Origin: a phage
Assembly: GCA_027337125.1 (NCBI GenBank)
Contig: GCA_027337125.1_3057.1
Reading direction: 5' to 3' (one strand)
Length of the DNA: 64,000 nucleotides
Below the pieces are notes generated by a model. That model worked only from the letters and a program-made list of their open reading frames with translations, searched no databases and was not told the DNA's origin. A program made the position numbers and the translations under genes. How positions within the stretch are numbered: position 1 is the first letter of the stretch; the number at the start of each line of letters is the position of its first letter. This document shows, piece after piece, positions 1 through 64,000 of this stretch.

Positions 1-2613
1 CGTGAAGTAGAATATCTTCCGACTATGTTTAGGCATTGTAAGGAAGAGTCAAAATACAAAGACATCTATGGTAAAAACTGTGCTCCTCAAAAATTTCCAT
101 CAATGAAAGATGCTCGAGATTGGATGAAGCGAATGGAAGACATCGGTCTCGAAGCTCTCGGTATGAACGATTTTAAACTCGCTTATATCAGTGATACATA
201 TGGTTCAGAAATTGTTTATGACCGAAAATTTGTTCGTGTAGCTAACTGTGACATTGAGGTTACTGGTGATAAATTTCCTGACCCAATGAAAGCAGAATAT
301 GAAATTGATGCTATCACTCATTATGATTCAATTGACGATCGTTTTTATGTTTTCGACCTTTTGAATTCAATGTATGGTTCAGTATCAAAATGGGATGCAA
401 AGTTAGCTGCTAAGCTTGACTGTGAAGGTGGTGATGAAGTTCCTCAAGAAATTCTTGACCGAGTAATTTATATGCCATTTGATAATGAGCGTGATATGCT
501 CATGGAATATATCAATCTCTGGGAACAGAAACGACCTGCTATTTTTACTGGTTGGAATATTGAGGGATTTGACGTTCCGTATATCATGAATCGCGTTAAA
601 ATGGTTCTCGGTGAACGTAGTATGAAACGTTTCTCTCCAATCGGTCGAGTAAAATCTAAACTAATTCAAAATGTGTACGGTAGCAAAGAAATTTATTCTA
701 TTGATGGCGTATCTATTCTTGATTATTTAGATTTGTATAAGAAATTCGCATTTACTAATTTACCGTCATTCTCTTTGGAATCAGTTGCTCAACATGAAAC
801 CAAAAAAGGTAAATTACCGTACGACGGTCCTATTAATAAACTTCGTGAGACTAATCATCAACGATACATTAGTTATAACATCATTGACGTAGAATCAGTT
901 CAAGCAATTGATAAAATTCGTGGGTTTATCGATCTAGTTTTAAGTATGTCTTATTATGCTAAAATGCCTTTTTCTGGTGTAATGAGTCCTATTAAAACTT
1001 GGGATGCTATTATTTTTAACTCGTTGAAAGGTGAACATAAGGTTATTCCTCAACAAGGTTCGCACGTTAAACAGAGTTTTCCGGGTGCATTTGTGTTTGA
1101 ACCTAAACCAATTGCTCGTCGATATATTATGAGTTTTGACTTGACGTCTCTGTATCCGAGTATTATTCGTCAGGTTAACATTAGTCCTGAGACTATTCGT
1201 GGGCAGTTTAAAGTTCATCCAATTCATGAATATATTGCAGGAACAGCTCCTAAACCGAGTGATGAATATTCTTGTTCTCCGAATGGATGGATGTATGATA
1301 AGCATCAAGAAGGTATCATTCCAAAGGAAATCGCTAAAGTATTTTTCCAGCGTAAAGACTGGAAAAAGAAAATGTTCGCTGAAGAAATGAATGCCGAAGC
1401 TATTAAAAAGATTATTATGAAAGGCGCAGGGTCTTGTTCAACTAAACCTGAAGTTGAACGATATGTTAAGTTCAGTGATGATTTCTTAAATGAACTATCG
1501 AATTACACCGAATCCGTTCTCAATAGTCTGATTGAAGAATGTGAAAAAGCAGCTACACTTGCTAACACAAATCAACTTAACCGTAAAATTCTTATTAACA
1601 GTCTTTATGGTGCTCTTGGTAATATTCATTTCCGTTACTATGATTTGCGAAATGCTACTGCTATCACAATTTTCGGCCAAGTCGGTATTCAGTGGATTGC
1701 TCGTAAAATTAATGAATATCTGAATAAAGTATGCGGAACTAATGGTGAAGATTTCATCGCAGCAGGTGATACTGATTCGGTATATGTTTGCGTAGATAAA
1801 GTTATTGAAAAAGTTGGTCTTGACCGATTCAAAGAGCAGAACGATTTAGTTGAATTCATGAATCAGTTCGGTAAGAAAAAGATGGAACCTATGATTGATG
1901 TTGCATATCGTGAGTTATGTGATTATATGAATAACCGCGAGCATCTGATGCATATGGACCGTGAAGCTATTTCTTGCCCTCCACTTGGTTCAAAGGGCGT
2001 AGGTGGATTTTGGAAAGCGAAAAAGCGTTATGCTCTGAACGTTTATGATATGGAAGATAAGCGATTTGCTGAACCGCATCTAAAAATCATGGGTATGGAA
2101 ACTCAGCAGAGTTCAACACCAAAAGCAGTGCAAGAAGCTCTCGAAGAAAGTATTCGTCGTATTCTTCAGGAAGGTGAAGAGTCTGTCCAAGAATACTACA
2201 AGAACTTCGAGAAAGAATATCGTCAACTTGACTATAAAGTTATTGCTGAAGTAAAAACTGCGAACGATATAGCGAAATATGATGATAAAGGTTGGCCAGG
2301 ATTTAAATGCCCGTTCCATATTCGCGGTGTGCTAACTTATCGTCGAGCTGTTAGTGGTCTAGGTGTAGCTCCAATTTTGGATGGAAATAAGGTAATGGTT
2401 CTTCCATTACGTGAAGGAAATCCATTTGGTGATAAGTGCATTGCTTGGCCATCGGGTACAGAACTTCCAAAAGAAATTCGTTCTGATGTGCTATCTTGGA
2501 TTGACCACTCAACTTTGTTCCAAAAATCGTTTGTTAAACCGCTTGCAGGTATGTGTGAATCGGCTGGCATGGACTATGAAGAAAAAGCTTCGTTAGACTT
2601 CCTGTTTGGCTGA
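1..2613 (+). CDS. 43: DNA polymerase gp43 (family B), 5'-truncated at window edge (frame open from nt 1)
   Basis: Long ORF whose translation matches T-even gp43 throughout; motifs SLYPS and GDTDS present; stop TGA 2611-2613. Confidence 0.95.
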   Translation, partial: REVEYLPTMFRHCKEESKYKDIYGKNCAPQKFPSMKDARDWMKRMEDIGLEALGMNDFKLAYISDTYGSEIVYDRKFVRVANCDIEVTGDKFPDPMKAEYEIDAITHYDSIDDRFYVFDLLNSMYGSVSKWDAKLAAKLDCEGGDEVPQEILDRVIYMPFDNERDMLMEYINLWEQKRPAIFTGWNIEGFDVPYIMNRVKMVLGERSMKRFSPIGRVKSKLIQNVYGSKEIYSIDGVSILDYLDLYKKFAFTNLPSFSLESVAQHETKKGKLPYDGPINKLRETNHQRYISYNIIDVESVQAIDKIRGFIDLVLSMSYYAKMPFSGVMSPIKTWDAIIFNSLKGEHKVIPQQGSHVKQSFPGAFVFEPKPIARRYIMSFDLTSLYPSIIRQVNISPETIRGQFKVHPIHEYIAGTAPKPSDEYSCSPNGWMYDKHQEGIIPKEIAKVFFQRKDWKKKMFAEEMNAEAIKKIIMKGAGSCSTKPEVERYVKFSDDFLNELSNYTESVLNSLIEECEKAATLANTNQLNRKILINSLYGALGNIHFRYYDLRNATAITIFGQVGIQWIARKINEYLNKVCGTNGEDFIAAGDTDSVYVCVDKVIEKVGLDRFKEQNDLVEFMNQFGKKKMEPMIDVAYRELCDYMNNREHLMHMDREAISCPPLGSKGVGGFWKAKKRYALNVYDMEDKRFAEPHLKIMGMETQQSSTPKAVQEALEESIRRILQEGEESVQEYYKNFEKEYRQLDYKVIAEVKTANDIAKYDDKGWPGFKCPFHIRGVLTYRRAVSGLGVAPILDGNKVMVLPLREGNPFGDKCIAWPSGTELPKEIRSDVLSWIDHSTLFQKSFVKPLAGMCESAGMDYEEKASLDFLFG

Positions 2614-2626
2614 TAGAATAAATCTA

Positions 2627-2648
2627 GGGACCTCCAGGTCCCTTTTTC
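2627..2648 (+). terminator. Intrinsic terminator downstream of gene 43
   Basis: GGGACC-tcca-GGTCCC hairpin followed by TTTTT. Confidence 0.65.
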
Positions 2649-2710
2649 ATACAAGTAATATAAATCTATACTTATGAAAAAGAGATGATTCTGGACCCTT
2701 TGGATTCCCT

Positions 2711-2760
2711 AAAAATTTTTTCACAAAACTGTTTACATCCCTGTTCTTCTATGGTACTAT
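2711..2760 (+). promoter_or_regulatory. T-even early promoter (A/T-rich UP region, -35 GTTTAC 2731-2736, -10 TACTAT 2755-2760)
   Basis: Matches T4 early promoter architecture; member of a repeated promoter cassette family. Confidence 0.6.
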
Positions 2761-2797
2761 ACAACTATCAACTACTGATACGGATTTGGAGAATGAA

Positions 2798-3034
2798 ATG
2801 AAAATTGTTATGGGATGCTTAGCAGTTTGTTTAGTTGCATTAGCAGCAGTTCCATTTGTTAGTGTTGAAAATGATACCCAACCTGTGATTGAATCTAGCA
2901 CTGTTATTCACACTAATGGTAAAATATCAGTTAAAATTGATGATAATCTTCATGTGAATACAAATGGATCTTTAGGTGTGCAAATAGGTAATACCTGCAT
3001 AAGCACTATTGGAGTAATTACTACTTGCATTTGA
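2798..3034 (+). CDS. Small secreted/membrane protein (N-terminal hydrophobic signal-like segment)
   Basis: ATG 2798 preceded by GGAG; track ORF 2786 uses TTG and is less likely; position between 43 and imm. Confidence 0.55.
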   Translation: MKIVMGCLAVCLVALAAVPFVSVENDTQPVIESSTVIHTNGKISVKIDDNLHVNTNGSLGVQIGNTCISTIGVITTCI

Positions 3035-3044
3035 GGAAATTATT

Positions 3045-3425
3045 ATGAAAATCGCTATTTTGGTTATTGCATTAGGTCTTACTGGTTGTGTAGCTCAAGG
3101 ACCGGTAGTAAATCAGTCTGATGTAGGAAAAATTGTAAACTGTTCAAGCAAGTTTTATAATCCTAATGTCAAGTGTTATAAAGAAGCTCCAAAACAGACA
3201 GTAGAACAAATGCAGGCGAATTTTGACGAAGCTATTCGTCCAGATGAATCTGCCCAAGCATATCGTAATTCAGATGTGATTACACGTGAAGAAAAAATTG
3301 AAAACTACTGTGCTGAACTTTGGGCAAATTGGGCTAATAATTACCAATGGCGTACCGGTAAAAATGCTCCGATGGAGTATGTAGTAAATTCTTATAATTC
3401 ATGCGTAAAAAATTTGACTAAGTGA
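3045..3425 (+). CDS. Putative lipoprotein (126 aa; signal peptide with LTGC lipobox)
   Basis: ATG with GAGG RBS; MKIAILVIALGLTGC N-terminus. Confidence 0.6.
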   Translation: MKIAILVIALGLTGCVAQGPVVNQSDVGKIVNCSSKFYNPNVKCYKEAPKQTVEQMQANFDEAIRPDESAQAYRNSDVITREEKIENYCAELWANWANNYQWRTGKNAPMEYVVNSYNSCVKNLTK

Positions 3426-3432
3426 GGAAAAT

Positions 3433-3684
3433 ATGGAAACTTTAGTAGCAGGTTCAATTTTTATGGTTTTAGTTTCAGGTGTGTTGGCTATTATTATATA
3501 CATGCTTCCTTGGTTCATTGCCTTGATGCGTGGGTCAAAATCGACAGTAGGAATCTTTTTTACATCTTTACTGTTTAACTGGTCAATCATTGGTTGGTTT
3601 ATTACATTTATTTGGTCAATTGCGGGTGAAACTAAAAAGTCAACACAGCCAAATCAAGTAATTATCATCAGAGAGAAGGAATGA
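3433..3684 (+). CDS. imm: Immunity to superinfection membrane protein Imm (83 aa)
   Basis: 83-aa two-TM protein at the position of T4 imm between 43 and 42; GAGG RBS. Confidence 0.8.
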   Translation: METLVAGSIFMVLVSGVLAIIIYMLPWFIALMRGSKSTVGIFFTSLLFNWSIIGWFITFIWSIAGETKKSTQPNQVIIIREKE

Positions 3685-3830
3685 AAAGCAAAATTTTAGC
3701 AGTATTGCTTTTAATCTTGATGATTATAATAAGTATATACTATAGTGTAACGGTTCCTCTTATGATTCCAACTATTATTTTAGGTTGGGGTTTATTACTG
3801 TTACAAGTTAAATATGAATGTATCAATTGA
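3681..3830 (+). CDS. Small hydrophobic membrane peptide (49 aa), not in ORF track
   Basis: ATG overlaps imm stop (ATGA); uninterrupted hydrophobic ORF fills the imm-42 gap; ends just before 42 RBS. Confidence 0.4.
   Translation: MKSKILAVLLLILMIIISIYYSVTVPLMIPTIILGWGLLLLQVKYECIN
3707..3730 (+). promoter_or_regulatory. Candidate MotA-dependent middle promoter upstream of gene 42 (MotA box TGCTTTTA, -10 TATAAT 3725-3730)
   Basis: TGCTT box about 18 nt upstream of a TATAAT hexamer. Confidence 0.35.
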
Positions 3831-3837
3831 GGTTTAA

Positions 3838-4578
3838 ATGATTAATGATTCTTTGACAGTTGAAGAAATCCGTCTTCATTTGGGAATTGCATTAAAGGAA
3901 AAAGATTTCGTAATTGATAAAACTGGTGTTAAAACTATTGAAATTATTGGCGCATCATTTGTAGCAGATGAACCGTTTATTTTTGGCGCTCTTAATGATG
4001 AATACATTCAGCGTGAACTTGAATGGTACAAGTCTCAAAGTCTGTTTGTTAAAGATATTCCAGGCGAAACGCCAAAGATTTGGCAACAGGTAGCATCTTC
4101 TAAAGGTGAAATTAACTCGAATTATGGTTGGGCTATCTGGTCAGAAGATAACTATGCCCAGTATGATATGTGTTTAGCTGAACTTGGTCAAAATCCTGAT
4201 TCTCGCCGCGGTATCATGATTTATACTCGTCCATCCATGCAGTTTGACTACAACAAAGATGGTATGTCAGATTTCATGTGTACGAATACAGTACAGTACC
4301 TGATTCGTGATAAGAAAGTCAATGCAGTAGTAAGCATGCGTTCAAATGACGTGGTCTTTGGATTCCGTAATGATTATGCATGGCAAAAATACGTACTAGA
4401 TAAATTAGTATCTGATTTGAATGCAGGTGATTCAACTCGTCAGTATAAAGCAGGTTCCATTATATGGAATGTTGGAAGCCTTCATGTGTATTCTCGTCAT
4501 TTTTATTTGGTTGACCATTGGTGGAAAACTGGCGAAACTCATATTGCGAAAAAAGATTATAACGGTGAGTGGAAATGA
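3838..4578 (+). CDS. 42: dCMP hydroxymethylase gp42 (246 aa)
   Basis: Translation matches T4 gp42 in sequence and length; thymidylate-synthase-like fold motifs. Confidence 0.93.
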   Translation: MINDSLTVEEIRLHLGIALKEKDFVIDKTGVKTIEIIGASFVADEPFIFGALNDEYIQRELEWYKSQSLFVKDIPGETPKIWQQVASSKGEINSNYGWAIWSEDNYAQYDMCLAELGQNPDSRRGIMIYTRPSMQFDYNKDGMSDFMCTNTVQYLIRDKKVNAVVSMRSNDVVFGFRNDYAWQKYVLDKLVSDLNAGDSTRQYKAGSIIWNVGSLHVYSRHFYLVDHWWKTGETHIAKKDYNGEWK

Positions 4579-5417
4579 TTCAATTCGTAATTCCAAGCTA
4601 TCAACGTGTAGGGGCAGTTTCTGCCCTTGATATGTTTCCGACTGATTATGAACCTCATATTGTAGTACGTAAACACGAAGAAAAAGCTTATTATGACGCT
4701 TATGGGTCTAGAGCTAAAATTATAACTATTCCTGATGATGTTAATGGAATTGCTGGAACTCGTAAAGCAATTACTGATATGTATGCAGGTCAACGAATCT
4801 GGATGATTGACGATGATACTACGATTCGTATGAGTTCAATACGAAAGAGAGACGATAAACGGCGCGTAGATAAAATTAATCAATTAACTCGTGAACAGTT
4901 CTATGAATTGATTCAATACGTTGAAGATGCCATGGATTGCGGGTATTATCATGGCCATGCTCGTCTACCAATTTTTAAAATTACTTCATCTTGGGGTAAT
5001 TATCGTGAAAACTCATATGGATTCACGAATACGTGGTATGACCTCGGAAAACTTACGACAGAACAAATTGGGTATGGAAAAATTGATTTATGCGAAGATA
5101 TGTATGCATTTCTCAATTTAATTAATCAAGGTTATCCGCATTTGGCCTTGTTCAAATATCTAGTTGTATCTGGAAAATCACACGCTCCCGGTGGGTGTAG
5201 TTCAATTCGTAGTAATTCTAAACATAATAGAGCGCTTGAGCAAATCAATAGAGAGTTTCCAGAGCAAGCTCGTTGGAAAACTTCTAATATTGAAAAACGA
5301 AAATCGTTGGGTGAAGAAGATGAACCATTAAAGGTTCTTCGCATGTGTGTTTCGCGTAAAGAAAAATCAGAAGCATTTCATAAGTTTAATGCTATTCATC
5401 CAATAGCAGTTGATTAA
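4575..5417 (+). CDS. GT2-like (GT-A fold) glycosyltransferase, putative HMC-DNA sugar transferase at the beta-gt locus
   Basis: ATG overlaps gene 42 stop (ATGA); N-terminal IPSYQR and DDD (DxD) motifs typical of family 2 glycosyltransferases; 280 aa, unlike T4 beta-gt (351 aa). Confidence 0.6.
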   Translation: MIQFVIPSYQRVGAVSALDMFPTDYEPHIVVRKHEEKAYYDAYGSRAKIITIPDDVNGIAGTRKAITDMYAGQRIWMIDDDTTIRMSSIRKRDDKRRVDKINQLTREQFYELIQYVEDAMDCGYYHGHARLPIFKITSSWGNYRENSYGFTNTWYDLGKLTTEQIGYGKIDLCEDMYAFLNLINQGYPHLALFKYLVVSGKSHAPGGCSSIRSNSKHNRALEQINREFPEQARWKTSNIEKRKSLGEEDEPLKVLRMCVSRKEKSEAFHKFNAIHPIAVD

Positions 5418-5494
5418 TGCCTAAATTTATTGTGTTATAATTACTCTATCTTTAACCAGTGAGGAAAATATAATGATGCCTATGGAAAAAATGA

Positions 5495-6676
5495 ATGTCT
5501 ATTGCAGATTTAAAATCCCGTTTGATTAAAGCTTCCACTTCTAAAATGACTGCTGAACTGACTACATCTAAATTCTTTAATGAAAAGGATGTAATTCGTA
5601 CAAAAATCCCAATGCTTAATATTGCTATTTCTGGTGCGATTGATGGCGGTATGCAGTCTGGTTTAACTATTTTCGCAGGGCCTTCTAAACACTTTAAATC
5701 AAATATGTCTTTGACTATGGTTGCGGCATATTTGAACAAATATCCTGATGCAGTTTGTCTATTCTATGATAGCGAATTTGGTATTACTCCAGCTTATTTG
5801 CGATCCATGGGAGTTGACCCGGAACGAGTAATTCATACGCCAATCCAGTCAGTTGAACAGCTAAAAATTGATATGGTGAATCAGCTTGAAGCTATTGAGC
5901 GCGGTGAAAAGGTTATTGTATTCATCGACTCAATCGGTAATATGGCTTCTAAGAAAGAAACGGAAGATGCCCTGAATGAAAAATCTGTGGCAGATATGAC
6001 TCGTGCTAAATCACTGAAGTCATTATTCCGTATTGTTACTCCTTACTTTAGCATTAAAAATATTCCGTGTGTTGCGGTTAACCATACAATTGAAACAATT
6101 GAAATGTTTAGTAAAACCGTGATGACAGGTGGTACAGGCGTAATGTATTCGGCTGATACCGTATTCATTATCGGTAAACGTCAGATTAAAGATGGTTCTG
6201 ATCTTCAGGGGTATCAATTTGTTCTAAATGTAGAAAAATCTCGTACTGTTAAAGAAAAAAGTAAATTCTTTATTGATGTTAAATTTGACGGTGGTATCGA
6301 TCCTTATTCTGGATTGTTAGATATGGCTCTAGAATTAGGATTTGTAGTAAAACCTAAAAATGGCTGGTATGCTCGTGAATTTCTTGACGAAGAAACCGGC
6401 GAGATGATTCGCGAAGAAAAATCTTGGCGTGCAAAAGATACCAACTGCACTACATTCTGGGGTCCTTTATTTAAGCATCAACCATTCCGAGATGCTATTA
6501 AACGTGCTTATCAGTTAGGTGCTATTGATAGTAATGAAATTGTTGAAGCTGAAGTTGATGAATTGATTAACTCAAAGGTTGAAAAATTTAAATCTCCAGA
6601 AAGTAAAAGTAAATCAGCTGCTGATTTAGAAACTGACCTCGAGCAGTTAAGTGATATGGAAGAATTTAATGAGTAA
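5495..6676 (+). CDS. uvsX: UvsX recombinase (RecA/Rad51 family)
   Basis: Translation matches T4 UvsX; Walker A-like GPSKHFKS; 393 aa. Confidence 0.93.
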   Translation: MSIADLKSRLIKASTSKMTAELTTSKFFNEKDVIRTKIPMLNIAISGAIDGGMQSGLTIFAGPSKHFKSNMSLTMVAAYLNKYPDAVCLFYDSEFGITPAYLRSMGVDPERVIHTPIQSVEQLKIDMVNQLEAIERGEKVIVFIDSIGNMASKKETEDALNEKSVADMTRAKSLKSLFRIVTPYFSIKNIPCVAVNHTIETIEMFSKTVMTGGTGVMYSADTVFIIGKRQIKDGSDLQGYQFVLNVEKSRTVKEKSKFFIDVKFDGGIDPYSGLLDMALELGFVVKPKNGWYAREFLDEETGEMIREEKSWRAKDTNCTTFWGPLFKHQPFRDAIKRAYQLGAIDSNEIVEAEVDELINSKVEKFKSPESKSKSAADLETDLEQLSDMEEFNE

Positions 6677-7019
6677 AGATGATTTAGATTTAGATTTAGA
6701 TCTAGAAATTATCGATGAATCCCCCTCTTCGGAGGGGGAAGAAGAAAGAAAAGAACGTCTTTTTAATGAATCTCTTAAGATAATTAAATCTGCCATGGAA
6801 AATGTTATCCAGGAGATTGTCATTAAACTAGAAGATGGTTCTACACACATTGTGTATGTGACAAAATTAGATTGGGTTGATGGAAAAGTCGTAATGGACT
6901 TTGCTGTTCTTGACCAAGAAAGAAAAGCTGAGTTAGCTCCTCATGTAGAAAAATGTATTACAATGCAACTACAAGATGCATTTAATAAAAGGTCAAAGAA
7001 AAAATTTAAATTCTTTTAA
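6669..7019 (+). CDS. 40: gp40 head-assembly membrane protein (start at ATG 6669; track start 6651 is GTG)
   Basis: Position between uvsX and 41; N-terminal DLDLDLDL acidic repeat; ATG in frame 18 nt downstream of track start. Confidence 0.7.
   Translation: MSKDDLDLDLDLEIIDESPSSEGEEERKERLFNESLKIIKSAMENVIQEIVIKLEDGSTHIVYVTKLDWVDGKVVMDFAVLDQERKAELAPHVEKCITMQLQDAFNKRSKKKFKFF
6721..6738 (+). other. Stable RNA hairpin inside gp40 coding sequence (CCCCCUC-UUCG-GAGGGGG)
   Basis: Perfect 7-bp G/C stem capped by UUCG tetraloop. Confidence 0.6.
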
Positions 7020-7028
7020 GGAGTAAGT

Positions 7029-8456
7029 GTGGTAGAAATTATTCTTTCTCATCTCATATTTGATCAAGCTTATTTTTCAAAAGTTTGGCCATATATGGAT
7101 TCAGAATATTTTGAAAGTGGTCCAGCTAAAAATACATTCAAATTAATTAAATCTCATGTTAATGAGTACCATAGCGTTCCATCTATTAATGCGTTAAATG
7201 TTGCATTAGAAAATAGTTCATTTACTGAAACAGAATATTCTGGTGTAAAAACACTTATTTCGAAACTAGCCGATTCTCCAGAAGACCACAGCTGGTTAGT
7301 AAAAGAAACAGAAAAATATGTTCAGCAAAGGGCGATGTTTAATGCTACGTCTAAAATAATTGAAATTCAAACTAATGCTGAGCTTCCTCCGGAAAAACGA
7401 AATAAGAAAATGCCGGATGTTGGTGCTATTCCTGACATCATGCGCCAAGCATTATCAATTTCATTTGATAGTTACGTTGGCCATGATTGGATGGATGACT
7501 ACGAAGCACGTTGGCTATCTTATATGAATAAAGCTCGTAAGGTTCCATTTAAACTCAAAATTCTAAATAAAATTACTAAAGGCGGAGCTGAGACTGGAAC
7601 ACTGAACGTTTTAATGGCTGGTGTTAACGTTGGTAAGTCATTAGGTCTATGTTCATTGGCAGCAGATTATTTACAACTCGGTCATAATGTTCTTTACATT
7701 TCAATGGAAATGGCAGAAGAAGTCTGTGCTAAACGTATTGACGCTAATATGCTCGATGTTTCTCTTGATGACATTGATGATGGGCATATTTCTTATGCTG
7801 AGTATAAAGGAAAAATGGAAAAATGGCGTGAGAAATCTACTCTCGGCCGTTTAATCGTTAAACAGTATCCTACTGGCGGAGCAGACGCTAATACATTTAG
7901 ATCGCTTTTAAACGAATTAAAGCTCAAGAAGAATTTTGTTCCAACAATCATTATTGTTGACTATCTAGGTATTTGTAAATCTTGCCGCATCAGAGTTTAC
8001 TCAGAAAATAGTTACACAACTGTTAAAGCTATCGCAGAGGAATTGCGTGCTCTGGCTGTTGAAACAGAAACTGTTCTTTGGACTGCAGCGCAGGTTGGTA
8101 AACAAGCTTGGGATTCTTCCGATGTTAACATGAGCGATATTGCAGAATCCGCCGGTCTTCCAGCAACAGCCGATTTTATGCTTGCGGTCATTGAAACCGA
8201 GGAGTTAGCAGCTGCTGAACAACAACTCATTAAGCAAATCAAATCACGATATGGTGATAAGAATAAATGGAATAAGTTTTTGATGGGTGTTCAAAAAGGA
8301 AATCAGAAATGGGTAGAAATTGAACAAGATTCTACTCCAACTGAAGTGAACGAAGTAGCAGGTTCACAGCAGATTCAGGCTGAACAGAACCGCTATCAAA
8401 GAAACGAATCTACTCGAGCTCAGTTAGATGCTTTGGCGAATGAATTAAAATTTTAG
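7029..8456 (+). CDS. 41: Replicative DNA helicase gp41 (DnaB-like), GTG start
   Basis: 475 aa; Walker A GVNVGKS; GGAG RBS 5 nt upstream of GTG. Confidence 0.93.
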   Translation: MVEIILSHLIFDQAYFSKVWPYMDSEYFESGPAKNTFKLIKSHVNEYHSVPSINALNVALENSSFTETEYSGVKTLISKLADSPEDHSWLVKETEKYVQQRAMFNATSKIIEIQTNAELPPEKRNKKMPDVGAIPDIMRQALSISFDSYVGHDWMDDYEARWLSYMNKARKVPFKLKILNKITKGGAETGTLNVLMAGVNVGKSLGLCSLAADYLQLGHNVLYISMEMAEEVCAKRIDANMLDVSLDDIDDGHISYAEYKGKMEKWREKSTLGRLIVKQYPTGGADANTFRSLLNELKLKKNFVPTIIIVDYLGICKSCRIRVYSENSYTTVKAIAEELRALAVETETVLWTAAQVGKQAWDSSDVNMSDIAESAGLPATADFMLAVIETEELAAAEQQLIKQIKSRYGDKNKWNKFLMGVQKGNQKWVEIEQDSTPTEVNEVAGSQQIQAEQNRYQRNESTRAQLDALANELKF

Positions 8457-8493
8457 TTTACAAGCTGACAAGACTATGGTATAGTAGTCTTGT
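8456..8493 (+). promoter_or_regulatory. Early promoter (GTTTAC 8456-8461, -10 TATAGT) with 9-bp inverted repeat 8468-8476/8485-8493 enclosing the -10
   Basis: Promoter consensus plus perfect inverted repeat ACAAGACTA/TAGTCTTGT. Confidence 0.55.
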
Positions 8494-8514
8494 TGGTTAA
8501 ATGAGGAGATCGTT

Positions 8515-8697
8515 ATGGAATTGGTAAAGGTAGTTTTTATGGGGTGGTTTAAGAATGAAAGCGTGTTTACTAAAGAAATCACAATGATGAAAGATGACGT
8601 TCAATGGGCTACTACTCAATATGCTGAAGTTAATAAAGCATTAGTTAAAGCTTTCATTGATGACAAGAAAGTGTGTGAAGTGGATTGCAGAGGATAA
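8515..8697 (+). CDS. dmd: Dmd antitoxin (inhibitor of host RnlA/LsoA toxins), 60 aa
   Basis: 60-aa ORF with GAGGAG RBS immediately downstream of 41; sequence matches T4 Dmd (gene 61.5). Confidence 0.75.
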   Translation: MELVKVVFMGWFKNESVFTKEITMMKDDVQWATTQYAEVNKALVKAFIDDKKVCEVDCRG

Positions 8698-8698
8698 T

Positions 8699-8941
8699 AT
8701 GCACATTGTTTTATTTAAACCTACTCCGTATAATGTCAAGAAAAATACTCAATTCAAAGCACTTGTTGCAGATACGTGGGAATTGGTGTTAGATATTCCA
8801 GCAGAAGAAAGTCCTCCATTTGGTCGAGTGGAATTTATTAAGTTTGCTGTGCGCCCTACGAAGCGACAGATTCGCCAATGCAAAAGATACTTTCGTAAAA
8901 TCGTCAAGTTAGAGAAACAGTTATTGATGCTAGTAAAATAG
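8699..8941 (+). CDS. Hypothetical protein (80 aa; basic C-terminus)
   Basis: ATG 8699 with AGAGGA RBS; 61.x-type small ORF. Confidence 0.5.
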   Translation: MHIVLFKPTPYNVKKNTQFKALVADTWELVLDIPAEESPPFGRVEFIKFAVRPTKRQIRQCKRYFRKIVKLEKQLLMLVK

Positions 8942-8943
8942 TA

Positions 8944-8985
8944 GTTTACAAGCTGATAGAGTTGTGTTATAGTAATTCTATCAGC
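8944..8985 (+). promoter_or_regulatory. Early promoter (GTTTAC 8944-8949, -10 TATAGT) with 9-bp inverted repeat 8952-8960/8977-8985
   Basis: GCTGATAGA ... TCTATCAGC flanks the -10. Confidence 0.55.
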
Positions 8986-9004
8986 TAATCGTGGAGAAAA
9001 GAAA

Positions 9005-9259
9005 ATGATGCTAGTTAATAGAGAATATCAGTTTAAATCAGAAGAAGATTTGGAAAAATTCGCGAGTGGTTGTGAACTGAATAGACGCACAGCTAAAGTC
9101 ATAGGATTAAAACCCTTTACAGTTCTAGATTGTGAAGTTTCTAAATTCCGCAGAGGGTGTTCTATTAGCGGTCATGCTCTGGTTGATGGGAACACATTTT
9201 TCTTTGTTTTTAGCGTCAGAGAACTTTTATTGATTAACGAACTTGAGGAAATAAAATAG
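9005..9259 (+). CDS. Hypothetical protein (84 aa)
   Basis: ATG with GGAGA RBS. Confidence 0.5.
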   Translation: MMLVNREYQFKSEEDLEKFASGCELNRRTAKVIGLKPFTVLDCEVSKFRRGCSISGHALVDGNTFFFVFSVRELLLINELEEIK

Positions 9260-9316
9260 TTTACTTTTGTTGGAAATTGAGATACTATATAAACATAAAC
9301 TACTGAGGAGATTATC

Positions 9317-9610
9317 ATGAAAAAATTTGTTTTTGCTGCAATTTTTGCTTTGGCTTCTTGTGCTGCTCAGCCTGCTATGGCGGGTTATGATAAAGATTTG
9401 TGCGAATGGTCTATGACTGCAGATCAGACTGAGGTTGAAACTCAGATTGAAGCAGATATTATGAATATCGTTGAACGTGATCGCCCTGAAATGAAAGCTG
9501 AAGTACAAAAACAGCTTAAGTCTGGTGGTGTAATGCAGTATAATTACGTTCTGTATTGTGATAAAAACTTCAATAATAAAAATATCATCGCTGAAGTAGT
9601 AGGTGAATAA
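9317..9610 (+). CDS. sp: Spackle periplasmic protein (superinfection exclusion / lysis inhibition), 97 aa
   Basis: Signal peptide MKKFVFAAIFALASCAAQPAMA; matches T4 Sp (61.3); GAGGAG RBS. Confidence 0.75.
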   Translation: MKKFVFAAIFALASCAAQPAMAGYDKDLCEWSMTADQTEVETQIEADIMNIVERDRPEMKAEVQKQLKSGGVMQYNYVLYCDKNFNNKNIIAEVVGE

Positions 9611-9622
9611 TTAGAGGCTAAT

Positions 9623-9787
9623 ATGAAAACGTTTAAAGAATTTATCAAAGAAGATATGGTCGCTGGAGATTCAGGTGGTAATCCTGAAAATATCTCTACT
9701 GGAACAACGTCAGGCGCTGTAGTAAATAAAGGTCCTGAACAGATTCCTAAAAAGAAAAAAGAGGAATCTAAAGAAAAAGAAGAGTAA
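9623..9787 (+). CDS. Hypothetical small protein (54 aa, lysine/glutamate-rich tail), not in ORF track
   Basis: ATG with AGAGG RBS fills the gap between sp and primase. Confidence 0.4.
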   Translation: MKTFKEFIKEDMVAGDSGGNPENISTGTTSGAVVNKGPEQIPKKKKEESKEKEE

Positions 9788-9789
9788 AA

Positions 9790-10818
9790 ATGTCATCAAT
9801 ACCTTGGATTGATAATGAGTTTGCATATCGTGCGCTAGCTCATTTACCTAAATTCACACAAGTAAATAATAGTTCAACTTTTAAATTACGGTTTAGATGC
9901 CCTGTTTGTGGAGATTCAAAAACCGACCAAAATAAAGCTCGTGGATGGTATTATGGCGATAATAATGAAGGAAATATTCATTGCTATAACTGTAACTATC
10001 ATGCACCAATCGGAATATATTTAAAGGAGTTTGAACCCGATTTATATCGTGAGTATATCTTTGAAATAAGAAAAGAAAAAGGTAAAAGTCGTCCAGCAGA
10101 AAAACCTAAAGAACTTCCTAAACAACCTGAGAAGAAAATAATTAAATCTCTTCCGTCATGCATTAGATTGGATAAACTGGCGGAAGACCATCCAATTATA
10201 AAATACGTAAAAGCTCGATGTATTCCAAAGGATAAATGGAAATATCTTTGGTTTACAACCGAATGGCCTAAATTAGTTAATAGTATAGCGCCAGGAACAT
10301 ATAAAAAGGAAATATCTGAGCCTCGTCTTGTTATTCCAATTTATAATGCTAATGGAAAAGCTGAGTCTTTTCAAGGACGTGCATTAAAGAAAGATGCTCC
10401 TCAAAAATATATCACCATCAAAGCTTATCCTGAGGCAACAAAAATCTATGGAGTCGAACGGGTTAAAGATGGTGATGTATATGTTCTAGAAGGACCTATA
10501 GATTCTCTTTTTATTGAAAATGGTATAGCTATTACGGGTGGTCAATTAGACCTAGAAATTGTTCCATTTAAAGATAGACGTGTATGGGTTTTAGATAATG
10601 AACCTCGTCACCCTGACACTATTAAACGAATGACTAAATTAGTTGATGCAGGAGAAAGGGTTATGTTTTGGGATAAATCTCCCTGGAAATCAAAAGATGT
10701 CAATGATATGATTAGAAAGGAAGGTGCAACCCCTGAACAAATTATGGAATATATGAAAAATAATATTGCCCAAGGGTTGATGGCTAAAATGCGGCTATCT
10801 AAATATGCTAAGATTTAA
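9790..10818 (+). CDS. 61: DNA primase gp61 (zinc-finger plus TOPRIM)
   Basis: 342 aa; CPVCGDSK...CYNCNYH zinc ribbon; TOPRIM-like VLEGPID; matches T4 gp61. Confidence 0.93.
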   Translation: MSSIPWIDNEFAYRALAHLPKFTQVNNSSTFKLRFRCPVCGDSKTDQNKARGWYYGDNNEGNIHCYNCNYHAPIGIYLKEFEPDLYREYIFEIRKEKGKSRPAEKPKELPKQPEKKIIKSLPSCIRLDKLAEDHPIIKYVKARCIPKDKWKYLWFTTEWPKLVNSIAPGTYKKEISEPRLVIPIYNANGKAESFQGRALKKDAPQKYITIKAYPEATKIYGVERVKDGDVYVLEGPIDSLFIENGIAITGGQLDLEIVPFKDRRVWVLDNEPRHPDTIKRMTKLVDAGERVMFWDKSPWKSKDVNDMIRKEGATPEQIMEYMKNNIAQGLMAKMRLSKYAKI

Positions 10819-11015
10819 ATTAACCCAACTAAAGCAAATGCTAAATCTACGAATGTATCAAGAGTAATTACTGGAATACTAACGCCATGAGCAATAGCAA
10901 CTGGCGATAAAACAAAATTCCAAAGTAAAATTCCTATCATAGCAGAAATAGTAAAAGCTATACGTTTTTTATTACCTTTGATGGCATTAACAAGTGCCAT
11001 TAATTTTTGTACCAT
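10815..11015 (-). CDS. Small hydrophobic membrane protein (66 aa) on opposite strand
   Basis: Strong SD AAGGAGG 6 nt upstream of ATG on - strand; two hydrophobic segments; no competing + strand ORF in this 300 bp. Confidence 0.55.
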   Translation of the reverse strand: MVQKLMALVNAIKGNKKRIAFTISAMIGILLWNFVLSPVAIAHGVSIPVITLDTFVDLAFALVGLI

Positions 11016-11063
11016 GCGTCGTCCTCCTTTAAATTAATATTTATCGCAAATTTTACAAAATTT

Positions 11064-11097
11064 GTTTACTTTCTCAGCTTGTTATGGTATTATAAAA
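11064..11097 (+). promoter_or_regulatory. Early promoter (GTTTAC 11064-11069, extended -10 TGGTATTATAAA)
   Basis: Consensus early promoter about 25 nt upstream of the 186-aa ORF RBS. Confidence 0.55.
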
Positions 11098-11118
11098 TAA
11101 ACTGCTGAGGATAATATA

Positions 11119-12458
<1,340 letters not shown>

Positions 12459-12518
12459 TTGCTTATATATTCAAATGATATAATTATTTAACTTATTAAT
12501 GAATTGAAAGGAAAAATA

Positions 12519-13037
12519 ATGGCATACTTTAATGAATGTTCACAACTGATTGAAGGCGCTGATAAAGCTCAAAATGAATACTGGGATATTCTCGGTGATG
12601 AAAAAGACCCGCTGCAGGTTATGCTTGATATGCAGAAATCTTTACAGGTTCGTTTAGCTAAAGATAAACCTGAATATAACCGTCATCCTGATGATTTGGC
12701 TACTGCAGGTGAAGTTGTTGATTGGCTACGTAATCAGAAAGATTATATTGACGATGAATTCCGCGAACTTCTGACTTCTCTTGGCGGTATGAGCAATGGT
12801 GAAAAAGATGCATCTGCTGTATGGAAGCCTTGGAAAGCTCAACATGGTGAACGCCGTGAAACTCTAATTACTGATTTGTCTCCACAAGACCAGTTGGAAA
12901 TTAAATTCGAAATGATTGATATTCTTCATTTCGTTCTGAACATGTTCCAAGGTCTCGGCCTTACAGCTGAAGAAATCTTTAAACTTTATTATCTGAAAAA
13001 TGCTGAAAACTTCGCGCGTCAAGACCGAGGTTATTAA
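12519..13037 (+). CDS. 56: dCTPase/dUTPase gp56
   Basis: Matches T4 gp56; ATG 12519 with AAGGA RBS (track start 12504 is TTG). Confidence 0.85.
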   Translation: MAYFNECSQLIEGADKAQNEYWDILGDEKDPLQVMLDMQKSLQVRLAKDKPEYNRHPDDLATAGEVVDWLRNQKDYIDDEFRELLTSLGGMSNGEKDASAVWKPWKAQHGERRETLITDLSPQDQLEIKFEMIDILHFVLNMFQGLGLTAEEIFKLYYLKNAENFARQDRGY

Positions 13038-13081
13038 TGGCTCGTTTATTTAAACGACGACTTAAAAGCCGTGAGAATTAT

Positions 13082-13089
13082 TATAAATA
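13082..13089 (+). promoter_or_regulatory. Late promoter TATAAATA for soc
   Basis: Exact T4 late promoter octamer about 30 nt upstream of soc ATG. Confidence 0.7.
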
Positions 13090-13119
13090 ATCATGTAATT
13101 TAAATAAAAGGAGAATTAC

Positions 13120-13365
13120 ATGGCTAGTACTCGCGGTTATGTTAATATCAAAACGTTTGAGCAGAAATTAGATGGAAATAAGAAAATTGAAGGAAAGGAA
13201 ATTTCTGTAGCTTTCCCTCTTTATTCTGACGTTCACAAAATTTCTGGCGCTCATTATCAGATATTCCCTTCAGAAAAAGCAGCATATACTACCGTATATG
13301 AAGAAAATCAACGTGCTGCGTGGATTGCTGCAAACGAAGATTTGTGGAAAGTAACTGGTGAATAA
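13120..13365 (+). CDS. soc: Small outer capsid protein Soc
   Basis: 81-codon ORF matching T4 Soc; AAAGGAG RBS. Confidence 0.9.
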   Translation: MASTRGYVNIKTFEQKLDGNKKIEGKEISVAFPLYSDVHKISGAHYQIFPSEKAAYTTVYEENQRAAWIAANEDLWKVTGE

Positions 13366-13370
13366 ATTCA

Positions 13371-13396
13371 GGGACTCCTTCGGGAGTCCTTTTTTC
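13371..13396 (+). terminator. Intrinsic terminator after soc (GGGACUCC-UUCG-GGAGUCC + U6)
   Basis: Perfect hairpin with UUCG loop and T-tract. Confidence 0.75.
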
Positions 13397-13405
13397 ATTT
13401 TACCG

Positions 13406-13435
13406 GTTTACTTTCCACAATGAGTATGGTATAAT
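13406..13435 (+). promoter_or_regulatory. Early promoter (GTTTAC 13406-13411, -10 TATAAT 13430-13435)
   Basis: 18-bp spacer, extended TGGTATAAT. Confidence 0.6.
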
Positions 13436-13461
13436 AGAATTATCTTATAGAGGAGAGCACT

Positions 13462-13674
13462 ATGTTAAATCGTTGGATTAAACCAAATGAAGACCTCCAG
13501 AAGGTTCTTGATAAAGCTATCTCTGATAAATGGGGTATGAAAAGCTGGGATTGTGATATCGTCACGCATTCATTCATGATGCATACAGATGGTTCAGTCG
13601 AGTTCAATGCTGAAATGCGATACACTGACTGGGGTGGATTTCAAAGAGTCGAATTTCAAAGAGGCTTTTTGTAA
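13462..13674 (+). CDS. Hypothetical protein (70 aa)
   Basis: AGGAGAG RBS; soc.1-type position. Confidence 0.55.
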   Translation: MLNRWIKPNEDLQKVLDKAISDKWGMKSWDCDIVTHSFMMHTDGSVEFNAEMRYTDWGGFQRVEFQRGFL

Positions 13675-14015
13675 TGTTTATCTTTAATTGGTTTAAAAGT
13701 TTCTTTACGGATTTTTTCTCTACAACTCCCGGAGAAGGTGTAGTTCCTATTTCAAATGACTACCTTCCTTTAACTGTAGTTGAATATGTTTATATGGGAG
13801 ATGGAACAGTAGAAGCAGTTACTATGACTTATGAAGAAGCCCAGGAATATTATAAAAATCCTTGGCGCTGGTCAACACCTACTACATCATCTAATACGCA
13901 GAATACACAGTCTAGTTCTGATTCATATGACACTAATGTTCCTGTTCATGTATGGGCAGGCGATTCGTGTGGAAGTTCTTGTGATTCTAGTTGTTCATCT
14001 ACATCTTGTGATTGA
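13674..14015 (+). CDS. Hypothetical protein (113 aa) with Ser/Cys-rich C-terminus
   Basis: ATG overlaps upstream stop (TAATG). Confidence 0.5.
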
Positions 14016-14023
14016 GGAAAATT

Positions 14024-14509
14024 ATGGAAGCGATTTTGTTTGAAATGTATATTAGCAGTGATAGCATGGCGTTTGCTAAAGATATTCCAATTACAGTAGC
14101 AGTAATGATTGATAAGGGTTATTGTGACCCAATGTATCTCGTAGAAAATTTCGTTTCAATGCCAGTTCCAGAAGATGCTGAAATAAAGCTTAAAAAGATT
14201 GGTATCATTGAAACTGTACCAAATATTCCGTTTAGAGCAATTGAAGCATTTACTAAATCCGAATACATTAATGTTAGCGCAGAACAATATAATGATAAGC
14301 CTTTATCTTTTTATTCGTACGATTCACTATATAGCTGGAAAATAGATAAAGGAAATAAATTTATAATTGCAAGTGAAGATGCTTTATCATACTTTATTTC
14401 TTCTGTATGGAATAGTTTACATCCAAATTTGCTAAAAATTCATGAATTTGATGATGCTCCTACTGTTGTTTTAGGTAAAACAAATGAAAGTTCTGAAGAA
14501 AATGTTTGA
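14024..14509 (+). CDS. Hypothetical protein (161 aa), possibly Mrh by size and position
   Basis: ATG 14024 with GAGGA RBS; track start 14012 is non-ATG. Confidence 0.55.
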
Positions 14510-14687
14510 ATGGTTCAATAGACCAAACTCAATGTACATTGACGATGGTTGGGTTGAACAGGCAAATAAAGAAATGCAGAACGAATCAGAAGAATGGATG
14601 AAATCAATGATTAGTGCCGAGAAAGAAAAGAAATTAGAACGCTCAGCGCTTAAATTGATGAGAGACATCTATGGGGATAAATCATGA
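14484..14687 (+). CDS. Hypothetical protein (67 aa; start uncertain, alternative ATG 14502)
   Basis: ORF overlapping neighbours; weak RBS. Confidence 0.4.
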
Positions 14688-14848
14688 ACAGAGATATGAC
14701 GTTAGAAGAGGCCAAGGCTAAAGCAAATGAAGCATTGGATTTGCTTCTTAAAATTGGCAGTAAAATGATGGAAGAAAATGAGAAATATATCCAGGAAAAC
14801 AAAATTCCTGACGGTCCATTAGTAGGCAAGAGGAAATCATATGATTGA
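14684..14848 (+). CDS. Hypothetical small protein (54 aa), not in ORF track
   Basis: ATGA overlap with upstream stop and downstream start; coupled chain of small ORFs. Confidence 0.4.
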
Positions 14849-15311
14849 AGTAGCAAAACATTATTCAATAGAATTTATGTCCAAAGAAGGTAAATCAGTA
14901 AATACACTTGATAAAAAGTGCTCATTAATTATTCCTTTAGCAGAAAATCCGGATCTTTTAATTAAAGATATAAAAGAAAGAAAATATCCAGAAAATGTTA
15001 TTCTAATTATAAAGCATACTGAAGATATTTTGCAGAATACTGATTCACCATTTTCTTCTTCTGAAGCTTTAACTATTAAAGGCTATAAAAGAGCTCGTGA
15101 ATATGGTCTTTTTGACCTGTTTGAAGACGATAAAGTTAAATTAGCGAGTCAACCTTCTAAAAGTAAAACATTCATTATTGAAGATATTAAAGATATAAAT
15201 GCATTTGTTAAGATGGTCTGGGCTCATTTTGATGTTGGACTACGCTGGAGAATGTCCGAAGAAGAAAGAAAGATTATTGAAGCTAATCGTCAATTTGGTT
15301 TTTATCGCTAG
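14841..15311 (+). CDS. Hypothetical protein (156 aa)
   Basis: ATG with AGGAAA RBS. Confidence 0.55.
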
Positions 15312-15319
15312 GAATTAGT

Positions 15320-15502
15320 ATGGATTTATTTGAGATGTTAGAAGATAATCATTCTACGAATATCCAGAATGATTCTAGTGATTATAAGAAAGAATACCGT
15401 ATAGTATTACAGAATTATGGAATTGAAGCCCCAGATGCTCTTCTAGAAGAACTGGCTTCATACCATCTTGACCCTCCGCCTTGGGCTCCCTGGGCAAAAT
15501 AA
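15320..15502 (+). CDS. Hypothetical protein (60 aa)
   Basis: Small ORF in operon context. Confidence 0.45.
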   Translation: MDLFEMLEDNHSTNIQNDSSDYKKEYRIVLQNYGIEAPDALLEELASYHLDPPPWAPWAK

Positions 15503-15512
15503 TTCAAAAAGT

Positions 15513-15541
15513 TGTTTACTTTCCTTTCTAACGATGATATG
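15513..15541 (+). promoter_or_regulatory. Early promoter (GTTTAC 15513-15518, -10 TATGAT)
   Basis: Promoter consensus upstream of modB. Confidence 0.5.
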
Positions 15542-15569
15542 ATAGCTTCTGAAGTATACGGAGGCTATC

Positions 15570-16193
15570 ATGATTATTAATCTTGCAGATGTTGAACAGT
15601 TATCTATAAAAGCTGAAAGCGTTGATTTTCAATATGATATGTATAAAAAGGTCTGTGAAAAATTTACTGACTTTGAACAGTCAATTCTTTGGCAATGTAT
15701 GGAAGCCAAAAAGAATGAAGCTCTTCATCGGCAGTTGAATAAAATCATTAAAAAGCATTTAACTAAATCACCTTATCAGCTATATCGTGGTATATCAAAA
15801 TCGACAAAAGAACTCATTAAAGATTTACAAGTCGGAGAAGTGTTTTCAACGAACAGAGTAGATTCATTTACTACTAGTTTGCACACAGCGTGTTCTTTTT
15901 CTTATGCTGAATATTTTACTGAAACAATACTTCGCTTAAAAACTGATAAAGCTTTTAATTACTCTGACCATATCAGCGATATTATACTTTCTTCTCCTAA
16001 TACTGAGTTTAAGTATACATATGAAGATACTGATGGATTAGATTCAGAACGTACTGATAACTTAATGATGATTGTGCGTGAACAAGAATGGATGATTCCA
16101 ATTGGAAAGTATAAAATAACTTCTATTTCAAAAGAAAAATTACATGATTCATTTGGAACATTTAAAGTGTATGATATTGAGGTAGTTGAATGA
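15570..16193 (+). CDS. modB: Mono-ADP-ribosyltransferase ModB (207 aa)
   Basis: ART signature R (LYRG), S-T-S (FTTS), E-x-E (EQEWMIP); length and position match T4 ModB. Confidence 0.8.
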   Translation: MIINLADVEQLSIKAESVDFQYDMYKKVCEKFTDFEQSILWQCMEAKKNEALHRQLNKIIKKHLTKSPYQLYRGISKSTKELIKDLQVGEVFSTNRVDSFTTSLHTACSFSYAEYFTETILRLKTDKAFNYSDHISDIILSSPNTEFKYTYEDTDGLDSERTDNLMMIVREQEWMIPIGKYKITSISKEKLHDSFGTFKVYDIEVVE

Positions 16194-16792
16194 AATATTC
16201 AGCAATGCAATTAAAAGATTTTAAAATCAAATCAATGGATGCATCGGTGCGTGCTTCTATTCGTGAAGAATTACTTTCTGAAGGATTTAATTTATCTGAA
16301 ATTGAACTTTTAATTCATTGTATTACTAATAAGCCAGACGATCATTCTTGGTTAAATGAAATAATCAAATCTCGTTTGGTTCCAAACGATAAACCTCTTT
16401 GGAGAGGTGTTCCAGTTGAGACTAAGCAGGTGTTAAATCAAGGAATTGATATTATTACATTTGATAAAGTAGTATCAGCTTCATATGATAAAAATATAGC
16501 TCTGCATTTTGCTTCTGGATTAGAATACAACACGCAAGTTATTTTTGAATTCAAAGCTCCTATGGTATTTAATTTTCAGGAGTATGCTATAAAAGCTCTA
16601 CGCTGTAAAGAATATAGTCCAAGTTTTAAGTTTCCGGATAGCCATCGCTATCGTAATATGGAATTAGTTTCAGATGAACAAGAAGTAATGATACCAGCTG
16701 GAAGTGTATTTAGAATTGCGGATAGATACGAGTATAAAAAGTATTCAACATACACTATCTATACTCTTGACTTTGAAGGATTTAATCTATAA
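16190..16792 (+). CDS. modA: Mono-ADP-ribosyltransferase ModA (200 aa)
   Basis: ART signature R (LWRG), S-x-S (VSAS), E-x-E (EQEVMIP); ATGA overlap with modB. Confidence 0.8.
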   Translation: MKYSAMQLKDFKIKSMDASVRASIREELLSEGFNLSEIELLIHCITNKPDDHSWLNEIIKSRLVPNDKPLWRGVPVETKQVLNQGIDIITFDKVVSASYDKNIALHFASGLEYNTQVIFEFKAPMVFNFQEYAIKALRCKEYSPSFKFPDSHRYRNMELVSDEQEVMIPAGSVFRIADRYEYKKYSTYTIYTLDFEGFNL

Positions 16793-16848
16793 TGGAAGGA
16801 CTTAGATTCATTATACCATGAAAGTTTTAAAGCATTTTTCATAAAGTT

Positions 16849-16878
16849 GTTTACAAGCTGAAGTAAAAATGTTATAAT
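16849..16878 (+). promoter_or_regulatory. Early promoter (GTTTAC 16849-16854, -10 TATAAT 16873-16878)
   Basis: 18-bp spacer. Confidence 0.6.
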
Positions 16879-16908
16879 ATAAGTAGTTAACCCGTCCGTG
16901 AGAAAAAT

Positions 16909-17655
16909 ATGAAACTGTCTAAAAATCAAATTCGTAAAATTACACGTCGTCTAGAGCATACTCAGGCATCAGCTAAAAGACGTTCTAAAGATTTTAACTT
17001 AGACTTCAATTACATTAAGAACATTTTAGATCAGAAAGTTTGCGCTTACTCAGGAGAACCTTTTGATAATCGTATTGAAGGAGAGAAATTATCGTTAGAA
17101 CGTTTTGATAATAACGTTGGATACATTAAAGGGAATGTTATTGCAGTAAAGAAAAAGTATAATACATTTCGTTCTGATTATACTTTAGAAGAGTTGATTG
17201 AAAAGCGTGATTTATTTGCTTTGCGAATTGGTCGTTCATCTGCGAAAAAAGTTCATAAACTAAATTTAGATGAAAAGAAATGGGCTAAAATCAAAAAGAC
17301 TTATAATCAAATTAAAGCTATACAGAAAAAACGTGAAAACCGAATTGAACACATTTCTCAGCTTTCTAAATCAAAACAAACTTCTGACGTTAAGCTAACG
17401 ATTATAGCACTTAAAGCTCGTATTGATGGTTCTCGTATAGCAGAAGGCGCTGAAGTTGTTAAATTGAACGTTCTTCTTAAAGGCTCGGATTGGAAAACTG
17501 TGAAAAAGCTGTCAGAAGCAGAAATGCAATATGATATGTGTGATAAAATTATTCAAGGTGTAGAGCGGTATCAAAACTTGTCTTTTATTGATAAACTTAA
17601 ACTGAAAAGAGGATACCCGCTAAATTGTTCAATTTTTAAACTTATCCGAGGATAA
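16909..17655 (+). CDS. srd: Srd (sigma-related, host transcription decay factor), 248 aa
   Basis: Length and position between modA and dda as in T4. Confidence 0.65.
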   Translation: MKLSKNQIRKITRRLEHTQASAKRRSKDFNLDFNYIKNILDQKVCAYSGEPFDNRIEGEKLSLERFDNNVGYIKGNVIAVKKKYNTFRSDYTLEELIEKRDLFALRIGRSSAKKVHKLNLDEKKWAKIKKTYNQIKAIQKKRENRIEHISQLSKSKQTSDVKLTIIALKARIDGSRIAEGAEVVKLNVLLKGSDWKTVKKLSEAEMQYDMCDKIIQGVERYQNLSFIDKLKLKRGYPLNCSIFKLIRG

Positions 17656-17656
17656 T

Positions 17657-17968
17657 ATGTTTTATGTATATGCGATAGTGTATAGAGATAAAGATGGTTT
17701 TGCGGTGCCTGTTCCTCTTGATGAACATCGCCCTGCTGTATTTTTTGAAAGGGAGATTGCTGATAAAGTATTTACAACTCTTAAAGAGCAGTATCGACTA
17801 GCTTTAGGTATGGGAATTCCTAGATTAGTTGAGACTCCACGCAAGTTTTGGTTTAATAAAATAGAAGTTAAACATGTTAAGCCTGATGTAGACACACAAA
17901 GATTATATCGGCGAATTTTAGATACTGGGCGTATTGTTAGTATACCAATTGCAGGGAATTTACGATGA
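17657..17968 (+). CDS. Hypothetical protein upstream of dda (dda.1 position), 103 aa
   Basis: Tightly packed ORF; stop overlaps dda start. Confidence 0.6.
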   Translation: MFYVYAIVYRDKDGFAVPVPLDEHRPAVFFEREIADKVFTTLKEQYRLALGMGIPRLVETPRKFWFNKIEVKHVKPDVDTQRLYRRILDTGRIVSIPIAGNLR

Positions 17969-19284
17969 CATTTGATGATTTGACCGAAGGCCAGAAAAAT
18001 GCCTTTAACATTGTTATGAGGGCTATTAAAGAAAAGAAACATCATGTAACTATTAATGGACCTGCTGGTACCGGTAAGACTACTCTTACTAAGTTCATCA
18101 TTGAAGCTTTAATATCTACAGGCGAAACTGGAATTATTTTAGCAGCTCCTACACATGCAGCTAAAAAGATTCTTTCAAAACTATCAGGGAAAGAAGCGAG
18201 TACTATTCACAGTATTCTTAAAATTAACCCAGTAACATACGAAGAAAACGTTCTTTTTGAGCAAAAAGAAGTACCGGATTTGGCTAAATGCAGGGTATTA
18301 ATCTGCGACGAAGTGTCAATGTATGATAGAAAGCTATTTAAAATTTTGCTTTCAACTATCCCGCCATGGTGTACTATAATTGGAATAGGCGATAATAAGC
18401 AAATTAGACCTGTTGACCCAGGAGAAAACACTGCTTATATCAGTCCGTTCTTTACGCACAAAGACTTTTATCAGTGTGAACTCACCGAAGTTAAACGCAG
18501 TAATGCTCCTATTATTGATGTAGCTACTGATGTTCGCAACGGTAAGTGGATTTATGATAAAATTGTTGACGGACATGGAGTACGTGGATTTACTGGTGAT
18601 ACCGCTTTACGCGATTTTATGGTAAATTATTTTTCAATCGTCAAATCACTAGATGATTTGTTTGAAAATCGTGTAATGGCATTTACGAATAAATCTGTTG
18701 ATAAGTTAAATAGCATTATTCGCAAAAAGATTTTTGAAACCGATAAAGATTTTATCGTTGGTGAAATTATTGTAATGCAGGAACCATTAATTAAAACATA
18801 TAAAATTGATGGAAAGCCTGTGTCAGAAATTATTTTTAATAACGGGCAATTAGTTCGTATTATAGAAGCAGAATATACATCAACATTTGTTAAAGCTCGT
18901 GGTGTTCCTGGAGAATATCTAATTCGTCATTGGGATTTAACAGTAGAAACTTACGGCGATGATGAATATTATCGTGAAAAGATTAAAATAATTTCATCTG
19001 ATGAAGAGCTGTATAAGTTTAACTTATTTTTAGGTAAAACTGCAGAAACTTACAAAAATTGGAATAAAGGCGGAAAGGCTCCATGGAGTGATTTTTGGGA
19101 TGCTAAATCACAATTTAGTAAAGTGAAAGCACTTCCTGCGTCAACATTCCATAAAGCTCAGGGCATGTCTGTAGATCGTGCTTTTATCTATACGCCTTGT
19201 ATTCATTATGCAGACGCTGAACTAGCTCAACAGCTTCTTTATGTTGGTGTCACTCGTGGTCGTTATGATGTGTTTTATGTATGA
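17965..19284 (+). CDS. dda: Dda DNA helicase (SF1B)
   Basis: 439 aa; Walker A GPAGTGKT; matches T4 Dda. Confidence 0.93.
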   Translation: MTFDDLTEGQKNAFNIVMRAIKEKKHHVTINGPAGTGKTTLTKFIIEALISTGETGIILAAPTHAAKKILSKLSGKEASTIHSILKINPVTYEENVLFEQKEVPDLAKCRVLICDEVSMYDRKLFKILLSTIPPWCTIIGIGDNKQIRPVDPGENTAYISPFFTHKDFYQCELTEVKRSNAPIIDVATDVRNGKWIYDKIVDGHGVRGFTGDTALRDFMVNYFSIVKSLDDLFENRVMAFTNKSVDKLNSIIRKKIFETDKDFIVGEIIVMQEPLIKTYKIDGKPVSEIIFNNGQLVRIIEAEYTSTFVKARGVPGEYLIRHWDLTVETYGDDEYYREKIKIISSDEELYKFNLFLGKTAETYKNWNKGGKAPWSDFWDAKSQFSKVKALPASTFHKAQGMSVDRAFIYTPCIHYADAELAQQLLYVGVTRGRYDVFYV

Positions 19285-19305
19285 TTAAATTTGAGGAAGC
19301 TATTC

Positions 19306-19551
19306 GTGGAAATAACTAAAGACCAGTTTTATCTGCTTCAAGATAAAGTAAGCGAAATTTATGAAATAGCTTATAGTAAAAATCGTAAAAACGTGAAAAT
19401 TGAATCAGGCAAGTTAATGCTTCAATTGGAAGAAATTGAACGAGATTTGATTGCGTTAGAATTCTTTTGTGGTGAAGTGAAAACTGTTACAATCAGTGAT
19501 TACGTTTTAGGTGAAATTAGCCATCTTTATAAGGCGGTTATTAATGATTGA
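19306..19551 (+). CDS. Hypothetical protein (81 aa), GTG start; paralog of next ORF
   Basis: GAGGA RBS 7 nt upstream of GTG 19306; shares LEEI...DY..G.I pattern with 19544..19786. Confidence 0.5.
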   Translation: MEITKDQFYLLQDKVSEIYEIAYSKNRKNVKIESGKLMLQLEEIERDLIALEFFCGEVKTVTISDYVLGEISHLYKAVIND

Positions 19552-19786
19552 ATTAAGTTTGCATCAGTTTAAATCTCTTATGACAAATGTTAAAGCTGTC
19601 ATTCAAGAAAATTCAGGACCTGATAATGTTACTATTCGCGAAAAAGCTTTAAAGATAGTATACAGTCTTGAAGAGATACAAAAAGATATTGAATCTATGG
19701 CAAAATTTATTGATGAGCCCATTAATAAAGTTTATATCCAAGATTATACTGTAGGTCAAATTCGCGATTTAGCGAGGAAAATTTAA
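19544..19786 (+). CDS. Hypothetical protein (80 aa), paralog of previous ORF
   Basis: ATG overlapping upstream stop; similar sequence pattern. Confidence 0.5.
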   Translation: MIELSLHQFKSLMTNVKAVIQENSGPDNVTIREKALKIVYSLEEIQKDIESMAKFIDEPINKVYIQDYTVGQIRDLARKI

Positions 19787-20469
19787 TGTTTGATTTTATT
19801 ATAGATTTTGAAACAATGGGAAGCGGTGAAAAGGCAGCTGTTATTGATTTGGCTGTTATTGCCTTTGACCCTAATCCAGAAGTAGTTGAATCATTTGATG
19901 AATTAGTTTCGCGCGGCATTAAAATCAAATTTGATTTAAAAAGCCAAAAAGGACATCGTCTTTTTACTAAAAGCACTATCGAATGGTGGAAAAATCAGTC
20001 TCCTGAAGCTCGAAAAAATATTGCACCATCAGATGAAGATGTAAGCACTATCGATGGTATTGTAAAATTTAATGATTACATCAATGCACATAACATCGAT
20101 CCTTGGAAATCTCAAGGATGGTGCCGTGGAATGTCGTTTGATTTTCCAATTTTAGTCGATCTCATTCGCGATATTCAACGTCTTAATGGCGTTTCTGAGA
20201 ATGAACTTGACACATTTAAGTTAGAACCATGTAAATTCTGGAATCAGCGTGATATTCGTACCAGAATTGAAGCACTTCTCCTTGTTCGTGATATGACCAC
20301 GTGTCCTCTTCCAAAGGGAACTTTAGATGGATTCGTTGCACATGATTCTATTCATGACTGTGCGAAAGACATCTTGATGATGAAGTATGCTTTGCGATAT
20401 GCTATGGGTCTTGAAGACGCTCCGTCAGAGGAAGAGTGCGATCCTCTATCTCTTCCAACAAAACGATAA
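19786..20469 (+). CDS. dexA: Exonuclease A (DnaQ-like 3'-5' exonuclease)
   Basis: 227 aa; N-terminal FIIDFETMG exonuclease motif; matches T4 DexA. Confidence 0.88.
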   Translation: MFDFIIDFETMGSGEKAAVIDLAVIAFDPNPEVVESFDELVSRGIKIKFDLKSQKGHRLFTKSTIEWWKNQSPEARKNIAPSDEDVSTIDGIVKFNDYINAHNIDPWKSQGWCRGMSFDFPILVDLIRDIQRLNGVSENELDTFKLEPCKFWNQRDIRTRIEALLLVRDMTTCPLPKGTLDGFVAHDSIHDCAKDILMMKYALRYAMGLEDAPSEEECDPLSLPTKR

Positions 20470-20475
20470 AAAGTT

Positions 20476-20505
20476 GTTTACTTCCTCGGTTAGTTGTGGT
20501 ATTAT
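20476..20505 (+). promoter_or_regulatory. Early promoter (GTTTAC 20476-20481, -10 TATTAT 20500-20505)
   Basis: 18-bp spacer, TGGTATTAT extended -10. Confidence 0.55.
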
Positions 20506-20532
20506 AACACCATAGTTACTGAGGATAATAAA

Positions 20533-21033
20533 ATGAAAATTTATCGTGTTGAATCATCGTTTAGTATTCTTGATTATGAAGATGCTATAACAATACGTCG
20601 AAATCTTTGTGTTCAAATAACACCGTACAGGAGTATAATAGATTCATGGAGCGAAGAGTGGCTATTACACGTAGGTTATGACAGACCTAATTTTATGCAT
20701 CATAGCGATAATAATAAAAGAATTCCTTTACCACACGAAGATAAACTATTAGTTAAAAACGCTAATATAGTAATTAATACTAAGTTCAAGAAAGATTATG
20801 TTGGAGTAGAATATCATATTCCAGGATGGTTTATAGCTCTTTATCATTTTGCTTTCGCTAGTGAATATGATATGATGAGATGGTTCACACGAGAAGAGCG
20901 GGAAGAATTATCTTCTAAAGGATTTTATCTCGCTGTATACGAAGTTCCTGAAGATGAAGTTATCATTGGCGGGCACCAAGTAATGTTCCGTAAATCCCAT
21001 GCTGAACTCGTAGATTTTATTGAAATGAGATAA
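20533..21033 (+). CDS. Hypothetical protein (166 aa)
   Basis: ATG 20533 with GAGGA RBS (track start 20494 is upstream of the promoter -10 and unlikely). Confidence 0.55.
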   Translation: MKIYRVESSFSILDYEDAITIRRNLCVQITPYRSIIDSWSEEWLLHVGYDRPNFMHHSDNNKRIPLPHEDKLLVKNANIVINTKFKKDYVGVEYHIPGWFIALYHFAFASEYDMMRWFTREEREELSSKGFYLAVYEVPEDEVIIGGHQVMFRKSHAELVDFIEMR

Positions 21034-21035
21034 TT

Positions 21036-21578
21036 ATGAAATTTAATTATAATCCTGAATATACACCAAATCCGGTAGCTAAACTGATTGATTTTGATGT
21101 TGTAAGCACTTATGTATGCCCTGTTAAACCACTGGAAATTAAGGAATCTACTATGACTACCGCTATTGAAATCGGCAAAACCTACAAACTAGTTGAACCT
21201 GAAATTAAAACCAATGCCTTGATTTCCGGCTATAAAACTTTGACTGATGTTTTTGGCGAAGGCGAATTTACTGTTGAAGACTTTGGAAAAAGTAAATGGT
21301 TTACTAAATCTTATATTGTCCACGGTCGTCGTTTAGACAATAACAAAATAGAGAAAATCCTGGTTTATGAAGCAGAGTTCATCCTGTTCCAAGAAGTTGA
21401 AGAACAAGACCCTACAGACCTTCTAACTCGTGCTATAGCTATCAAGACTCCATTTATTTCGGTCTGTGGTTGGGTAACAGACCAATGGATTGAAGATGGC
21501 GTTGAACTTCTGAACGTTGTTCATGCAGGTGATTTTAGTGTAGTACCTCGTAGTGCGGTGGTAGCTATTTTGAATTAA
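21036..21578 (+). CDS. Hypothetical protein (180 aa); C-terminal domain paralogous to next ORF
   Basis: Shares C-terminal TDQW(I/V)EDGV(E/K)L block with 21655..22146. Confidence 0.6.
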   Translation: MKFNYNPEYTPNPVAKLIDFDVVSTYVCPVKPLEIKESTMTTAIEIGKTYKLVEPEIKTNALISGYKTLTDVFGEGEFTVEDFGKSKWFTKSYIVHGRRLDNNKIEKILVYEAEFILFQEVEEQDPTDLLTRAIAIKTPFISVCGWVTDQWIEDGVELLNVVHAGDFSVVPRSAVVAILN

Positions 21579-21580
21579 TA

Positions 21581-21616
21581 GTTTACAAACTCTTGGGACC
21601 AGAGTATAATGGTCCC
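21581..21616 (+). promoter_or_regulatory. Early promoter (GTTTAC 21581-21586, -10 TATAAT 21605-21610) with GGGACC/GGTCCC inverted repeat flanking the -10
   Basis: Consensus hexamers; 6-bp inverted repeat 21595-21600/21611-21616. Confidence 0.6.
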
Positions 21617-21654
21617 GCGGAGTATAAAATCTTTTTAACAAGTGAGAGATAACT

Positions 21655-22146
21655 ATGATTATTAATATTGGTGAAATTGCTCGTGTATCTGATAAATCCC
21701 GTTCTAAAGCAGCAGGAAAATTGGTCGAAATTGTAAGCATTCAGCTTAAACATGGTGTTAAAGATGAAGATTCTGAAGTAAAAGTGCGTATCATTCCTAA
21801 AGATGGAAAGTCTAAACCTCAGTTTGGCTATGTTCGTGCGAAATTTCTTGAATCTGCGTTTTTGAAAGCTGTTCCTGCTAAAGGAATTGAAACGATTGAT
21901 ACTTCGCATGTAGGTGTAGACTTTAAGTGGAAACTCGGTCAGGCTATTAAGTTCGTTGCTCCTTGTGAATTCGAATTTACCGAAGGTGAGGAAGGTGTTG
22001 CTCACCGTACCCGCGCTATGTGTGCATACATTACCGATCAATGGGTAGAAGATGGCGTTAAGTTGTACAACGCAGTATTTTTAGGAACATACAAAGTCAT
22101 TCCCGAAAGTTGGATTAAACACTATAGCAAAGCCCGCTATGCATAA
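21655..22146 (+). CDS. Hypothetical protein (163 aa), possibly MotB by size and position
   Basis: GAGAG RBS; paralogous C-terminus with previous ORF. Confidence 0.6.
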   Translation: MIINIGEIARVSDKSRSKAAGKLVEIVSIQLKHGVKDEDSEVKVRIIPKDGKSKPQFGYVRAKFLESAFLKAVPAKGIETIDTSHVGVDFKWKLGQAIKFVAPCEFEFTEGEEGVAHRTRAMCAYITDQWVEDGVKLYNAVFLGTYKVIPESWIKHYSKARYA

Positions 22147-22151
22147 AATTT

Positions 22152-22221
22152 AAAATTTTTTCATAAAACTATATACATCAGTAGTTGATTATGGTACTAT
22201 ATCAATATCAACTACTGATAC
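22152..22221 (+). repeat. Promoter-cassette repeat copy lacking GTTTAC -35, with 13-bp perfect inverted repeat (22177-22189 / 22207-22219) around the -10
   Basis: ATCAGTAGTTGAT ... ATCAACTACTGAT encloses tatggtactata; shares 3' half with cassettes at 2711, 34138, 51432. Confidence 0.6.
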
Positions 22222-22244
22222 AGAAAAACAACTTGGAGAATAAA

Positions 22245-22514
22245 ATGGAAAACTTAATTATCATCGAACAATCTTTCAACGATTATGGTATGGCTTACGG
22301 TTATCGTGCGATAATGGAAGATTCTCGTGGATGTGTTATCGATATTGCTGAATGTAAAGATTTACTGCAGCTTTTGAAGACTGTTCGCAAAAATTGGGAT
22401 TGTGAAAATATTAAAGCTCGAGTTGTTACAGAAGAAGAAACTGTTTTTCATGATGTAAAATTCGCCAAAGGTGCTGCTACTCTTCTGAAACGTATCGCTC
22501 CACTGTTCAATTAA
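22245..22514 (+). CDS. Hypothetical protein (89 aa)
   Basis: ATG 22245 with GGAG RBS. Confidence 0.55.
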   Translation: MENLIIIEQSFNDYGMAYGYRAIMEDSRGCVIDIAECKDLLQLLKTVRKNWDCENIKARVVTEEETVFHDVKFAKGAATLLKRIAPLFN

Positions 22515-22527
22515 TGAGGAAATTGCA

Positions 22528-22743
22528 ATGAAACGTAAAATTGTTCAGAACTGCACTAATGATGAATTTGAAGATGTATTATTTGATCCAAATTTGGTAG
22601 TAGTTCAAAAGGAACATACTAGCAAGTTTACTCACTTGACTTCTGTTTATGTGTATGAGAAAGTCGGTGATAAACAGCCAATTTACGGTGTATTTCGTGA
22701 AATTACTGAAGACGGCACAACTTACTGGAAGGAAATTTATTAA
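22528..22743 (+). CDS. Hypothetical protein (71 aa), possibly Cef by size and position
   Basis: GAGGA RBS. Confidence 0.5.
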
Positions 22744-23162
22744 TGGCTATTAAATTTGAAGTTAATAAATGGTATCAATTTAAAAATAAACAAGCCCAAG
22801 AAAATTTTATTAAAGACCATACTGATAACGGAATCTATGCACGACGTTTAGGTATGGAGCCTTTTAAAATTTTAGATGCTGATTATCTTGGGCGTCCTAC
22901 TAAAATTATGACATCCATAGGTGTACTCAAACGTTGTGCCGGTGGTGATATCCTTGACGAAAACTTTATCTGGCTCTCTACTAACGAAGCTGGGTTCTTT
23001 GATGAAGTTGAAAATCCATATCAGGCAGCTGAAGAGCAAGAGCAGGAAGAGCAAGAACAAATAGAAGATTTCACAGCATTTCCTGTCATGAAAGTTACTA
23101 TTGAAAATAATGAACAGGCATGGTCCTTGTATCAGATGTTGAAAGCACACTTTAAGGAATAA
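22743..23162 (+). CDS. Hypothetical protein (139 aa) with acidic [10 protein letters not shown] low-complexity stretch, possibly GoF
   Basis: TAATG coupling to upstream ORF. Confidence 0.5.
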
Positions 23163-23164
23163 TT

Positions 23165-23341
23165 ATGCCAATGTATGATTATAAATGCCAATCTGAAGAC
23201 TGCGGGCATGAATATGAAAAAATTAAAAAGATTTCTGAACGAGAAAATGATGTTTGCCCTAAATGTCATCGTTTGTCTACTCGTCGGCCTTCTGCTCCTA
23301 AGCATGTGAATGGTGGTTTTTACGATTTACTTAAAGGGTGA
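23165..23341 (+). CDS. Zinc-ribbon small protein (58 aa; CxxC...CxxC), not in ORF track
   Basis: YKCQSEDCGH ... CPKCH; FmdB-like zinc ribbon pattern. Confidence 0.5.
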   Translation: MPMYDYKCQSEDCGHEYEKIKKISERENDVCPKCHRLSTRRPSAPKHVNGGFYDLLKG

Positions 23342-23343
23342 TT

Positions 23344-23715
23344 ATGTTTAAAATCGGTAAGAAATATCGTGTTCGCGAAGGTGAAGAAAAGAAATATCTA
23401 ATGTCTGCTATTTATAGGAATGGTTCTATTAATGCTGTAATATCTACAAGCGAATTTATCGTTGAAGATATGAAAGGTCATAATGTTACAATGATTAGTA
23501 CAGCATCTGGAAATGATGGAAAAATTCTTCACAGTATGCAGAGTAATGTTCTAATTTATGCTGAAGAATTTGACTTCTTCGAAGAAGTTTCCGAAAATTT
23601 TGATTTTGGATGCACTATCACTATGAAATCTGGCGACCCTCTTTCATTTACGGTTAAAGATGAAAGAAGTCGTTTGAGAATTATTAGTCTTCTTCAAGCC
23701 ATTAAATTTGAGTGA
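23344..23715 (+). CDS. Hypothetical protein (123 aa)
   Basis: ATG 23344 immediately after upstream stop. Confidence 0.55.
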   Translation: MFKIGKKYRVREGEEKKYLMSAIYRNGSINAVISTSEFIVEDMKGHNVTMISTASGNDGKILHSMQSNVLIYAEEFDFFEEVSENFDFGCTITMKSGDPLSFTVKDERSRLRIISLLQAIKFE

Positions 23716-23719
23716 AATT

Positions 23720-23980
23720 ATGAAATATATTAATCGTTCTATCGCAGCATTAGTATTAGCAGTGTCTTTAGCAGGATGTACTGATGCTGATAATGCAACC
23801 AAAGTTTTGTCTTCAAGTGGTTTTACTAATATTGAAATCACTGGATACAATTGGTTCGGTTGCTCTGAAAATGATTTCCAACATACTGGATTTCGCGCTA
23901 TTGGACCTACCGGACAGAAAGTAGAAGGAACCGTATGTTCTGGTCTATTCTTCAAGGATTCGACTATCCGTTTTAAATAA
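23720..23980 (+). CDS. Putative lipoprotein (86 aa; lipobox LAGC)
   Basis: Signal peptide MKYINRSIAALVLAVSLAGC. Confidence 0.55.
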   Translation: MKYINRSIAALVLAVSLAGCTDADNATKVLSSSGFTNIEITGYNWFGCSENDFQHTGFRAIGPTGQKVEGTVCSGLFFKDSTIRFK

Positions 23981-23997
23981 AAGGCCTTCGGGCCTTT
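23980..23997 (+). terminator. UUCG-capped hairpin (AAAGGCC-UUCG-GGCCUUU), terminator-like, upstream of gene 39
   Basis: 7-bp stem, weak U-tract; followed by candidate MotA box AGCTTTA and -10 TATAAT 24017-24022. Confidence 0.45.
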
Positions 23998-24049
23998 AGC
24001 TTTATGATTACCGGAGTATAATATTCCCGAAACCAAACGAGGATAAGTG

Positions 24050-25867
24050 ATGATTAAGAATGAAATTAAAATTCTGAGCGATATTGAACATATCAAAAAG
24101 CGTAGCGGCATGTACATTGGTTCTTCTGCTAATGAAATGCATGAGCGCTTTCTGTTTGGTAAATGGGAAAGTGTTCAGTATGTACCTGGTCTTGTTAAGC
24201 TTATTGATGAAATTATCGATAACTCAGTAGATGAAGGTATTCGTACTAAGTTTAAATTCGCGAATAAAATTAATGTTACTATTAAAAACAATCAAGTAAC
24301 AGTTGAAGATAACGGTCGTGGTATTCCACAAGCGATGGTTAAAACACCTACTGGTGAAGAAATTCCTGGTCCTGTTGCTGCCTGGACTATTCCAAAAGCA
24401 GGTGGTAACTTCGGTGATGATAAAGAACGCGTCACTGGCGGTATGAACGGTGTTGGTTCTAGTTTAACTAACATTTTTTCTGTGATGTTTGTCGGTGAAA
24501 CTGGCGACGGTCAAAATAATATTGTAGTTCGTTGTTCAAATGGCATGGAAAATAAATCATGGGAAACTATTCCTGGAAAATGGAAGGGAACACGTGTTAC
24601 TTTCATTCCTGATTTTATGTCATTTGAAACTAATGAGCTATCTCAAGTTTATCTTGACATTACATTAGATCGCCTCCAGACACTTGCAGTAGTTTATCCT
24701 GATATTCAATTTACCTTTAATGGTAAAAAGGTTCAGGGTAATTTTAAGAAATATGCACGCCAATATGATGAGCATGCTATCGTTCAAGAACAGGAAAATT
24801 GCTCTATTGCGGTTGGTCGTTCACCGGATGGTTTTCGTCAATTAACATACGTCAATAACATTCATACTAAGAATGGTGGTCATCACATTGACTGTGTTAT
24901 GGATGATATTTGTGAAGACCTTATTCCACAAATCAAACGTAAGTTCAAAATTGATGTAACTAAAGCACGTGTTAAAGAATGTTTGACTATCGTTATGTTT
25001 GTCCGTGATATGAAAAACATGCGATTTGATTCTCAAACTAAAGAGCGTTTGACTTCTCCATTTGGTGAAATTCGTAGTCATATTCAGCTTGATGCTAAAA
25101 AGATTTCACGTGCTATTTTAAATAATGAAGCAATTTTAATGCCAATTATTGAAGCTGCTTTGGCTCGTAAATTGGCGGCAGAAAAAGCAGCAGAAACTAA
25201 AGCAGCTAAAAAGGCTTCTAAAGCTAAGGTTCATAAACATATTAAAGCGAATCTTTGTGGTAAAGATGCTGACACTACTCTTTTCTTGACTGAGGGTGAT
25301 TCGGCTATTGGGTATCTTATTGATGTTCGTGATAAAGAACTTCATGGTGGTTATCCATTACGTGGTAAAGTTCTCAACAGCTGGGGTATGTCATATGCTG
25401 ATATGCTTAAAAATAAAGAACTGTTTGATATTTGCGCAATCACTGGATTAGTTCTTGGTGAAAAAGCCGAAAACTTGAATTATCATAATATTGCTATTAT
25501 GACTGACGCTGACCACGATGGTCTAGGAAGCATTTATCCTTCTCTGCTCGGATTTTTTAGTAATTGGCCAGAACTGTTTGAACAAGGAAGAATTCGCTTT
25601 GTCAAAACTCCTGTAATCATCGCTCAGGTCGGTAAAAAACAAGAATGGTTTTATACAGTCGCTGAATATGAGAGTGCCAAAGATGCTCTACCTAAACATA
25701 GCATCCGTTATATTAAAGGACTTGGCTCTTTGGAAAAATCTGAATATCGTGAGATGATTCAAAACCCAGTATATGATGTTGTTAAACTTCCTGAGAATTG
25801 GAAAGAGCTTTTTGAAATGCTCATGGGAGATAATGCTGACCTTCGTAAAGAATGGATGAGCCAGTAG
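24050..25867 (+). CDS. 39: DNA topoisomerase II large subunit gp39, unsplit form (605 aa)
   Basis: GHKL ATPase, TOPRIM (EGDSA, DADHDG), KGLG and C-terminal LMGD motifs all in one ORF; no separate gene 60. Confidence 0.9.
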   Translation: MIKNEIKILSDIEHIKKRSGMYIGSSANEMHERFLFGKWESVQYVPGLVKLIDEIIDNSVDEGIRTKFKFANKINVTIKNNQVTVEDNGRGIPQAMVKTPTGEEIPGPVAAWTIPKAGGNFGDDKERVTGGMNGVGSSLTNIFSVMFVGETGDGQNNIVVRCSNGMENKSWETIPGKWKGTRVTFIPDFMSFETNELSQVYLDITLDRLQTLAVVYPDIQFTFNGKKVQGNFKKYARQYDEHAIVQEQENCSIAVGRSPDGFRQLTYVNNIHTKNGGHHIDCVMDDICEDLIPQIKRKFKIDVTKARVKECLTIVMFVRDMKNMRFDSQTKERLTSPFGEIRSHIQLDAKKISRAILNNEAILMPIIEAALARKLAAEKAAETKAAKKASKAKVHKHIKANLCGKDADTTLFLTEGDSAIGYLIDVRDKELHGGYPLRGKVLNSWGMSYADMLKNKELFDICAITGLVLGEKAENLNYHNIAIMTDADHDGLGSIYPSLLGFFSNWPELFEQGRIRFVKTPVIIAQVGKKQEWFYTVAEYESAKDALPKHSIRYIKGLGSLEKSEYREMIQNPVYDVVKLPENWKELFEMLMGDNADLRKEWMSQ

Positions 25868-25898
25868 TTTAATTATACCACAAGGATGTGGTATAATT
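25866..25898 (+). promoter_or_regulatory. Hairpin-promoter element: -35-like GTTTAA followed by perfect 12-bp inverted repeat AATTATACCACA/TGTGGTATAATT
   Basis: Right arm contains extended -10 TGGTATAAT; loop agga. Confidence 0.5.
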
Positions 25899-25922
25899 AA
25901 TTGGGCAAATGAGGATATTGAA

Positions 25923-26126
25923 ATGAAATCATATAAAGTAAATTTAGAACTTTTTGATAAAGCAGTTCATCGAGAATATAGAATCATTCAACGCTTTTTC
26001 GATATGGGAGAAGCCGAAGAGTTTAAAAACCGCTTTAAGGATATTAGAGATAAAATTCAATCCGACACTGCAACTAAAGATGAACTACTAGAAGTTGCTG
26101 AAGTTATTAAACGCAATATGAATTAA
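25923..26126 (+). CDS. Hypothetical protein (67 aa), rIIA.1 position
   Basis: GAGG RBS. Confidence 0.55.
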
Positions 26127-26136
26127 TGAGGAAATT

Positions 26137-28314
26137 ATGATTATCACCACTGAAAAAGAAACAATTCTTGGTAATGGTGCTAAATCAAAAGCATTTAGCA
26201 TCGCAGCAAATCCTAAAGTATTTAAAATTCTGTCATCTGATTTGTATACAAACAAGATTCGCGCAGTGGTTCGTGAATTGATTACCAACATGATTGATGC
26301 CCATGCTCTTAATGGAAATCCTGAAAAATTTATCATTCAAGTCCCAGGACGATTAGATCCGCGATTTGTTTGCCGAGATTTTGGTCCAGGTATGAGCGAT
26401 TTTGATATTCAGGGTGATGATAATTCTCCTGGGTTGTATAATTCATACTTCAGTTCATCTAAGGCTGAATCTAACGATTTCATTGGTGGATTTGGTTTAG
26501 GTTCTAAATCTCCGTTTAGTTATACTGATACGTTTAGTATTACTTCGTATCATAAAGGTGAAATTCGTGGTTATGTAGCTTACATGGATGGTGATGGTCC
26601 GCAGATTAAACCTACATTCGTAAAAGAAATGGGTCCAGATGATAAAACTGGTATTGAAATCGTAGTTCCAGTTGAAGAAAAAGACTTTAGAAACTTTGCT
26701 TATGAAGTTTCTTATATCATGCGACCATTCAAAGATTTGGCTATCATTAATGGTCTTGACCGCGAAATTGATTATTTTCCGGATTTTGATGACTATTACG
26801 GTGTAAATCCAGAAAGATACTGGCCAGATCGTGGTGGATTGTACGCTATCTATGGTGGTATTGTTTATCCTATTGACGGTGTTATTAGAGACCGTAACTG
26901 GTTAAGCATTCGCAATGAAGTGAATTATATTAAGTTTCCAATGGGTTCACTTGATATTGCTCCATCGCGTGAGGCTCTTTCGCTGGATGATCGTACTCGT
27001 AAAAATATTATTGAGCGTGTTAAAGAGCTCAGTGAGCGGGCGTTTAATGAAGATGTAAAACGATTTAAAGAATCTACATCTCCTCGTCATACATACCGTG
27101 AATTGATGAAGATGGGGTATTCTGCTCGAGATTATATGATTAGTAATTCAGTCAAATTCACGACTAAAAATCTGTCATATAAGAAGATGCAGAGCATGTT
27201 TGAACCTGACAGTAAGTTATGCAATGCAGGAGTTGTGTATGAAGTAAATCTTGACCCTCGACTGAAACGCATTAAACAAAGTCATGAAACTTCAGCCGTT
27301 GCATCAAGTTATCGTCTGTTTGGTATTAATACGACAAAAATTAATATTGTTATTGATAATATTAAAAATCGTGTTAATATTGTCCGTGGATTAGCACGTG
27401 CATTAGATGATAGCGAATTTAATAACACTTTGAATATTCATCACAATGAACGCCTTTTGTTTATTAATCCGGAAGTAGAATCGCAGATTGATTTGCTTCC
27501 TGATATTATGGCAATGTTTGAAAGTGATGAAGTTAACATTCATTATCTGTCAGAAATTGAAGCTTTAGTTAAAAGTTATATTCCAAAGGCAGTAAAAAGT
27601 ACAGCTCCTCGTCCTAAAACTGCTACTGCATTTAAGTTTGAAATTAAAGACGGGCGCTGGGAAAAAGAGGAATTGTTTACGCTCACATCAGAAGCAGATG
27701 AAATTACTGGTTATGTAGCATACATGCATCGTTCTGATATTTTCTCTATGGATGGTACTACATCGCTTTGTCATCCATCTACGAGTATTTTGACTCGTAT
27801 GGCTAATCTTATTGGCATTAATGAATTTTATGTTATTCGTCCGCTTTTGCAGAAAAAGGTAAAAGAACTTGGTCAGTGCCAATGTATTTTTGAAACTCTA
27901 CGTGATTTATATGTAGATGCTTTTGATGATGTAGATTATGATAAGTATGTAGGTTATTCAAGTTCAGCTAAACGATATATTGATAAAATTATCAAGTATC
28001 CTGAGTTAGATTTTATGATGAAGTACTTCAGTGCAGATGAAGTTTCTGAAGAATATACACGACTCGCTAATATGGTTAGTTCATTGCAGGGTGTATATTT
28101 TAATGGTGGAAAAGATACCATCGGTCATGACATCTGGACAGTAACTAATCTTTTTGATGTATTATCAAATAATGCTTCAAAAAACAGTGATAAAATGGTT
28201 GCTGAGTTTACCAAGAAATTCCGTATTGTTTCTGACTTCATCGGATATCGTAACTCTTTGAGTGATGATGAAGTTTCCCAAATCGCTAAAACTATGAAGG
28301 CCCTTGCGGCCTAA
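26137..28314 (+). CDS. rIIA: rIIA protein (membrane-associated, GHKL-like ATPase fold)
   Basis: 725 aa; N-terminus [14 protein letters not shown] matches T4 rIIA. Confidence 0.93.
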
Positions 28315-28325
28315 TAAGGAAAATT

Positions 28326-29264
28326 ATGTACAATATTAAATGCCTGACCAAAAACGAACAAGCTGAAATTGTTAAACTGTATTCAAGCGGTAATTATACC
28401 CAACAGGAATTGGCTGATTGGCAAGGTGTATCGGTTGACACAATCCGTCGTGTTTTGAAAAATGCTGAAGAAGCTGAGCGCTCCAAAGTTGCCATTAGCG
28501 GTGACATTACAGTTGAAGTTAAGAGCGATGTAGCTATTGCTCCAGTTGCTAAATCTGACATTATTTGGAATGCATCTAAAAAATTCATTTCAATTACTGT
28601 TGACGGCGTAACTTATAACGCAACTCCTAATACTCATTCAAACTTCCAGGAAATTCTTAACCTGCTTGTTGCAGATAAATTGGAAGAAGCGGCACAAAAA
28701 ATTAATGTTCGTCGCGCTGTTGAAAAATATATTTCCGGTGATGTTCGAATTGAAGGTGGAAGCCTGTTCTATCAAAATATTGAATTGCGGTCTGGTTTAG
28801 TTGATCGTATTCTTGATTCGATGGAAAAAGGTGAAAACTTTGAATTTTATTTTCCGTTCTTGGAAAATCTGCTGGAAAACCCAAGCCAAAAAGCAGTATC
28901 TCGACTCTTTGATTTCTTGGTAGCAAACGATATTGAAATTACAGAAGACGGCTACTTCTATGCTTGGAAAGTAGTTCGCAGCAATTACTTTGACTGTCAC
29001 TCAAATACCTTTGATAACAGTCCTGGTAAAGTAGTTAAAATGCCACGTACTCGTGTGAATGACGATGATACACAAACTTGTTCTCGTGGTCTGCATGTGT
29101 GTTCTAAATCTTATATTCGTCACTTTGGCAGTTCAACCAGCCGAGTTGTAAAAGTTAAAGTACATCCTCGCGATGTAGTATCAATTCCGATTGATTACAA
29201 TGATGCTAAAATGCGTACCTGCCAATACGAAGTAGTTGAAGACGTTACTGAACAATTTAAATAA
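28326..29264 (+). CDS. rIIB: rIIB protein
   Basis: 312 aa; matches T4 rIIB. Confidence 0.93.
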   Translation: MYNIKCLTKNEQAEIVKLYSSGNYTQQELADWQGVSVDTIRRVLKNAEEAERSKVAISGDITVEVKSDVAIAPVAKSDIIWNASKKFISITVDGVTYNATPNTHSNFQEILNLLVADKLEEAAQKINVRRAVEKYISGDVRIEGGSLFYQNIELRSGLVDRILDSMEKGENFEFYFPFLENLLENPSQKAVSRLFDFLVANDIEITEDGYFYAWKVVRSNYFDCHSNTFDNSPGKVVKMPRTRVNDDDTQTCSRGLHVCSKSYIRHFGSSTSRVVKVKVHPRDVVSIPIDYNDAKMRTCQYEVVEDVTEQFK

Positions 29265-29278
29265 GGGCTTCGGCCCTT
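29252..29278 (+). repeat. 27-bp direct repeat, left copy (covers rIIB stop and UUCG hairpin AAGGGC-UUCG-GCCCUU)
   Basis: ACAATTTAAATAAGGGCTTCGGCCCTT identical to 29475-29501. Confidence 0.85.
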
Positions 29279-29292
29279 AACTAAGGAAAATT

Positions 29293-29487
29293 ATGTTAGG
29301 TTATCAAGCACGAGTAAAAGAAGAATACGAACAATTAATGCTCAAAATTAATGCACTGAGCAAATTTTTAGAAAGTGAAAAGTTTTCAACGGTTAATGCA
29401 GTTGAGCAAGAACTGCTGCTTTCACAGTTTATCTCAATGAAATCTTACGCAGATTGTTTAGAGAAAAGAATTGCACAATTTAAATAA
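29293..29487 (+). CDS. Hypothetical coiled-coil protein (64 aa) flanked by 27-bp direct repeats
   Basis: AAGGA RBS; ends with the same QFK-stop as rIIB. Confidence 0.55.
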   Translation: MLGYQARVKEEYEQLMLKINALSKFLESEKFSTVNAVEQELLLSQFISMKSYADCLEKRIAQFK

Positions 29488-29501
29488 GGGCTTCGGCCCT
29501 T
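29475..29501 (+). repeat. 27-bp direct repeat, right copy
   Basis: Identical to 29252-29278. Confidence 0.85.
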
Positions 29502-29507
29502 TTGTTT
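29486..29507 (+). terminator. UUCG hairpin plus U-rich tract (terminator-like)
   Basis: AAGGGC-UUCG-GCCCUU followed by TTGTTTT. Confidence 0.55.
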
Positions 29508-29518
29508 TAAGGAAAATT

Positions 29519-29848
29519 ATGATTTATTGTATGAATATCGGTGATTCCGACATAAAAGAAATTTCTCTACACGGTAATCATCACGCTAATATTGTGTACT
29601 GTAATAAATTTGAGTTTGGTCATGAAAAACTTGGAGTTCTTTACTGCAATGATGTTATAGTCATGGATAAAAAGAATCTCGATGAACTTGATCGTAATTC
29701 TTTAGATGAAAATGATCGAATTTATTATGGTACTCTTAAAGTATATAACGCTTATCTTAGTGGTAAAAAGGAAAGTCTAAATGCAGAAAACGAATCCAGG
29801 TTTACAAAGACTATTTCAGATTCCGACATTTACCCTATCGAACAATGA
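29519..29848 (+). CDS. Hypothetical protein (109 aa; His/Cys-containing N-terminus)
   Basis: ATG 29519 with AAGGA RBS. Confidence 0.5.
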   Translation: MIYCMNIGDSDIKEISLHGNHHANIVYCNKFEFGHEKLGVLYCNDVIVMDKKNLDELDRNSLDENDRIYYGTLKVYNAYLSGKKESLNAENESRFTKTISDSDIYPIEQ

Positions 29849-30338
29849 CTTGACTAGTGAAATGAAGGTCAAAATTGCTGATACAGCAAGATACTCTTTA
29901 AAACAAAATCCTAATCAGGATAAAGCAGAAGTTATCGAAAGATGCCGTATTGCGGTGTACGCAGAGTTTTTTGTAGCAGATTGGCTAAGCGGATATGTTA
30001 ACAAAGGACAAGAGGATGTTAATGACCCGTATACATATGCATGGGATGTACTGGCGCATCCAAAATACTGCGGGCTTCGTGTAGAAGTCAAAACACATCA
30101 AACTGACTCACGTTGGATTTCGGTAACAACCGGATGCAGCGGAGAGTATCCATACGGTTCTGGAATAAATCTAGGGCCCATTCTGAATCACCAAGTCGCT
30201 GACTGTATAATTATATTCAACACTAAAGAAATTCATCCAGGTGTCATCAAGTACACTCCGAAGTTCATCGGTGATAGAGAAGACCTTCGTAAAGTTGTAA
30301 GAAAAAGCAACTACAACGGATGGTATCTTTCCATTTAA
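29781..30338 (+). CDS. denB: Endonuclease IV (DenB), 185 aa; start uncertain (overlaps upstream ORF by 68 nt)
   Basis: Size and position (rIIB to ndd) as T4 denB; AAAGGA RBS 8 nt upstream. Confidence 0.55.
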   Translation: MQKTNPGLQRLFQIPTFTLSNNDLTSEMKVKIADTARYSLKQNPNQDKAEVIERCRIAVYAEFFVADWLSGYVNKGQEDVNDPYTYAWDVLAHPKYCGLRVEVKTHQTDSRWISVTTGCSGEYPYGSGINLGPILNHQVADCIIIFNTKEIHPGVIKYTPKFIGDREDLRKVVRKSNYNGWYLSI

Positions 30339-30354
30339 AAATTTTCACAAAACG

Positions 30355-30385
30355 GTTTACAAACCACAAGGACTGTGGTACTATA
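30355..30385 (+). promoter_or_regulatory. Early promoter cassette (GTTTAC 30355-30360, -10 TACTAT 30380-30385)
   Basis: Near-identical to cassettes at 2711, 34138, 51432. Confidence 0.6.
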
Positions 30386-30412
30386 CAACTATCAACTGCG
30401 GAGGAGCGGAAA

Positions 30413-30676
30413 ATGAAATTTAAATTTTATTATGCTAAACATAAAATAACTGATGAGTTTGTGTCAGTTGAATATTCTAGCGATGATGAAGGTATGATTT
30501 ATACTCGCTTAGGATTATCGCATTGGGAATCTGATCAGCCTTATTTTTCAACTCCTGAAGAAATTACACGCTTAGTTAATGGTCATATGAATGACCACTG
30601 GAATGTAATTCTTTCAGATAGTCTTAAAGCGGCTATTAATAGTAATGAAATGAAAATCGCTGAGATTGAACTATGA
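30413..30676 (+). CDS. Hypothetical protein (87 aa)
   Basis: GGAGGAG RBS; ATG 30413. Confidence 0.55.
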   Translation: MKFKFYYAKHKITDEFVSVEYSSDDEGMIYTRLGLSHWESDQPYFSTPEEITRLVNGHMNDHWNVILSDSLKAAINSNEMKIAEIEL

Positions 30677-30860
30677 GTTCGTTATGGTGGTGTTTTGTTT
30701 GGTTAATTAGTATTCCAGTAATTTGTTTAACATTTACTTTTGTAATGAGGCTATTATGAAAATTTTGAATTCTGTACTTATTGCTTGTGCGTGGTGGGTT
30801 GCGCAAGTTTCGGCAGTTGTGATTGGCATTCACATTTATTACGAATATTTTTAAAAAGTG

Positions 30861-30890
30861 GTTTACAAGACTGTTCCTCTGTGGTATTAT
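30861..30890 (+). promoter_or_regulatory. Early promoter (GTTTAC 30861-30866, -10 TATTAT 30885-30890)
   Basis: Consensus early promoter. Confidence 0.55.
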
Positions 30891-30915
30891 TCTATCAACT
30901 ATGGAGGAACAGAAA

Positions 30916-31029
30916 ATGAAAAAGATTGTTAAAGCTATATGGAATGTAATTATAATTTTAGTTGTTTTGAGTATATTCCCAATCGTTTTAATGATTGATG
31001 TATTAAACGCTTACTTTGGATTTATGTGA
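30916..31029 (+). CDS. Tiny hydrophobic membrane peptide (37 aa)
   Basis: GGAGG RBS 8 nt upstream; single TM helix. Confidence 0.45.
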   Translation: MKKIVKAIWNVIIILVVLSIFPIVLMIDVLNAYFGFM

Positions 31030-31036
31030 GGAAAAC

Positions 31037-31234
31037 ATGAAGCATAAACGCAGTGCTTTTACATTTATAGAATGGTTTTTCGATAATATTTTTCCGGCTT
31101 TATTCATTTTCATGCTGATTTTTGCATTAGGTTCAGTTGTAGTTGGAATCTATTTGATGACGGTAGTCGGAATGGATATTCATCAGAATGGTTTAAAATC
31201 CGTGGTTGAAACAATTTGGAATGGTGTAAAATGA
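31037..31234 (+). CDS. Small membrane protein (65 aa)
   Basis: GAGG RBS; hydrophobic core. Confidence 0.5.
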   Translation: MKHKRSAFTFIEWFFDNIFPALFIFMLIFALGSVVVGIYLMTVVGMDIHQNGLKSVVETIWNGVK

Positions 31235-31349
31235 TGAATTTGCTGAGTGGTTGGTTTTATATTCTCATGTTTTACGTTGGTGCAAATTTTCCGTATTGGA
31301 TGGGATGGTCAACAACTGCATTTGGATTTTATACTCCCTGAGGTGAATT

Positions 31350-31565
31350 ATGAAAATTTTTAAAGATGTAAAAGTTGGCGAAATTTTTTGCTTGGATAGT
31401 GGTGATCAGTTAATTCGTATTTCACCTCTTAAGAGCACTAGCGAGAAAATGACAGTTAACGCTACTTTAGCAAACAACAGTAATGAACGTTTCTGTATTG
31501 AAAATGATACTGAAACTTATACTGTAGAAGAGTTCTGGGAATTGAGCGTCGATTGCGACGATTAA
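31350..31565 (+). CDS. Hypothetical protein (71 aa)
   Basis: GAGGTG RBS. Confidence 0.5.
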   Translation: MKIFKDVKVGEIFCLDSGDQLIRISPLKSTSEKMTVNATLANNSNERFCIENDTETYTVEEFWELSVDCDD

Positions 31566-31624
31566 TTTATTGGCCGTGTGTATTCATGCGGCCTTGGAGT
31601 AGAAAATAATTAGAGGAAATTAAT

Positions 31625-32077
31625 ATGAAATACATGACTGTTACTGATCTGAATAATGCAGGTGCTACTGTTATTGGTACAATCAAGGGTGGTGAATGGT
31701 TTTTGGGAACTCCGCACAAAGATATTTTATCTAAACCTGGATTTTACTTTTTGGTAAGTGAATTCGATGGTTCATATGGTTCATGCGTATCTGCACGATT
31801 TTATGTAGGTAATCAGCGTTCTAAGCAAGGATTCAGTGCAGTTCTAAGTCATATTCGTCAACGCCGGTCTCAACTTGCACGTACTATTGCAAATAACAAT
31901 ATGGCATACACTGTATTTTATCTGCCTTCTTCTAAGATGAAACCTCTGACGACAGGATTTGGAAAAGGTCAGTTAGCTTTGGCGTTTACTCGTAATCATC
32001 ATTCTGAGTATCAAACGCTTGAAGAAATGAACCGTATGTTGGCTGATAACTTTAAATTTGTTTTACAGGCATATTAA
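31625..32077 (+). CDS. ndd: Nucleoid disruption protein Ndd
   Basis: 150 aa; matches T4 Ndd; AGAGGA RBS. Confidence 0.85.
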
Positions 32078-32157
32078 TGAGTAATTTCCACAACGAACAC
32101 GTGATGCAGTTCTATCGTAATAATCTTAAAACTAAAGGCGTCTTCGGACGCCAGTGA
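32077..32157 (+). CDS. stp: Stp peptide (26 aa; activator of host PrrC anticodon nuclease), not in ORF track
   Basis: [26 protein letters not shown] matches T4 Stp; TAATG coupled to ndd; contains GGCGUC-UUCG-GACGCC hairpin 32137-32152. Confidence 0.8.
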
Positions 32158-32164
32158 GGAAAAT

Positions 32165-32320
32165 ATGAAATTTGTTCACGGTATAGCCTTTTTCTGTTGG
32201 TTCTTTTTATGCATCGGAACAGTAATAACTGGAGAAACTTCAGTATTTTTGCAAGCATCAGCTCAGGGCGTATTAGCGATTTTATCATTATTCGCGTACA
32301 TTGGTTCTAAAAATAGTTGA
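32165..32320 (+). CDS. ac: Ac (acridine sensitivity) membrane peptide, 51 aa, not in ORF track
   Basis: 51-aa hydrophobic peptide at ac position between stp and 52. Confidence 0.65.
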   Translation: MKFVHGIAFFCWFFLCIGTVITGETSVFLQASAQGVLAILSLFAYIGSKNS

Positions 32321-32330
32321 GGAGAATATT

Positions 32331-32489
32331 ATGAATATCGCAAAATTATTAGGAGTTATTTCATTTATTTGTTGGATAGTAGCATGTGTTTTAACTATCT
32401 GTATTGATGCCAGCAGTGTGTTTTCACAAGCTTTAGCCCAGGGTATGTGTGCATATTTAACATTTGTGTTGTTATCTACTAATGATTAA
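32331..32489 (+). CDS. Ac-like paralogous membrane peptide (52 aa)
   Basis: GAGGAG RBS; shares ICW...SVF.QA.AQG pattern with ac. Confidence 0.5.
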   Translation: MNIAKLLGVISFICWIVACVLTICIDASSVFSQALAQGMCAYLTFVLLSTND

Positions 32490-32622
32490 GAAAATCTTGG
32501 GCTATTCACTAGCCCTTGCTACTTTATTGGTAGCGTTATATTACGGAATAATGTTCGGGTTAATTCAAGTCGTGCTTTTCATTTCTGATGTTATTATGGC
32601 ACTACATTCACTAGTATGGTAA
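32482..32622 (+). CDS. Hydrophobic membrane peptide (46 aa), not in ORF track
   Basis: Uninterrupted hydrophobic ORF filling gap before gene 52. Confidence 0.35.
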   Translation: MIKKILGYSLALATLLVALYYGIMFGLIQVVLFISDVIMALHSLVW

Positions 32623-32626
32623 ATTT

Positions 32627-33955
32627 ATGCAACTGAATAATCGTGATTTAAAAAGTATCATTGATAATGAAGCATTGGCTTATGCTATGTACACGGTTGA
32701 AAATCGTGCTATCCCAAATATGATTGACGGATTTAAGCCAGTCCAACGATTTGTTATTGCTCGAGCTCTTGATTTGGCACGAGGAAATAAAGATAAGTTT
32801 CACAAACTTGCTTCTATTGCAGGTGGTGTAGCTGACCTTGGATATCATCATGGTGAAAACTCTGCACAAGATGCAGGTGCTTTGATGGCTAACACTTGGA
32901 ATAATAATTTTCCTCTGTTAGATGGTCAAGGAAACTTTGGTTCTCGTACCGTCCAAAAAGCAGCAGCAAGTCGTTATATTTTTGCTCGTGTAAGTAAAAA
33001 TTTCTATAACGTATATAAAGATACTGAATATGCTCCGGTACATCAAGATAAAGAACACATTCCGCCTGCTTTCTATTTGCCTATTATTCCTACTGTTCTT
33101 CTTAATGGCGTTTCCGGTATTGCAACTGGTTATGCAACTTACATTCTTCCTCATAGTGTTTCTTCTGTCAAGAAAGCTGTACTGCAAGCTCTTCAAGGAA
33201 AGAAAGTAACTAAACCGAAGGTAGAATTCCCAGAATTTCGTGGTGAAGTCGTTGAAATTGATGGGCAATATGAAATTCGTGGAACATATAAGTTTACTTC
33301 ACGAACTCAAATGCATATCACTGAGATTCCGTATAAGTATGATCGTGAAACTTATGTGAGTAAAATTTTAGACCCGCTTGAAGATAAAGGCTTCATTACG
33401 TGGGATGATGCTTGTGGTGAGCACGGCTTTGGCTTCAAAGTTAAATTCCGTAAAGAATACTCTTTGAGCGATAATGAAGAAGAACGACACGCAAAAATTA
33501 TGAAAGACTTCGGGTTGATTGAGCGTCGTTCTCAGAATATTACGGTTATTAATGAGAAAGGAAAACTACAAGTTTACGATAACGTAGTCGATTTAATTAA
33601 AGACTTTGTTGAAGTTCGTAAAACTTATGTCCAAAAACGAATTGATAACAAAATCAAAGAAACTGAATCAGCATTTCGTTTAGCCTTTGCCAAGGCACAT
33701 TTCATTAAGAAAGTAGTTTCAGGTGAAATCGTTGTGCAGGGTAAAACTCGCAAAGAACTGACTGAAGAACTTTCTAAAATTGATATGTATTCTTCTTATG
33801 TTGATAAACTAGTTGGTATGAATATTTTTCATATGACTTCTGATGAAGCAAAGAAACTTGCTGAAGAAGCTAAAGCTAAAAAAGAAGAAAACGAATATTG
33901 GAAAACTACTGATGTAGTTACCGAATACACCAAAGATTTAGAGGAAATCAAATGA
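32627..33955 (+). CDS. 52: DNA topoisomerase II medium subunit gp52 (GyrA-like)
   Basis: 442 aa; matches T4 gp52. Confidence 0.9.
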   Translation: MQLNNRDLKSIIDNEALAYAMYTVENRAIPNMIDGFKPVQRFVIARALDLARGNKDKFHKLASIAGGVADLGYHHGENSAQDAGALMANTWNNNFPLLDGQGNFGSRTVQKAAASRYIFARVSKNFYNVYKDTEYAPVHQDKEHIPPAFYLPIIPTVLLNGVSGIATGYATYILPHSVSSVKKAVLQALQGKKVTKPKVEFPEFRGEVVEIDGQYEIRGTYKFTSRTQMHITEIPYKYDRETYVSKILDPLEDKGFITWDDACGEHGFGFKVKFRKEYSLSDNEEERHAKIMKDFGLIERRSQNITVINEKGKLQVYDNVVDLIKDFVEVRKTYVQKRIDNKIKETESAFRLAFAKAHFIKKVVSGEIVVQGKTRKELTEELSKIDMYSSYVDKLVGMNIFHMTSDEAKKLAEEAKAKKEENEYWKTTDVVTEYTKDLEEIK

Positions 33956-34101
33956 GTCCATTCATTGGTATTACAAGCGCGGCGTTAGTATCCGGTAGCA
34001 TTTTACTGGCGGGTTTAGGCGTTGTTCCAGCCGTAGCAGGAGGTCTTCTTGCGTTCGGAATTCAACGTGTTATCATGACAGTTATCACAGTCATGCAGTA
34101 A
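33952..34101 (+). CDS. Small membrane peptide (49 aa), not in ORF track
   Basis: ATGA overlap with gene 52 stop; glycine/alanine-rich TM segment. Confidence 0.4.
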   Translation: MSPFIGITSAALVSGSILLAGLGVVPAVAGGLLAFGIQRVIMTVITVMQ

Positions 34102-34106
34102 TTTTA

Positions 34107-34134
34107 GGGAGAGCCGAGGCTCTCCCTTTTTTAT
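34107..34134 (+). terminator. Intrinsic terminator (GGGAGAGCC-gag-GGCUCUCCC + U6)
   Basis: 9-bp perfect stem and T-tract. Confidence 0.8.
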
Positions 34135-34157
34135 TTTAAAAATTTTTTCACAAAACG

Positions 34158-34187
34158 GTTTACAACCAAAGCATACTGTGGTACTAT
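34158..34187 (+). promoter_or_regulatory. Early promoter cassette for motA (GTTTAC 34158-34163, -10 TACTAT 34182-34187)
   Basis: Near-identical copy of the repeated promoter cassette. Confidence 0.65.
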
Positions 34188-34228
34188 ACAACTATCAACT
34201 ACTGATACAGAATTACGGAGATTAGAAA

Positions 34229-34864
34229 ATGTCTAAAGTAACTTACATCATCAAAGCTTCTAACGATGTTCTGAATGAAAAAACTGCTGCGATTTTAATT
34301 ACCATTGCTAAGAAAGATTTCATTACAGCTGCAGAAGTTCGTGAGGTGCATCCAGATTTAGGTAATGCAGTAGTTAATAGTAATATTGGGGTATTGATTA
34401 AAAAAGGCCTGGTGGAGAAATCTGGTGATGGATTAATCATTACTGGTGAAGCTCAGGATATTATTTCAAATGCAGCAACTTTATACGCGCAAGAAAACGC
34501 TCCTGAACTGCTGAAAAAACGAGCAACTCGTAAAGCTCGCGAGATTACTTCTGATATGGAAGAAGATAAAGACCTCATGTTAAAACTGCTAGATGAAAAT
34601 GGATTTGTTCTTAAAAAGGTTGAAACTTACCGCAGTAACTATCTTGCTATTTTAGAAAAACGCACTCACGGAATTCGCAATTTTGAAATTAACAATAATG
34701 GAAACATGCGAATTTTTGGATACAAAATGATGGAACATCATATTCAGAAATTTACTGACATCGGAATGTCATGTAAAATCGCTAAAAACGGTAATGTGTA
34801 TCTTGACATTAAACGCTCGGTAGAAAACATTGAAGCTGTAATCACTGTAGCATCTGAACTGTGA
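34229..34864 (+). CDS. motA: MotA middle-transcription activator
   Basis: 211 aa; matches T4 MotA. Confidence 0.92.
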   Translation: MSKVTYIIKASNDVLNEKTAAILITIAKKDFITAAEVREVHPDLGNAVVNSNIGVLIKKGLVEKSGDGLIITGEAQDIISNAATLYAQENAPELLKKRATRKAREITSDMEEDKDLMLKLLDENGFVLKKVETYRSNYLAILEKRTHGIRNFEINNNGNMRIFGYKMMEHHIQKFTDIGMSCKIAKNGNVYLDIKRSVENIEAVITVASEL

Positions 34865-34874
34865 GGAATAAATA

Positions 34875-35204
34875 ATGAACAAGTTAGAAATTGTCAATGA
34901 ACTTCGTCGTTGTGCAGAACCTACTCAAGAGGGTTGGGACATCTGGTATCATGGAGCTTATCTTGGAACTATCGTAAAGATTAAGACTGGTAAATACATG
35001 ATTATTCGTGAAAGTAAAGATGCTCCAGTAGGTATTCGTAATAATTTTATGGCAGCGATAAGTTCCTTTACAGATGCAGCTTACGAAATTTATCTTGCTG
35101 ATTATAAAGAATTCCAGGAATCTCAACCGGTTATTCGCTCAATTGGTGTTAACAAAGCTCAACAGAAAACTTTGTGGCAACGTATTAAAGGATGGTTTAA
35201 ATGA
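34875..35204 (+). CDS. Hypothetical protein (109 aa)
   Basis: GAGGAA RBS. Confidence 0.55.
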
Positions 35205-35662
35205 AAACTTTTAAAGAACGTTTAGCTCTGTTAGATAAAGCTTTGTTACGTGAGACTCCGGAAAGTCTGGCTGCTAAATTAGCTTCTTACAGTGGTGAAT
35301 ATACAGAACAAAATGTTTTAGATGAAGTTCCTGAAATATGTTGGCAGACTGCGTATTGGGATGAAAACCAAAAGTATCAACGACGAATTGTCTGTGCAGC
35401 CAACCGTTTTAAATTAAAAGATGGACGAACTCTCGTTATTCCAGGTGCTCGTCATTATTCTAAAGATATGGCAGAAGTTTTAGATGTAGTTAAACCTCAA
35501 TTAGTTACTCAACAAGTTTGTGATGATGACCAAGGGTTTATTGACCAATACAGTAATTATTGGACACGTGAAGAAGCAATGATTATTGCAACTTACGCTG
35601 GACAAGTACGTATTGAACGTGGTGGTAGTGAAAAAGAACTTTACTCTGAGGACCTTTACTAA
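35201..35662 (+). CDS. Hypothetical protein (153 aa)
   Basis: ATGA-coupled ORF. Confidence 0.55.
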
Positions 35663-35958
35663 TGAATATTAAAAAGTTTCAAATTGATGGAATTATGAAT
35701 CAAATTCAGGCACTGGAATATGCCAATAAAATGATGTCAACTAATTGGGGAATTTATGCCAATGAACCGGCATTTCAGTTCTGTAATATGGAATTCACCA
35801 AAAAGCTCGTAGGAAAAGATTATGTATGTCCATTTAGTTCTCCAGTAAATGGAATGTTAAAACCTGCTTTACGAGATCTTTATATTGCGATGAACGAAGA
35901 AATGATAAAAGAACTAAAACGTCAACTGAAGGTGATTCAATTTGGCCAGGGAAATTAA
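35662..35958 (+). CDS. Hypothetical protein (98 aa)
   Basis: TAATG-coupled ORF. Confidence 0.55.
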   Translation: MNIKKFQIDGIMNQIQALEYANKMMSTNWGIYANEPAFQFCNMEFTKKLVGKDYVCPFSSPVNGMLKPALRDLYIAMNEEMIKELKRQLKVIQFGQGN

Positions 35959-36243
35959 TTCAAAATCCGATTATTTTAATTCTCTCAATGATAAAGATAA
36001 AAATCTAATACGGCATTTTATTGTTGAGATGGGATATACTGACACACGTGATTTAAGAGAACATATATTTGAATGTGGTGTAGCTAAAAAGTTTTCATTC
36101 ACATGCAAATGTTTGAGAGAGGTAATTCAGCACTATGAACAATTTAGTCGCAAAACATAATTTTAATAAAGCTTCTGTCCATAAGGATAAAAAGAAAGCG
36201 TTTAAAGAATCTAATCGCAAACAGAAACATAAGGGGAAGGTCT

Positions 36244-36522
36244 ATGATTATTGATTCTCAGTCTGTGGTTCAATACACAATCAAAATTGATATTCTAGAA
36301 AAGCTATACAAGTTACTACCAAATTTATACCACTCAATTGTTAATGAATTAGTTGAAGAACTACATCTCGAGAATAATGATTTCTTGGTTGGAACTTATA
36401 AAGACCTCTCAAAAGCAGGGTATTTTTACGTAATTCCAGCTCCAGGAAAAAGTATTGATGATGTATTAAAAACTATAATGATTTACGTCCATGATTACGA
36501 AATTGAAGATTATTTCGAATGA
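36244..36522 (+). CDS. arn: Probable Arn (anti-restriction; McrBC inhibitor), 92 aa
   Basis: 92 aa with acidic C-terminus at arn position upstream of asiA; AAGGGGAAGG RBS. Confidence 0.5.
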   Translation: MIIDSQSVVQYTIKIDILEKLYKLLPNLYHSIVNELVEELHLENNDFLVGTYKDLSKAGYFYVIPAPGKSIDDVLKTIMIYVHDYEIEDYFE

Positions 36523-36671
36523 GTCATAATCTTGAAAAGGTAATCGAGCATAATGTAGCTCAGGAACGTGAGTCGTTCAAGGAATTCGTAGAAAAAATTT
36601 TTGAAGAAAATAACACAGACCAGTTTACAAATCAAACGTCTGATGATATTATAACAAAGTCAACTAATTGA
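36519..36671 (+). CDS. Hypothetical small acidic protein (50 aa), not in ORF track
   Basis: ATGA overlap with upstream stop. Confidence 0.35.
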   Translation: MSHNLEKVIEHNVAQERESFKEFVEKIFEENNTDQFTNQTSDDIITKSTN

Positions 36672-36683
36672 GTGGTATAGTTA

Positions 36684-36956
36684 ATGAATAAAAACATTGA
36701 TACAGTTCGTGAAATTATTACTGTTGCGTCTATTTTGATTAAATTTTCCAGAGAAGATATTGTTGAAAATCGTGCTAATTTTATTGCATTTCTGAATGAG
36801 ATTGGAGTAACGCATGAAGGTAGAAAATTAAATCAGAATTCATTCCGTAAAATTGTTTCTGAATTAACTCAAGAAGATAAGAAAACCCTCATCGACGAAT
36901 TCAACGAGGGTTTTGAGGGTGTATATCGATATCTAGAGATGTATACGAACAAATAA
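36684..36956 (+). CDS. asiA: AsiA anti-sigma70 factor
   Basis: 90 aa; matches T4 AsiA. Confidence 0.92.
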   Translation: MNKNIDTVREIITVASILIKFSREDIVENRANFIAFLNEIGVTHEGRKLNQNSFRKIVSELTQEDKKTLIDEFNEGFEGVYRYLEMYTNK

Positions 36957-37613
36957 TTATTTAGCCCTTCCTAATATTCTGGCCGCCTGAGCACATATTG
37001 ATTCAAGGCGGTCATTACTTATATGATCATTTCTATACCAGTACATGGTTATTGTTCCAGCATAGATATTATCCAAATTGAAATATGGACAACTGTACAT
37101 GTAGTTTATTTCGGGAGTAGGCTTTTTAGTTGGTAAAAAAGCAAATTTTGAGTTGGAATAATAATGACGTCCATTTAAATGAACTGTATATTCATCCATA
37201 GTTTTATCAACAGGATATCCTCCAAGTGATTTTTCACTTATTGTTGAAGGTAATTTTCCTTCATATGCTATAATATCGACAAAATAGTTTAAGTTTTTAG
37301 GGCGGAAAGAATACACCGCACTAAAGTCTGCCTCAGATGATATGTGAACTATCTGGAGTTGTTCCAGGGCGACAGATTCAAAGCGTGCATTTCTTTCCTT
37401 TTCAATAATTTCACTGTATGTTTCATACTTTGATTGCTTATAGTACTCAAAGAAACTATCTCCCCTATACCAAACAATCGCCATCATAAATAAAAGAATT
37501 ACGACAGCTACCCGGGAAGCAAGAACTTTCCCGGTAGCATTATCTTTGAACAAGCGATCTAGAACACCAAACAGAATACCAGAGGGCGAAAGTGATATTC
37601 TAGGTGCTGCCAT
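36957..37613 (-). CDS. t: Holin T
   Basis: 218 aa; matches T4 gpt; N-terminal TM then periplasmic domain; GGAGG RBS. Confidence 0.92.
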   Translation of the reverse strand: MAAPRISLSPSGILFGVLDRLFKDNATGKVLASRVAVVILLFMMAIVWYRGDSFFEYYKQSKYETYSEIIEKERNARFESVALEQLQIVHISSEADFSAVYSFRPKNLNYFVDIIAYEGKLPSTISEKSLGGYPVDKTMDEYTVHLNGRHYYSNSKFAFLPTKKPTPEINYMYSCPYFNLDNIYAGTITMYWYRNDHISNDRLESICAQAARILGRAK

Positions 37614-37632
37614 ATTACCTCCAATTTATCAA

Positions 37633-37640
37633 TATTTATA
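37633..37640 (-). promoter_or_regulatory. Late promoter TATAAATA for t
   Basis: Exact octamer on - strand about 20 nt upstream of t ATG. Confidence 0.7.
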
Positions 37641-37658
37641 ACTGAGAGGTATTATCGT

Positions 37659-38432
37659 TTAAATCCAGGAGCCGTAGATCGTGCCTGTAGCACCCCATGA
37701 CGGTGAACTTCCGAATACTGCTCTGCCAGGAGCACCACCGCCAGATCTAGATAAGTGATTACCCCATCCATCTCCGCCCCGACCTCCAGCATCACCGCCA
37801 TTGCCTCCGCCGAATTGGGAAGTGTAGCCGGCACCGCCCGGCGCGTCATAACTAGCATTACCACCCGGCCAATTAACGCCGCCTCCGCCGATGCCAAATG
37901 GTCTACCGCCACCGCCACCTGCTGTAGCATTTGGCGCCCAGCTATTCTTTAATGACACTGCACCACCACCGCCACCGCCTGATGCAATAACGCCATAGTT
38001 CCAAATACGAAGTCTTCCGCCGATATCATTTTGGATTACATCGCCGCCATTTGTGCCTGGGTTTCCATTTACGCTACCGTTACCACCTCGTCCCCACATA
38101 TGAACTCCACCATGAATATTCAAAGTAACATATTCATTTGGTGTATCTCCGTACATGAAGAATAAAGGAACGTCTCTAGAATATGATACCAAATTTCCAG
38201 TGATATTAAACACTATAGGTGCACTACCTGCCTCAAAACATCTATCTCGGAACCATTGACCATTGAAGTTATGGTCTGCTCCAAGTGTGTGAATTACTTC
38301 AACAGATCGACCTATCATATTACTCATCCAAAATGGAGTACCCATTCTTAATCGTTGGGCCGCGCCGCCCATCCAATTTTGTCCTGTATTAACTACTGCA
38401 GACGATCCTACCCACGGTCCTGTTACTGCCAT
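37659..38432 (-). CDS. 38: gp38 tail-fiber adhesin of the T2/T6 type (glycine-rich motifs separating variable segments)
   Basis: 257 aa; conserved N-terminus [20 protein letters not shown]; multiple poly-Gly stretches; GGAGG RBS. Confidence 0.88.
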
Positions 38433-38444
38433 ATAAACCTCCAA

Positions 38445-38458
38445 GGGGCCGAAGCCCC
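38445..38458 (-). other. UUCG hairpin (GGGGC-UUCG-GCCCC) between 37 and 38, immediately upstream of the gene 38 SD
   Basis: Perfect stem and tetraloop on - strand RNA; no U-tract. Confidence 0.55.
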
Positions 38459-38463
38459 TCTTA

Positions 38464-41400
38464 TTATTTTAACAATGATTTAACTAATGCTTTAAGTTCT
38501 TCAATTTCTGATTTAAGTTCCGCAATTTCTGCAGTATGCTCATTGATTGCAGCTGTATTTAAACCAATTACACCGTTATAGTTCAAACGAAGTAAAGCTT
38601 CGCCATCAGGGTCACCTTCAACTAATTCAGGCAAAATAGCTTGAACTTCTTGAGCTATCAAACCGGCGTTTGGTTCCCATTTCTGATTACCTTCTTCATC
38701 TAGGCCTCGCTTCTGCATATAAGTGTAACCATTAATTTTTGAAAGCTTCTCAGAAGCATTTTCAAATTTAACTAGGTCCTTTTTGACACGAATATCAGAG
38801 CGGACATAAACATCGCGGACATATGTTGAATAGTTGTCATTCGCCTGAACTAAATGACCATGAGAAATAACTGCTTTGCCAACTTCTGTCCACAAAGCAC
38901 CGTTTGTCTCCCAAAGGCCAGGATGAGAATGATAAGATGAAGACCATGAAGCTATATGCACTCCATTTGCAACCATATTGATTCGGCCGTCACCACCGTG
39001 AACTAATCCAGTATCATTATCACCAATAACAAGACACGGTCCAGTCCACACCGGGTCGCCACCACCAGCTGATAATCTTGCTCCGGTTTTAACCATGTTA
39101 GGAACATACATAACTCCATTGTGGTGAAATTCATAGATAGCTTGTGGGTCAGAACCGTTTTCCTGGTTACCTACACAAATAATACCTTGTGCCCAGTTAT
39201 TAGTAATGCGTCGCATACCAAAATCTACGCCGGAAAAATATCCTTCGTTAGTAATACCAGATTTTCCTTTAATAATAGGATAATAGCAGTCATTGCTGAC
39301 GGATCCAAAATCTACAAATATAGGAGCTTCTAAACCCCATTGGTCACCCCAGGCGCCAGATTTATGCGCAACCCATTGTGTACCGTTTATATGAAGGCGG
39401 TCTCTATTAAAATTAAATGTTCCTTGACCTTGAGGAGAAAGCGATATTTCGCCATTATTTGTTATGTATACACCGCCTTGTGTAATGTAACTATAAAAAC
39501 CTAGACCATTGTCGCCGCCGCCTTTGCCTATATACCAGTTACCTGTACCACCTACATCACTACGGATGTGCGATGAAGCACCCACGCCTGCAGTTAAAAC
39601 AAGGGCATCATTTCCAGCAGATAAAGTCAACTTACCGGTCATCGTATCGCCTTCTTTAGCAACACGAGTAGCTATCGCATCGCGAATATTTGTAGTGTCT
39701 CCCGCAGAAGTAAACGATTTCCAAATATCTGAGAAAATATTACCATTGCGAGCAATAGTAGCTTCACCGCCGCCGACCTGAACGTTATCGGGGAAATTAA
39801 CTGTACCATCAGCATTAAATCTTGATGTATGGCCCTGTGAACCATCTTCTTTCAGATGATGAATAACGAATGTACCCGAATTAATTTCAGTACCTAAAGA
39901 CCAAACGGCTTTACCATTTAAAAACTTCTGTTTAACAATAGGATAATATTTGCTTATAGCATCATCATCAATTTCCTGGAAAATAGGAGCCGCTTGAACA
40001 TATTGAATATCATAACCACCAGCGCCTGCGCCATGACCAGTAAATTTAATATAGCCGTTTGCCGCGAACGTATTGTAACTTGATTGTAAATCTGGAATAG
40101 TAACTTTACCAGTATCTAAAGCTATACTAAACGGGCGAAGTGGACCGATATCACCATTTTTACCTTCACCGTAAGCAGTTGGAATAATATGAAGACTGCC
40201 TTCTGAACGTCTAAAAATGGCTCCGTAATCATTATTCCAAATACGAAGACCATTAACAGCATTTGTAGTGATTTCGCCAAGGGTGTGAACTGCTCGGTCA
40301 ACCCAAATATCCTTTTTTGCAATAATATTTTCGTTAATTGTCTGTTGACCATTTAATACGGCTTCAACTGTATTATCTTTATTTCGTTGAATATAATGCA
40401 TCCATCCAATATCATCAGAAATTTCCATGACATTTTTACGGGTGCCTTCACTTGGATTAGTAAAAGTATTTCCCCAAACAGCTATATACATGTTATCAAC
40501 GGAGCTTTGACCCATGGTATAGCCTTTAAACATTAAAGTTGAATTATTATTTCTACCATCAATATTAACAGAACCGCCAATAACATCAATATTACCTGGA
40601 GTAACTAACAAACCGCCGTGAGTATTAATGTTTGTAGTACCTTTACCGCGGAAATAGTGATGATAATTACCGCCTTGATAATATCCTAAAAGAGTCTGAC
40701 CGTCACCGTATGCGTTATTATCATGGTAAGTAACAACAGTGGCTAATGCATAGTTTTCAGTCGGAGGAGTAGTTAAATCTGTTCCATTAGTAGAATATCC
40801 AGCTACAAATTTTCTTAGGCTAGTTGTTTCGCTAGGGCTAAATAAAAATGTTTTCGTTCCATTATTGACGCTGAAATAATATCCATCCTGATGCCATTTT
40901 AGCCCGGTATCATTATCGCCAAGAGAAATTGAAGCAGTCCCTAATTCAGAGTATCCTTTATTGCCACCAGGAGTACCAACAGAAATAGAATGGCCTGCTT
41001 TCAATCCACCGGACCAGGTAAACGACCAAAGATAGGCATCTAACCCGTCACCGGCGTACCAGGTTATCCCGTCGTTATCTTTAACTTCATGGAATATACC
41101 AGATCCTACGGCATTTCGCATAACACGGAGGTGGTTAATAGCCGTTTCGCTTTCTGCCAATGGAGTGTTATTTGCTAATGAAGATATATCATAATCGCCC
41201 GTCTTCTTCCCATCTGTAATAACTTTATCGGTCAGAATTTGTGGAGACGAAATAGATTTCCATGCTGATACTTCAGGTGAAGTAAATAGGCCACTGCCTG
41301 AAAATGCATAAGTGCTTTCATCACCAGCGGCGTAGTCTTGAACCCTGATATTAAGTACTTGTGTAGTTAAACCATCATTAGCCGGGGCATAAATGATTCC

Positions 41401-41793
41401 GCGTTCGCGACTATTGCCATCGAAAAAACGAACATGTGCTGTACCTGAACTTTTTGTAATAAGTTCACCGCCTTCGGTCATAATCTGCCCGGCGGCAATA
41501 ATATCGCGAGTTACTCGAGCAATACCAGTTAAATTAAAATTACCTGTCTGAGTGAAAGTGCCATTTAAAGTATAATCACCAGTTTGATTATAGTTTCCTG
41601 TATGAATAACATTCCCGTCAATGCTACCGCCTTTAGCAAAACCCAGATCAATAATATTTCCTTGGTCGTCTTTAGTAAAAAGTACGCGGTCTTTTAAGTT
41701 TATAGCCAATTCACCTTCGGCTAATACTGAAGCGGCAGGACGTGCTCCTGCAGTTTTGCTTCTTTTAAATTGTATTTGTTTTAAAGTAGCCAT
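38464..41793 (-). CDS. 37: Long tail fiber distal subunit gp37 with C-terminal intramolecular-chaperone-like domain
   Basis: 1109 aa; N-terminus matches T-even gp37; C-terminal RSDIRVKKD motif and coiled-coil tail resemble autoproteolytic chaperone domains. Confidence 0.9.
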
Positions 41794-41801
41794 AAGTCCT
41801 C

Positions 41802-42458
41802 TTAATAATAGCCGAAATCTTGAACAGAATCCTTAATAACAATTTGATCAAATCGTGGAACATGCGAAGGTTGAGATGCAGGATTCTGTGAAAAAAGGTT
41901 TGGCGCAGTTAAATTTCCTGTCATAGTATCTCCAGAGCGTAATACTCTAGAGTTTGCGTTTGCTGTAACAATATTTATTGCTCCATCAACATAATCTTTC
42001 CTTGTAAGGTCATAATTATTTACTGGAGATAATGAAGCTGCGCGTATTTGTGATGCTTCAATTACACCCTTTGAGCTAATATCTCCATTTCGCGTGTTAA
42101 TTACTACAGTTCTACCTGCTGTTCCTTGTGATGATTTAAAACCAATACCATACCACGAAACAATATCCATATTTGTAGTATCAAATGTTGCTCCATCATC
42201 ATTACCAGGATATATACCATTTCCAGAATTACTTGCTAATGGAATCGTTATTCCATTATTAAAAATTACTCTATTTAAATAAGTACCACCATTAGCTTTA
42301 GAAACGAAATCGTTATCAGCAGCTTGTGGTTTATTGTATTCTGAATATATTTTAAATGATTTATAGAGTACATCGTCACCGGCTGGATTCAATGGAAAAT
42401 TTCCTTGATGCCAAATGACAGAGCCTCCAGTTGTTGAACCTACTTTTAAATCAGCCAT
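41802..42458 (-). CDS. 36: Long tail fiber hinge protein gp36
   Basis: 218 aa; matches T4 gp36. Confidence 0.9.
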   Translation of the reverse strand: MADLKVGSTTGGSVIWHQGNFPLNPAGDDVLYKSFKIYSEYNKPQAADNDFVSKANGGTYLNRVIFNNGITIPLASNSGNGIYPGNDDGATFDTTNMDIVSWYGIGFKSSQGTAGRTVVINTRNGDISSKGVIEASQIRAASLSPVNNYDLTRKDYVDGAINIVTANANSRVLRSGDTMTGNLTAPNLFSQNPASQPSHVPRFDQIVIKDSVQDFGYY

Positions 42459-42482
42459 TGTATGCCCCTTTATTTTAATAGT

Positions 42483-42490
42483 ATTTATAA
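42483..42490 (-). promoter_or_regulatory. Late promoter TATAAATA for gene 36
   Basis: Exact octamer on - strand between 35 and 36. Confidence 0.65.
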
Positions 42491-42496
42491 AGAAAA

Positions 42497-42516
42497 AGGG
42501 AACCCGAAGGCTCCCT
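42497..42516 (-). terminator. UUCG hairpin plus U-rich tract after gene 35 (AGGGAGCC-UUCG-GGUUCCCU)
   Basis: 8-bp stem with one G-U pair on - strand RNA, followed by UUUUCUUU. Confidence 0.6.
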
Positions 42517-42520
42517 CAAT

Positions 42521-43639
42521 TTAAACTTCTCTAAATTCTTGTCCAAACACTTTACCAGTTTTAGACGATGCTTGTGTAGGAAGTACCATTATGTCCGGAG
42601 GTGAAGCAGATTCACAGACATAATTAACTCGAATACCATTAACGCCAAATTCAGCAGGTTTAGAAATACCTCCATTTCTTGACACTTCAGAAAAGCTTAA
42701 ATTTCTCATACCGCCTTGACCAGCTTGTGCAGTTCTTTGTGCGTATATCGTAAATCCTACTGCGTTTTCTGGAATAACTACATAATCTTCCTTTAATTCC
42801 CATGACCCAGCTTGTCCAGTAAACTCAGCATGTGTTGAGGAAATATATCCATTCGACTCATCATAAAATCTAATAGATATATTCGTAGTTCCAAGAGCGA
42901 GTAAATCTGCATCAGCATATAGTTGTGCTTTAAGATAAAGCACATCGCCTGGAATTAAATTATAATCAGATAATTTACTTATAGCAGCTGAAGTTGGTAG
43001 ACGCGCAATTTCGTTATTAGTTCCACCAACCGCTGACATAAATTGCTCCACGCTTTCATATGTTCTTTTAGGAAATCCCGTAGCTCCAACGTCTTCTAAA
43101 CTATCAAATACAACATCTAAAATAGTTTGATAATCATCTGTGCTTTTTCTATTGCTCAGTTTAACATGCTCTAATGCAATAGCTCTTTTAGAAGAAGTGT
43201 AAAAAGCAGCATATGATACGTCAAATCTTGACAATACAGAATCAGATGGAAAAGCAGACGTTCCTGCGGTTCTTATCCAAGATACTACCTCAGGAGGAAA
43301 ATTAACTTTTCCGTTAGTTAATATAGCAACAAGTCTATTATTCGTCAAAGAGTTCATGAAACTAACAAAAGCAGCTGATGTAGTATCATTTGAAGTCGAA
43401 AAAGCATATGACTTACTATCAACTAATGCACCGGTGGAAGGATCAAAAACTCTTAAATGAAGACCCGCGCTAAATGTTTGACTTCCGACAGGATTATCCT
43501 GAAATTTAACGTATGGTCCTTCTGCAGTAGAAAGCGGGCAAGAACCCGCTATACTTATTTTATATCTTACTGAATTACTTTCCGATAAAAATGGCGTTTG
43601 GACATATCCTTGTCCAAACTCTGCCATAAATTTTTCCAT
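42521..43639 (-). CDS. 35: Long tail fiber proximal connector gp35
   Basis: 372 aa; matches T4 gp35. Confidence 0.9.
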   Translation of the reverse strand: MEKFMAEFGQGYVQTPFLSESNSVRYKISIAGSCPLSTAEGPYVKFQDNPVGSQTFSAGLHLRVFDPSTGALVDSKSYAFSTSNDTTSAAFVSFMNSLTNNRLVAILTNGKVNFPPEVVSWIRTAGTSAFPSDSVLSRFDVSYAAFYTSSKRAIALEHVKLSNRKSTDDYQTILDVVFDSLEDVGATGFPKRTYESVEQFMSAVGGTNNEIARLPTSAAISKLSDYNLIPGDVLYLKAQLYADADLLALGTTNISIRFYDESNGYISSTHAEFTGQAGSWELKEDYVVIPENAVGFTIYAQRTAQAGQGGMRNLSFSEVSRNGGISKPAEFGVNGIRVNYVCESASPPDIMVLPTQASSKTGKVFGQEFREV

Positions 43640-43647
43640 AATACCTC

Positions 43648-46600
43648 TTATTCAACCCATTCAAATTTAACCGTTTTATTCACTGGGTCAGGAATAATGC
43701 GAACATTACCAATTCGTAAGAAATCACGAATAGTAAGATTCCCCATTATAGCATTATCAGATGGTAAAGCACCGATATCAGACGGCTGAGGAGGGTTACC
43801 CCCATCAAATACCTGAACAAAACTTGACCAAGAGTTTTTGGTTTTCTGCCATGTGCGCGTCCAGCGAGTGGTGCGCGCTTCTGGGGTCGTTGGATAAGTA
43901 ATCCAATCTTGATAAAGCGAATCGAGTGTGTTACCAAACTGAGTCAATGTACCAGGAGATTTAACTTCTTCGCCACGTTCTAAGTATGGAAGTCCAGTCA
44001 CTTCATTAGTCTTTTCAACCATCTTAAAATAACCCGGGAACTGGTTATAAGTGGCTGAATCATTAATATCGATTGACCAGAATCCTACAGTATCAGATGT
44101 TGGCGCACGAGTATATAAATCAGAGGTTTTAGTGCCTTGAGAACGAATTCTCGAGTTGACAGTTAAACCACCTGAAGTTATAGTAGCACCTTTGGCAATG
44201 ATTAAGCTTTCACCAATTGTAACCTGACCAGATTGATTATTAATTGATAATGGACGTAATCCATTAAATCCACCAGTCTGATCACCAGATGCAGTAAGCA
44301 TAAAATAGGTGTTAGCAGCATCATTACGAATAAAGAATCCATAATCACCGTTTATTGCTCTAAAAGCATTCGACGATTTACTGATAAATTCGCCATTAGC
44401 AGTAACTGAACTACCGAATGTTGCAACGCCGTTCGCGTTCAAAGAACCTAAAGCATTCACATTTATTGGCATTACAGTACCATTAATGCTAAATGCTATA
44501 TTACCATCCGTATCGCGTTGAGAATAAAAGTGATAAGATGTTTCATCACTAACTTCAAATACGGTAGAACGTGTTGTGTTTGATTCCCCGCTAAATTGAT
44601 TCCCCCACACGCTGACTGTCATCGTTTGAGCCGGGTTCGTTCCAGTTTGAGGTCCTTTCTCAAAAATCAGACGAGTTGCTGTTCCATCAGTATTAGAAAT
44701 GGTTAGTGTACTATTTGCTGAAACTGATCCACCAAACGTAGCAGTACTAGATGATACAAGAGGGGCACCCAGATTCGTTTGTTGGGTTAAGGTTAGTGAA
44801 CCATTAACCGTTTGTGCAATATCCCTACGAATGAACTGAGATGAATTTAGACCATCCAGTAAATTACTATCTACGGCTTTTGCTTTTAACGGCAAATAAT
44901 TTGCTAATACACGGTTTAATTCATATGGCGATACTGCATAGCTATTTTTCTCGTATAATTCTAATGACTGGGTTGAACCAACTGTATCATTACCAACGAA
45001 TGTAATTGAACCAGATGAAGTTTTAACAAAACCTCTTACCAGGGTAGTAGCTGCCCAAGTAGGTTCACTCTGTACAATCCATTTTAAATTTTTTGGAGAT
45101 ACAGCAGTGTTCGCTGACGTTCCAGTCACAGTTTCAGACTGGGTTGCAACTTTAATAACACCTTCTTGTGCTTCGGTAGATTTAGTACCTAAAAGCTTTT
45201 TAGGAGTTATTAAAACATTATCTAATATTCCTGCAGCAGCTTCAACTTGTGTAGCTACACGAAGTGTACCACGTTGTGTCTCATTTGCTTCAAGAATATT
45301 AAGGGTATAATGGTCCCAGAGAGTTCCTGATTCAACTAATCCAGATAGAGCAACAACAGAAGTACGATCAGTACTATTAAATCTGGTTTTAATTTTTAAT
45401 GGTGTAGAGATACGAGTATCATCGACGCCTGCGTCGAATTCAACTTGTGTAGCAATTTCAGCTATACCACTTAAACTTTCAGTTGCTCTACGGTCATTTA
45501 AAGTTTTAGGAGTGACTGCACGAGTATAATCAGTTCCTGTATTAACTTCACTTTGCGTAGCAATTTCAATTAAACCAATTCTTGCATCAGTTGATGTCTT
45601 TTTATGTAACGTTTCTGGTGTTACAACCGCATTTGCCCATCCTTCTTGGCTTTGTCCAGCAATTACTTCACTTTCAACTGCTAAAATTACTGCACCTTGT
45701 TGTGTTGGAGTAGCTTTATACTGATCCAAAGCTTTAGGCGAAACAACTAAATTATTAGTGTTTTTATTATAAACGTTTGTACCATTTAATTCACGACTAG
45801 AAGCTGGAGTAGCTCCTGCGGTAGATACAAAGGTTACAATACCAGATAATGATTCAGAACCCTGACGAGCTTGAAGCTTTTTAGGAGTGATGATTGTAGT
45901 ATCATCAGTACCTGCATTAGTTTCTTGCTGCGTAGCAATTTCAGCGACACCTCTACGAGTTTCTGTAGCAGTTCTTTCATTCAGCTTTTTAGGGGTGATG
46001 ATAAGGTCATCAGCAAAAGAGAATGTGGTGTTCTGATTCACTTGAGCAGTTGTTGCTATTCTTGCAATACCTCTACGAGTTTCTGTAGCAGTACGATTAG
46101 CTAACGTTTCTGGAGTAATTGCCAATTCTTTTTGCGGAGAATTTTCTAAATCGGCATTAGCTTGAGCTTGTGTAGCTAAAGCAATTACGCCTAATCTCGC
46201 TCTAGTAGAATCATTTAAAGAATCAACTCTTTCTACAGTTGGAACGTTTTGCTGTACAACCCAGTATTTTCCATCAGAATCTTCTATATAAGCAAGCTCT
46301 AAAACTGGAACATAATTAGTTTCACCGTTAAAAACTAATTCTTGAACTGTAACCCACTCAGCTTCAGGCGGATATTCTGAGCGTTTTGGGAATTGCAGCA
46401 ATTGAACTGAAGAAGCAATTTTATCTTCATCAGCAGCTTTGATTTTAACTGTTTGTCCTTTTCTCATGTAATTCATGGAAATTTTAACAGTATCGCCAAT
46501 GGAAATATCGGTCGGAAGCTGAAGTTCAATTGTTTGAGTTGTTCCATTATTCGCACCAAATACCATAACTTCTTCGTTTGGACGAATATTAGAATTAGTT

Positions 46601-47520
46601 GTTATAACGCGTAAACGTGCTTTACTATCCCCGTCAAATAATCTCCATAATTTCTCATTATCATCATACATCAAGAAACCATCAATAGATGTACGGCCTT
46701 CAATGGAATGAGTTCCATCTTCTTGTACTGATGTAGTTTCATCATATGTAGTAACAATTGTATGATAAAGAGGATTTAATTTATCTAAATCAACGAAATT
46801 AATAATATCGCCATGATTAGCAAATCTCGGAAGTTTAATATTTATCGGTGCAGCAGAAGTAAATCTGCGCACGATAAAATCGTTTGACTGCGCCTGGTAG
46901 AGACTTGCTGGCGTCACAACTACCGCTTCTCTGCTATAATCAGCCACATACATTTGCCACAGACGATTACTAAAAATTAAAACTATCTGTGATTTTGGAT
47001 GGGTCATTAGTACTGATCGTACTTGTTCGCCTCTAAAGTTTACAATACTTTGCACTGGAGCTACAATTAAAACTTGGTTAACTCCCGGTTTTCCTCCAAT
47101 ATCTTGGAGAACGATAGTATCACCATCAATTGGAGAAGATGGCAAAGTAAATGTAATGTCATTACCAGCTGCGGTGTTAACTGAAATTGATTCACCTGAT
47201 TTTAATTGATACGGTCCTGATGAAACAGTTGTCCAATTTGCATCAGTACGTAATGCTCTCCATCGTACGCTATTAAAAGCTCCTGCTGGTTTTGGAATAT
47301 CATTTATAGCAGCCCAAAAACGGTTATCATAAATGATTACAAAATCTTTTAAATATCCACGAGTTGGATCATATTGTTGAACTGTGTTTTCTTGAATTAA
47401 GTAATCAACGTTAACACCGTCAGTTCCTACGGTACGATCAGCTAAAGCTACATTGATTACTTTATCGCCACCTGCGTCCAGACCGTCTTCTGCTCTGAAC
47501 TTTCTTTTAATCTCGGCCAT
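43648..47520 (-). CDS. 34: Long tail fiber proximal subunit gp34
   Basis: 1290 aa; matches T4 gp34. Confidence 0.93.
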   Translation of the reverse strand: MAEIKRKFRAEDGLDAGGDKVINVALADRTVGTDGVNVDYLIQENTVQQYDPTRGYLKDFVIIYDNRFWAAINDIPKPAGAFNSVRWRALRTDANWTTVSSGPYQLKSGESISVNTAAGNDITFTLPSSPIDGDTIVLQDIGGKPGVNQVLIVAPVQSIVNFRGEQVRSVLMTHPKSQIVLIFSNRLWQMYVADYSREAVVVTPASLYQAQSNDFIVRRFTSAAPINIKLPRFANHGDIINFVDLDKLNPLYHTIVTTYDETTSVQEDGTHSIEGRTSIDGFLMYDDNEKLWRLFDGDSKARLRVITTNSNIRPNEEVMVFGANNGTTQTIELQLPTDISIGDTVKISMNYMRKGQTVKIKAADEDKIASSVQLLQFPKRSEYPPEAEWVTVQELVFNGETNYVPVLELAYIEDSDGKYWVVQQNVPTVERVDSLNDSTRARLGVIALATQAQANADLENSPQKELAITPETLANRTATETRRGIARIATTAQVNQNTTFSFADDLIITPKKLNERTATETRRGVAEIATQQETNAGTDDTTIITPKKLQARQGSESLSGIVTFVSTAGATPASSRELNGTNVYNKNTNNLVVSPKALDQYKATPTQQGAVILAVESEVIAGQSQEGWANAVVTPETLHKKTSTDARIGLIEIATQSEVNTGTDYTRAVTPKTLNDRRATESLSGIAEIATQVEFDAGVDDTRISTPLKIKTRFNSTDRTSVVALSGLVESGTLWDHYTLNILEANETQRGTLRVATQVEAAAGILDNVLITPKKLLGTKSTEAQEGVIKVATQSETVTGTSANTAVSPKNLKWIVQSEPTWAATTLVRGFVKTSSGSITFVGNDTVGSTQSLELYEKNSYAVSPYELNRVLANYLPLKAKAVDSNLLDGLNSSQFIRRDIAQTVNGSLTLTQQTNLGAPLVSSSTATFGGSVSANSTLTISNTDGTATRLIFEKGPQTGTNPAQTMTVSVWGNQFSGESNTTRSTVFEVSDETSYHFYSQRDTDGNIAFSINGTVMPINVNALGSLNANGVATFGSSVTANGEFISKSSNAFRAINGDYGFFIRNDAANTYFMLTASGDQTGGFNGLRPLSINNQSGQVTIGESLIIAKGATITSGGLTVNSRIRSQGTKTSDLYTRAPTSDTVGFWSIDINDSATYNQFPGYFKMVEKTNEVTGLPYLERGEEVKSPGTLTQFGNTLDSLYQDWITYPTTPEARTTRWTRTWQKTKNSWSSFVQVFDGGNPPQPSDIGALPSDNAIMGNLTIRDFLRIGNVRIIPDPVNKTVKFEWVE

Positions 47521-47554
47521 TCTCCCGGGCTCCTATTGTGTTTTCAATAATAAG

Positions 47555-47562
47555 TATTTATA
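47555..47562 (-). promoter_or_regulatory. Late promoter TATAAATA for gene 34
   Basis: Exact octamer on - strand about 35 nt upstream of gene 34 ATG. Confidence 0.7.
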
Positions 47563-47565
47563 CTT

Positions 47566-47595
47566 GTTTACTTTAAGATTTGGATGGTATATAAT
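47566..47595 (+). promoter_or_regulatory. Early promoter for rnh (GTTTAC 47566-47571, -10 TATAAT 47590-47595), divergent from and overlapping the gene 34 late promoter
   Basis: 18-bp spacer; extended TGGTATATAAT. Confidence 0.6.
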
Positions 47596-47624
47596 AGAAA
47601 TCTCACTAATTGAACGAGGTTCAT

Positions 47625-48542
47625 ATGGATTTAGAAATGATGCTGGATGAAGATTACAAAGAAGGAATTTGCTTAATTGACTTTAGTCAAATTGCGCTTT
47701 CAACTGCTTTGGTAAACTTCCCAGATAAAGAAAAAATTAATTTATCAATGGTTCGTCATTTGATATTGAACTCAATTAAGTTTAATGTCAAAAAAGCAAA
47801 AACTCTTGGATACACTAAAATTGTACTGTGTATCGATAACGCGAAATCTGGATACTGGCGTCGTGATTTCGCTTATTACTATAAGAAAAACCGTGGAAAA
47901 GCACGAGAAGAATCTACTTGGGATTGGGAAGGTTATTTTGAATCCAGTCATAAAGTTATAGATGAATTGAAAGCTTATATGCCATACATTGTTATGGATA
48001 TTGATAAGTATGAAGCAGATGACCACATTGCTGTGCTTGTTAAAAAGTTCTCTTTAGAAGGACATAAGATTTTAATCATTTCATCGGATGGCGACTTTAC
48101 TCAACTTCACAAATATCCAAATGTTAAGCAATGGTCTCCGATGCATAAGAAATGGGTTAAAATTAAAAGTGGTTCTGCTGAAATTGACTGTATGACTAAA
48201 ATCCTTAAAGGCGACAAAAAGGATAACGTTGCTTCAGTTAAAGTACGATCTGACTTTTGGTTTACCAGAGTTGAAGGTGAACGAACTCCTTCAATGAAAA
48301 CTTCAATCGTTGAAGCTATTGCTAATGACCGTGAGCAAGCTAAGGTGCTTCTCACAGAATCTGAATATAATCGTTATAAAGAAAATTTAGTTCTAATTGA
48401 TTTTGATTATATTCCTGATAATATTGCTTCAAACATTGTGAATTATTATAATTCATATAAATTACCACCGCGTGGCAAAATTTATTCATATTTTGTAAAA
48501 GCGGGTCTTTCTAAATTAACTAATAGCATTAATGAATTTTGA
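47625..48542 (+). CDS. rnh: RNase H (5'-3' exonuclease, FEN-1 family)
   Basis: 305 aa from ATG 47625 (MDLEMMLDEDYKEG) matching T4 RNase H. Confidence 0.92.
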   Translation: MDLEMMLDEDYKEGICLIDFSQIALSTALVNFPDKEKINLSMVRHLILNSIKFNVKKAKTLGYTKIVLCIDNAKSGYWRRDFAYYYKKNRGKAREESTWDWEGYFESSHKVIDELKAYMPYIVMDIDKYEADDHIAVLVKKFSLEGHKILIISSDGDFTQLHKYPNVKQWSPMHKKWVKIKSGSAEIDCMTKILKGDKKDNVASVKVRSDFWFTRVEGERTPSMKTSIVEAIANDREQAKVLLTESEYNRYKENLVLIDFDYIPDNIASNIVNYYNSYKLPPRGKIYSYFVKAGLSKLTNSINEF

Positions 48543-48550
48543 GGTGAATA

Positions 48551-48820
48551 ATGGCTAAAAAAGAAATGGTTGAATTTGATGAAGCTATCCATGGCGAAGA
48601 CTTGGCTAAATTTATTAAAGAAGCATCTGATCATAAACTGAAAATTTCTGGTTATAATGAATTGATTAAAGATATTCGAATTCGTGCTAAAGATGAACTC
48701 GGTGTTGATGGTAAGATGTTTAATCGTCTATTAGCTTTGTATCATAAAGATAATCGTGATGTGTTTGAAGCTGAAACTGAAGAGGTAGTTGAACTTTATG
48801 ACACAGTTTTCTCTAAATGA
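48551..48820 (+). CDS. dsbA: DsbA double-stranded DNA-binding late transcription enhancer
   Basis: 89 aa; matches T4 DsbA. Confidence 0.88.
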   Translation: MAKKEMVEFDEAIHGEDLAKFIKEASDHKLKISGYNELIKDIRIRAKDELGVDGKMFNRLLALYHKDNRDVFEAETEEVVELYDTVFSK

Positions 48821-49136
48821 TATTCGTCCGGTCGATGAGGCCGGTCTTTCAGAAAAAGAACTTTCAATTAAGAAAGAAAAGGATGAAATAGCAAAGCTTC
48901 TTGATCGTCAAGAAAATGGATTTATTATTGAAAAAATGGTAGAAGAGTTTGGAATGAGTTATCTTGAAGCTACAACAGCATTCTTAGAAGAAAATTCTAT
49001 TCCTGAAACTCAATTTGCTAAATTTATTCCTTCGGGTATAATTGAAAAAATTCAGTCAGAAGCTATTGACGAAAATCTTTTACGTCCTTCTGTTGTTCGT
49101 TGTGAAAAAACTAATACATTAGATTTTCTACTATGA
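48798..49136 (+). CDS. 33: gp33 late transcription co-activator
   Basis: 112 aa from ATG 48798 (MTQFSLNDIRP) matching T4 gp33. Confidence 0.9.
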   Translation: MTQFSLNDIRPVDEAGLSEKELSIKKEKDEIAKLLDRQENGFIIEKMVEEFGMSYLEATTAFLEENSIPETQFAKFIPSGIIEKIQSEAIDENLLRPSVVRCEKTNTLDFLL

Positions 49137-49786
49137 TTAAACTCCGCATGCCTGCTGGTGGTGAAAGATACATTGATGGTAAATCAGTTTATAAATTATA
49201 CTTAATGATAAAACAACATATGAATGGAAAGTATGATGTAATTAAGTATAATTGGTGCATGCGGGTGTCTGATGCCGCTTATCAAAAGCGAAGGGATAAG
49301 TATTTTTTCCAGAAGTTATCAGAAAAATATAAATTAAAGGAACTTGCTTTAATCTTTATAAGCAATCTTGTTGCTAACCAAGATGCTTGGATTGGTGACA
49401 TCTCTGACGCTGATGCACTTGTGTTTTATCGTGAATATATCGGACGCTTAAAGCAAATTAAATTTAAGTTTGAAGAAGATATTCGCAACATTTATTATTT
49501 TAGTAAAAAAGTTGAAGTTTCTGCTTTTAAAGAAATCTTTGAGTATAATCCAAAAGTCCAATCAAGTTATATTTTTAAACTACTTCAATCGAATATAATT
49601 TCGTTTGAGACGTTTATCTTGCTTGATTCGTTTTTAAATATAATCGATAAACATGATGAACAGACTGATAATTTAGTCTGGAATAATTATTCTATAAAGT
49701 TAAAGGCTTATAGAAAAATTTTAAATATTGATTCACAGAAAGCTAAAAGTGTTTTTATTGAAACTGTGAAATCTTGTAAGTATTGA
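49133..49786 (+). CDS. 59: gp59 helicase loader
   Basis: 217 aa; matches T4 gp59. Confidence 0.92.
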   Translation: MIKLRMPAGGERYIDGKSVYKLYLMIKQHMNGKYDVIKYNWCMRVSDAAYQKRRDKYFFQKLSEKYKLKELALIFISNLVANQDAWIGDISDADALVFYREYIGRLKQIKFKFEEDIRNIYYFSKKVEVSAFKEIFEYNPKVQSSYIFKLLQSNIISFETFILLDSFLNIIDKHDEQTDNLVWNNYSIKLKAYRKILNIDSQKAKSVFIETVKSCKY

Positions 49787-49787
49787 T

Positions 49788-50420
49788 ATGAATATAGTAT
49801 ATTGGTTTACATTTGAAGACCGTGTCAAAAATAAGACTCCGCCATACTACTATATCGGTAGTAAATTAAATTGCTCATTTGAGAACGGAATAATATATGA
49901 CTCTTCCGGAAAGGAATACTGGAGTTCGTGTAAACAAAAAAGATTTTTGAATGCGGTAATGCTTCAAAAACCGAGCGTTAAAATAATTCAAATTGATGAT
50001 GATTTGGATGTTATTGAAGCAGAGCGAAAATACCAACTTGAAGTAAATGCCAGAGATAATCCAGACTATTTTAATCTGGTATATGCTGGCGGCGGATTTG
50101 GTGTGAGTGGTGAAACTCACCCAGCTAAAGACCCGGAAGTTAGAGAGCATATGAGATTGGCTAATTATATGAACCGTGACGATTTCAGACCTTGGAAAAC
50201 ATCACGAGCTAATATAGAGTCTTGGAAATTATCTCATATTGCTTACGAGAATTATGTGTTATTATTATCCTCTAATCTGTACGGTAAAACTCCTGGATGG
50301 CGAAGAGTTAAAGGTAATATAAATATAACTGATACAACTGCTAAATCGATGGTAAAGTATTTCAACTCAGGTTGGATACCTCTCGAAGACCCAGAGTATT
50401 GCAAATTATGCCAGCTATGA
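49788..50420 (+). CDS. Seg-like GIY-YIG homing endonuclease (210 aa) inserted between 59 and 32
   Basis: N-terminal IVY...YYIGSK (GIY-YIG-like) with downstream R, E, N residues at expected spacing; occupies the T4 segG (32.1) position. Confidence 0.6.
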   Translation: MNIVYWFTFEDRVKNKTPPYYYIGSKLNCSFENGIIYDSSGKEYWSSCKQKRFLNAVMLQKPSVKIIQIDDDLDVIEAERKYQLEVNARDNPDYFNLVYAGGGFGVSGETHPAKDPEVREHMRLANYMNRDDFRPWKTSRANIESWKLSHIAYENYVLLLSSNLYGKTPGWRRVKGNINITDTTAKSMVKYFNSGWIPLEDPEYCKLCQL

Positions 50421-50474
50421 GGTAAAGTGTCATAGCACCAACTGTTAATTAAATTAAGTTAAAAAGGAAATAAA
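50411..50474 (+). promoter_or_regulatory. Gene 32 translational operator: leader hairpin/pseudoknot (GCUAUGA...UCAUAGC) plus unstructured A/U-rich tract before the start
   Basis: Sequence and layout match the known T4 gene 32 autoregulatory leader. Confidence 0.65.
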
Positions 50475-51380
50475 ATGTTTAAACGTAAATCTACTGCTGA
50501 ACTTGCTGCGCAAATGGCTAAACTGAATGGCAATAAAGGTTTTTCTTCTGAAGATAAAGGCGAGTGGAAACTGAAACTCGATAATGCGGGTAACGGTCAA
50601 GCAGTAATTCGTTTTCTTCCGTCTAAAAATGATGAACAAGCACCATTCGCAATTCTTGTAAATCACGGTTTCAAGAAAAATGGTAAATGGTATATTGAAA
50701 CATGTTCATCTACCCATGGTGATTACGATTCTTGCCCAGTATGTCAATACATCAGTAAAAATGATCTGTACAACACTGACAATAAAGAGTACAGTCTTGT
50801 TAAACGTAAAACTTCTTACTGGGCTAACATTCTTGTTGTAAAAGACCCAGCTGCTCCAGAAAACGAAGGTAAAGTATTTAAATATCGTTTCGGTAAGAAA
50901 ATCTGGGATAAAATCAACGCGATGATTGCGGTTGATGTTGAAATGGGCGAAACTCCGGTTGATGTAACTTGTCCGTGGGAAGGTGCTAACTTTGTACTGA
51001 AAGTTAAACAAGTTTCTGGTTTTAGTAACTACGACGAATCTAAATTCCTGAATCAATCTGCGATTCCAAACATTGATGATGAATCTTTCCAGAAAGAACT
51101 GTTCGAACAAATGGTTGACCTTTCTGAAATGACTTCTAAAGATAAATTCAAATCGTTTGAAGAACTGAGCACTAAATTCAGTCAAGTTATGGGAACTGCT
51201 GCTATGGGTGGTGCCGCAGCGACTGCCGCTAAGAAAGCTGATAAAGTTGCTGATGATTTGGATGCATTCAATGTTGATGACTTCAAAACAAAAACTGAAG
51301 ATGATTTTATGAGCTCAAGCTCTGGCAGTTCATCTAGTGCTGATGACACGGACCTGGATGACCTTTTGAATGACCTTTAA
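50475..51380 (+). CDS. 32: Single-stranded DNA-binding protein gp32
   Basis: 301 aa; matches T4 gp32 including zinc site and acidic C-terminus. Confidence 0.95.
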
Positions 51381-51402
51381 TAGATTATATTACTAATTAA
51401 TT

Positions 51403-51428
51403 GGGGACCCTAGAGGTCCCCTTTTTTA
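51403..51428 (+). terminator. Intrinsic terminator after gene 32 (GGGGACC-cuaga-GGUCCCC + U6)
   Basis: 7-bp G/C stem and T-tract. Confidence 0.8.
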
Positions 51429-51452
51429 TTTCAAAAATTTTTTCACAAAACG

Positions 51453-51482
51453 GTTTACAAGCATAAAGCTTTATGGTACTAT
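51453..51482 (+). promoter_or_regulatory. Early promoter cassette (GTTTAC 51453-51458, -10 TACTAT 51477-51482)
   Basis: Near-identical to cassettes at 2711, 30338, 34138. Confidence 0.65.
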
Positions 51483-51525
51483 ACAACTATCGGCAATACT
51501 GCTGATGATTAAAGAGGAAAATAAT

Positions 51526-51756
51526 ATGGCTAAAGTTGATATTGACATCGTTGATTTTGAATATATTGAAGAAATTATTCGTAATCGTTATCCTGAACTT
51601 AGTATCACAAGTATTCACGATGACCCTAATTATTGCAATTTTTCTATTGTCATTGAAGGTCCTCTTGAAGACCTCACCCGCTTTATGGCTAATGAATATT
51701 GTGATGGCATGGATGCCGAAGACGCAGAATTTTACATGGGACTGATTGAACAATAA
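51526..51756 (+). CDS. Hypothetical acidic protein (76 aa)
   Basis: ATG 51526 with AAGAGGA RBS. Confidence 0.55.
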
Positions 51757-51801
51757 TTATCAAGGGGCTATTACAGCCCCTATCAAAATGAGGAAAACAC
51801 A

Positions 51802-52182
51802 ATGTATATTGGCAAAAAGTATGAACTTGTTCCAAGACTTATTGATACATTTATTAATTATAGTCCACGTTCTAATTCATCAATAGTTAAAATTATTCAA
51901 GATAATGGCGGATGGTTTGAAGTCAAAGAAGTTTTCTTTGCTAATGGATTTAAAGCAGTAAAACACATTGAATGCGCTAATGGAAAGCATTTTTACCTCA
52001 AAGATAGACTTTTAGAAATTTGCGAAGACGAATTTCATTGTTTCCGCGAGTATAAAGAACCGACTTCTGAAGAAGATGAAGTCGAAGACAAGATTTCTGG
52101 CGTAACAAAAATTCACTGCGTTGTAGACGAAAACAATGTAGATGAAATTATTGAACTTTTGCGAAAAACTTTCAAAAAGTAG
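51802..52182 (+). CDS. Hypothetical protein (126 aa)
   Basis: GAGGAAAA RBS; preceded by hairpin AGGGGCU-auuac-AGCCCCU (51763-51781). Confidence 0.55.
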   Translation: MYIGKKYELVPRLIDTFINYSPRSNSSIVKIIQDNGGWFEVKEVFFANGFKAVKHIECANGKHFYLKDRLLEICEDEFHCFREYKEPTSEEDEVEDKISGVTKIHCVVDENNVDEIIELLRKTFKK

Positions 52183-52217
52183 TTTACAGTAGGGTAGTAG
52201 TGTGATACTATTACCCT
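52182..52217 (+). promoter_or_regulatory. Early promoter (GTTTAC 52182-52187, -10 TACTAT) with AGGGTA/TACCCT inverted repeat flanking the -10
   Basis: Consensus hexamers and 6-bp inverted repeat. Confidence 0.55.
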
Positions 52218-52236
52218 ATCAACTAAGGAGAATAAA

Positions 52237-52479
52237 ATGAGATTACAACGCCAGAGCATCAAAGATTCAGAAGTTAAAGGTAAATGGTATTTTAATATCA
52301 TTGGTAAAGATTCTGAGCTTGTTGAAAAAGCTGAACATCTTTTACGTGATATTGGATGGGAAGATGAATGTGATGGATGCCCTCTTTATGAAGATGGAGA
52401 AAGCGCAGGATTCTGGATTTACCATTCTGACGTTGAACAGTTTAAAGCCGATTGGAAAATTGTGAAAAAGTCTGTTTGA
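52237..52479 (+). CDS. Hypothetical protein (80 aa)
   Basis: AAGGAG RBS. Confidence 0.55.
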   Translation: MRLQRQSIKDSEVKGKWYFNIIGKDSELVEKAEHLLRDIGWEDECDGCPLYEDGESAGFWIYHSDVEQFKADWKIVKKSV

Positions 52480-52489
52480 GGAAAATAAT

Positions 52490-52732
52490 ATGATTTTTGT
52501 TTTTGAATTTATGAATGACGAATTCGATTATGCAATTTTTAACGCATTACATAATCCTGATTTAAGTGAATTTAATGAAATGTTTTCTGACGCTTTGAGT
52601 ATGTCAGAAGAATACTGTGGAGAATGTCAACGTGTTTGTGTGACAGTTTTTGAAAACAAAGAAAAGACATATGAAGAGTTATTCTTTGATGCTAATAAAG
52701 CCACTGAATGGTTTATTGAAAAGGGGTTTTGA
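52490..52732 (+). CDS. Hypothetical acidic protein (80 aa)
   Basis: GAGGAAAA RBS. Confidence 0.55.
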   Translation: MIFVFEFMNDEFDYAIFNALHNPDLSEFNEMFSDALSMSEEYCGECQRVCVTVFENKEKTYEELFFDANKATEWFIEKGF

Positions 52733-53690
<958 letters not shown>

Positions 53691-53703
53691 TTATAGGTGC
53701 TAA

Positions 53704-54252
53704 ATGAAACAATACCAAGATTTAATTAAAAATATCCTTGAAAACGGCTATGAAACCGATGACCGAACAGGCACAGGAACAATTGCTTTGTTTGGTACTA
53801 AATTGCGTTGGGATTTAACTAAAGGTTTTCCTGCAGTAACAACAAAAAAGCTCGCCTGGAATGCTTGTATTTCTGAGTTATTGTGGTTCTTATCAGGAAG
53901 TACTAACGTAAATGACCTGCGTCAGCGTACTCACGGGTCTTTAATTGCAGGGAAAACGATTTGGGATGAAAATTACGAAAAACAAGCAAAAGATTTAGGA
54001 TATCATAGCGGTGAGCTTGGCCCAATTTATGGAAAACAATGGCGTGATTTTGGCGGTGTAGACCAAATTGTAGAAGTTATTGATCGTATTAAAACATTTC
54101 CTAATGATAGACGCCAAATTGTTTCTGCGTGGAATCCGGCAGAACTTAAGCAGATGGCATTACCACCTTGTCATATGTTCTATCAGTTTAATGTTCGTAA
54201 TGGCTATTTGGATTTGCAGTGGTATCAACGATCAGTAGATGTTTTCTTGGGT
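53704..54252 (+). CDS. td: Thymidylate synthase, exon 1 (ends at ...DVFLG; 5' splice site after GGT)
   Basis: Matches ThyA N-terminal half; interrupted exactly where the T4 td intron sits. Confidence 0.93.
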
Positions 54253-55268
54253 TAATTGAGGCCTGAGTATAAGGTGACTTATACTTGTAATCTATCTAAA
54301 CGGGGAACCTCTCTAGTAGACAATCCCGTGCTAAATTGTAGGACTGCCCTTTAATAAATACTTCTATATTTAAAGAGGTATTTATGAAAAGCGGAATTTA
54401 TCAGATTAAAAATACTTTAAACAATAAAGTATATGTAGGAAGTGCTAAAGATTTTGAAAAGAGATGGAAGAGGCATTTTAAAGATTTAGAAAAAGGATGC
54501 CATTCTTCTATAAAACTTCAGAGGTCTTTTAACAAACATGGTAATGTGTTTGAATGTTCTATTTTGGAAGAAATTCCATATGAGAAAGATTTGATTATTG
54601 AACGAGAAAATTTTTGGATTAAAGAGCTTAATTCTAAAATTAATGGATACAATATTGCTGATGCAACGTTTGGTGATACATGTTCTACGCATCCATTAAA
54701 AGAAGAAATTATTAAGAAACGTTCTGAAACTGTTAAAGCTAAGATGCTTAAACTTGGACCTGATGGTCGGAAAGCTCTTTACAGTAAACCCGGAAGTAAA
54801 AACGGGCGTTGGAATCCAGAAACCTATAAGTTTTGTAAGTGCGGTGTTCGCATACAAACTTCTGCTTATACTTGCAGTAAATGCAGAAATCGTTCAGGTG
54901 AAAATAATTCATTCTTTAATCATAAGCATTCAGACATAACTAAATCTAAAATATCAGAAAAGATGAAAGGTAAAAAGCCTAGTAATATTAAAAAGATTTC
55001 ATGTGATGGGGTTATTTTTGATTGTGCAGCAGATGCAGCTAGACATTTTAAAATTTCGTCTGGATTAGTTACTTATCGTGTAAAATCTGATAAATGGAAT
55101 TGGTTCTACATAAATGCCTAACGACTATCCCTTTGGGGAGTAGGGTCAAGTGACTCGAAACGATAGACAACTTGCTTTAACAAGTTGGAGATATAGTCTG
55201 ATCTGCATGGTGACATGCAGCTGGATATAATTCCGGGGTAAGATTAACGACCTTATCTGAACATAATG
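54253..55268 (+). mobile_element. Group I self-splicing intron in td (1016 nt) carrying I-TevI
   Basis: Starts TAATTGAGGCCTGAGTATAAGGTGAC, ends ...CATAATG; length identical to T4 td intron; splicing restores the ThyA frame. Confidence 0.93.
54384..55121 (+). CDS. I-TevI: Homing endonuclease I-TevI (GIY-YIG) encoded within td intron
   Basis: 245 aa; MKSGIYQIKNTLNNKVYVGSAKDFEKRW GIY-YIG domain and C-terminal zinc-finger/HTH DNA-binding region; AAGAGG RBS. Confidence 0.95.
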   Translation: MKSGIYQIKNTLNNKVYVGSAKDFEKRWKRHFKDLEKGCHSSIKLQRSFNKHGNVFECSILEEIPYEKDLIIERENFWIKELNSKINGYNIADATFGDTCSTHPLKEEIIKKRSETVKAKMLKLGPDGRKALYSKPGSKNGRWNPETYKFCKCGVRIQTSAYTCSKCRNRSGENNSFFNHKHSDITKSKISEKMKGKKPSNIKKISCDGVIFDCAADAARHFKISSGLVTYRVKSDKWNWFYINA

Positions 55269-55580
55269 CTACCATTTAACATCGCGAGCTATGCTGCTCT
55301 TTTGCATATTGTTGCTGACATGTGTGAACTAGTTCCAGGTGATTTGATATTCTCTGGTGGTAATACACACATTTATTCTAACCATATTGAGCAATGCAAA
55401 GAGATATTAAATAGAACCCCTATGGACCTATGTAAACTCAGTATCAATTGGCCTAATGGATTCAGTCAATACGATACTGAAACTCAAATGTATTGGTTAA
55501 CTGAATATATGACAGCACGAGATTTCGTTCTCAAAGATTATCAGTCCCATGGTGTCTTGAAAGGAAAAATGGCAGTGTAA
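55269..55580 (+). CDS. td: Thymidylate synthase, exon 2
   Basis: LPFNIASYAALLHIV... continues the ThyA active-site region; joined product 286 aa. Confidence 0.93.
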   Translation, partial: LPFNIASYAALLHIVADMCELVPGDLIFSGGNTHIYSNHIEQCKEILNRTPMDLCKLSINWPNGFSQYDTETQMYWLTEYMTARDFVLKDYQSHGVLKGKMAV

Positions 55581-55603
55581 TTTTAATTTAATTGTGAGGA
55601 TAT

Positions 55604-55867
55604 ATGATTTTACGATTTAAAGATACTTCTGGTGTAGTTCTTTTTACACTTCCTAACCCAAGCGAGTTAGAAGTTCCAGGACCAAATCAGCCTATTATAA
55701 TTTATGGCAAAAAATATTATACTCATAAAATGACTCGTGAGTATTTTGATAATAAAATTTCCACAGTTAAAACTTCTTCTGACTGTTATTATGATATTAC
55801 TGTTTTAACGGAAAAACAATATGAAGAATTATCACCGCGCGGGCCGTCTATGCCAGGTAGTGAATAA
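55604..55867 (+). CDS. Hypothetical protein (87 aa)
   Basis: GAGGA RBS. Confidence 0.5.
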
Positions 55868-56147
55868 ATATAAATCCGACTTTGATGTTAATATTCACCG
55901 TGGTACATTTTGGGGAAATTACGTCGGTAAAGATGCTGGCAGCCGGGAGGCTGCCATTGAATTATTCAAAAAAGATTTTATACGTCGAATTAAATCCGGA
56001 GAAATAACTAAAGCACATTTAGAGCCTTTACGTGGAATGAGGCTAGGATGCACATGTAAACCGAAGCCGTGTCATGGTGATATAATAGCTCATATAGTTA
56101 ACCGATTGTTTAAAGACGATTTTCAAGTTGAGGACTTATGCAATTAA
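55821..56147 (+). CDS. Hypothetical protein (start uncertain; alternative GTG 55857) with CxC...C-H cluster
   Basis: ORF overlapping upstream gene; ends overlapping nrdA start. Confidence 0.45.
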
Positions 56148-58402
56148 TTAATGTTATCAAAAGTAGTGGTGTTTCTCAGAGCTTTGACCCGCAAAAAATT
56201 ATTAAAGTTTTATCTTGGGCAGCTGAAGGAACATCAGTCGATCCTTATGAATTATATGAAAATATTAAATCTTATCTCCGTGATGGAATGACAACTGATG
56301 ATATTCAGACTATTGTCATTAAGGCCGCTGCGAATTCTATTTCAGTCGAAGAGCCTGATTATCAATATGTAGCTGCACGCTGTTTAATGTTCGCTCTTCG
56401 TAAGCATGTTTATGGGCAGTATGAACCGCGTTCATTTATTGACCATATTTCTTATTGCGTAAATGAAGGGAAATATGACCCTGAATTATTGTCAAAATAT
56501 TCTGCAGAAGAAATTACATTTTTAGAATCAAAAATTAAGCATGAGCGGGATATGGAATTTACTTATTCCGGGGCAATGCAATTAAAAGAAAAATATCTAG
56601 TTAAAGATAAAAGCACTGGTCAAATTTATGAAACTCCGCAGTTTGCATTTATGACTATCGGAATGGCATTGCACCAAGATGAACCTGTTGATAGATTAAA
56701 ACATGTTATCCGTTTTTATGAAGCAGTATCTACTCGACAGATTTCACTGCCAACTCCTATTATGGCTGGTTGTCGTACTCCGACTCGACAGTTTAGTTCA
56801 TGTGTTGTTATTGAGGCAGGTGATTCATTGAAGTCTATCAATAAGGCTTCTGCTTCAATTGTTGAATATATCTCTAAACGCGCTGGAATTGGTATTAACG
56901 TTGGTATGATTCGTGCCGAAGGTTCTAAGATTGGTATGGGCGAAGTACGACATACTGGTGTTATTCCTTTTTGGAAACATTTTCAGACTGCTGTTAAATC
57001 GTGTTCACAGGGTGGAATTCGTGGCGGCGCTGCTACTGCTTATTATCCTATTTGGCATTTGGAAGTTGAAAATCTTCTCGTTTTGAAAAATAACAAAGGC
57101 GTAGAAGAAAACCGTATCCGTCATATGGATTATGGTGTTCAGCTGAATGATTTGATGATGGAACGTTTTGGAAAGAACGATTACATTACTTTGTTCAGTC
57201 CACATGAAATGGGTGGCGAGCTTTATTATTCTTATTTTAAAGACCAAGACCGTTTCCGTGAATTATACGAAGCTGCAGAAAAAGACCCTAATATTCGTAA
57301 AAAGCGTATTAAAGCCCGTGAACTGTTTGAATTGCTCATGACTGAACGCTCAGGAACAGCAAGGATTTATGTGCAGTTCATTGATAATACGAATAACTAT
57401 ACTCCATTTATTCGTGAAAAGGCACCTATTCGTCAGAGTAACTTGTGCTGTGAAATTGCTATTCCAACAAATGATGTGAATAGTCCTGATGCTGAAATTG
57501 GATTATGCACTTTATCTGCATTTGTATTGGATAACTTCGATTGGCAAGACCAAGATAAAATTAATGAATTGGCAGAAGTTCAAGTTCGTGCTCTTGATAA
57601 TCTGTTGGATTACCAAGGATATCCAGTTCCTGAAGCAGAAAAAGCTAAAAAGCGTCGTAATCTTGGCGTAGGTGTTACTAACTATGCAGCTTGGCTGGCA
57701 AGTAACTTTGCTTCTTATGAAGATGCTAACGATTTAACACATGAACTATTTGAGAGATTACAGTATGGACTCATTAAAGCATCCATTAAGCTCGCCAAAG
57801 AAAAAGGACCTTGCGAATATTATTCAGACACTCGTTGGTCTCGAGGCGAATTACCTATCGACTGGTACAATAAAAAGATTGACCAAATCGCAGCTCCAAA
57901 ATACGTTTGTGATTGGTCGTCGCTGCGGGAAGACCTTAAGCTCTTTGGCATCCGTAATAGCACATTATCAGCACTTATGCCATGTGAGTCATCTTCCCAA
58001 GTTTCTAACAGTACAAACGGTATCGAGCCTCCACGTGGACCAGTCTCTGTTAAAGAATCAAAAGAGGGTTCCTTTAATCAAGTCGTGCCCAATATTGAAC
58101 ATAACATAGACCTCTATGATTATACATGGAAATTAGCTAAGAAAGGTAATAAACCGTATCTTACGCAGGTAGCTATTATGCTGAAATGGGTGTGTCAATC
58201 AGCTTCAGCGAATACATATTATGACCCCCAAATCTTCCCTAAAGGAAAGGTTCCAATGTCAATAATGATTGATGACATGCTATACGGATGGTATTATGGC
58301 ATTAAAAATTTCTATTATCATAATACCCGTGATGGTTCTGGTACTGATGATTATGAAATAGAAACTCCTAAAGCCGACGATTGTGCAGCGTGTAAATTGT
58401 AA
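56138..58402 (+). CDS. nrdA: Aerobic ribonucleotide reductase large subunit NrdA
   Basis: 754 aa; ATP-cone and class I RNR catalytic motifs; matches T4 NrdA. Confidence 0.95.
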   Translation: MQLINVIKSSGVSQSFDPQKIIKVLSWAAEGTSVDPYELYENIKSYLRDGMTTDDIQTIVIKAAANSISVEEPDYQYVAARCLMFALRKHVYGQYEPRSFIDHISYCVNEGKYDPELLSKYSAEEITFLESKIKHERDMEFTYSGAMQLKEKYLVKDKSTGQIYETPQFAFMTIGMALHQDEPVDRLKHVIRFYEAVSTRQISLPTPIMAGCRTPTRQFSSCVVIEAGDSLKSINKASASIVEYISKRAGIGINVGMIRAEGSKIGMGEVRHTGVIPFWKHFQTAVKSCSQGGIRGGAATAYYPIWHLEVENLLVLKNNKGVEENRIRHMDYGVQLNDLMMERFGKNDYITLFSPHEMGGELYYSYFKDQDRFRELYEAAEKDPNIRKKRIKARELFELLMTERSGTARIYVQFIDNTNNYTPFIREKAPIRQSNLCCEIAIPTNDVNSPDAEIGLCTLSAFVLDNFDWQDQDKINELAEVQVRALDNLLDYQGYPVPEAEKAKKRRNLGVGVTNYAAWLASNFASYEDANDLTHELFERLQYGLIKASIKLAKEKGPCEYYSDTRWSRGELPIDWYNKKIDQIAAPKYVCDWSSLREDLKLFGIRNSTLSALMPCESSSQVSNSTNGIEPPRGPVSVKESKEGSFNQVVPNIEHNIDLYDYTWKLAKKGNKPYLTQVAIMLKWVCQSASANTYYDPQIFPKGKVPMSIMIDDMLYGWYYGIKNFYYHNTRDGSGTDDYEIETPKADDCAACKL

Positions 58403-59133
58403 TGAATTATCAAAAAATCTATAATGACCTAATTTCCCGAGCTCAGGCTCGGGAACCTTTATCTGAATATAAAGAGACACATCATATAGTCCCTAAATGC
58501 ATGGGAGGTTCTGATGATAAAGAAAATTTAGTTGAATTAACGGCTAGAGAACATTTTATAGCGCATCTATTACTATGTAAGATAAATGAAGGCCATTTTG
58601 GGCTTGCCTCTGCGTTAACGTTAATGGCAACAGATAAAGCTGGTAATAGAATTAATAACAGATTGTATAGCTTGCACAGAAAATTATTTGCTAAAGCTAA
58701 TTCTGATTTCTTTAAGAAATATTGGAAAAATAATCCTCATCCTAGAGGAATGTTAGGCAAGCATCATAAAAACGAAACTAAACAACATGTATCAAACGTG
58801 AATAGGTATGCATGCCCATCTATCGAAATACATAAATTCTCATTAGATGGGGATTTCATAGAAACCTTTCACTCTATTGCGGCAGCGTCCAGGTCAGTTA
58901 ATGGAAACGGGTCAAATATCAAATATTGTGCTGAGGGTAAATTTCAATATGCCTATGGATTTAGATGGTCATATCAACTTGATACAAAGTTTGATAAAAT
59001 ACAACCAAGAGATTATAAAGGAATCCGCGGTAAGAAATGGATTAATAACGGAAGTGAATGCACGCTTATAGGTAAAGATGATATTATACCGCCAGGTTGG
59101 AAACGCGGCAGAATTTTAAAGAGGAAAAATTAA
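58402..59133 (+). CDS. mobE: Free-standing HNH homing endonuclease MobE between nrdA and nrdB
   Basis: 243 aa; HNH motif ETHHIVPKCMGGSDDKENLVELTAREH; ATGA/TAATG coupling to both neighbours. Confidence 0.8.
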   Translation: MNYQKIYNDLISRAQAREPLSEYKETHHIVPKCMGGSDDKENLVELTAREHFIAHLLLCKINEGHFGLASALTLMATDKAGNRINNRLYSLHRKLFAKANSDFFKKYWKNNPHPRGMLGKHHKNETKQHVSNVNRYACPSIEIHKFSLDGDFIETFHSIAAASRSVNGNGSNIKYCAEGKFQYAYGFRWSYQLDTKFDKIQPRDYKGIRGKKWINNGSECTLIGKDDIIPPGWKRGRILKRKN

Positions 59134-59808
59134 TGTCTACAGTTTTTAATACAAATCCAGTTAATATTTTGACTGAGCCAATGTTTTTTGGTTCTGGATT
59201 AGGTTTAGCTCGATATGATATTCAACGGCATCGAGTATTTGAAGAACTTATTGAGAAGTCTTTATCATTTTTCTGGCGTCCTGAAGAAGTAAACTTAATG
59301 ATGGATGCTGCACAATTTAATAAACTTCCTCAGTATCAGCAAAATATTTTTACTAATAACCTGAAGTATCAATCACTTTTGGATAGCATTCAGGGTCGTG
59401 CACCGTCTGCTGTACTTATGTCATTAATTTCAGACCCAAGCCTTGATACATGGGTTGCAACATGGACATTCAGTGAAACTATTCACTCTCGTTCGTATAC
59501 TCATATTATGCGAAATCTTTATACTGATCCATCAAAGGTATTTGATGAGATTGTATTAGATAAAGCTATTATGAAACGTGCTGAATCTATTGGTCGCTAT
59601 TACGATGATGTTCTGATTAAAACCCGCGAATGGGAAAATGCTAAAGAATTTGTAGAACTAGCTAAAGAATCTCCTGATGCTGTCTTTCGTTTAAACCGAG
59701 CTATTAAACAAGAAGCCGAAGCTAAACGTGCTTTAATGAAATCTCTTTACCTCTGTTTGCACGTTATTAATGCCTTAGAAGCTATTCGTTTTTATGTATC
59801 TTTTGCGT
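59133..59808 (+). CDS. nrdB: Ribonucleotide reductase small subunit NrdB, exon 1 (ends ...RFYVSFA + T of Cys codon)
   Basis: Matches RNR R2 N-terminal part; AGAGGA RBS; frame interrupted at conserved SFAC site. Confidence 0.9.
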
Positions 59809-59894
59809 AAAATGCGCCTTTAAACGGTAACGTTTATCGAAAACTCCTTTAATTGCTGGAAAGTCCTTTATAGGAAAACTAGCAGCCAAGGTTT

Positions 59895-59926
59895 TGCTTG
59901 CACCTTTAATTAGTATAATATAAATA
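59895..59926 (+). promoter_or_regulatory. Stacked candidate middle (MotA box TGCTTGCA + TATAAT) and late (TATAAATA 59919-59926) promoters inside nrdB intron upstream of I-TevIII
   Basis: Exact late octamer; TGCTT box 19 nt upstream of TATAAT. Confidence 0.5.
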
Positions 59927-59953
59927 TGATTATACTTTTAAGAGGATGCACAA

Positions 59954-60763
59954 TTGAACTATAGAAAAATTTGGATAGATGCCAACGGACCTATACCTAA
60001 AGATTCTGATGGAAGAACATACGAAATCCATCATAAAGACGGTAACCGTGAAAATAATGATTTAGATAATTTGATGTGTCTTTCTATACAGGAACATTAT
60101 GATATACATTTAGCTCAAAAAGACTACCAGGCTTGTCATGCTATAAAGCTCAGAATGAAATATTCTCCTGAAGAAATTTCTGAATTAGCTTCTAAAGCCG
60201 CAAAATCTAGAGAAATCCAGGTTTTTAATATCCCTGAAGTACGAGCTAAAAATATTGCCTCTATTAAATCTAAGATAGAAAATGGTACATTTCATCTTTT
60301 AGGTGGTGAAATACAACGTAAATCTAATTTAAATAGAGTTGCATTAGGTATACATAATTTTCAACAAGCTGAGCATGTTGCAAAAGTTAAAGAACGCAAT
60401 ATTGCAGCTATAAAAGAAGGTACTCATGTATTTTGCGGTGGTAAAATGCAGTCAGAAACTCAATCAAAACGGGTAAATGACGGTTCACATCATTTCTTAT
60501 CAGAAGACCATAAGAAAAGAACATCAGCAAAAACATTAGAAATGGTTAAGAACGGGACTCATCCTGCACAAAAAGAAATCACATGTGATTTCTGTGGTCA
60601 TATTGGTAAAGGTCCTGGATTTTATCTAAAACATAATGACAGATGCAAATTAAATCCAAATAGAATTCAATTGAATTGCCCGTATTGTGAAAAGAAAGAT
60701 TTATCACCATCGACGTATAAAAGATGGCACGGCGACAATTGCAAAGCAAGGTTCAACGACTAG
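59954..60763 (+). CDS. I-TevIII: HNH homing endonuclease I-TevIII (full-length, 269 aa; TTG start inferred)
   Basis: HNH motif EIHHKDGNRENNDLDNL...H; C-terminal zinc finger CDFCGH...CPYCEK; AGAGGA RBS 7 nt upstream of TTG. Confidence 0.8.
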   Translation: MNYRKIWIDANGPIPKDSDGRTYEIHHKDGNRENNDLDNLMCLSIQEHYDIHLAQKDYQACHAIKLRMKYSPEEISELASKAAKSREIQVFNIPEVRAKNIASIKSKIENGTFHLLGGEIQRKSNLNRVALGIHNFQQAEHVAKVKERNIAAIKEGTHVFCGGKMQSETQSKRVNDGSHHFLSEDHKKRTSAKTLEMVKNGTHPAQKEITCDFCGHIGKGPGFYLKHNDRCKLNPNRIQLNCPYCEKKDLSPSTYKRWHGDNCKARFND

Positions 60764-60899
60764 TCTTCGGACGTAGGGTCAAGCGACTCGAAATGGGGAG
60801 AATCCCTCCGGGATTGTGATATAGTCTGGTCTGCATGGTAACATGCAGCAGTTCATAAGAGAACGGGTTGAGAATTAGCGAGCTCAATCGAACATAACG

Positions 60900-61402
60900 G
60901 TACCTTTAACTTCCATAAGAACATGGAAATCATGGAAGGTAATGCCAAGATTATGAAGTTCATTGCACGTGATGAGCAGCTTCACCTTAAAGGCACTCAA
61001 TATATTATTCGTCAGCTTCAATCCGGTACTGATGGTGATGAATGGGTTAAAATTGCTCAAGAGTGTGAACAAGAAGCAGTTGATATTTTCATGGAAGTTA
61101 ACCGTCAAGAAAAAGACTGGGCAGTTCATTTATTTAAAGATGGCGATGTTCCTGGATTAAATACAAATAGCATGTGGAGCTTTATTGATTACTTAACTGT
61201 ATCTCGTATGAAACAGTGTGGTCTTCCATGCCCAATTACCGATGCTCCGGTTAAACACCCATATCCTTGGATTCGTGAATATCTTAATTCTGATAATGTT
61301 CAATCCGCGCCACAAGAAGTAGAACTGTCATCTTACCTTGTTGCACAGATTGATAATGATGTTGATGATAAAGTTATGATGAGTTTTAAAAAATACTTTT
61401 AA
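60900..61402 (+). CDS. nrdB: Ribonucleotide reductase small subunit NrdB, exon 2
   Basis: (C)TFNFHKNMEIMEGNAKIMKFIARDEQLHL... continues R2; joined product about 392 aa. Confidence 0.9.
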
Positions 61403-61429
61403 GGAGTGGGCCGCAAGGCCCATTTTATT

Positions 61430-63017
<1,588 letters not shown>

Positions 63018-63078
63018 GCTGTTTACAAGTCCCTCGTGTTGTGTTATAGTAGTCTTACTGACATAACATGAGGACTTT

Positions 63079-63585
63079 ATGATGGATTTACAACTTATTA
63101 CTACTGAAATGGTCGTTGAAGCATATGGTGATACTACAGATGGGATTTCTGTATTTAAAGGAAATCGTCGAGTTGGATATATCACCGATCTTAAGAAAGA
63201 TTTAGCTAAGCAAGTCAAGCGGAAAACGACCATTAAAGAATATCGAAATCGTCGTCTTGAGCAAGCCCGTGATATGCTTCCTGATGCGGTTGAGGAGATG
63301 AAAGTCTTTTTAGAAAATCAGCTTGCGAAATATGATTGTGAAGTGTTTATTAATCAGACTCAACCTAATGTTCATATCAATAATTGTAAATGCTACATCA
63401 TCGTTAATCCTTTGACGGGAAAACATCGTCTTGGAATTAGTAATCCAAATCGTAGTGCATCAGATATGGCAGAAGATGTTGAGGCATGCTTTAAAATTTC
63501 TAAATCTCCAGCTAAACATCATATTTTAATTAACGGTCTTTCTCAAGACGATATTGTAGAGGTTATTAAAACTTTATGCATGTAA
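63079..63585 (+). CDS. alc: Alc (blocks transcription of cytosine-containing DNA)
   Basis: About 168 aa; position after gene 63 as in T4. Confidence 0.75.
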   Translation: MMDLQLITTEMVVEAYGDTTDGISVFKGNRRVGYITDLKKDLAKQVKRKTTIKEYRNRRLEQARDMLPDAVEEMKVFLENQLAKYDCEVFINQTQPNVHINNCKCYIIVNPLTGKHRLGISNPNRSASDMAEDVEACFKISKSPAKHHILINGLSQDDIVEVIKTLCM

Positions 63586-63929
63586 GTAATTTTACAGCTG
63601 GATTGCTATTACTTGTAATAGCATTTGGCGGAACATCTATTATTTTAAAAAATAAGGTAGAAAGATTAGAAACATCGGTTACTGAAATTACAAAAACGGC
63701 CAATGAAAACGCTTTAGCATTGAATGATTTAAAAATTCAATATAATTATATTGATGCGATGAATAATAAAAATCGTGAGGCAATTGCTGCTATTGAGCGT
63801 GAAAATGAAAAACTGCGCAAAGATGCAAAGAAGGCGGATGTGGTGGCTCATAAGCCAGGATTGGTTGAAAAACAAATCAACAACTCCTTCAACAAGTTCG
63901 CAGAAGACATCCAGGACCTTTCTAAATGA
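63576..63929 (+). CDS. Hypothetical membrane-anchored coiled-coil protein (117 aa), pseT.3 position
   Basis: N-terminal TM segment then charged helical region. Confidence 0.55.
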   Translation: MHVSNFTAGLLLLVIAFGGTSIILKNKVERLETSVTEITKTANENALALNDLKIQYNYIDAMNNKNREAIAAIERENEKLRKDAKKADVVAHKPGLVEKQINNSFNKFAEDIQDLSK

Positions 63930-64000
63930 TTAAACTATCAGCAGTAATATTATCTATTGGTCTTCTAGTTGGTTGTTCGACAAAGCCTCTAGAAGTAAAG
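63926..64000 (+). CDS. Putative lipoprotein, 3'-truncated by window edge
   Basis: ATGA-coupled start; signal peptide with LLVGCS lipobox. Confidence 0.45.
   Translation, partial: MIKLSAVILSIGLLVGCSTKPLEVK

Follow-up and report, generated by a model that had tools for sequence, protein, structure and literature searches.

The DNA analysed here, a stretch of 64,000 nucleotides of phage origin that we call the window, is a segment of a Tequatrovirus (T4-like) genome, collinear with T4 and 92–98% identical to it. Its first 20 kb show 96–97% identity to many Escherichia Tequatrovirus genomes. The chain of blastn matches places window positions 1–28325 on T4 29809–1 and positions 28326–64000 on T4 168903–135357 and, because of the orientation of this chain, the plus strand of the window is the early-transcribed strand of T4. 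It is on this strand that a family of dispersed repeats is found, and all coordinates given below refer to it.

The core of the family is an 18-mer, TGGTACTATACAACTATC, present exactly at 2752–2769, 30376–30393, 34179–34196 and 51474–51491, and with three mismatches at 22192–22209. Shuffled versions of the window hold 0.04 matches of this type on average, and none of 100 shuffles had five. Upstream lies a 27-mer, AAAATTTTTTCACAAAACGGTTTACAA, found with zero to three mismatches at 2712, 30336, 34139 and 51434, where none is expected. A preliminary description, made from the letters alone, had announced four copies combining a GTTTAC upstream block with an identical 18-mer, and a fifth keeping the 3' half without GTTTAC. 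This is what we find, at 2752, 30376, 34179 and 51474 for the former and at 22192 for the latter, which carries ATATAC where the other four have GTTTAC, at the −35 position. Aligned with flanks of about 100 bp, the copies display two conserved blocks and, between them, 15 nt of spacer wholly different from copy to copy; sequences outside the cassettes are unrelated. The similarity goes further than had been described: 3' of the 18-mer it continues as ATCAACTACTGATAC(A/G)GA...GGAGAAT(A/G)AAATG, down to the Shine–Dalgarno (SD) sequence and start codon, at 2752, 22192 and 34179, and the complete unit is about 90–100 bp long.

The first cassette, at the imm.1 locus (2711–2800), comes after the stop codon of gene 43 and a terminator-like hairpin, AGGGACCTCCAGGTCCCT with a T run (2626–2643), which ends 88 nt before its −35. 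It comprises an UP element (2711–2730), the −35 GTTTAC (2731–2736), TG (2752–2753), the −10 TACTAT (2755–2760), a predicted +1 at 2767 and GGAGAATGAAA (2788–2798), at once SD and RegB-like site; the ATG at 2798 opens a 78-aa ORF (2798–3034) without T4 counterpart. At the motB/cef locus (22152–22247) we find the −35-like ATATAC (22171–22176), the −10 TACTAT (22195–22200), a predicted +1 at 22207, a 13-bp inverted repeat with arms at 22177–22189 and 22207–22219, then GGAGAATAAAA (22235–22245) and the ATG (22245) of an 89-aa ORF that is a remnant in T4. The cassette of the denB/ndd.6 locus (30336–30415) has a UP-like region (30336–30354), the −35 GTTTAC (30355–30360), a −10 (30379–30384), a predicted +1 at 30391 and a leader, GCGGAGGAGCGGAAA, unlike that of other phages; its ATG (30413) begins an 87-aa ORF of which T4 retains the last 8 codons only. 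The motA promoter (34138–34231) is preceded by an intrinsic-terminator hairpin, AGGGAGAGCCGAGGCTCTCCCT (34106–34127), whose T run continues into the UP element (34138–34157); there follow the −35 (34158–34163), the −10 (34182–34187), a predicted +1 at 34194, the SD sequence GGAG (34217–34220) and the ATG of motA (34229; 211 aa). Finally, after gene 32 and another intrinsic-terminator hairpin, GGGGACCCTAGAGGTCCCC with a T run (51403–51421), the frd.3 promoter (51432–51528) consists of an UP element (51433–51452), a −35 (51453–51458), the spacer AAGCATAAAGCTTTA, a −10 (51477–51482) and a predicted +1 at 51489, before the ATG of frd.3 (51526; 76 aa).

All five copies coincide with T4 copies, located before imm.1, cef, ndd.6, motA and frd.3 (at 27.1, 6.6, 167.1, 163.7 and 146.9 kb), in the gene pairs 43/imm.1, motB/cef, denB/ndd.6, motA.1/motA and 32/frd.3. 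T4 holds the exact 18-mer seven times, four of them at the positions of window copies, and the same three-mismatch copy before cef. A 79-bp cassette used as a query met 3339 places in 545 phage records, typically six or seven per genome and nearly all in Tequatrovirus, and the positions are conserved in IMG/VR genomes as well. T4 and the window have all five positions in common, so that no mobility of the cassettes is visible. Traits of transposons or MITEs (terminal inverted repeats, target-site duplication, variable position) were not found among the five copies. Compared with T4, the imm.1 copy has another spacer and another first downstream ORF, the cef copy another first downstream ORF, and the ndd.6 copy differs in all three respects, spacer, leader and first downstream ORF.

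Early promoters and the blocks they conserve

In four of the copies (−35 at 2731, 30355, 34158 and 51453) GTTTAC(a/t) is separated by 17 bp, counted from TTTACA, from a TAnnAT −10; in the copy at 22171 ATATAC occupies the −35 and the spacing to the −10 is unchanged. TGG stands ahead of TACTAT in all five, creating an extended −10 (TGn). A generic sigma-70 scan of the window had no discrimination (94 matches, 84 expected). The early strand of T4 contains 39 instances of the pattern GTTTAC-N18-TAnnnT and the opposite strand none, and a PWM built from these T4 sites converged on 38, all of the early strand. This T4-trained PWM recognizes 19 early-promoter sites in the window, every one on the plus strand (the best minus-strand score is 0.2), and the four highest of the 19 scores belong to the five cassettes. 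The T4 records NC_000866 and AF158101 have no annotated promoter features, and a single promoter name, Pe133295, appears in a note. The −36 G of the corresponding PWM site lies at 133331, exactly 36 nt upstream, and this agreement validates both the PWM model and the offset of the predicted +1, from which the five predicted starts (2767, 22207, 30391, 34194 and 51489) derive. Our literature search returned no usable T4 start-site mapping. In the record of Yersinia phage fPS-2, the motA copy is annotated as 'terminator' and then 'predicted early promoter'. The ORFs begin 22–37 nt past the predicted +1 and the promoters are co-oriented with early genes. The MotA box of T4 middle promoters, (a/t)(a/t)(a/t)TGCTTtA, was looked for too: there is no TGCTT in the cassettes, which have GTTTACA at −36 to −30.

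The early-promoter reading of the preliminary description is thus upheld: collinearity with T4, the positions of the T4 copies, the PWM with its Pe133295 agreement, and the fPS-2 annotation support the identity of the copies as early promoters, their start sites being predicted. The 22192 copy, without a good −35 (ATATAC), may depend on TGn and the −10. There is no essential difference between the window copies and the T4 early promoters of the literature (Liebig and Rüger, 1989; Wilkens and Rüger, 1994, 1996; Miller et al., 2003; PMC2988021): GTTTAC at −36 to −31, the 17-bp spacing, TGn, TAnnAT, an A/T-rich UP region, strand and genomic positions are all shared. That the conservation exceeds the needs of sigma-70, as had been remarked, is correct and already published, since this literature describes an extended consensus beyond the sigma-70 elements: Nolan et al. 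(PMC1524935) report GTTTAC at −36 to −31 with an A-rich UP-like region, and the review by Hinton (PMC2988021) lists UP, −35, TGn and −10 elements with 'additional regions of consensus'.

The upstream block, AAAAATTTTTTCACAAA, is a perfect UP element for alpha-CTD, matching every specified position of the core of the full UP-element consensus of E. coli. That full consensus, due to Estrem et al. in 1998, reportedly reads NNAAAWWTWTTTTNNNAAANNN. Its core is exact at 2711, 34138 and 51433, the only three matches in the 64-kb window. E. coli UP promoters such as rrnB P1 share this core with the cassettes; in the latter, however, the match is 1 bp nearer to the −35 than is canonical, and the −35 is GTTTAC rather than TTGACA. 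The downstream block contains TGn, the −10 TACTAT and the start region. Per-position information content in T4 reveals that 29 other early promoters conserve only A-tracts, GTTTACA and TGTGnTAnnAT, and that the nine family members additionally conserve the full UP element and ACAACTATCAACTACTGA, from −6 to +12; this block is specific to the nine-member sub-family and is not common to the other 29.

The end of the leader matters for the fate of the message. The optimal site for RegB/S1 cleavage is GGAGAAUAAAA (PMC1702504); it is exact at 22235–22245 and has one mismatch at 2788–2798, which makes both of them candidate RegB sites. Another candidate is GGAGATTAGAA at 34217, with GGAG in the SD sequence of the motA copy, and motA mRNA is a known RegB target, cut within its SD. 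The frd.3 copy has GAGGAAAATAA in place of a GGAG site. UP element, extended −10 and candidate RegB site explain the conserved blocks apart from the −6 to +12 segment, and no new function is needed for them. As for RNA structure, a 5'-terminal leader hairpin (UAUCA...UGAUA) was considered and rejected as a conserved element (−1.9 kcal/mol, z +1.2, lost in ACTGATAC variants), and the window had no Rfam matches at gathering thresholds.

The family had also been likened to promoter-early stem-loops (PeSLs), laid out as a hairpin, an AT-rich region, an early promoter, SD and ATG (PMC2839356, PMC4122927), with the consensus TTTACW-N17-TAYWAT for the T4/PST pair (PMC4122927). The 3' end of the cassettes, running from promoter to SD to start codon, is that of a PeSL. 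The hairpin is there at just two or three of the five copies: terminators end 31–32 nt before the −35 at 34158 and 51453, so that the comparison fits the copies at 34179 and 51474; it fits the one at 2752 loosely, with its 88 nt before 2731, and does not fit those at 22192 and 30376, no terminator hairpin being found upstream of 22171 or 30355. In T4, such a terminator precedes five of nine family members and four of the 29 other early promoters (Fisher p = 0.02), which makes the family the subset of early promoters that best fits the published layout.

Exchange between copies and indels at their borders

The frd.3 locus was compared in seven phages (the window, T4, RB51, RB32 and three from IMG/VR). 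Terminator, both blocks and leader are identical or nearly so, and the spacer is of two types. One, AAGCATAAAGCTTTA, belongs to the window and T4, and is also the spacer of the T4 nrdC.10 cassette. The other, ATCCnTGTnCTTCnA, belongs to the remaining five and recurs in the e.8 and imm.1 cassettes; in RB32 and L018 it equals the spacer of the imm.1 copy of the window at 15 of 15 positions. Over 530 records, identity at this locus is bimodal, with 78 at 95% or more and 444 at 80–95%, and the spacer type of the window is in the minority. Given at least 11 clustered differences, independent point mutation is a very unlikely source of this swap, which we read as a short patch conversion whose ends would lie inside the conserved blocks. 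At the level of patches, exchange between copies is apparent in these alignments, and the window affords, at the frd.3 locus, a clean, citable case of such exchange among dispersed promoter copies. The motA locus of L017 and L019 has an extra ORF of about 88 aa between two promoter copies with a common 23-bp leader, and in L017 and L030 half cassettes are seen, a terminator being fused to a spacer or to a −10. Chimeric and half cassettes are common to PeSLs and to the window family.

Studies of PeSLs in RB49/phi1 (Arbiol et al., 2010; PMC2839356) and in the pairs PST/T4 and nt-1/KVP40 (Comeau et al., 2014; PMC4122927) place them beside indels of close relatives, and sequencing in RB49/phi1 revealed mini-circles whose crossovers lie within PeSLs (PMC2839356). 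In the window, by contrast, the copies are 4–20 kb apart with essential genes between them, which makes PeSL mini-circles of 0.4–1.4 kb impossible. In the account given by PMC2839356, Repoila et al. (1994) had described early-promoter repeats flanking interchangeable small genes at the IP loci of T-even phages; the loci named there (ipI, ipII/III) are outside the window and differ from those discussed here.

We located junctions at the nucleotide level from T4, IMG/VR loci and two further records, a BLAST survey of the ndd locus giving coverage rather than breakpoints. Between the window and T4 there are 19 gaps of at least 30 bp. In six of them an early promoter lies on or within a boundary, and three of the five cassettes (imm.1, cef, ndd.6) are among these promoters; other phages show variation at the motA and frd.3 loci. 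The 19 early promoters of the window are distributed among about 94 gene junctions, and a random indel would touch one with probability 0.36. Against this gene-junction null the six in 19 are no excess (p = 0.74), and neither are six in 13 when homing-endonuclease and tail-fibre differences are removed (p = 0.32). A pooled enrichment (window and IMG/VR loci, 22 of 74 gaps against 5.7 expected) was discounted, as it assumes uniform placement and counts events shared among genomes. The proposal that the cassettes flank exchangeable modules and act as recombination sites is supported, with a caveat: the frd.3 spacer swap, the bracketed motA ORF and the PeSL match (PMC4122927) speak for it, and indels do adjoin three copies, but their number stays within what gene junctions alone would give. 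Wherever a cassette–indel association is quoted it should face this null, a test that it fails on this window.

The junctions of the three indels at cassettes are start-codon repeats of 6–8 bp: ATGAAAAT at each end of the extra 78-aa ORF at 2798, ATGGAAAA at the 22245 junction, and the 8-bp AAATGAAA at 30411 and 30648. In other gaps between the window and T4 the overlaps are of 5–15 bp, often SD-ATG-AAA. T4 is known from experiment to delete and amplify via microhomologies of 6–10 bp (PMC9391042). With junctions of this kind, the microhomology route needs no cassette, and the cassettes are one of several recurrent gene-start homologies. A cassette-to-cassette replacement at ndd.6 in T4 was dropped for the same reason, AAATGAAA being at both ends and a microhomology deletion being enough. 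In T4 the first ORF is largely or wholly gone from all three places (imm.1, cef and ndd.6), and promoter, SD and ATG persist; if the deletions that survive are those preserving an expression signal, much of the indel pattern can be explained.

How the family may be explained

We consider it highly probable (about 0.9) that the five copies are early promoters of the T4 type, arranged as complete immediate-early expression cassettes, with long identical blocks usable for ectopic exchange; the promoter mechanism is drawn from the sequence and from orthology with T4. The sigma-70 RNA polymerase of the host would bind together the UP element (AAAAATTTTTTCACAAA, through alpha-CTD), the GTTTACA −35, TGn and the TACTAT −10, and such very strong promoters would capture it right after infection. 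Initiation is predicted about 7 nt past the −10, and the leader of 22–37 nt would end in GGAG and an A-rich SD matching the RegB/S1 site, so that inactivation of the message could follow after a few minutes. An upstream intrinsic terminator would insulate the unit in two or three copies. The near-identity suggests that both blocks (27 nt and 18–40 nt) are functional almost base for base and, as they are long and identical, phage homologous recombination could use them for ectopic exchange. Both roles, promoter and recombination linker, are already published, and the finding is real but ordinary. A T4 early-promoter consensus is credited to Liebig and Rüger (1989, as cited in PMC9391042) and is treated by Hinton (2010; PMC2988021); promoter-based repeats flanking exchangeable T-even genes were proposed in 1994 (Repoila, as related in PMC2839356); PeSLs were formalized in 2010 and 2014, with the T4/PST pair and the ndd region included (Comeau et al., 2014; PMC4122927). 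With T4 early promoters catalogued since 1989, the family has little weight as a discovery.

It might be held that the copies are promoters only, kept near-identical by selection for maximal strength, their overlap with indels coming from gene-junction ends and from surviving deletions. Much of what precedes agrees with this: the gene-junction null is not exceeded; the junctions sit at 6–8-bp start-codon repeats outside the long conserved blocks, in line with laboratory deletions and amplifications of T4 at 6–10-bp microhomologies (PMC9391042); the five positions are conserved relative to T4; and spacers wholly different in most copies go against simple homogenization. Yet a spacer patch was swapped at frd.3 between types found elsewhere, with both flanks identical, two promoter copies enclose an ORF at the motA locus of L017 and L019, and the mini-circles of RB49/phi1 have their crossovers in PeSLs (PMC2839356), so that we think this restriction to promoters unlikely. 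Active mobility goes to the other extreme: a dedicated recombinase would recognize the cassette, or its GGG...CCC hairpin, and promoter-plus-ORF mini-circles would move between genomes. Arbiol et al. (2010; PMC2839356) raised that possibility, three terminator stems (34106, 51403 and 2626) follow the GGG(A/G)...CCC scheme, and two promoter-plus-ORF modules of the window (8922–9252 and 11050–11592) are missing from T4. We find it hardly credible: the copies show neither terminal inverted repeats nor target-site duplications, their positions are conserved in T4, the window and IMG/VR genomes, the hairpin is missing at two of five, the junctions are ordinary microhomologies, and the cassettes have no candidate recombinase associated with them.

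A further idea takes ACAACTATCAACTACTGA, from −6 to +12, as a site specific to the sub-family for an additional factor, involved in shut-off at 2–3 min or in stimulation of the Alt-modified polymerase. Being nearly invariant in the nine T4 members, absent from the other 29 early promoters, conserved over 545 genomes and devoid of significant RNA structure, the block invites such a thought, all the more since reviews (PMC2988021, PMC3014915) state that neither the shut-off of early promoters nor the sequence determinants of Alt stimulation are understood. No protein or experiment points to the block, however; concerted evolution by patch conversion, with selection for initiation and escape, could hold it constant, and the frd.3 copy diverges from +4 onward. 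We regard this factor site as quite improbable, and retain the cassettes as T4-type early promoters with exchangeable blocks.

Hairpins across the −10 in other early promoters

With the PWM, 19 early promoters and their predicted starts can now be placed in the window, a gain for its annotation. About half of those outside the family sit in covarying hairpins across the −10. Hairpins are found at 8434–8492 (PWM score 32.9; within a 13-bp hairpin across the −10), 8922–8980 (31.9; inside a 329-bp segment that T4 is without, with a goF-like ORF of 84 aa at 9005–9259), 15492–15550 (37.0), 21559–21617 (29.7; TGGGACC / GGTCCCG) and 52160–52218 (51.3; a 71-bp difference from T4 begins just 3'). The SD region takes part in the pairing at 20454–20512 (42.3; with the spacer, in read-through RNA), 30839–30897 (41.5; a 14-bp helix of spacer with SD) and 62999–63057 (33.8; SD within a 12-bp helix). 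Further early promoters lie at 9237–9295 (28.8; before sp), 11042–11100 (30.5; on the left border of a 541-bp segment that T4 is without, with an ORF of 186 aa at 11119–11679), 13384–13442 (30.6; a terminator hairpin at 13370–13391 ends 15 nt before the −35), 16827–16885 (36.2), 36601–36659 (33.6) and 47544–47602 (26.3; before rnh).

In T4, 14 of 38 early promoters possess a spacer perfectly complementary, over 6 bp or more, to part of the 18 nt following the −10, against a mean of 2.9 and a maximum of 9 in a control of mismatched spacers and downstream regions (2000 permutations). A helix of 7 bp or more occurs in 18 of 98 distinct cores, always in the same register (−17 pairs with −6), other registers being empty; their loop consists precisely of TGn and the −10 hexamer, with the SD outside. 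One pair is A-T in nine cores and G-C in nine; there are 14 G-T pairs, which favours RNA of the sense strand. In a variant that masks the SD, found in other promoters, a TTCCTC-type spacer is paired with a GAGGAA SD. Folding from spacer to ATG gives z = −4.6 to −7.0 at nine of the 19 window promoters; RNA from +1 has almost no structure. Strong hairpins and upstream terminators tend to avoid each other: in T4 none of nine early promoters with a terminator has a strong hairpin, against 13 of 29 without (p = 0.016), and in the window none of five against nine of 14 (p = 0.033).

The natural interpretation is that the hairpin would form only in RNA reading through from an upstream promoter. Tentatively, and with the odds against it, two mutually exclusive designs of T-even early promoters may be distinguished, one insulated by a terminator, its UP element perfect and its leader free of structure, the other embedded in a covarying hairpin of which the spacer is the left arm, the 22192 copy included. 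If this were true, the same gene would be handled differently, its SD masked or its RNA processed, according to the promoter from which the transcript originates. A comparable device exists at T4 e, soc, 49 and I-TevI, where the promoter is inside an RNA hairpin and only the promoter-proximal transcript is translatable (PMC3014915); it would then extend to early promoters as a general design rule. As in these genes, the hairpins would form in read-through RNA only and several sequester the SD; in contrast, the internal promoter is late there and early here, and the loop of the 18 cores is made of TGn and the −10 hexamer, without the SD. Two T4 reviews make no mention of hairpin-embedded early promoters, which the primary T4 literature may nevertheless contain. 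Within the family itself, the hairpin type is represented by the 22171 copy, whose 13-bp helix has −20.7 kcal/mol; the four near-identical cassettes do not belong to it (z = +0.7 to −2.7).

Predicted cleavage sites and hairpins around early promoters

The leaders of the early-promoter cassettes end, on their 3' side, in a sequence that corresponds, at 22235-22245, 2788-2798 and 34217-34227, to GGAGAAUAAAA, published as the optimum for RegB/S1 cleavage; the match is exact at 22235, and there is a single mismatch at 2788. This predicted site overlaps the SD. The cassette would thus seem to provide for a burst of expression as well as for the shut-off of that burst.

Outside the near-identical family, about half of the early promoters, in the window as in T4 (L001-L004), are embedded in covarying hairpins. 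In the window these are found at 8434-8492, 8922-8980, 15492-15550, 20454-20512, 21559-21617, 22171-22219, 30839-30897, 52160-52218 and 62999-63057. The left arm of the hairpin is the spacer between the -35 and -10 elements. The loop consists of exactly TGn and the -10 hexamer in 18 of the 98 distinct promoter cores that were compared; in others, it is the SD that pairs with the spacer. Such a hairpin can form only in read-through RNA, that is, in transcripts initiated at an upstream promoter. Hairpin and upstream terminator never occur together: none of the nine T4 early promoters preceded by a terminator has a hairpin, versus 13 of the 29 without one (p = 0.016).

Half cassettes are present in other T4-like genomes. 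At the motA locus of L017 (reverse strand, region of 2125), a terminator hairpin is joined directly to the spacer, and at the nrdC.10 locus of L030 (reverse strand, region of 9037) it is joined to the -10 block. In both, the UP element and the -35 have been deleted, and the downstream gene therefore keeps only the TGn/-10 half.

Gene modules next to early promoters

The T4 counterpart of window 8922-9612 has been described as an anti-toxin island comprising dmd, 61.4/tifA and 61.2/adfA (PMC9391042). Between 61.4 and sp, the window has an additional promoter followed by a goF-like ORF of 84 aa (9005-9259, phrog_2980), and gene 61.2/adfA is wholly missing from it, T4 19757-19141 being without counterpart at 9611/9612.

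Another promoter and ORF module, absent from T4, lies immediately upstream of dam (11042-11679). Its 186-aa ORF (11119-11679, phrog_8706) weakly resembles the DpnII (GATC) restriction endonuclease in Pfam, with an E-value of 0.0025 and 17.6 bits, which is below the cut-off of 23. A possible GATC nuclease-like gene would here adjoin the GATC methylase gene.

Introns, homing endonucleases and the topoisomerase genes

A scan of window 1-64000 at gathering thresholds returned no Rfam family. Yet the alignment of td and nrdB to the intron-containing T4 genes is unbroken; these ORF-bearing introns either escape the group I models or were removed by the filters.

The remaining large differences from T4 (13000-13082, 4560-5507, 58571-59132, 60026-60503 and 37640-41607) are linked to homing endonucleases or adhesins: segF is missing, 946 bp stand in for the segA/beta-gt region, the mobE region is substituted, the I-TevIII region exceeds the defective T4 copy by 476 bp, and the region of the distal tail fibre and gene 38 is substituted.

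At 25467-25532, finally, 64 bp take the place of 1117 bp of T4, a stretch that runs from the end of gene 39 through mobA and 60.1 into the start of gene 60, including its 50-nt translational bypass. In the window phage, the gene for the topoisomerase large subunit is probably unsplit, and the bypass element missing.

Follow-up and report, generated by a model that had tools for sequence, protein, structure and literature searches.

The transfer of a second glucose onto the DNA of T-even phages is a textbook function, and the biochemistry of the transferase was described in the 1960s. Phages T2 and T6 lack beta-gt, and in these phages the second glucose is added in beta-1,6 linkage after the alpha-glucosyltransferase (alpha-gt) has acted (PMC13216743, PMC11078745, bioRxiv 10.64898/2026.02.25.707755). 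The resulting gentiobiosyl-hydroxymethylcytosine (gentiobiosyl-hmC) amounts to ~5% of hmC in T2 and ~72% in T6, with ~25% of hmC remaining bare (PMC11078745, bioRxiv 10.64898/2026.02.25.707755). The T6 gene was recently deleted, modelled and surveyed (PMC11078745, PMC13216743, bioRxiv 10.64898/2026.02.25.707755): the T6 delta-ba-gt strain contains alpha-glucosyl-hmC only and its DNA becomes a substrate of Brig1 (PMC11078745); the BapA hydrolase frees glucose from T6 delta-g-gt DNA, but not from wild-type T6 DNA (bioRxiv 10.64898/2026.02.25.707755); and the T6 protein (TAGT), as modelled with AF3, displays a GT-A fold, placed as a sister group of GT2 (PMC13216743). In vitro, gentiobiosyl-hmC resists both Brig1 and BapA (PMC11078745, bioRxiv 10.64898/2026.02.25.707755). 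In phages EL, Geo, and BGP, HPLC/MS revealed hmC, alpha-glucosyl-hmC, and alpha-gentiobiosyl-hmC at a ratio of ~1:2:2 and no beta-glucosyl-hmC, and synteny of their TAGT gene with T4 beta-GT was noted (PMC13390438).

The sugar pattern of hmC decides which host defences (McrBC, GmrSD/BrxU, Brig1, BapA/Brig3, CRISPR) can attack a T-even phage and, therefore, recognising the second-glucose gene in a genome predicts a phage with T2/T6-type DNA. Here, we analysed a stretch of 64,000 nucleotides of phage DNA (assembly GCA_027337125.1, contig GCA_027337125.1_3057.1; hereafter the window) and conclude, with a probability of roughly 93%, that the product of the gene at 4575-5417 is a T2/T6-type beta-glucosyl-HMC-alpha-glucosyltransferase, the enzyme which adds the second glucose to T-even DNA. 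The gene predicts that the DNA of the window phage contains bare hmC, alpha-glucosyl-hmC, and gentiobiosyl-hmC without beta-glucosyl-hmC, a DNA type that is useful to know for phage typing and for the choice of therapy phages. The literature already describes the gene together with its function, fold, and synteny with T4 beta-gt, and our finding is a correct but routine annotation that adds no new biology; its practical value lies in the prediction of gentiobiosylated hmC DNA.

The locus between gene 42 and uvsX

The DNA of the window belongs to a T4-like phage genome (Tequatrovirus). When its first 25 kb were searched against phage records, the best match was Escherichia phage GEP001 (96.9% identity), other best-matching Tequatrovirus records were ~95-97% identical, and no record matched exactly. 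The left end of the window falls inside gene 43 (residues 29-898 of T4 gp43 align to window positions 1-2610 with 99.7% identity), and from there the gene order is gene 43, imm.1, imm, gene 42, the transferase open reading frame (ORF), uvsX, gene 40, gene 41, and gene 61. The first-pass annotation of this DNA had placed a 280-aa protein in the beta-gt locus, between gene 42 and uvsX, and this position was borne out by the neighbours, which match T4 gp42 and UvsX. Upstream lies gene 42 (3838-4578, plus strand; 95.5% identity to T4 gp42; Pfam Thymidylat_synt), coding for dCMP hydroxymethylase, the maker of hmC and thus a partner of the transferase in the same pathway; downstream lies uvsX (5495-6676, plus strand; 90% identity to T4 UvsX). 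The same interval of T4 holds the 351-aa b-gt plus segA. The order 42 - transferase - uvsX was also present in T6, T2, GEP001, EL, Geo, BGP, Solly, CP, and TB37.

The transferase coding sequence (variously named ba-gt, g-gt, ggt, or TAGT) occupies 4575-5417 on the plus strand as an uninterrupted ORF of 280 aa that begins with MIQFVIPSYQR. The program-made ORF list opened the frame at GTG 4569; we rejected this start and prefer ATG 4575, since the annotations of GEP001, EL, and T2 use the corresponding start and a Shine-Dalgarno-like hexamer, GGTGAG (4564-4569), lies 5 nt upstream of it. As read from the sequence, the translation start region (4564-4578, plus strand) ends in an ATGA at 4575-4578, in which the ATG (4575-4577) overlaps the TGA stop codon of gene 42 (4576-4578), and because start and stop overlap in this manner, translation of the transferase is probably coupled to that of gene 42. 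A scan of 3600-5600 for sigma-70 promoters returned 15 sites versus 9.5 expected, all of them weak, in AT-rich DNA and with a model that does not cover T4 early and middle promoters.

We also observed a G+C-rich hairpin at 4603-4636 (core GGGGCAG-UUU-CUGCCCU) within the 5'-terminal part of the gene, which partly sequesters the AUG of Met20. The 91-nt region surrounding it (4560-4650) folded with -25.8 kcal/mol (z = -2.6 in comparison to shuffled sequences), and the hairpin is kept in T6 and T2.

Orthology to the T6 and T2 enzymes

Comparison with the closest described proteins revealed full-length orthology to the T6 and T2 enzymes. The window protein is identical to T6 ggt at 251 of the 261 residues annotated in T6 (96%), differing at 10 positions, and shares 97% identity over 280 aa with the T2 protein, 98% with that of GEP001, and 278 of 280 residues with that of phage vB_Eco_EL (EL), the two differences being K33 (E in EL) and I50 (V in EL). 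The length of 280 aa, the genomic position, a start codon that runs into the stop of gene 42, and the full set of conserved motifs are likewise common to the T6/T2 enzymes and the window copy, which are set apart by point differences only. Residues 1-275 matched phrog_842, 'beta-glucosyl-HMC-alpha-glucosyltransferase' (E 1.5e-87), and residues 3-207 aligned to positions 2-205 of the 205-position Pfam profile PF20691 (TET-associated glycosyltransferase, TAGT) with a score of 39.4 bits, above the curated gathering cutoff of 27.5. By megablast, the gene was found in 479 phage records at a nucleotide identity of at least 90% (477 of them nearly full length), and the specific names given to it in RefSeq/GenBank under the nucleotide match are beta-glucosyl-HMC-alpha-glucosyltransferase or glucosyl transferase. 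Its occurrence in this many records, together with the phrog_842 match, indicates that the ORF is a real gene and not a product of chance.

The first example offered in the first-pass annotation was a second glucose on alpha-glucosyl-HMC as in T2/T6, and the identity of 96-97% to those very enzymes bears it out, as does EL, which has the nearly identical protein and in whose DNA alpha-gentiobiosyl-hmC was seen by HPLC/MS (PMC13390438); the other option it had raised, a different sugar, found no support. Orthology and synteny, like the fold and motifs described below, come directly from our analysis, and the predicted activity and DNA product are drawn from published work, namely the T6 deletion mutants and the HPLC/MS of EL. 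A TAGT-family transferase might in principle have another specificity, using a different sugar donor or taking hmC or beta-glucosyl-hmC directly as acceptor, since the family is functionally diverse, with homologues found alongside alpha-GT, alongside beta-GT, or on their own and with substrates that are mostly untested (PMC13216743), and since relatives exist down to 20-30% identity. However, the 96-99% full-length identity to the T6, T2, and EL proteins, the retention of every invariant family residue, and the occurrence in EL DNA of gentiobiosyl-hmC without beta-glucosyl-hmC (PMC13390438) make a deviating specificity very improbable for the window enzyme.

We then compared the second-glucose transferase with T4 beta-glucosyltransferase (PF09198), which sits at the same locus and also acts with UDP-glucose on hmC-containing DNA, but has a GT-B fold (the window protein is GT-A), an unrelated sequence, and bare hmC as its acceptor. 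That the window protein is not T4 beta-gt, as had been proposed from the sequence, was upheld when a full-length alignment between the two was sought: BLASTP detected no similarity to T4 beta-gt (best E-value 3.9, i.e., unrelated proteins). The accompanying proposal of a modification different from that of T4 agrees with a gene of the T2/T6 second-glucose type. Within the window, tblastn found no T4 beta-gt, no segA, and no T4 or T6 alpha-gt; in T6 and GEP001 alpha-gt lies ~7-8 kb beyond gene 43, i.e., off the left end of the window. A search for T4 b-gt DNA matched no more than 29 phage records, which are essentially those of T4 and phages closely derived from it. At this locus, then, the window-type allele is the norm of the genus and T4 is the exception, a view that RefSeq and nr surveys have reached as well (PMC13216743).

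The shared genomic position could suggest that the gene is functionally analogous to T4 beta-gt and adds one beta-glucose to hmC that alpha-gt has not modified, and some database records do give T4 b-gt the ba-gt name, such that the two are easily confused. Given the absence of sequence similarity to T4 b-gt, the GT-A versus GT-B fold, and the finding that phages with the window-type gene have no beta-glucosyl-hmC and leave ~25-33% of hmC bare (PMC13390438, bioRxiv 10.64898/2026.02.25.707755), the probability of such an analogue is next to negligible.

In RB55 (KM607002.1) and RB59 (KM607003.1), a gene 100% identical to T4 b-gt is labelled 'beta-glucosyl-HMC-alpha-glucosyl-transferase'. This label is a database misannotation in which two unrelated enzymes have been mixed up.

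Fold, conserved motifs, and the proposed reaction

A profile search collected 51 relatives of the window protein down to ~20% identity, nearly all of them with PF20691, and a family alignment of 49 sequences served as input for AlphaFold2. The resulting model was confident (mean pLDDT 92, pTM 0.90) and consists of a single Rossmann-like alpha/beta/alpha domain similar to solved GT-A structures, in which a strand (residues 3-7) precedes the PSYQR loop and a second strand (residues 74-78) runs directly into DDD. This layout is the canonical GT-A arrangement and confirms, at the level of the model, the GT-A fold that the first reading of the sequence had claimed. That reading had also pointed to an IPSYQR motif and to a hydrophobic-DDD motif, and both were recovered, at residues 6-11 and within WMIDDDT at residues 76-82. 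IPSYQR (4590-4607, plus strand) spans the last part of strand beta1 and the loop behind it, where GT-A enzymes have their nucleotide-binding loop. DDD (residues 79-81; 4809-4817, plus strand) sits where a core beta strand ends and corresponds to the DxD motif for binding of metal and the UDP-sugar diphosphate.

In the family alignment, R11, R63, and D79-D81 were conserved in 49 of 49 sequences, and I6 (48/49), P7 (46/49), R32, Y39, T62, and R212 were nearly invariant; the window protein keeps all invariant residues. D175 of the CED motif (5097-5099, plus strand; D in 43/49) is located at the start of a helix (residues 174-184) in the model and is paired, in a weak profile alignment, with the ED of GT2 enzyme 9jma; by analogy to the (T)ED motif of GT2 enzymes, it is probably the base of the inverting transfer. 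A further, family-specific motif is the PGGCS loop (residues 205-209; 5187-5201, plus strand), of which PGGC (205-208) is conserved in 37-43 of the 49 sequences (G206 and G207, 43; C208, 40), and which is adjoined by the allele differences at S202 and H203 described below.

Searches of the PDB by sequence and by profile found no solved structure of the family. The best profile match was the aforementioned 9jma, at a non-significant E of 0.089, and in this weak alignment IPSYQR pairs with IPTYNR. The Pfam GT2 models did not match the window protein, PF20691 being the only one reported at E up to 1, and the identity to GT2-family GT-A enzymes (AvpGT/PglI-like 9jma, TarS, TarP, RmlT, BcsA) was only 8-16%. 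These enzymes have a lipid, teichoic acid, or glycan as acceptor, in contrast to the sugar on DNA used by the window enzyme, which also has no membrane domain. The earlier description 'GT2-like' therefore stands for the fold and not for the family, in which a significant match is wanting: the protein is GT2-like by fold, not a demonstrated GT2 member, and its family by profile is TAGT.

Taken with the published biochemistry, the second-glucose reading suggests the following pathway. The hm-dCMP made by gp42 would be incorporated into the phage DNA, and a phage alpha-glucosyltransferase, encoded outside the window, would add an alpha-linked glucose to part of the hmC residues. The window enzyme, a predicted soluble GT-A-fold protein of ~280 aa, would then use UDP-glucose to attach a second glucose, beta-1,6-linked, to the alpha-glucose and so yield gentiobiosyl-hmC. 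We infer the roles of individual residues from the model and by analogy: the IPSYQR loop and the invariant DDD may hold UDP-glucose and a divalent metal, and a conserved acidic residue, probably D175, may act as the base. An inverting transfer would fit a beta linkage made from an alpha-linked donor.

Allelic variation and neighbouring features

The window copy carries the haplotype I89 K95 R97 I101 S202 H203, which is common to EL, Geo, and BGP. Solly, CP, TB37, T2, and T6 instead have M89 R95 C97 V101 A202 Q203, as does GEP001 except for I101, and K33 is private to the window among the copies compared. NR1, QOTSP, Some, and EH2, four out of ten Durham Tequatrovirus records, are numbered from a different start and do not enter this allele comparison. 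Gentiobiosyl-hmC accounts for about two-thirds in the DNA of Solly, CP, and TB37 and ~40% in that of EL, Geo, and BGP, so that conversion is near-complete with the M89-type allele and only partial with that of the window, a comparison of allele and sugar that sets three phages against three and is confounded by EL, Geo, and BGP being nearly clonal.

Variation of this kind raises the question of whether the gene is weak or inactive in the window phage, with DNA mostly mono-alpha-glucosylated as in T2. T2 has the gene and yet only ~5% gentiobiosyl-hmC, the T6 GenBank record even shows a stop at codon 10, and the window copy has the haplotype of EL, Geo, and BGP, phages in which gentiobiosylation reaches only ~40%. 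On the other hand, the window ORF is intact and retains Q10, R11, and P251, at which the T6 record has an amber codon (codon 10) and T2 has R11H and P251S, and EL-type phages still produce substantial gentiobiosyl-hmC (PMC13390438). We therefore consider a weak or inactive copy highly improbable and retain the active second-glucose transferase as the preferred reading.

In the T2 record (AP018813.1; copy at 4283-5125, minus strand), the R11H change affects a residue that is invariant in 49 of 49 relatives and is accompanied by P251S. From the sequence, these two changes are candidates for the cause of the low (~5%) gentiobiosyl-hmC of T2. A broader idea is that the allele itself sets the ratio of mono- to di-glucosylated hmC and that R11H likewise explains the 5% of T2, such that natural variation in one enzyme would tune the sensitivity of a phage to defences specific for alpha-glucosyl-hmC, i.e., Brig1 or BapA/Brig3; we regard this as doubtful.

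The T6 record (MH550421.1; copy at 4138-4980, minus strand) has TAG at codon 10, where all nine remaining copies of the comparison, including that of the window, encode Gln (by CAA in the window and T2); its annotation consequently starts the gene at Met20 and gives it 261 aa. The annotated product is devoid of strand beta1 and the IPSYQR loop. The same record also has three private changes (Y40N, D55G, R106H). An amber codon at this position is odd in T6, a phage known for 72% gentiobiosyl-hmC, and a scan of IMG/VR found no copy of the amber allele.

Elsewhere in the window, a Dam-type D12 adenine methyltransferase gene (11679-12458, plus strand) is abutted by a 186-aa ORF (11119-11679, plus strand; phrog_8706) that is present in 181 phage records and has sub-threshold Pfam matches to the DpnII (GATC enzyme) and BanI restriction endonucleases. 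EL, Geo, and BGP have the same neighbourhood, with a Dam gene preceded by a restriction-enzyme-like ORF, and the 186-aa ORF is probably the 'restriction enzyme-like gene' reported for these phages (PMC13390438). Lastly, the gap between gene 43 and imm.1 (2614-3044) measures ~430 bp in the window, in comparison to ~180 bp in T4, T6, and GEP001. Within this gap lies a 78-aa ORF (2798-3034; phrog_4189) with a hydrophobic N-terminus, and the insert is common, being covered by 320 phage records.

Follow-up and report, generated by a model that had tools for sequence, protein, structure and literature searches.

Stem-loops embedded in the early promoters of a T4-like phage match published PeSLs and are probably RNA structures of read-through transcripts

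Early promoters and the hairpins around their -10 elements

The window, that is, the whole stretch of 64,000 nt analysed, belongs to a Tequatrovirus with ~97-98% identity to T4. The motif GTTTAC-N18-TANNNT was found 20 times in it against 3.7 expected, 19 of the 20 copies being on the + strand, and most of these promoters were placed between the stop codon of an upstream gene and a Shine-Dalgarno sequence followed by ATG. By inspection, the 20 nt upstream of the promoters were mostly A/T-rich. The early promoters look real. Neither promoters nor terminators are annotated in the stretches looked at in the GenBank and RefSeq records of T4, and no Rfam family matched anywhere in the window. All the promoters and hairpins located below lie on the + strand.

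The early promoter of dmd (gene 61.5; 8456-8485) displays a -35 GTTTAC at 8456-8461, overlapped by the stop codon of gene 41 (8454-8456), and a -10 TATAGT at 8480-8485; the start codon of dmd is at 8515. The hairpin around this -10 (8463-8498) has a perfect 9-bp core (8468-8476/8485-8493) and reaches 15 pairs, G·U included, on the sense strand (-21 kcal/mol, z = -4.7), with the Shine-Dalgarno of dmd outside it and free. It is unchanged in T4, and in a variant (L005/L014) its pairs are retained as G·U. The early promoter of an 84-aa ORF (9005-9259) occupies 8944-8973 (-35 at 8944-8949, -10 TATAGT at 8968-8973), flanked by an upstream stop codon at 8939 and the start codon at 9005. Its -10 is surrounded by a hairpin (8951-8986) with a perfect 10-bp core (8951-8960/8977-8986) and 14 pairs in RNA (-19.7 kcal/mol, z = -5.0). 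T4 lacks the cassette formed by promoter 8944 and ORF 9005-9259, identity returning at the -35 of the sp promoter. Both promoters read TTTACA-N17-TATAGT with a TG, at 8457-8485 and 8945-8973.

Four more elements of the same kind had been flagged. The hairpin of promoter 21581 (21589-21623) has a GGGACCA/TGGTCCC core around the -10 (21605-21610). At 22177-22219, a perfect 13-bp hairpin surrounds TACTAT (22195-22200) in a promoter-like context with a degenerate -35 (ATATAC); the sequence of its 3' arm, ATCAACTACTGAT, is conserved within a repeated promoter family. The hairpin at 25869-25900 (14 pairs, AGGA loop) follows a -35-like GTTTAA at 25867 and holds the -10 TATAAT (25892-25897) within its 3' arm. 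In that at 52189-52219, also of 14 pairs, the -10 TACTAT (52206-52211) is part of the 3' arm; this hairpin persists in 24 divergent homologues, whose arms co-vary. The initial annotation had described the six as perfect inverted repeats bracketing the -10 hexamer of GTTTAC promoters. The arms of all six pairs are indeed perfect reverse complements just where it had placed them, although the GTTTAC promoter does not hold for the 22177 element, nor the bracketing for the 25871 element, where the -10 is inside the 3' arm and not in the loop.

Further examples, absent from that annotation, were located at the promoters with -35 positions 11064, 15514, 20476, 30861, and 63021, where the hairpin masks the downstream Shine-Dalgarno (class B). 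The first (11071-11111) pairs a 5' arm TTCTCAGC in the promoter spacer with a 3' arm GCTGAGGA over the Shine-Dalgarno. The second (15533-15578) begins at the -10 (15538) and pairs with both the Shine-Dalgarno and the AUG of the downstream gene, whereas in the third (20483-20525) TTCCTCGG in the spacer pairs with CTGAGGA (the Shine-Dalgarno), the -10 being in the apical loop. The fourth (30871-30912) has a perfect 9-bp repeat, CTGTTCCTC/GAGGAACAG, extended to 15 pairs, and the Shine-Dalgarno is masked. The fifth (63027-63077; -24.4 kcal/mol) masks the Shine-Dalgarno of a 168-aa ORF; 21 of 23 homologues retain it, with arms that co-vary. About one third of the hairpins belonged to class B and about two thirds to class A, with the ribosome-binding site left free; the hairpins at dmd, 8944, 21581, and 52189 are of class A.

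Dependence on the upstream gene and effect on the ribosome-binding site

The presence of a hairpin depended on the gene upstream. It was found at 25 of 41 promoters with a stop codon at most 12 nt from the -35 and at 4 of 47 promoters otherwise (p = 2e-7); in the window alone the corresponding figures were 9 of 10 stop-abutting promoters and 1 of 10 others, the exception being the sp promoter (9259), which abuts a stop codon and yet has no hairpin. Promoters with room upstream have separate canonical terminators (13370, 34106, and 51403). In a Mosigvirus, gene 41 is followed by a UUCG terminator and then the promoter, instead of the embedded hairpin of T4. No significant negative association between an upstream canonical terminator and an embedded hairpin was obtained over the clusters as a whole (p = 0.41); the clean predictor of the hairpin is the distance from the stop codon to the -35, and not the presence of a terminator. 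The recurring geometry remarked on initially is best explained by the space available in an intergenic region of ~60 bp.

According to the function proposed for the stem-loops in the papers on PeSLs, the embedded hairpins would be efficient terminators ending the upstream transcripts, each gene being expressed from its own promoter only. A stem-loop of this type from RB49 lowered downstream lacZ expression like rrnB T1 (PMC2839356), embedded hairpins and separate canonical terminators look largely like alternative solutions at promoters, and in the Mosigvirus the place of the dmd hairpin is taken by a canonical terminator. Against this, none of the 29 embedded hairpins was followed by a U-tract (at least 5 T in the next 8 nt; mean 2.0 T), whereas genuine terminators in the window carry T6 runs; the embedded hairpins are therefore not classical intrinsic terminators, and the initial suggestion of an effect on termination is doubtful in that sense. 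The terminator scan likewise omitted the class A hairpins, those of dmd and the 84-aa ORF included, and listed only the class B structure at 15538-15572, and masking of the Shine-Dalgarno in class B would be pointless without read-through RNA. We consider efficient termination unlikely on this balance. Literature searches on maps of T4 transcript 3' ends retrieved nothing usable.

Predicted accessibility of the ribosome-binding site differed between the two classes. In class B it was 1.7-3 times higher in the promoter's own transcript than in the read-through one (ratios of 1.7-3.0 at the five window promoters 11064, 15514, 20476, 30861, and 63021), whereas in class A it was about equal in both (0.8-1.0 at 8456 and 8944). 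No masking of the Shine-Dalgarno was predicted at these last two promoters, those of dmd and the 84-aa ORF. This bears on a role in translational coupling, in which a ribosome that finishes translation at the adjacent stop codon would open the base of the hairpin and so control downstream access on polycistronic RNA. The strong tie of the hairpin to a stop codon within 12 nt of the -35 agrees with such a role, as does the identity of class B 3' arms with the Shine-Dalgarno. Coupling is nevertheless improbable, as two thirds of the hairpins, those of dmd and the 84-aa ORF among them, leave the ribosome-binding site equally accessible in the two transcripts, and to judge by the geometry the 5' arm, ~10-13 nt past the stop, would be at the edge of the terminating ribosome's reach.

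Selection on the sense strand and enrichment over chance

The sense strand folded better (MFE -13.8) than the antisense strand (-10.0), a gap that exceeds the genome-wide bias. Internal mismatches in promoter repeats were distributed as 15:3:3 for G·T, A·C, and others, respectively, vs. 42:44:152 in control repeats. For the hairpins of dmd, 15514, 20476, and 21581, all the substitutions found across close relatives preserve pairing, mostly as G·U.

More distant positional homologues (~25 phages) upstream of the 80-aa and 168-aa ORFs folded at -17.4 and -19.9 kcal/mol, respectively, as compared to -9.7 and -11.4 kcal/mol for chimeras. RNAalifold, run on the alignments of both sets of homologues, did not yield a common consensus structure, since the register of the helix differs from one arm family to the next, and 7-8 unrelated families occurred among the positional homologues at one locus; it was therefore replaced by the chimera test and by a count of pairs inside one register family. 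In that family 4 pairs and 10 cells showed compensatory change, which 0 of 500 shuffles equalled, and 81% were paired vs. at most 56% after sliding. Homologues without the promoter (L030, L031, and L058) were also without the hairpin. The hairpin is thus conserved, in close relatives through G·U substitutions and in divergent homologues with completely different, co-varying arms.

These substitution patterns indicate that the structure is under selection on the sense RNA rather than on the DNA. Of the two levels of action offered by the initial annotation, a hairpin on read-through transcripts is borne out by the better sense folding, the G·U mismatches, the co-varying arms, and the abutting upstream gene. 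A function at the DNA level, be it a cruciform exposing the -10, a sequence bound by a dimeric protein, or a substrate of recombination or resolving enzymes driving cassette shuffling, now appears very unlikely. Watson-Crick pairing is perfect over 9-13 bp in several of the repeats, cassette indels coincide with promoter junctions, and the authors of the PeSL papers speculated on a recombination protein that binds the stem-loop; however, the wobble is strand-asymmetric (15 G·T vs. 3 A·C), no arm sequence is conserved or shared between the families at one locus, the length and register of the helix vary, and dependence on the upstream ORF is not predicted by a DNA function intrinsic to the promoter.

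The hairpins were also enriched over every control. A fold of -16 kcal/mol or lower (RNA MFE) was reached by 10 of 20 promoter segments vs. 36 of 738 control tiles (4.9%; p = 3e-8) and 34 of 380 chimeras of left and right halves (8.9%; p = 8e-6), and perfect bracketing repeats of at least 7 bp were present in 6 of 21 promoters vs. 19 of 420 such chimeras (Fisher p = 5e-4). When 88 promoter clusters from diverse T4-like contigs were compared with 3211 control tiles of 66 nt, an inverted repeat score of at least 7 was obtained in 47 and 13%, respectively (p = 6e-14). The centre of the repeat lay within ~5 nt of the -10 in 31 of 41 promoter repeats vs. 26% of controls. Hairpin energies ranged from -17.8 to -24.4 kcal/mol, with z-scores of -3.5 to -5.0. 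That the repeats are accidental, or simply follow from AT-rich composition and the conservation of promoter sequence, can hardly be entertained: the 6-bp repeats (21595 and 52191) are individually unremarkable and 13% of random 66-nt tiles contain a repeat scoring at least 7, but this explanation is refuted by the tiles, by chimeras that preserve position-specific composition, by dinucleotide-shuffle z-scores of -3.3 to -5.0, and by the covariation of the arms.

Proposed role and comparison with known systems

The elements are probably RNA structures selected on read-through transcripts, and neither DNA cruciforms nor classical terminators. We favour as a likely reading that they are composite promoter/stem-loop elements (PeSLs) whose hairpin serves as intercistronic punctuation on read-through RNA. 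A strong sigma-70 early promoter would be packed into a gap of ~60 bp between two genes, and the hairpin would be built from the only freely variable positions, namely the spacer between -35 and -10 and the bases right after the -10, which would be why the -10 is found in or beside the loop. With the start site placed ~7 nt after the -10, the 5' arm is upstream of it; the promoter's own transcript should therefore be unstructured and only read-through RNA from the upstream gene should fold.

Attenuation, stabilisation, and translational masking are the consequences we infer. In class A, in which the hairpin comes directly after the stop codon of the upstream gene and does not cover the next ribosome-binding site, it would most likely provide an attenuator or pause site together with a 3'-end barrier stabilising the upstream message; such a barrier would become important once the RNA is cut within the following A-rich GGAG leader, presumably a target of the kind cleaved by T4 RegB. 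In class B, where the 3' arm is the Shine-Dalgarno or the AUG, read-through copies would be poorly translated and only transcripts begun at the embedded promoter would be fully open. It is conceivable, and we put it forward tentatively, that the two classes together form, in T4-like phages, a genome-wide switch on the origin of the transcript, primary RNA being open, translatable, and RegB-cleavable whereas read-through RNA would be folded and either masked or protected from nucleases. If so, once the early promoters are shut off, a defined group of genes would automatically cease to be translated, with the upstream messages still stabilised. The literature searched yielded no description of a systematic masking of ribosome-binding sites at early, as opposed to late, promoters that is conserved by covariation between genera.

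Telling RNA structures from DNA elements and terminators is useful for the annotation of T4-like genomes and for polycistronic RNA-seq data from infections. It also affects the engineering of phage cassettes, because an early promoter that is moved carries half a hairpin able to mask the next ribosome-binding site.

As regards known systems, the embedded hairpins resemble intrinsic terminators, including the T4 tetraloop type, in being stable hairpins directly 3' of a gene, with a distribution complementary to that of the canonical ones at 13370, 34106, and 51403. In contrast, none of the 29 has the U-tract that directly follows the G+C-rich hairpin of an intrinsic terminator, and the loop holds the -10 and not a tetraloop. 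REP elements in E. coli operons are intercistronic hairpins that stabilise 3' ends; by analogy, the hairpins described here also lie between cistrons and could stop 3'->5' exonucleases once an endonuclease has cut downstream. Hairpin promoters of the phage N4 type were considered and dropped, given the full sigma-70 consensus and a hairpin unable to form on the promoter's own transcript.

Closer to class B are the hairpins that occlude the ribosome-binding sites of T4 e, soc, 49, and I-TevI (reviewed in PMC3014915). There, too, the transcript from the embedded promoter lacks the 5' arm and read-through RNA hides the Shine-Dalgarno or AUG, a geometry shared by the class B elements at 11064, 15514, 20476, 30861, and 63021. 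The promoters of those genes are late, so that translation is delayed, whereas early promoters as found here would restrict it to the early period; the flagged elements at 8456 and 8944 differ further in leaving the ribosome-binding site unmasked.

By published description, the elements match the promoter-early stem-loops (PeSLs) of RB49/phi1 (Arbiol et al. 2010) and of T4/PST and KVP40/nt-1 (Comeau et al. 2014). Both sets combine an early promoter of the sigma-70 type and an AT-rich upstream region with a stem-loop within or next to the promoter, among the published sites most often in the -35/-10 spacer or across the -10; both are found after the stop codon of one gene and before the Shine-Dalgarno and ATG of the next, recur through the early regions, and go with indels of ORF cassettes, here that of promoter 8944 and the 84-aa ORF, absent from T4. 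The PeSL promoters of T4/PST are given as TTTACW-N17-TAYWAT, and a figure legend puts their stem-loops "just upstream" of the promoter (PMC4122927). The window has early promoters with the same 17-bp spacing, stable stem-loops, an intergenic position and, at the few junctions examined, association with ORF indels, a small extra ORF following the promoter-hairpin in L023/L025. The stems of RB49 are G/C tracts (GGGG...CCCC), whereas those found here are heterogeneous and A/T-richer; the PeSL papers call the stem-loops terminators, whereas these hairpins lack a U-tract, and masking of the ribosome-binding site and selection on sense RNA are undiscussed there. The elements are thus real and of an already known kind: rather than a new kind of element, promoter/stem-loops of the PeSL type are confirmed in a T4-like genome.

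Early promoters and their embedded hairpins

The 4-kb stretch around promoters 8456 and 8944 (named by -35 position) was 96-98.6% identical to many Tequatrovirus genomes and carries T4 genes 41, dmd (61.5), 61.4, sp, 61.2, 61.1, and 61. The motif GTTTAC-N18-TANNNT occurred 20 times in the window vs. 3.7 expected, 19 of the 20 on the + strand, which is the T4 early-transcription strand; in most cases the sites had an upstream stop codon on one side and a Shine-Dalgarno sequence plus ATG on the other. Their sequence and position identify them as T4-type sigma-70 early promoters. The dmd promoter (8456, + strand) matched T4 base for base, inverted repeat included, and promoter 8944 (+ strand) drives an 84-aa ORF (9005-9259) absent from T4.

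The initial annotation had described six inverted repeats bracketing the -10 of GTTTAC promoters, starting at 8468, 8952, 21595, 22177, 25871, and 52191. All six arm pairs were exact reverse complements, and the description held generally, except that 22177 has ATATAC for GTTTAC and that at 25871 the -10 lies inside the 3' arm. When folded as RNA, the stems were lengthened by G·U pairs to 14-15 pairs, with energies of -17.8 to -24.4 kcal/mol (z from -3.5 to -5.0 vs. dinucleotide shuffles). Comparable hairpins, not listed in the initial annotation, were found at 11064, 15514, 20476, 30861, and 63021.

These bracketing hairpins exceeded chance in every control applied and are statistically solid. 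Perfect bracketing repeats of at least 7 bp were present in 6 of 21 promoters vs. 19 of 420 chimeras (P = 5e-4); the chimeras pair left and right halves taken from different promoters and so preserve position-specific composition. Folds of -16 kcal/mol or lower were obtained for 10 of 20 promoter segments, as compared to 36 of 738 same-strand tiles (P = 3e-8) and 34 of 380 chimeras (P = 8e-6). Among 88 non-redundant GTTTAC promoters, collected around dda and nrdA in ~90 T4-like phage contigs, 47% reached an inverted repeat score of at least 7 vs. 13% of 3211 control tiles (P = 6e-14), and the repeat centre lay within ~5 nt of the -10 in 31 of 41 promoter repeats vs. 26% of controls.

Several promoters were related in sequence. 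GTTTACAAGCTGA directly follows the -35 in three of them (8456-8468, 8944-8956, and 16849-16861), pointing to a shared origin; a hairpin is present only in the two that adjoin an upstream stop codon. A promoter element of ~70-90 nt, reading AAAAATTTTTTCACAAAAC[GT]-GTTTAC...TGGTACTAT-ACAACTATCAACTACTGATAC, was present in five direct copies (2711-2780, 22151-22222, 30335-30400, 34138-34210, and 51433-51500; -35 degenerate, ATATAC, in the copy at 22171), and repeats of this length in direct orientation could serve as substrates for homologous recombination. Many window promoters showed a conserved CTATCAAC-like motif ~1-10 nt past the -10, close to where transcription should start (52213-52222 and 8978-8986, and also loci L016-L020 and L024-L045 of other T4-like phages); it frequently provides the 3' arm, complemented by GATAG in the spacer, and perhaps serves as initial transcribed sequence. 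Just before promoter 25867 ends an open frame of ~606 codons (about 24045-25865), a size which we take to be that of the unsplit topoisomerase large subunit of other T-even phages, equivalent to a fusion of T4 genes 39 and 60.

Conservation and dependence on the upstream gene

Positional homologues of two window promoters were located through the downstream proteins, an 80-aa ORF (52237) and a 168-aa ORF (63079), in ~25 phages with NrdA identities of 64-100%. The hairpin around the -10 was kept in essentially all of them with unrelated arm sequences (among them AGGGTA/TACCCT, AGGCTA/TAGCCT, GGTGTAGAGGC/GCTTCTACACC, TCCTCATCAG/CTGATGAGGA, and CCCATTTTGTT/AACAAAATGGG), so that the repeats proved conserved in related phages as co-varying arms, falling into 7-8 arm families per locus. 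Mean folds at the two loci were -17.4 and -19.9 kcal/mol for native sequences vs. -9.7 and -11.4 kcal/mol for inter-family chimeras (P < 1e-11). RNAalifold found no consensus for the homologue hairpins because the helix register shifts between arm families; within one register family, compensatory change was seen at 4 pairs (10 cells; 0 of 500 shuffles as high) and pairing was 81% vs. at most 56% with the partner slid. Where the promoter was missing (L030, L031, and L058), the hairpin was missing as well.

In the window, the hairpin occurred in 9 of 10 promoters with at most 11 nt between the upstream stop codon and the -35, and in 1 of 10 others; among the 88 promoter clusters, it occurred in 25 of 41 with an abutting stop codon vs. 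4 of 47 others (P = 2e-7). Three canonical intrinsic terminators, in which a T6 run follows a G+C-rich hairpin (13370-13391, with a UUCG tetraloop, ~34106-34125, and ~51403-51421), lie just upstream of early promoters with room upstream and without embedded hairpin, and promoters opening a transcription unit had neither. Past gene 41 of Escherichia phage LF82-35 (Mosigvirus; L010, 811-912), a UUCG terminator (GGAGACTTCGGTCTCC plus T's) is followed by an early promoter without embedded hairpin, an extra ORF, and dmd, whereas T4 has an embedded hairpin there. In a gap of ~60 bp, the -35, TG, -10, and Shine-Dalgarno would be fixed and only the spacer and the bases past the -10 would be free for complementarity; in our reading, any hairpin would therefore have to straddle the -10.

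Level of action and possible roles

The initial annotation had proposed either cruciform formation or protein binding on DNA, or a hairpin on read-through transcripts. Four lines point to selection on the sense RNA. Promoter segments folded better in sense than in antisense (-13.8 vs. -10.0 kcal/mol), a gap larger than the genome-wide strand bias. With a scoring that weighs all mismatches equally, internal G·T, A·C, and other mismatches numbered 15/3/3 in promoter repeats vs. 42/44/152 in control repeats (P = 0.009); a sense-strand G·T pairs as G·U in RNA but is mismatched in a cruciform or in the opposite strand. Hairpin substitutions in close relatives (dmd, 15514, 20476, and 21581 promoters) all retained pairing, most by changing A-U or G-C to G·U, as in the dmd variant of L005/L014. 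Finally, the hairpin depends on the presence of an upstream gene, which is not predicted by a promoter-intrinsic DNA function. The repeats themselves are confirmed, and the RNA half of their interpretation is supported while the DNA half is not.

With the start site taken as ~7 nt past the -10, as is usual for sigma-70 promoters, the 5' arm lies upstream of it, and folding is therefore possible in read-through RNA only. Classical intrinsic termination is unlikely, since none of 29 embedded hairpins was followed by a U-tract (mean of 2.0 T in the next 8 nt). In class B hairpins (11064, 15514, 20476, 30861, and 63021), the Shine-Dalgarno or AUG makes up the 3' arm, and the ribosome-binding site is predicted to be 1.7-3 times more accessible in RNA started at the embedded promoter than in read-through RNA. 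The same masking logic is established for T4 e, soc, 49, and I-TevI (PMC3014915), with late promoters there and early ones here. Class A hairpins, which leave the Shine-Dalgarno free and include 8456 and 8944, gave equal predicted accessibility in both RNAs (ratios 0.8-1.0) and end about 5-15 nt before an A-rich leader with GGAG. Sites of this type are cut by T4 RegB, which RNA structure is known to block. We infer that class A hairpins may act as attenuators and 3'-end barriers for the upstream message.

Relation to promoter-early stem-loops

The embedded promoter-hairpins are of an already described kind, the promoter-early stem-loops (PeSLs) of T4-type phages. In RB49/phi1, PeSLs are sigma-70 early promoters coupled to stem-loops, most commonly between -35 and -10 or over the -10; promoter activity was shown, one stem-loop reduced downstream lacZ like rrnB T1, and the elements were linked to cassette shuffling (Arbiol et al., 2010, PMC2839356). 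In T4/PST, the promoters read TTTACW-N17-TAYWAT and the stems AGNA...TCNT (Comeau et al., 2014, PMC4122927), a pattern that AGAC...GTCT at 8472/8487 (dmd) matches by inspection.

Between 61.4 and sp, a block of ~315 bp is inserted with respect to T4 (8925-9258), containing an alternative 3' end of 61.4, promoter 8944 with its hairpin, and the 84-aa ORF; T4 identity returns at the sp promoter -35 (9259). The block looks like a PeSL-type cassette, and the insertion fits the cassette behaviour predicted for these elements. A further indel beside a promoter/stem-loop was seen in two Tequatrovirus loci (L023, 6610-6700; L025, 6635-6725), where an extra small ORF (ATGTTCGCACC...) separates the homologue of promoter-hairpin 52182 from the 80-aa ORF. 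The PeSL papers make no mention of translation, ribosome-binding sites, or read-through; to their description the present analysis adds evidence for sense-RNA selection, the stop-codon rule, the missing U-tracts, and a sizeable subclass predicted to mask the ribosome-binding site.

Follow-up and report, generated by a model that had tools for sequence, protein, structure and literature searches.

Results

The large-subunit gene and its surroundings

An unsplit gene for the topoisomerase II large subunit (gene 39, T2/T6 type; "60plus39" in relatives) lies on the + strand at 24050..25867 of the window, the whole 64,000-nt stretch of phage DNA that was analysed, and is identified by its open reading frame (ORF), by Pfam domains, and by colinearity with T4 gp39 plus gp60. 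The ORF extends from an ATG at 24050 to a stop codon at 25865-25867 and comprises 1,818 nt encoding 605 aa. The ORF caller places the start one codon upstream, at GTG 24047 (606 aa); the ATG at 24050 is favoured, as gp39 of T4, T2, and T6 all open with MIKNEIK. A Shine-Dalgarno sequence, GAGGA, can be read on the same strand at 24040..24044, 5 nt 5′ of this ATG. Inspection of the + strand further upstream shows a GC-rich hairpin (AAGGCC-TTCG-GGCCTT, 23981-23996) followed by GCTT (23999-24002), a spacing of 14 nt, and TATAAT (24017-24022), the latter arrangement fitting the T4 middle-promoter pattern. The hairpin and the GCTT/TATAAT element (23999-24022) are a putative terminator and a putative middle promoter, respectively, and in a relative (OL960580) a terminator and a middle promoter are annotated at positions equivalent to 23981..24022. 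A promoter and terminator consensus scan of 23300..26300 returned fewer promoter-like sites than did shuffled sequences, and the upstream signals of the large-subunit gene are taken from the sequence reading and the relative's annotation, not from that scan. Upstream of these signals, between the 39.2 and 39.1 homologues, a 125-aa ORF (23338..23715, +) without any Pfam match is annotated as a hypothetical protein in relatives; it has no T4 counterpart, with window positions 23346..23718 remaining unaligned to T4.

The encoded protein contains a GHKL ATPase (Pfam HATPase_c, residues 47-149, E=1.9e-9) with the N-box and G-box motifs EIIDNSVDE (54-62), DNGRGIP (87-93), and GGMNGVG (130-136), a transducer (Pfam DNA_gyraseB, residues 250-384, E=1.5e-13) whose QTK loop reads QTKERL (329-334), and a TOPRIM C-terminal associated domain (Pfam TOPRIM_C, residues 519-604). 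The type IIA motifs EGDSA (415-419), PLRGK (436-440), DADHDG (486-491), KGLG (556-559), and LMGD (591-594) all occur in one frame with no internal stop, and both the catalytic Glu of TOPRIM (in EGDSA) and its DxDxD (in DADHDG) fall within the single 605-aa ORF. The Pfam Toprim model gave no match to the 605-aa protein at E=0.001; the TOPRIM domain is called from these motifs and because the protein aligns over its full length with chains of T6 gp39, Topo II, and ParE. The initial annotation had described one 605-aa ORF containing the ATPase, TOPRIM, and the KGLG/LMGD region, a description that is borne out by the Pfam domains and motifs found in this single frame.

Downstream, the large-subunit gene is followed by rIIA.1 (25923..26126, +; 67 aa), which matches Pfam T4_RIIA1 (PF24210) over its full length (E=1.4e-33) and holds the same position as in T4, and by rIIA (26137..28314, +; 725 aa), an ORF colinear with T4 rIIA that provides the downstream synteny anchor. 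It had been pointed out that only a 67-aa ORF lies between the large-subunit gene and rIIA, which is true, that ORF being rIIA.1; however, the observation is in itself no evidence for the absence of gene 60, because T4 too has rIIA.1 between gene 60 and rIIA. The partner gene for the large subunit, gene 52, is found approximately 6.8 kb downstream (32627..33955, +) and encodes the 442-aa medium subunit of topoisomerase II (GyrA-like, DNA breakage-reunion), as indicated by Pfam DNA_topoisoIV (E=2.6e-76) and colinearity with T4 gene 52.

The junction in comparison with T4

At the protein level, residues 1-473 align with T4 gp39 residues 1-473 (465/473 identical, 98%) and residues 472-605 with T4 gp60 residues 27-160 (128/134 identical, 96%). 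At the DNA level, the alignment to T4 breaks at window position 25467/25468 (T4 3911) and resumes at 25532 (T4 2793), with T4 carrying 1,117 nt (3910..2794) in place of the window's 64 nt (25468..25531). These 64 nt on the + strand, ENLNYHNIAIMTDADHDGLGS, which were delimited by the alignment break against T4 and by the codon view, are ordinary coding DNA (codons 473/474-494) and constitute the empty MobA site. Between the alignment breaks, only 46 nt (25476..25521) match T4's internal homologous copy of the target region, at 80%, while the flanks are 95.4% (upstream of the site) and 97.6% (downstream) identical to T4 in nucleotide sequence. The large-subunit ORF is continuous through residue 473, in the region where the T4-type split occurs (AA 466-473), and no DNA lies between the gp39-like and gp60-like halves, hence no mobA HNH gene is present there.

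The site includes the TOPRIM acidic motif D486-A-D-H-D490-G491, followed by L492 (25505..25525, +), as established from the codon listing, comparison with T4, and the motif positions. Where T4 reads GAT GGA, the 50-nt gap, and TTA GGT TCT, the window reads GAT GGT CTA GGA AGC, straight through and in frame; the codon for Gly491, after which the T4 gap would follow, is GGT (25520-25522), with CTA GGA directly next. The take-off GGA, the UAG, the hairpin, and the coding gap are all absent at the hop position. T4 and the window have in common the homologous flanking coding sequence, the neighbouring genes, and the enzyme family. Absent here is everything that the T4 insert brings: gp39 is extended by 43 aa, gp60 gains some 30 new residues at its N-terminus, and the insert further contributes the mobA pseudogene/60.1, a target-region copy that has diverged, and the 50-nt gap, with GGA as both take-off and landing codon. 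Alignment with T4 gp39 plus gp60 and with T2 gp39, which had been suggested as a check, returns a colinear, single uninterrupted gene.

Two further observations concern the T4 sequence itself. Divergence from T4 is unequal upstream and downstream of the homing site: identity per 15 codons is 93-100%, and mostly 98-100%, across 25532..25867, and 91-99%, with a mean of about 95%, across 24050..25467. In addition, codons 326-328 of gene 39 in the T4 record (NC_000866) give MRLIRQTK, where the window, T2, T6, and five MobA-positive relatives have MRFDSQTK; the T4 reading derives from paired compensating 1-nt indels just 5′ of the conserved QTK loop (alignment columns 977-984), and it may be an old sequencing error.

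Relationship to T2 and T6

The closest characterized proteins are those of T6 and T2. T6 gp39 (PDB 8ylu, chain 8ylu_C) is likewise 605 aa in length, is colinear end to end, and is identical at 604/605 residues, differing, in this protein-level comparison, only at residue 526 (Q in the window protein, H in the PDB chain). T2 gp39 (AP018813, 2447..4264), whose gene has served as the recipient in MobA experiments, is encoded by the same 1,818-nt ORF and is identical at 603/605 residues (substitutions F70L and T173D), with 95.6% nucleotide identity. T2 further has in common with the window the unsplit junction and the neighbours 39.1, rIIA.1, and rIIA. The two DNAs differ by three synonymous changes within the 64-nt site, with GCC, GAC, and CAC in the window versus GCT, GAT, and CAT in T2 at codons 473, 486, and 489, and by five across codons 466-500. 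Three subunits are reported for T4 topoisomerase II alone among type IIA enzymes, those of T2 and T6 having two, gp39 and gp52 (PMC11461880, Nat Commun 2024).

Searches for the cassette and for gene 60

Neither the T4 50-nt gap (at up to 15 mismatches) nor the core of the take-off hairpin (at up to 5 mismatches) has a match on either strand of the whole 64-kb window. Comparison of the window by tblastn and tblastx with gp60.1, the annotated MobA fragment, and the C-terminal extension of gp39 and N-terminal extension of gp60 produced chance-level matches only (best E 0.011), and the C-terminal 134 aa are encoded only once in the 64 kb. The one real mobA-like match in the window is a different HNH gene, of the MobE type, at about 58.4 kb. 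The proposed search for the bypass sequence thus turns up neither gap nor hairpin, nor any insert peptide, and the claim that the window lacks the mobA/gene 60 insertion holds both at the locus, by alignment and codons, and across the 64-kb window, by the cassette searches. The accompanying statement that there is no gene 60 stands in so far as a separate gene 60 and its bypass are absent, but not in so far as the equivalent coding sequence is present, as codons 472-605.

An Rfam scan of the whole window at gathering thresholds returned no match and offers no support for a curated recoding or intron family. The same scan missed the td (~53701..55600) and nrdB (~59100..61400) intron regions, which align contiguously with T4; presumably, these ORF-bearing group I introns were overlooked by the Intron_gpI model.

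Distribution of the unsplit form

A 241-nt junction query (25380..25620) that contains the split point as well as the hop point, with at least 80% coverage in one place required, was found uninterrupted in 456 of 499 matching phage records, including T2, RB32, RB7, and ime09 ("gp60plus39"). The T4 insert was found in 43 records, in one place each (T4 strains, RB55, RB59, HY01, HY03, e11/2, and others). At the protein level, 1941 of 2020 phage records encode residues 421-605, which likewise span the split and hop points, at a single location; in these counts, as in those for the junction, some phages appear twice, through paired GenBank and RefSeq entries. Among the matches listed, the one-place examples come from Klebsiella, Enterobacter, Acinetobacter, Aeromonas, Vibrio, Agrobacterium, and Campylobacter phages, and the exceptions, RB55 and Acinetobacter phage DLP2 among them, are phages with a split gene. 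RB14, RB32, ime09, and most Tequatrovirus "60plus39" or "parental" large subunits (Topo2L) have the same arrangement and annotation, with 97-98% DNA identity over 23700..26400 and with differences from the window that are scattered and mostly synonymous. The closest complete genomes (96-98% identical) are annotated with one "DNA topoisomerase large subunit" or "gp60plus39", and none is among the 43 insert-bearing records. The unsplit arrangement is already known, being the usual and long-recognised state of T-even phages other than T4.

Genomic context and other differences from T4

The window is Tequatrovirus (T4-like coliphage) DNA, colinear with T4 from gene 43 (T4 29809) to pseT.2 (T4 135357) across the rIIA/rIIB map origin, with aligned blocks of 86-98% identity and a dozen or so small indels. 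The nearest records are vB_EcoM_P8, BMB16, and GEP001 over 24 kb (96.3-96.4%), and SA21RB and ECP2301 over 23700..26400 (98.2%); no identical record exists in the phage collection, in which the best matches reach 98.2% over 2.7 kb and 96.4% over 24 kb.

Several other loci depart from T4. A free-standing HNH + NUMOD1 endonuclease of 243 aa (58402..59133, +; ORF and Pfam) occupies the MobE position between nrdA (56138..58402) and nrdB; it is longer than T4's annotated 141-aa MobE, and its 3′ half (58571..59132) is unaligned to T4. In the nrdB region, an HNH_3 ORF of 269 aa (59954..60763, +; ORF and Pfam) has the appearance of an undamaged I-TevIII within the nrdB intron; relative to T4, the window gains 477 nt at 60026..60503, precisely the place at which I-TevIII is marked in the T4 record as defective through a deletion in its proximal half. 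T4 segA and beta-glucosyltransferase are absent (4560..5507), and a TAGT-family glycosyltransferase ORF of 282 aa (4569..5417) is found there instead; segF and gene 61.2 of T4 are also absent (13000..13082 and 9611/9612). Because segA, beta-glucosyltransferase, segF, and 61.2 are missing and the TAGT ORF is present, the homing endonuclease set, as predicted from gene content, is different from that of T4, and the DNA glucosylation pattern is probably T2/T6-like. The tail-fibre tip is of the T2/T6 type, with 37640..41607 unaligned to T4; here a Gp38 adhesin of 261 aa with glycine-rich runs (37659..38444, −; PF05268, E=1e-82) adjoins the 1109-aa ORF of gp37 (38464..41793, −).

Discussion

The comparison with T4 can be read against what has been published on the MobA element. 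This element, of 1097-1106 nt, inserts at AA 466-473 of Topo2L and ends just after D490/G491; it deletes 55-75 nt of the topoisomerase gene (64 nt in HY01), in place of which it supplies a homologous region of its own, with 67-81% identity to the parental sequence (Manning & Atkins, bioRxiv 10.1101/2022.08.31.505936). Each clade also has its "parental" genomes, which lack the element and show 96-99% identity in the topoisomerase gene (Manning & Atkins, bioRxiv 10.1101/2022.08.31.505936). The window fits the parental side of this description, with its break after codon 473, its 64-nt segment, the 80% match to the T4 homologous region, and the position of D490/G491. Nicking of the unsplit T2 gene by MobA was reported by Bonocora et al. 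(2011), as summarised by Manning & Atkins (bioRxiv 10.1101/2022.08.31.505936) and Edgell et al. (2010; PMC2988022), and in the same experiments MobA drove joint homing of the split and the gap, the gap protecting the occupied allele (via Manning & Atkins; Edgell et al., 2010, PMC2988022). By homology with T2, 25468..25531 may hold the MobA nicking target, and the T2 experiments suggest that the empty site would be susceptible to MobA homing.

Taken together, the data support a model of the locus in which the 605-aa large subunit is made as one polypeptide by ordinary, uninterrupted translation, such that a single chain carries the GHKL ATPase and the transducer along with the entire TOPRIM domain (E415 together with D486/D488/D490). 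Joined by gp52, this chain would then form a phage type IIA topoisomerase of two subunits (A2B2-type), as in T2 and T6. By analogy with the assays and structures of the T6 enzyme, with which the large subunit is identical at 604/605 residues, both this subunit composition and ATP-dependent DNA relaxation by a gp39(2)gp52(2) enzyme may be expected. The locus represents the unoccupied, or "parental", target of the MobA homing-endonuclease cassette which, in T4 and a minority of its relatives, splits the gene into 39 and 60 and brings with it the 50-nt coding gap; recoding is neither needed nor possible at the window's large-subunit gene. Nothing in the data contradicts the unsplit reading, and we are very nearly certain of it as a whole, namely a T2/T6-type large subunit that is conventionally translated, forms a two-subunit enzyme with gp52, and retains an empty MobA site.

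The initial annotation had further called the arrangement ancestral and uninterrupted. As regards the arrangement, this is supported by sequence comparison with outgroups, because distant T4-like phages and the cellular homologues are continuous there (GyrB, ParE, and Topo II all align across the junction) and because the cassette is mobile. That this lineage has itself always been unsplit is only probable, as split and unsplit alleles are interleaved in the gene tree, which was built on gene 39 nt 1-1418 of the window, T4, T2, five more MobA-positive phages, and three unsplit relatives. In this alignment the window clusters with SA21RB, ime09, and P8, all of them unsplit (97.7-98.1%), yet HY01, which carries MobA, is 97.5% identical to the window and T4 (MobA-positive) pairs with T2 (MobA-negative); with such interleaving and such small differences, the clustering is not decisive. 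An ancestor with the MobA/bypass cassette could thus have preceded the present state, the intact gene having been restored by recombination with an unsplit co-infecting relative. The interleaving in the gene 39 alignment implies frequent gain, loss, and recombination at the locus, both interleaving and cassette loss in other clades have been described (Manning & Atkins, bioRxiv 10.1101/2022.08.31.505936), and a clean reversion by recombination leaves no mark. However, the nearest neighbours of the window at the large-subunit locus are all unsplit, the 64 nt of the site belong to the T2 "parental" type rather than the T4 internal homologous type, no trace of the cassette-encoded extensions is found in the window, and MobA homing pushes empty sites toward occupancy and not the reverse (Manning & Atkins; Edgell et al., 2010, PMC2988022), such that a secondary origin of the unsplit state appears unlikely. 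It is more doubtful still that the empty site is a MobA-resistant or reverted allele rather than a passive ancestral state; were this so, the synonymous changes near the nick site at codons 473, 486, and 489 might lower cleavage by MobA, and the lineage would stay unsplit despite co-infection with MobA-positive phages.

The remaining alternatives leave the locus as described and question its completeness. In principle, a gene 60-type ORF standing by itself, complete with bypass element, could lie beyond the 64-kb window, in the rest of a genome of about 167 kb. However, each of the 43 records matching the T4 insert query carries it in exactly one place, under topoisomerase and mobA annotations; in all six records inspected that place is the gene 39 locus, and none of the closest complete genomes to the window contains it. 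A second copy of the C-terminal region would moreover be redundant, the full region already being contained in the 605-aa ORF, and the chance of such a distant gene 60 is accordingly put as vanishingly small. Just as improbable is that the ORF owes its continuity to faulty assembly or sequencing, such as a collapsed insertion, as the same 1,818-nt ORF and junction occur in hundreds of independently sequenced phages and, at 604/605 residues, the protein matches T6 gp39, which has already been expressed, purified, and solved structurally.

The unsplit T2/T6-type reading bears chiefly on annotation. The gene is properly labelled as a full-length topoisomerase II large subunit (60plus39), and not as a gene 39 that lacks its gene 60, and no recoding event is to be annotated there. 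The locus provides a further example of an unoccupied MobA target, of use solely as a comparison sequence for MobA homing and for the origin of the T4 gene 60 bypass. In mixed infections, the phage is predicted to be a recipient of the cassette.

Follow-up and report, generated by a model that had tools for sequence, protein, structure and literature searches.

The small gene denB.1, which lies between rIIB and denB in the window analysed here (the whole stretch of DNA, 64 kb long), is a conserved resident gene and not a mobile cassette. The 3' end of rIIB and the 3' end of denB.1 carry two copies of one gene-boundary module, and our preferred reading, to which we assign a probability of roughly 0.55, is that this duplicated module sits on a resident denB.1 and that the two ends were made identical by short-tract gene conversion. 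The perfect 27-nt repeat now found at the two ends is a derived and recent minority allele.

The repeat, ACAATTTAAATAAGGGCTTCGGCCCTT, has exactly two exact matches in the window when searched as a pattern (Table 1), so that the perfect direct repeat described in an earlier reading of the same DNA, made from the sequence alone, is confirmed at both of its positions and is present nowhere else. No further match is found in the 64 kb when up to three mismatches are allowed, and there are 0 matches in 100 shuffles, the chance expectation being 0. If one mismatch is accepted the repeat grows to 30 nt (29249-29278 and 29472-29501), with a spacing of 223 nt. The 27 bases comprise the last three codons, the TAA stop and a UUCG hairpin at the ends of rIIB and denB.1, adjoining early genes in this T4-like phage (Tequatrovirus). 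The proteins end in ...VTEQFK* (rIIB) and ...RIAQFK* (denB.1); the translations of the ORFs and the folding both agree with the earlier statement that QFK-stop, followed by the same hairpin, is common to the two. Beyond the repeat there is a second shared block, a 14-nt Shine-Dalgarno/start module TAAGGAAAATTATG, which follows after a gap of 3 nt in copy 1 and 6 nt in copy 2. The intergenic spaces are 28 nt and 31 nt long.

The 64-aa ORF is denB.1 of T4, which is already annotated, and is no novel cassette. Its product matches Pfam family PF21825 with 70.6 bits, well above the gathering threshold of 24.8, residues 4-61 corresponding to profile positions 3-60/61. The QFK tail encoded by the repeat (residues 62-64) is therefore outside the Pfam domain. 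The closest match in the phage collection over the interval is BP32, at 96.9%.

Table 1. Features of the rIIB-to-denB interval, in coordinates of the window.
Feature	Position	Strand	Basis and remarks
rIIB CDS, 312 aa	28326..29264	+	ORF list; phrog_609 RIIB lysis inhibitor, E 5e-111; alignment to annotated T4 rIIB
Repeat copy 1	29252..29278	+	Last 3 rIIB codons, TAA, GGGC-UUCG-GCCC hairpin; exact match
Hairpin 1, UAAGGGC-UUCG-GCCCUUA, 7 bp	29262..29279	+	Folding, -10.9 kcal/mol; ACUAAGG next, no U-tract
denB.1 Shine-Dalgarno/start module TAAGGAAAATTATG	29282..29295	+	Exact match; same as 28315-28328 (rIIB) and 29508-29521 (DUF7418 ORF)
denB.1 CDS, 64 aa, crAss001_48-related family	29293..29487	+	Pfam PF21825, E 9.9e-20; phrog_774; annotated denB.1 in T4, RB14, IME08
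Repeat copy 2	29475..29501	+	Last 3 denB.1 codons, TAA, hairpin; spacer-free 'T' allele, the minority form; exact match, allele counts
Hairpin 2 and U-tract, AAGGGC-UUCG-GCCCUU then UUGUUUUA	29486..29509	+	Hairpin 29486-29501 folds at -9.3 kcal/mol; flagged terminator-like on + strand
DUF7418 ORF, 109 aa, RB32ORF268c-like	29519..29848	+	Pfam PF24193, E 3e-36
denB (endonuclease IV), end of interval	29781..30338	+	ORF list; annotation of homologous positions in T4, RB14

The sequence-only reading took the repeats as the footprint expected if recombination in a terminator module had brought in the bracketed ORF and left the module duplicated on either side, as a cassette that could be excised again. 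One part of this holds: the two gene ends carry a single module in two copies, and some recombination or copying event must therefore have made them alike. The distribution of the gene does not fit the remainder. The 3' end of rIIB is found at 90% identity or more in 498 Tequatrovirus records, compared with 496 records containing denB.1 DNA and 497 containing the DenB.1 protein (tblastn, at least 80% identity). The exceptions, one or two records with the rIIB 3' end and no match to denB.1, may be incomplete entries or laboratory strains carrying deletions. A comparison of relatives for presence or absence of the ORF had been proposed, with its presence in all of them to count against the insertion; within the genus almost all do carry it. 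Moreover, the order rIIB, denB.1, DUF7418, denB is kept in six further genera, most of them lacking matching flanks. In Dhaka-, Kanagawa-, Marfa- and Moonvirus denB.1 has the same position with a hairpin on one side only, and in Winklervirus it lies between two unrelated hairpins. The gene is therefore older than the repeat and was not inserted together with it, and the insertion part of the cassette proposal is largely refuted.

The architecture that such a cassette would predict before insertion or after excision does exist. In RB69 and in all Mosigvirus (153/153 records) rIIB is followed by one UUCG hairpin with a U-tract and then by the DUF7418 ORF, with no denB.1, which is the ORF-less, single-hairpin state that had been anticipated. 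However, in the rIIB tree Mosigvirus is nested among genera that carry denB.1, and the absence is therefore most parsimoniously a loss. The loss could have occurred from ATG to ATG with no need for two hairpins: Marfavirus shares the GGGGAC hairpin with Mosigvirus and lacks a second one.

Repeated stem-loop cassettes of T4-type phages have been shown experimentally to recombine with excision of a mini-circle (PMC2839356), and it had been suggested that denB.1 could be lost again by recombination between the repeats. The junction predicted for this deletion was not found in the phage collection (about 498 Tequatrovirus rIIB 3' ends). Neither was it found in IMG/VR, where only 8 rIIB loci make a weak denominator, nor in metagenomes, where the denominator is similarly weak, with the intact copy-1 junction in only 8 contigs. 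Renewed loss is thus not borne out by any genome or contig of these collections, and together with the presence of denB.1 in nearly every Tequatrovirus record and at the same position elsewhere, this makes an excisable cassette a very unlikely origin for the locus.

Indel polymorphism had also been expected between rIIB and denB. It is indeed present, but it affects the DUF7418 ORF and not denB.1. About 231 records have the DUF7418 ORF intact; in T4, T2 and others it has an internal deletion. A class of matches with 75% coverage at first sight suggested that T4 and T2 lack the 64-aa ORF; this was rejected, as annotation and alignment show that the missing piece is in the DUF7418 ORF. Deletions between short direct repeats or microhomologies are well known from the classical genetics of the T4 rII region, and those seen here are of a similar kind: T4 and T2 have an in-frame internal deletion at TAAAAG, and Kha5h and Shfl2 have lost 22 nt between TGATT repeats, the microhomologies measuring 4-6 nt and the endpoints lying inside the ORF. 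They differ from what the 27-nt repeat would produce: no observed deletion uses this repeat, and none within the genus removes denB.1.

The identity of the two copies is best considered through the natural alleles of copy 2. In most relatives the repeat is imperfect, with 10-21 nt of exact identity, and copy 2 has TTC and an A/T spacer of 3-6 nt; in T4 only 10 nt are common to both copies. A spacer-free allele occurs in about 30 of the 496 records. The alleles can be arranged as a series, starting from the majority form (GCA..TTC with a spacer), through PhiZZ30 (no spacer), to the window, EPIMAM01 and ZCEC15 (no spacer, TTT), and finally Sf23 (no spacer, TTT, GAA), which has a perfect 30-nt repeat. 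Each change in the series, namely loss of the spacer, TTT and GAA, is towards copy 1. In addition, SHFML-type copy 2 is the same as RB14-type copy 1 over 30 nt. The loci tabulated for this comparison (18 plus 8) were picked partly by allele and so do not form an unbiased sample. Spacer-free alleles are found on at least four denB.1 haplotypes, and the nearest neighbours of each have spacers; EPIMAM01, for example, differs from RB14 at 2/170 nt in the body of the gene and then has four changes in the last ~25 nt. Because the spacer-free alleles form a series approaching copy 1 on several denB.1 backgrounds, the pattern suggests short-tract ectopic gene conversion, with copy 1 as donor and copy 2 as recipient.

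The same end point might have been reached by coincidental convergence, in which the hairpins are kept by selection, slippage removed AATAA, the C-to-T change was independent, and allelic recombination spread the resulting identity. The spacer, an A/T-rich tandem AAATAAAATAA, measures 0, 3, 4, 5 or 6 nt depending on the relative, and could have been lost by simple replication slippage. The TTT/TTC difference is a synonymous transition for which copy 1 varies too, 26 records having C there, and other substitutions in the tail are not towards copy 1 (ATC in Kha5h, GCG in RB14, AAG in T4). Tequatrovirus genomes are mosaic, and an allele of single origin could have spread to several backgrounds by ordinary allelic recombination between phages. 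It should be added that in the majority state the homology usable for conversion is only 19-21 nt. The homology used in T4 recombination is reportedly '<50 bp' (Singer et al., 1982, as cited in PMC2839356), and 19-21 nt would be at the low end of the range given in that citation. Against convergence, the tails differ at two sites, and at each of them the copy-1 state is found among the copy-2 alleles; although the sites are only 9 nt apart, all four combinations are present. One of the changes, GCA to GAA, is non-synonymous, and is found in both Sf23 and SHFML-26. Furthermore, the changes directed towards copy 1 are almost confined to spacer-free alleles: the T state is found in 14-17 spacer-free records, compared with 1 record that has the common AATAA spacer. 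We regard convergence as a possible but unlikely explanation, and continue to prefer short-tract conversion.

Both copies form a hairpin in which a UUCG loop is closed by a C:G pair on a Watson-Crick stem, as seen in the sequence and by folding. In copy 2 the hairpin AAGGGCTTCGGCCCTT is followed by a U-tract, TTGTTTTAAG (also given as UUUUGUUUU), giving it the GC-rich hairpin and U-tract of a rho-independent terminator. Copy 1 differs, since the sequence TTAACTAAGG has two U residues only before AACUAAGG, and it was not flagged on the + strand. Only copy 2 has a U-tract, and therefore only copy 2 looks like an intrinsic terminator, one that closes the rIIB-denB.1 pair; judged by its sequence, copy 1 is an intercistronic hairpin and no canonical terminator. 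The earlier description of the repeat as a terminator module is thus apt for copy 2 and not for copy 1. In several relatives the copy-2 hairpin is annotated as terminator or stem_loop (among them Kha5h and T4 record X75802). A review of T4 transcription does not mention rIIB terminators, and no Rfam family matched positions 28000-30500 at E values up to 1. On the opposite strand both hairpins are terminator-like.

The window contains eight C(UUCG)G hairpins with stems of at least 6 bp. The stem sequence is common only to the two discussed here, and the remaining six stable CUUCGG hairpins all have different stems; the identity is therefore more than the reuse of a generic motif. Hairpins with C(UUCG)G tetraloops were reportedly described in T4 mRNAs by Tuerk et al. 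in 1988. They resemble the window pair in their C:G-closed UUCG loop, high stability and position at gene boundaries, but are individually distinct, whereas the window pair shares the stem and 13 nt of upstream coding sequence. These T4 hairpins are summarised in PMC4371310.

Five other genera have a hairpin at the rIIB-end position with compensating changes in the stem, and stems vary from genus to genus (GGGC, GGAGGC, GGGGC, GGGGAC, GGAGAC, AGCCC). Across genera 6/7 pairs change on both sides, with 92.9% of cells paired and a covariation score of 0.714, compared with 0.283 for shuffles; 0/500 shuffles reached this value. The hairpin is thus under structural selection. On the Moonvirus loci alone the rIIB-side hairpin could be taken as the derived copy; this was rejected, as Dhaka-, Kanagawa-, Marfa-, Winkler- and Mosigvirus all have a UUCG hairpin after rIIB.

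The start module TAAGGAAAATTATG occurs exactly three times in the 64 kb, where 0.11 matches are expected, at the starts of rIIB, denB.1 and the DUF7418 ORF. The translational operator bound by RegA is A/U-rich and unstructured, with a 5' poly(A) tract and AUG (PMC3014915). The denB.1 start AAAAUUAUGUUA matches the rIIB operator AAAAUUAUGUAC at 10/12 positions, and the DUF7418 start holds AAAUUAUGAUU, the same as the gene 44 sequence quoted in PMC3014915, both being likenesses at the level of sequence only.

These features could be accommodated if the shared ~30 nt were recognised specifically, by an RNA-binding protein or a nuclease, for instance, or by a factor acting at the DNA level, and if such a site were needed behind both genes, with the identity itself under selection. 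The core AATAAGGGCTTCGGCCCTT is kept at both positions across the genus, the adjoining start modules are likewise identical to each other and similar to RegA operators (PMC3014915), and the terminator-like character on the opposite strand is common to both hairpins. Yet natural variants break the identity with no apparent consequence, the T4 copies having just 10 nt in common, and the copy-1 loop is UUUG or UUG in some phages. Other genera have different stems or lack one hairpin, UUCG tetraloops have been described as not being sites of protein or RNA interaction (PMC4371310), and there is no Rfam match. We consider a recognition site highly improbable.

It is useful to compare the module with the mobile regulatory cassettes known in T4-type phages as PeSLs, or promoter-early stem-loops (Arbiol et al., 2010, PMC2839356; Comeau et al., 2014, PMC4122927). 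Recombination between PeSLs has been proposed, and shown by inverse PCR, and a published PeSL exchange at ndd.4/.5, between T4 and PST, is just downstream of the rIIB-denB.1 locus (PMC2839356). The likeness is that of a short repeated intergenic module, with a G/C stem-loop on the 5' side (here 29262-29279 and 29486-29501) followed by a Shine-Dalgarno sequence and start codon (here TAAGGAAAATTATG at 29282-29295 and 29508-29521), flanking small early ORFs. However, in a PeSL the stem-loop is separated from the Shine-Dalgarno sequence by a sigma-70-type early promoter (-35, ~17 nt, -10), whereas in the window this gap is only 2-6 nt, and no promoter-like sites were found in 29265-29292 or 29488-29518 on the + strand. 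Membership of the PeSL group was rejected, as there is no room for a promoter. PeSLs also flank ORFs that vary between close relatives, whereas denB.1 does not vary in this way within the genus, and their definition has no counterpart to the part of the repeat that reaches into coding sequence (the QFK codons). A wider proposal, which is speculative and unlikely, is that the stop-hairpin-Shine-Dalgarno junction is a promoter-less counterpart of the PeSL, a 'junction cassette' copied ectopically between T-even gene boundaries, where it would install terminators or insulators and rewrite upstream C-termini (QFK in DenB.1, EQFK in Sf23); the ancestor of Mosigvirus would likewise have lost denB.1 through recombination between such junctions.

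For the preferred reading, of a duplicated module made identical by short-tract conversion, the following history may be envisaged. The module consists of the final three or four codons of a gene, TAA, a C(UUCG)G hairpin, a short gap and a Shine-Dalgarno/AUG block. In the ancestor of the genus the module at the end of rIIB may have been copied onto the end of denB.1, giving DenB.1 its QFK tail. We infer this direction because Tequatrovirus and Dhakavirus both have TEQF... at the end of rIIB, while DenB.1 outside Tequatrovirus ends RIxRF*, RISYFGE* or RISNFDF*. Later, in minority lineages that include the window phage, a conversion tract of at most ~30 nt would have removed the 3-6 nt spacer and turned TTC into TTT, producing the perfect 27-mer. 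At the RNA level the hairpins would function as 3'-end or boundary elements. Copy 2, with its U-tract, may be an intrinsic terminator or a 3'-end stabiliser behind denB.1, while copy 1, with no U-tract, would be read through and could function as an intercistronic stability or insulator hairpin.

The appearance of an insertion footprint is thus misleading: an ORF bracketed by a perfect repeat is here an old resident gene, and it is the perfect repeat that is recent and in the minority. The locus is an ordinary one with a modest micro-evolutionary twist, its gene ends having probably been made identical by local recombination, and it has no evident bearing on any long-standing open question. 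It does provide a natural allele series in which regulatory hairpin modules of ~20-30 nt, 223 nt apart, appear to swap sequence and in doing so alter the C-terminus of a protein. If confirmed, this would extend the PeSL idea, that repeated regulatory motifs are recombination substrates in T4-type phages, to promoter-less terminator/Shine-Dalgarno junctions, and would offer a simple system in which to measure the minimum homology for T4 recombination.

The 27-bp direct repeat reported to bracket a 64-residue ORF in the window is genuine. The sequence ACAATTTAAATAAGGGCTTCGGCCCTT occurs at exactly two sites, and its occurrence in two copies is far beyond chance: no further site is found in the whole window with up to three mismatches allowed, and 100 shuffles gave 0 matches to the 27-mer. 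The repeat extends to 30 nt if one mismatch is allowed, and the copies are spaced 223 nt. Both proteins do end in QFK-stop, rIIB with VTEQFK* and the 64-aa ORF with RIAQFK*. Either copy holds a GGGC-UUCG-GCCC hairpin, with folding energies of -10.9 kcal/mol in copy 1, at the 3' end of rIIB, and -9.3 kcal/mol in copy 2, at the 3' end of the ORF. Eight C(UUCG)G hairpins with a stem of at least 6 bp are present in the window, mostly at gene ends, and only the copy 1/copy 2 pair shares a stem.

A common 14-nt block containing the Shine-Dalgarno sequence and ATG, TAAGGAAAATTATG, resumes 3 nt past copy 1 and 6 nt past copy 2, so the entire stop-to-start junction is reused, beyond the hairpin alone. 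This start module has exactly three sites in the 64 kb (0.11 expected), at the starts of the consecutive genes rIIB, denB.1 and the DUF7418 ORF. Just 5' of the first module, a weaker GGCC-CUUGC-GGCC hairpin overlaps the rIIA end (...KALAA*), so that a hairpin-plus-SD layout is found at all three junctions of the rIIA-rIIB-denB.1-DUF7418 run.

The segment belongs to Tequatrovirus (T4-like): when 29100-29900 is compared by megablast, 510 phage records match, almost all of them with identities of 90-99%. The 64-aa ORF is T4 denB.1, and aligns to the annotated denB.1 of T4, RB14, Kha5h, RB27 and Shfl2. Both Pfam PF21825 (crAss001_48-related) and phrog_774 include its product at full length; it scores 70.6 bits in the former, where the cut-off is 24.8. 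The PF21825 domain takes in residues 4-61 and does not reach the repeat-derived QFK tail at residues 62-64. The 109-aa ORF that follows is DUF7418/phrog_2237, known as RB32ORF268c. denB.1 and both hairpins are already known, annotated features of T4-like phages; no Rfam family was found at the locus.

Features of the rIIB-denB interval, of related repeats in the window and of relatives' loci
Feature	Position	Strand	Basis or remark
rIIA	26137-28314	+	ORF list
rIIB	28326-29264	+	ORF list
denB.1, 64 aa	29293-29487	+	ORF list
DUF7418 ORF, 109 aa	29519-29848	+	ORF list
denB	29781-30338	+	ORF list
Repeat, copy 1	29252-29278		exact match
Repeat, copy 2	29475-29501		exact match
Hairpins of copy 1 and copy 2	29262-29279, 29486-29501		
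Hairpin at rIIA end	28298-28312		
Start modules (rIIB; denB.1; DUF7418)	28315-28328; 29282-29295; 29508-29521		exact matches
C(UUCG)G hairpins	6720, 13370, 23980, 29262, 29486, 32137	+	stem at least 6 bp
C(UUCG)G hairpins	38443, 42496	-	stem at least 6 bp
Early-promoter-like repeats	2713, 22153, 30337, 30843, 34140, 51435, 52164		~66 nt each
Five 68-nt direct repeats	45143-46119		imperfect
Mutated copy-1 loops in relatives	L006 3440-3455; L010 950-965; L014 (LH2) 875-890		
RB69 rIIB-DUF7418 junction	L027 (NC_004928) 1270-1320		

The sequence-only reading took the repeat as the footprint of a cassette, inserted or duplicated by recombination in the terminator module and able to be lost again through the repeats. 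This finds no support in Tequatrovirus, where denB.1 is essentially universal. The rIIB 3' end (29050-29251, at least 90% identity) is present in 498 records and the unique part of denB.1 (29293-29474) in 496, full length in all; the protein is found in 497 at 80% identity or more. A synthetic deletion product (rIIB end, one repeat and the sequence 3' of copy 2) matched 498 records, and the best 25 of the 498 all align as two pieces spanning 335-341 nt, so denB.1 still sits between them. No sequenced repeat-mediated deletion variant is thus found. A search of 241 million metagenome records and of IMG/VR for the exact deletion junction was likewise negative, a result limited by how poor these collections are in Tequatrovirus contigs (just 8 carry the intact copy-1 junction).

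The true presence/absence polymorphism of the interval is the DUF7418 ORF: of ~498 Tequatrovirus records, about 231 have it intact. At first sight the megablast coverage classes of 100%, 75% and 70% seem to sort the records by whether they carry denB.1, but what they reflect is the DUF7418 ORF. In T4 and T2 an in-frame internal deletion, with TAAAAG microhomology at its junction, leaves an unannotated 37-aa remnant, MIYMNIGDSDIKESLNAENESWVTETISDSDIYPIEQ; in Kha5h and Shfl2 the ORF is shorter by another 22 nt, lost between TGATT repeats.

DenB.1 homologues (45-56% identity) lie directly 3' of rIIB in five further genera, in the order rIIB, denB.1, DUF7418, denB. These are Dhakavirus (IME08, IME540), Kanagawavirus (PEi20), Marfavirus (PhiKpNIH-6), Winklervirus (CHI14) and Moonvirus (Merlin, Moon and CF1, loci L011-L013). 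In the first three, the UUCG hairpin after rIIB has the stem GGAGGC, GGGGC and GGGGAC respectively, and denB.1 is followed by no hairpin, its stop codon overlapping or adjoining the next start. Winklervirus has GGAGAC-UUCG 3' of rIIB and an unrelated GGCC-UGAA-GGCC hairpin 3' of denB.1. In Moonvirus, rIIB and denB.1 are joined by a TAATG overlap, and the sole terminator, AGCCC-UUCG-GGGCU, is 3' of denB.1. Among the genera compared, only Tequatrovirus has identical sequence at both gene ends. Since the others carry denB.1 without matching ends, denB.1 is older than the repeat, which excludes its insertion together with a duplicated target.

In the cross-genus hairpin alignment, 92.9% of cells are paired, with compensatory changes in six of the seven stem pairs and a covariation score of 0.714 (0.283 for shuffles, and reached by 0 of 500), so the hairpin is under selection as a structure. 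Some Tequatroviruses keep the copy-1 stem but have a mutated loop (UUUG in two phages from IMG/VR, UUG in LH2), so the exact tetraloop is not an absolute requirement in copy 1.

The state that the sequence-only reading would predict, with one copy and no ORF, does exist in RB69-like phages, but as a fixed difference between genera. In RB69, rIIB (...TELFAE) is followed by TAATAA, a single GGGGAC-UUCG-GUCCCC hairpin that has a U-tract, then an SD and a DUF7418 homologue. denB.1 is missing, as it is from the whole genus Mosigvirus, all 153 records of which (RB69 and 152 others) match this junction as one unbroken stretch. In a neighbour-joining tree built on the 270 C-terminal residues of rIIB, RB69 falls beside Dhakavirus, in a clade that also holds Tequatrovirus and Kanagawavirus; these three genera all bear denB.1, so the most parsimonious reading is that Mosigvirus lost the gene. 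The loss need not have used two hairpins, as Marfavirus has the identical GGGGAC hairpin on the rIIB side alone.

Within Tequatrovirus, perfect identity of the two copies is a derived minority state. The usual copy 2 consists of ATTGCACAATTCAAATAA, an A/T spacer of 3-6 nt and GGGCTTCGGCCC, and its longest exact match to copy 1 covers 10 nt in T4 and at most 21 nt in other spacer-bearing phages. Spacer-free forms are a minority, with TTT (the window type) in 14-17 records and TTC in 13. Copy 1 reads CTGAACAATTTAAATAAGGGC, and the spacer-free alleles form a graded series towards it: spacer loss alone (PhiZZ30, EC.W14-2); spacer loss with TTC to TTT, giving the perfect 27-mer (the window, EPIMAM01, ZCEC15); and spacer loss with TTT and GCA to GAA, giving a perfect 30-mer (Sf23, whose DenB.1 ends EQFK like rIIB). 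GAA with TTC, in SHFML-11/26 and two others, gives 30-nt identity to a C-variant of copy 1 that 26 other records carry, for example RB14.

We consider local gene conversion the best explanation for the perfect identity, with a probability a little above one half. Short ectopic tracts of up to about 30 nt, possibly recurrent, would have passed from copy 1 to copy 2 and ended inside the hairpin, preserving the copy-2 U-tract. Spacer-free alleles occur on at least four distinct denB.1 haplotypes, the nearest neighbours of each being spacer-bearing. Over 170 positions of the denB.1 gene body, for example, EPIMAM01 and RB14 have 2 differences; four changes then follow within the last ~25 nt, and every one of them makes copy 2 of EPIMAM01 equal to that phage's own copy 1. 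All four combinations are present at two sites 9 nt apart; the copy-1-like T accompanies the common AATAA spacer in just one record, and is found in none of the 17 spacer-bearing loci read. The chief rival account has slippage acting on the hypervariable A/T spacer and point changes arising independently, with ordinary recombination spreading the result; it is a real possibility, as the alleles compared are a small sample and were in part picked by allele.

An older event may account for the resemblance itself. rIIB ends TEQF... in Tequatrovirus and Dhakavirus alike, and DenB.1 ends RIAQFK* in Tequatrovirus only (RIxRF*, RISYFGE* or RISNFDF* elsewhere). In the three genera where no hairpin lies behind denB.1, this gene and DUF7418 overlap directly; at the same place Tequatrovirus has a near-copy of the whole rIIB/denB.1 junction, from Gln codon to ATG. 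Most simply, the Tequatrovirus ancestor would have copied its rIIB-end junction to the denB.1 end, so that denB.1 acquired a terminator and three new C-terminal residues, and DUF7418 a start region of the rIIB type.

A U-tract, UUUUGUUUU, comes directly after copy 2, the only copy flagged as terminator-like on the coding strand and one that relatives annotate as a terminator or stem-loop. Copy 1 is followed by UUAACUAAGG and has no such flag. On this basis we propose different roles: copy 2 would terminate or stabilise the 3' end of transcripts that span rIIB and denB.1, and copy 1 would be read through, serving between the two cistrons as a hairpin for stability or insulation. The original paper on such hairpins in T4 mRNAs is reportedly that of Tuerk et al. 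in 1988. It was in T4 mRNAs that hairpins of this type were first noticed (PMC4371310). Both hairpins are also terminator-like on the - strand, because the preceding AAATAA is a T-rich tail there, and they could block antisense transcription; no convergent gene lies nearby.

The three start modules resemble or overlap sequences repressed by RegA, AAAAUUAUGUAC of rIIB and AAAUUAUGAUU of gene 44 (PMC3014915). This suggests that rIIB, denB.1 and DUF7418 may be co-regulated, and denB.1 and DUF7418 may thus be RegA targets.

The closest known concept is the promoter-early stem-loop (PeSL), a cassette made up of a stem-loop, an early promoter and an SD/ATG; in T4-type phages, recombination of PeSLs excises or exchanges small ORFs (PMC2839356, PMC4122927). 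True PeSL-like early-promoter repeats are found nearby, for example at 30337-30402, immediately 3' of denB. The seven early-promoter-like repeats (...TTTCACAAAACGGTTTACAA...GGTACTATACAACTATCAACT) are preceded at 34099 and 51394 by G-rich stem-loops and there have the look of a PeSL. The five 68-nt repeats, spaced 108-375 nt and with 60-71% identity to the reference copy, may be a repeated domain inside an opposite-strand gene. The junction module resembles a PeSL in its stem-loop, its SD/ATG and an apparent propensity for sequence exchange; however, its intergenic spaces are just 28 and 31 nt, so it lacks the defining promoter, and the gene that it flanks, denB.1, is not variable in Tequatrovirus. 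It is somewhat PeSL-like as a recombination substrate, yet is no PeSL. The junction pair joins a known class, that of repeated regulatory stem-loop junctions that recombine.
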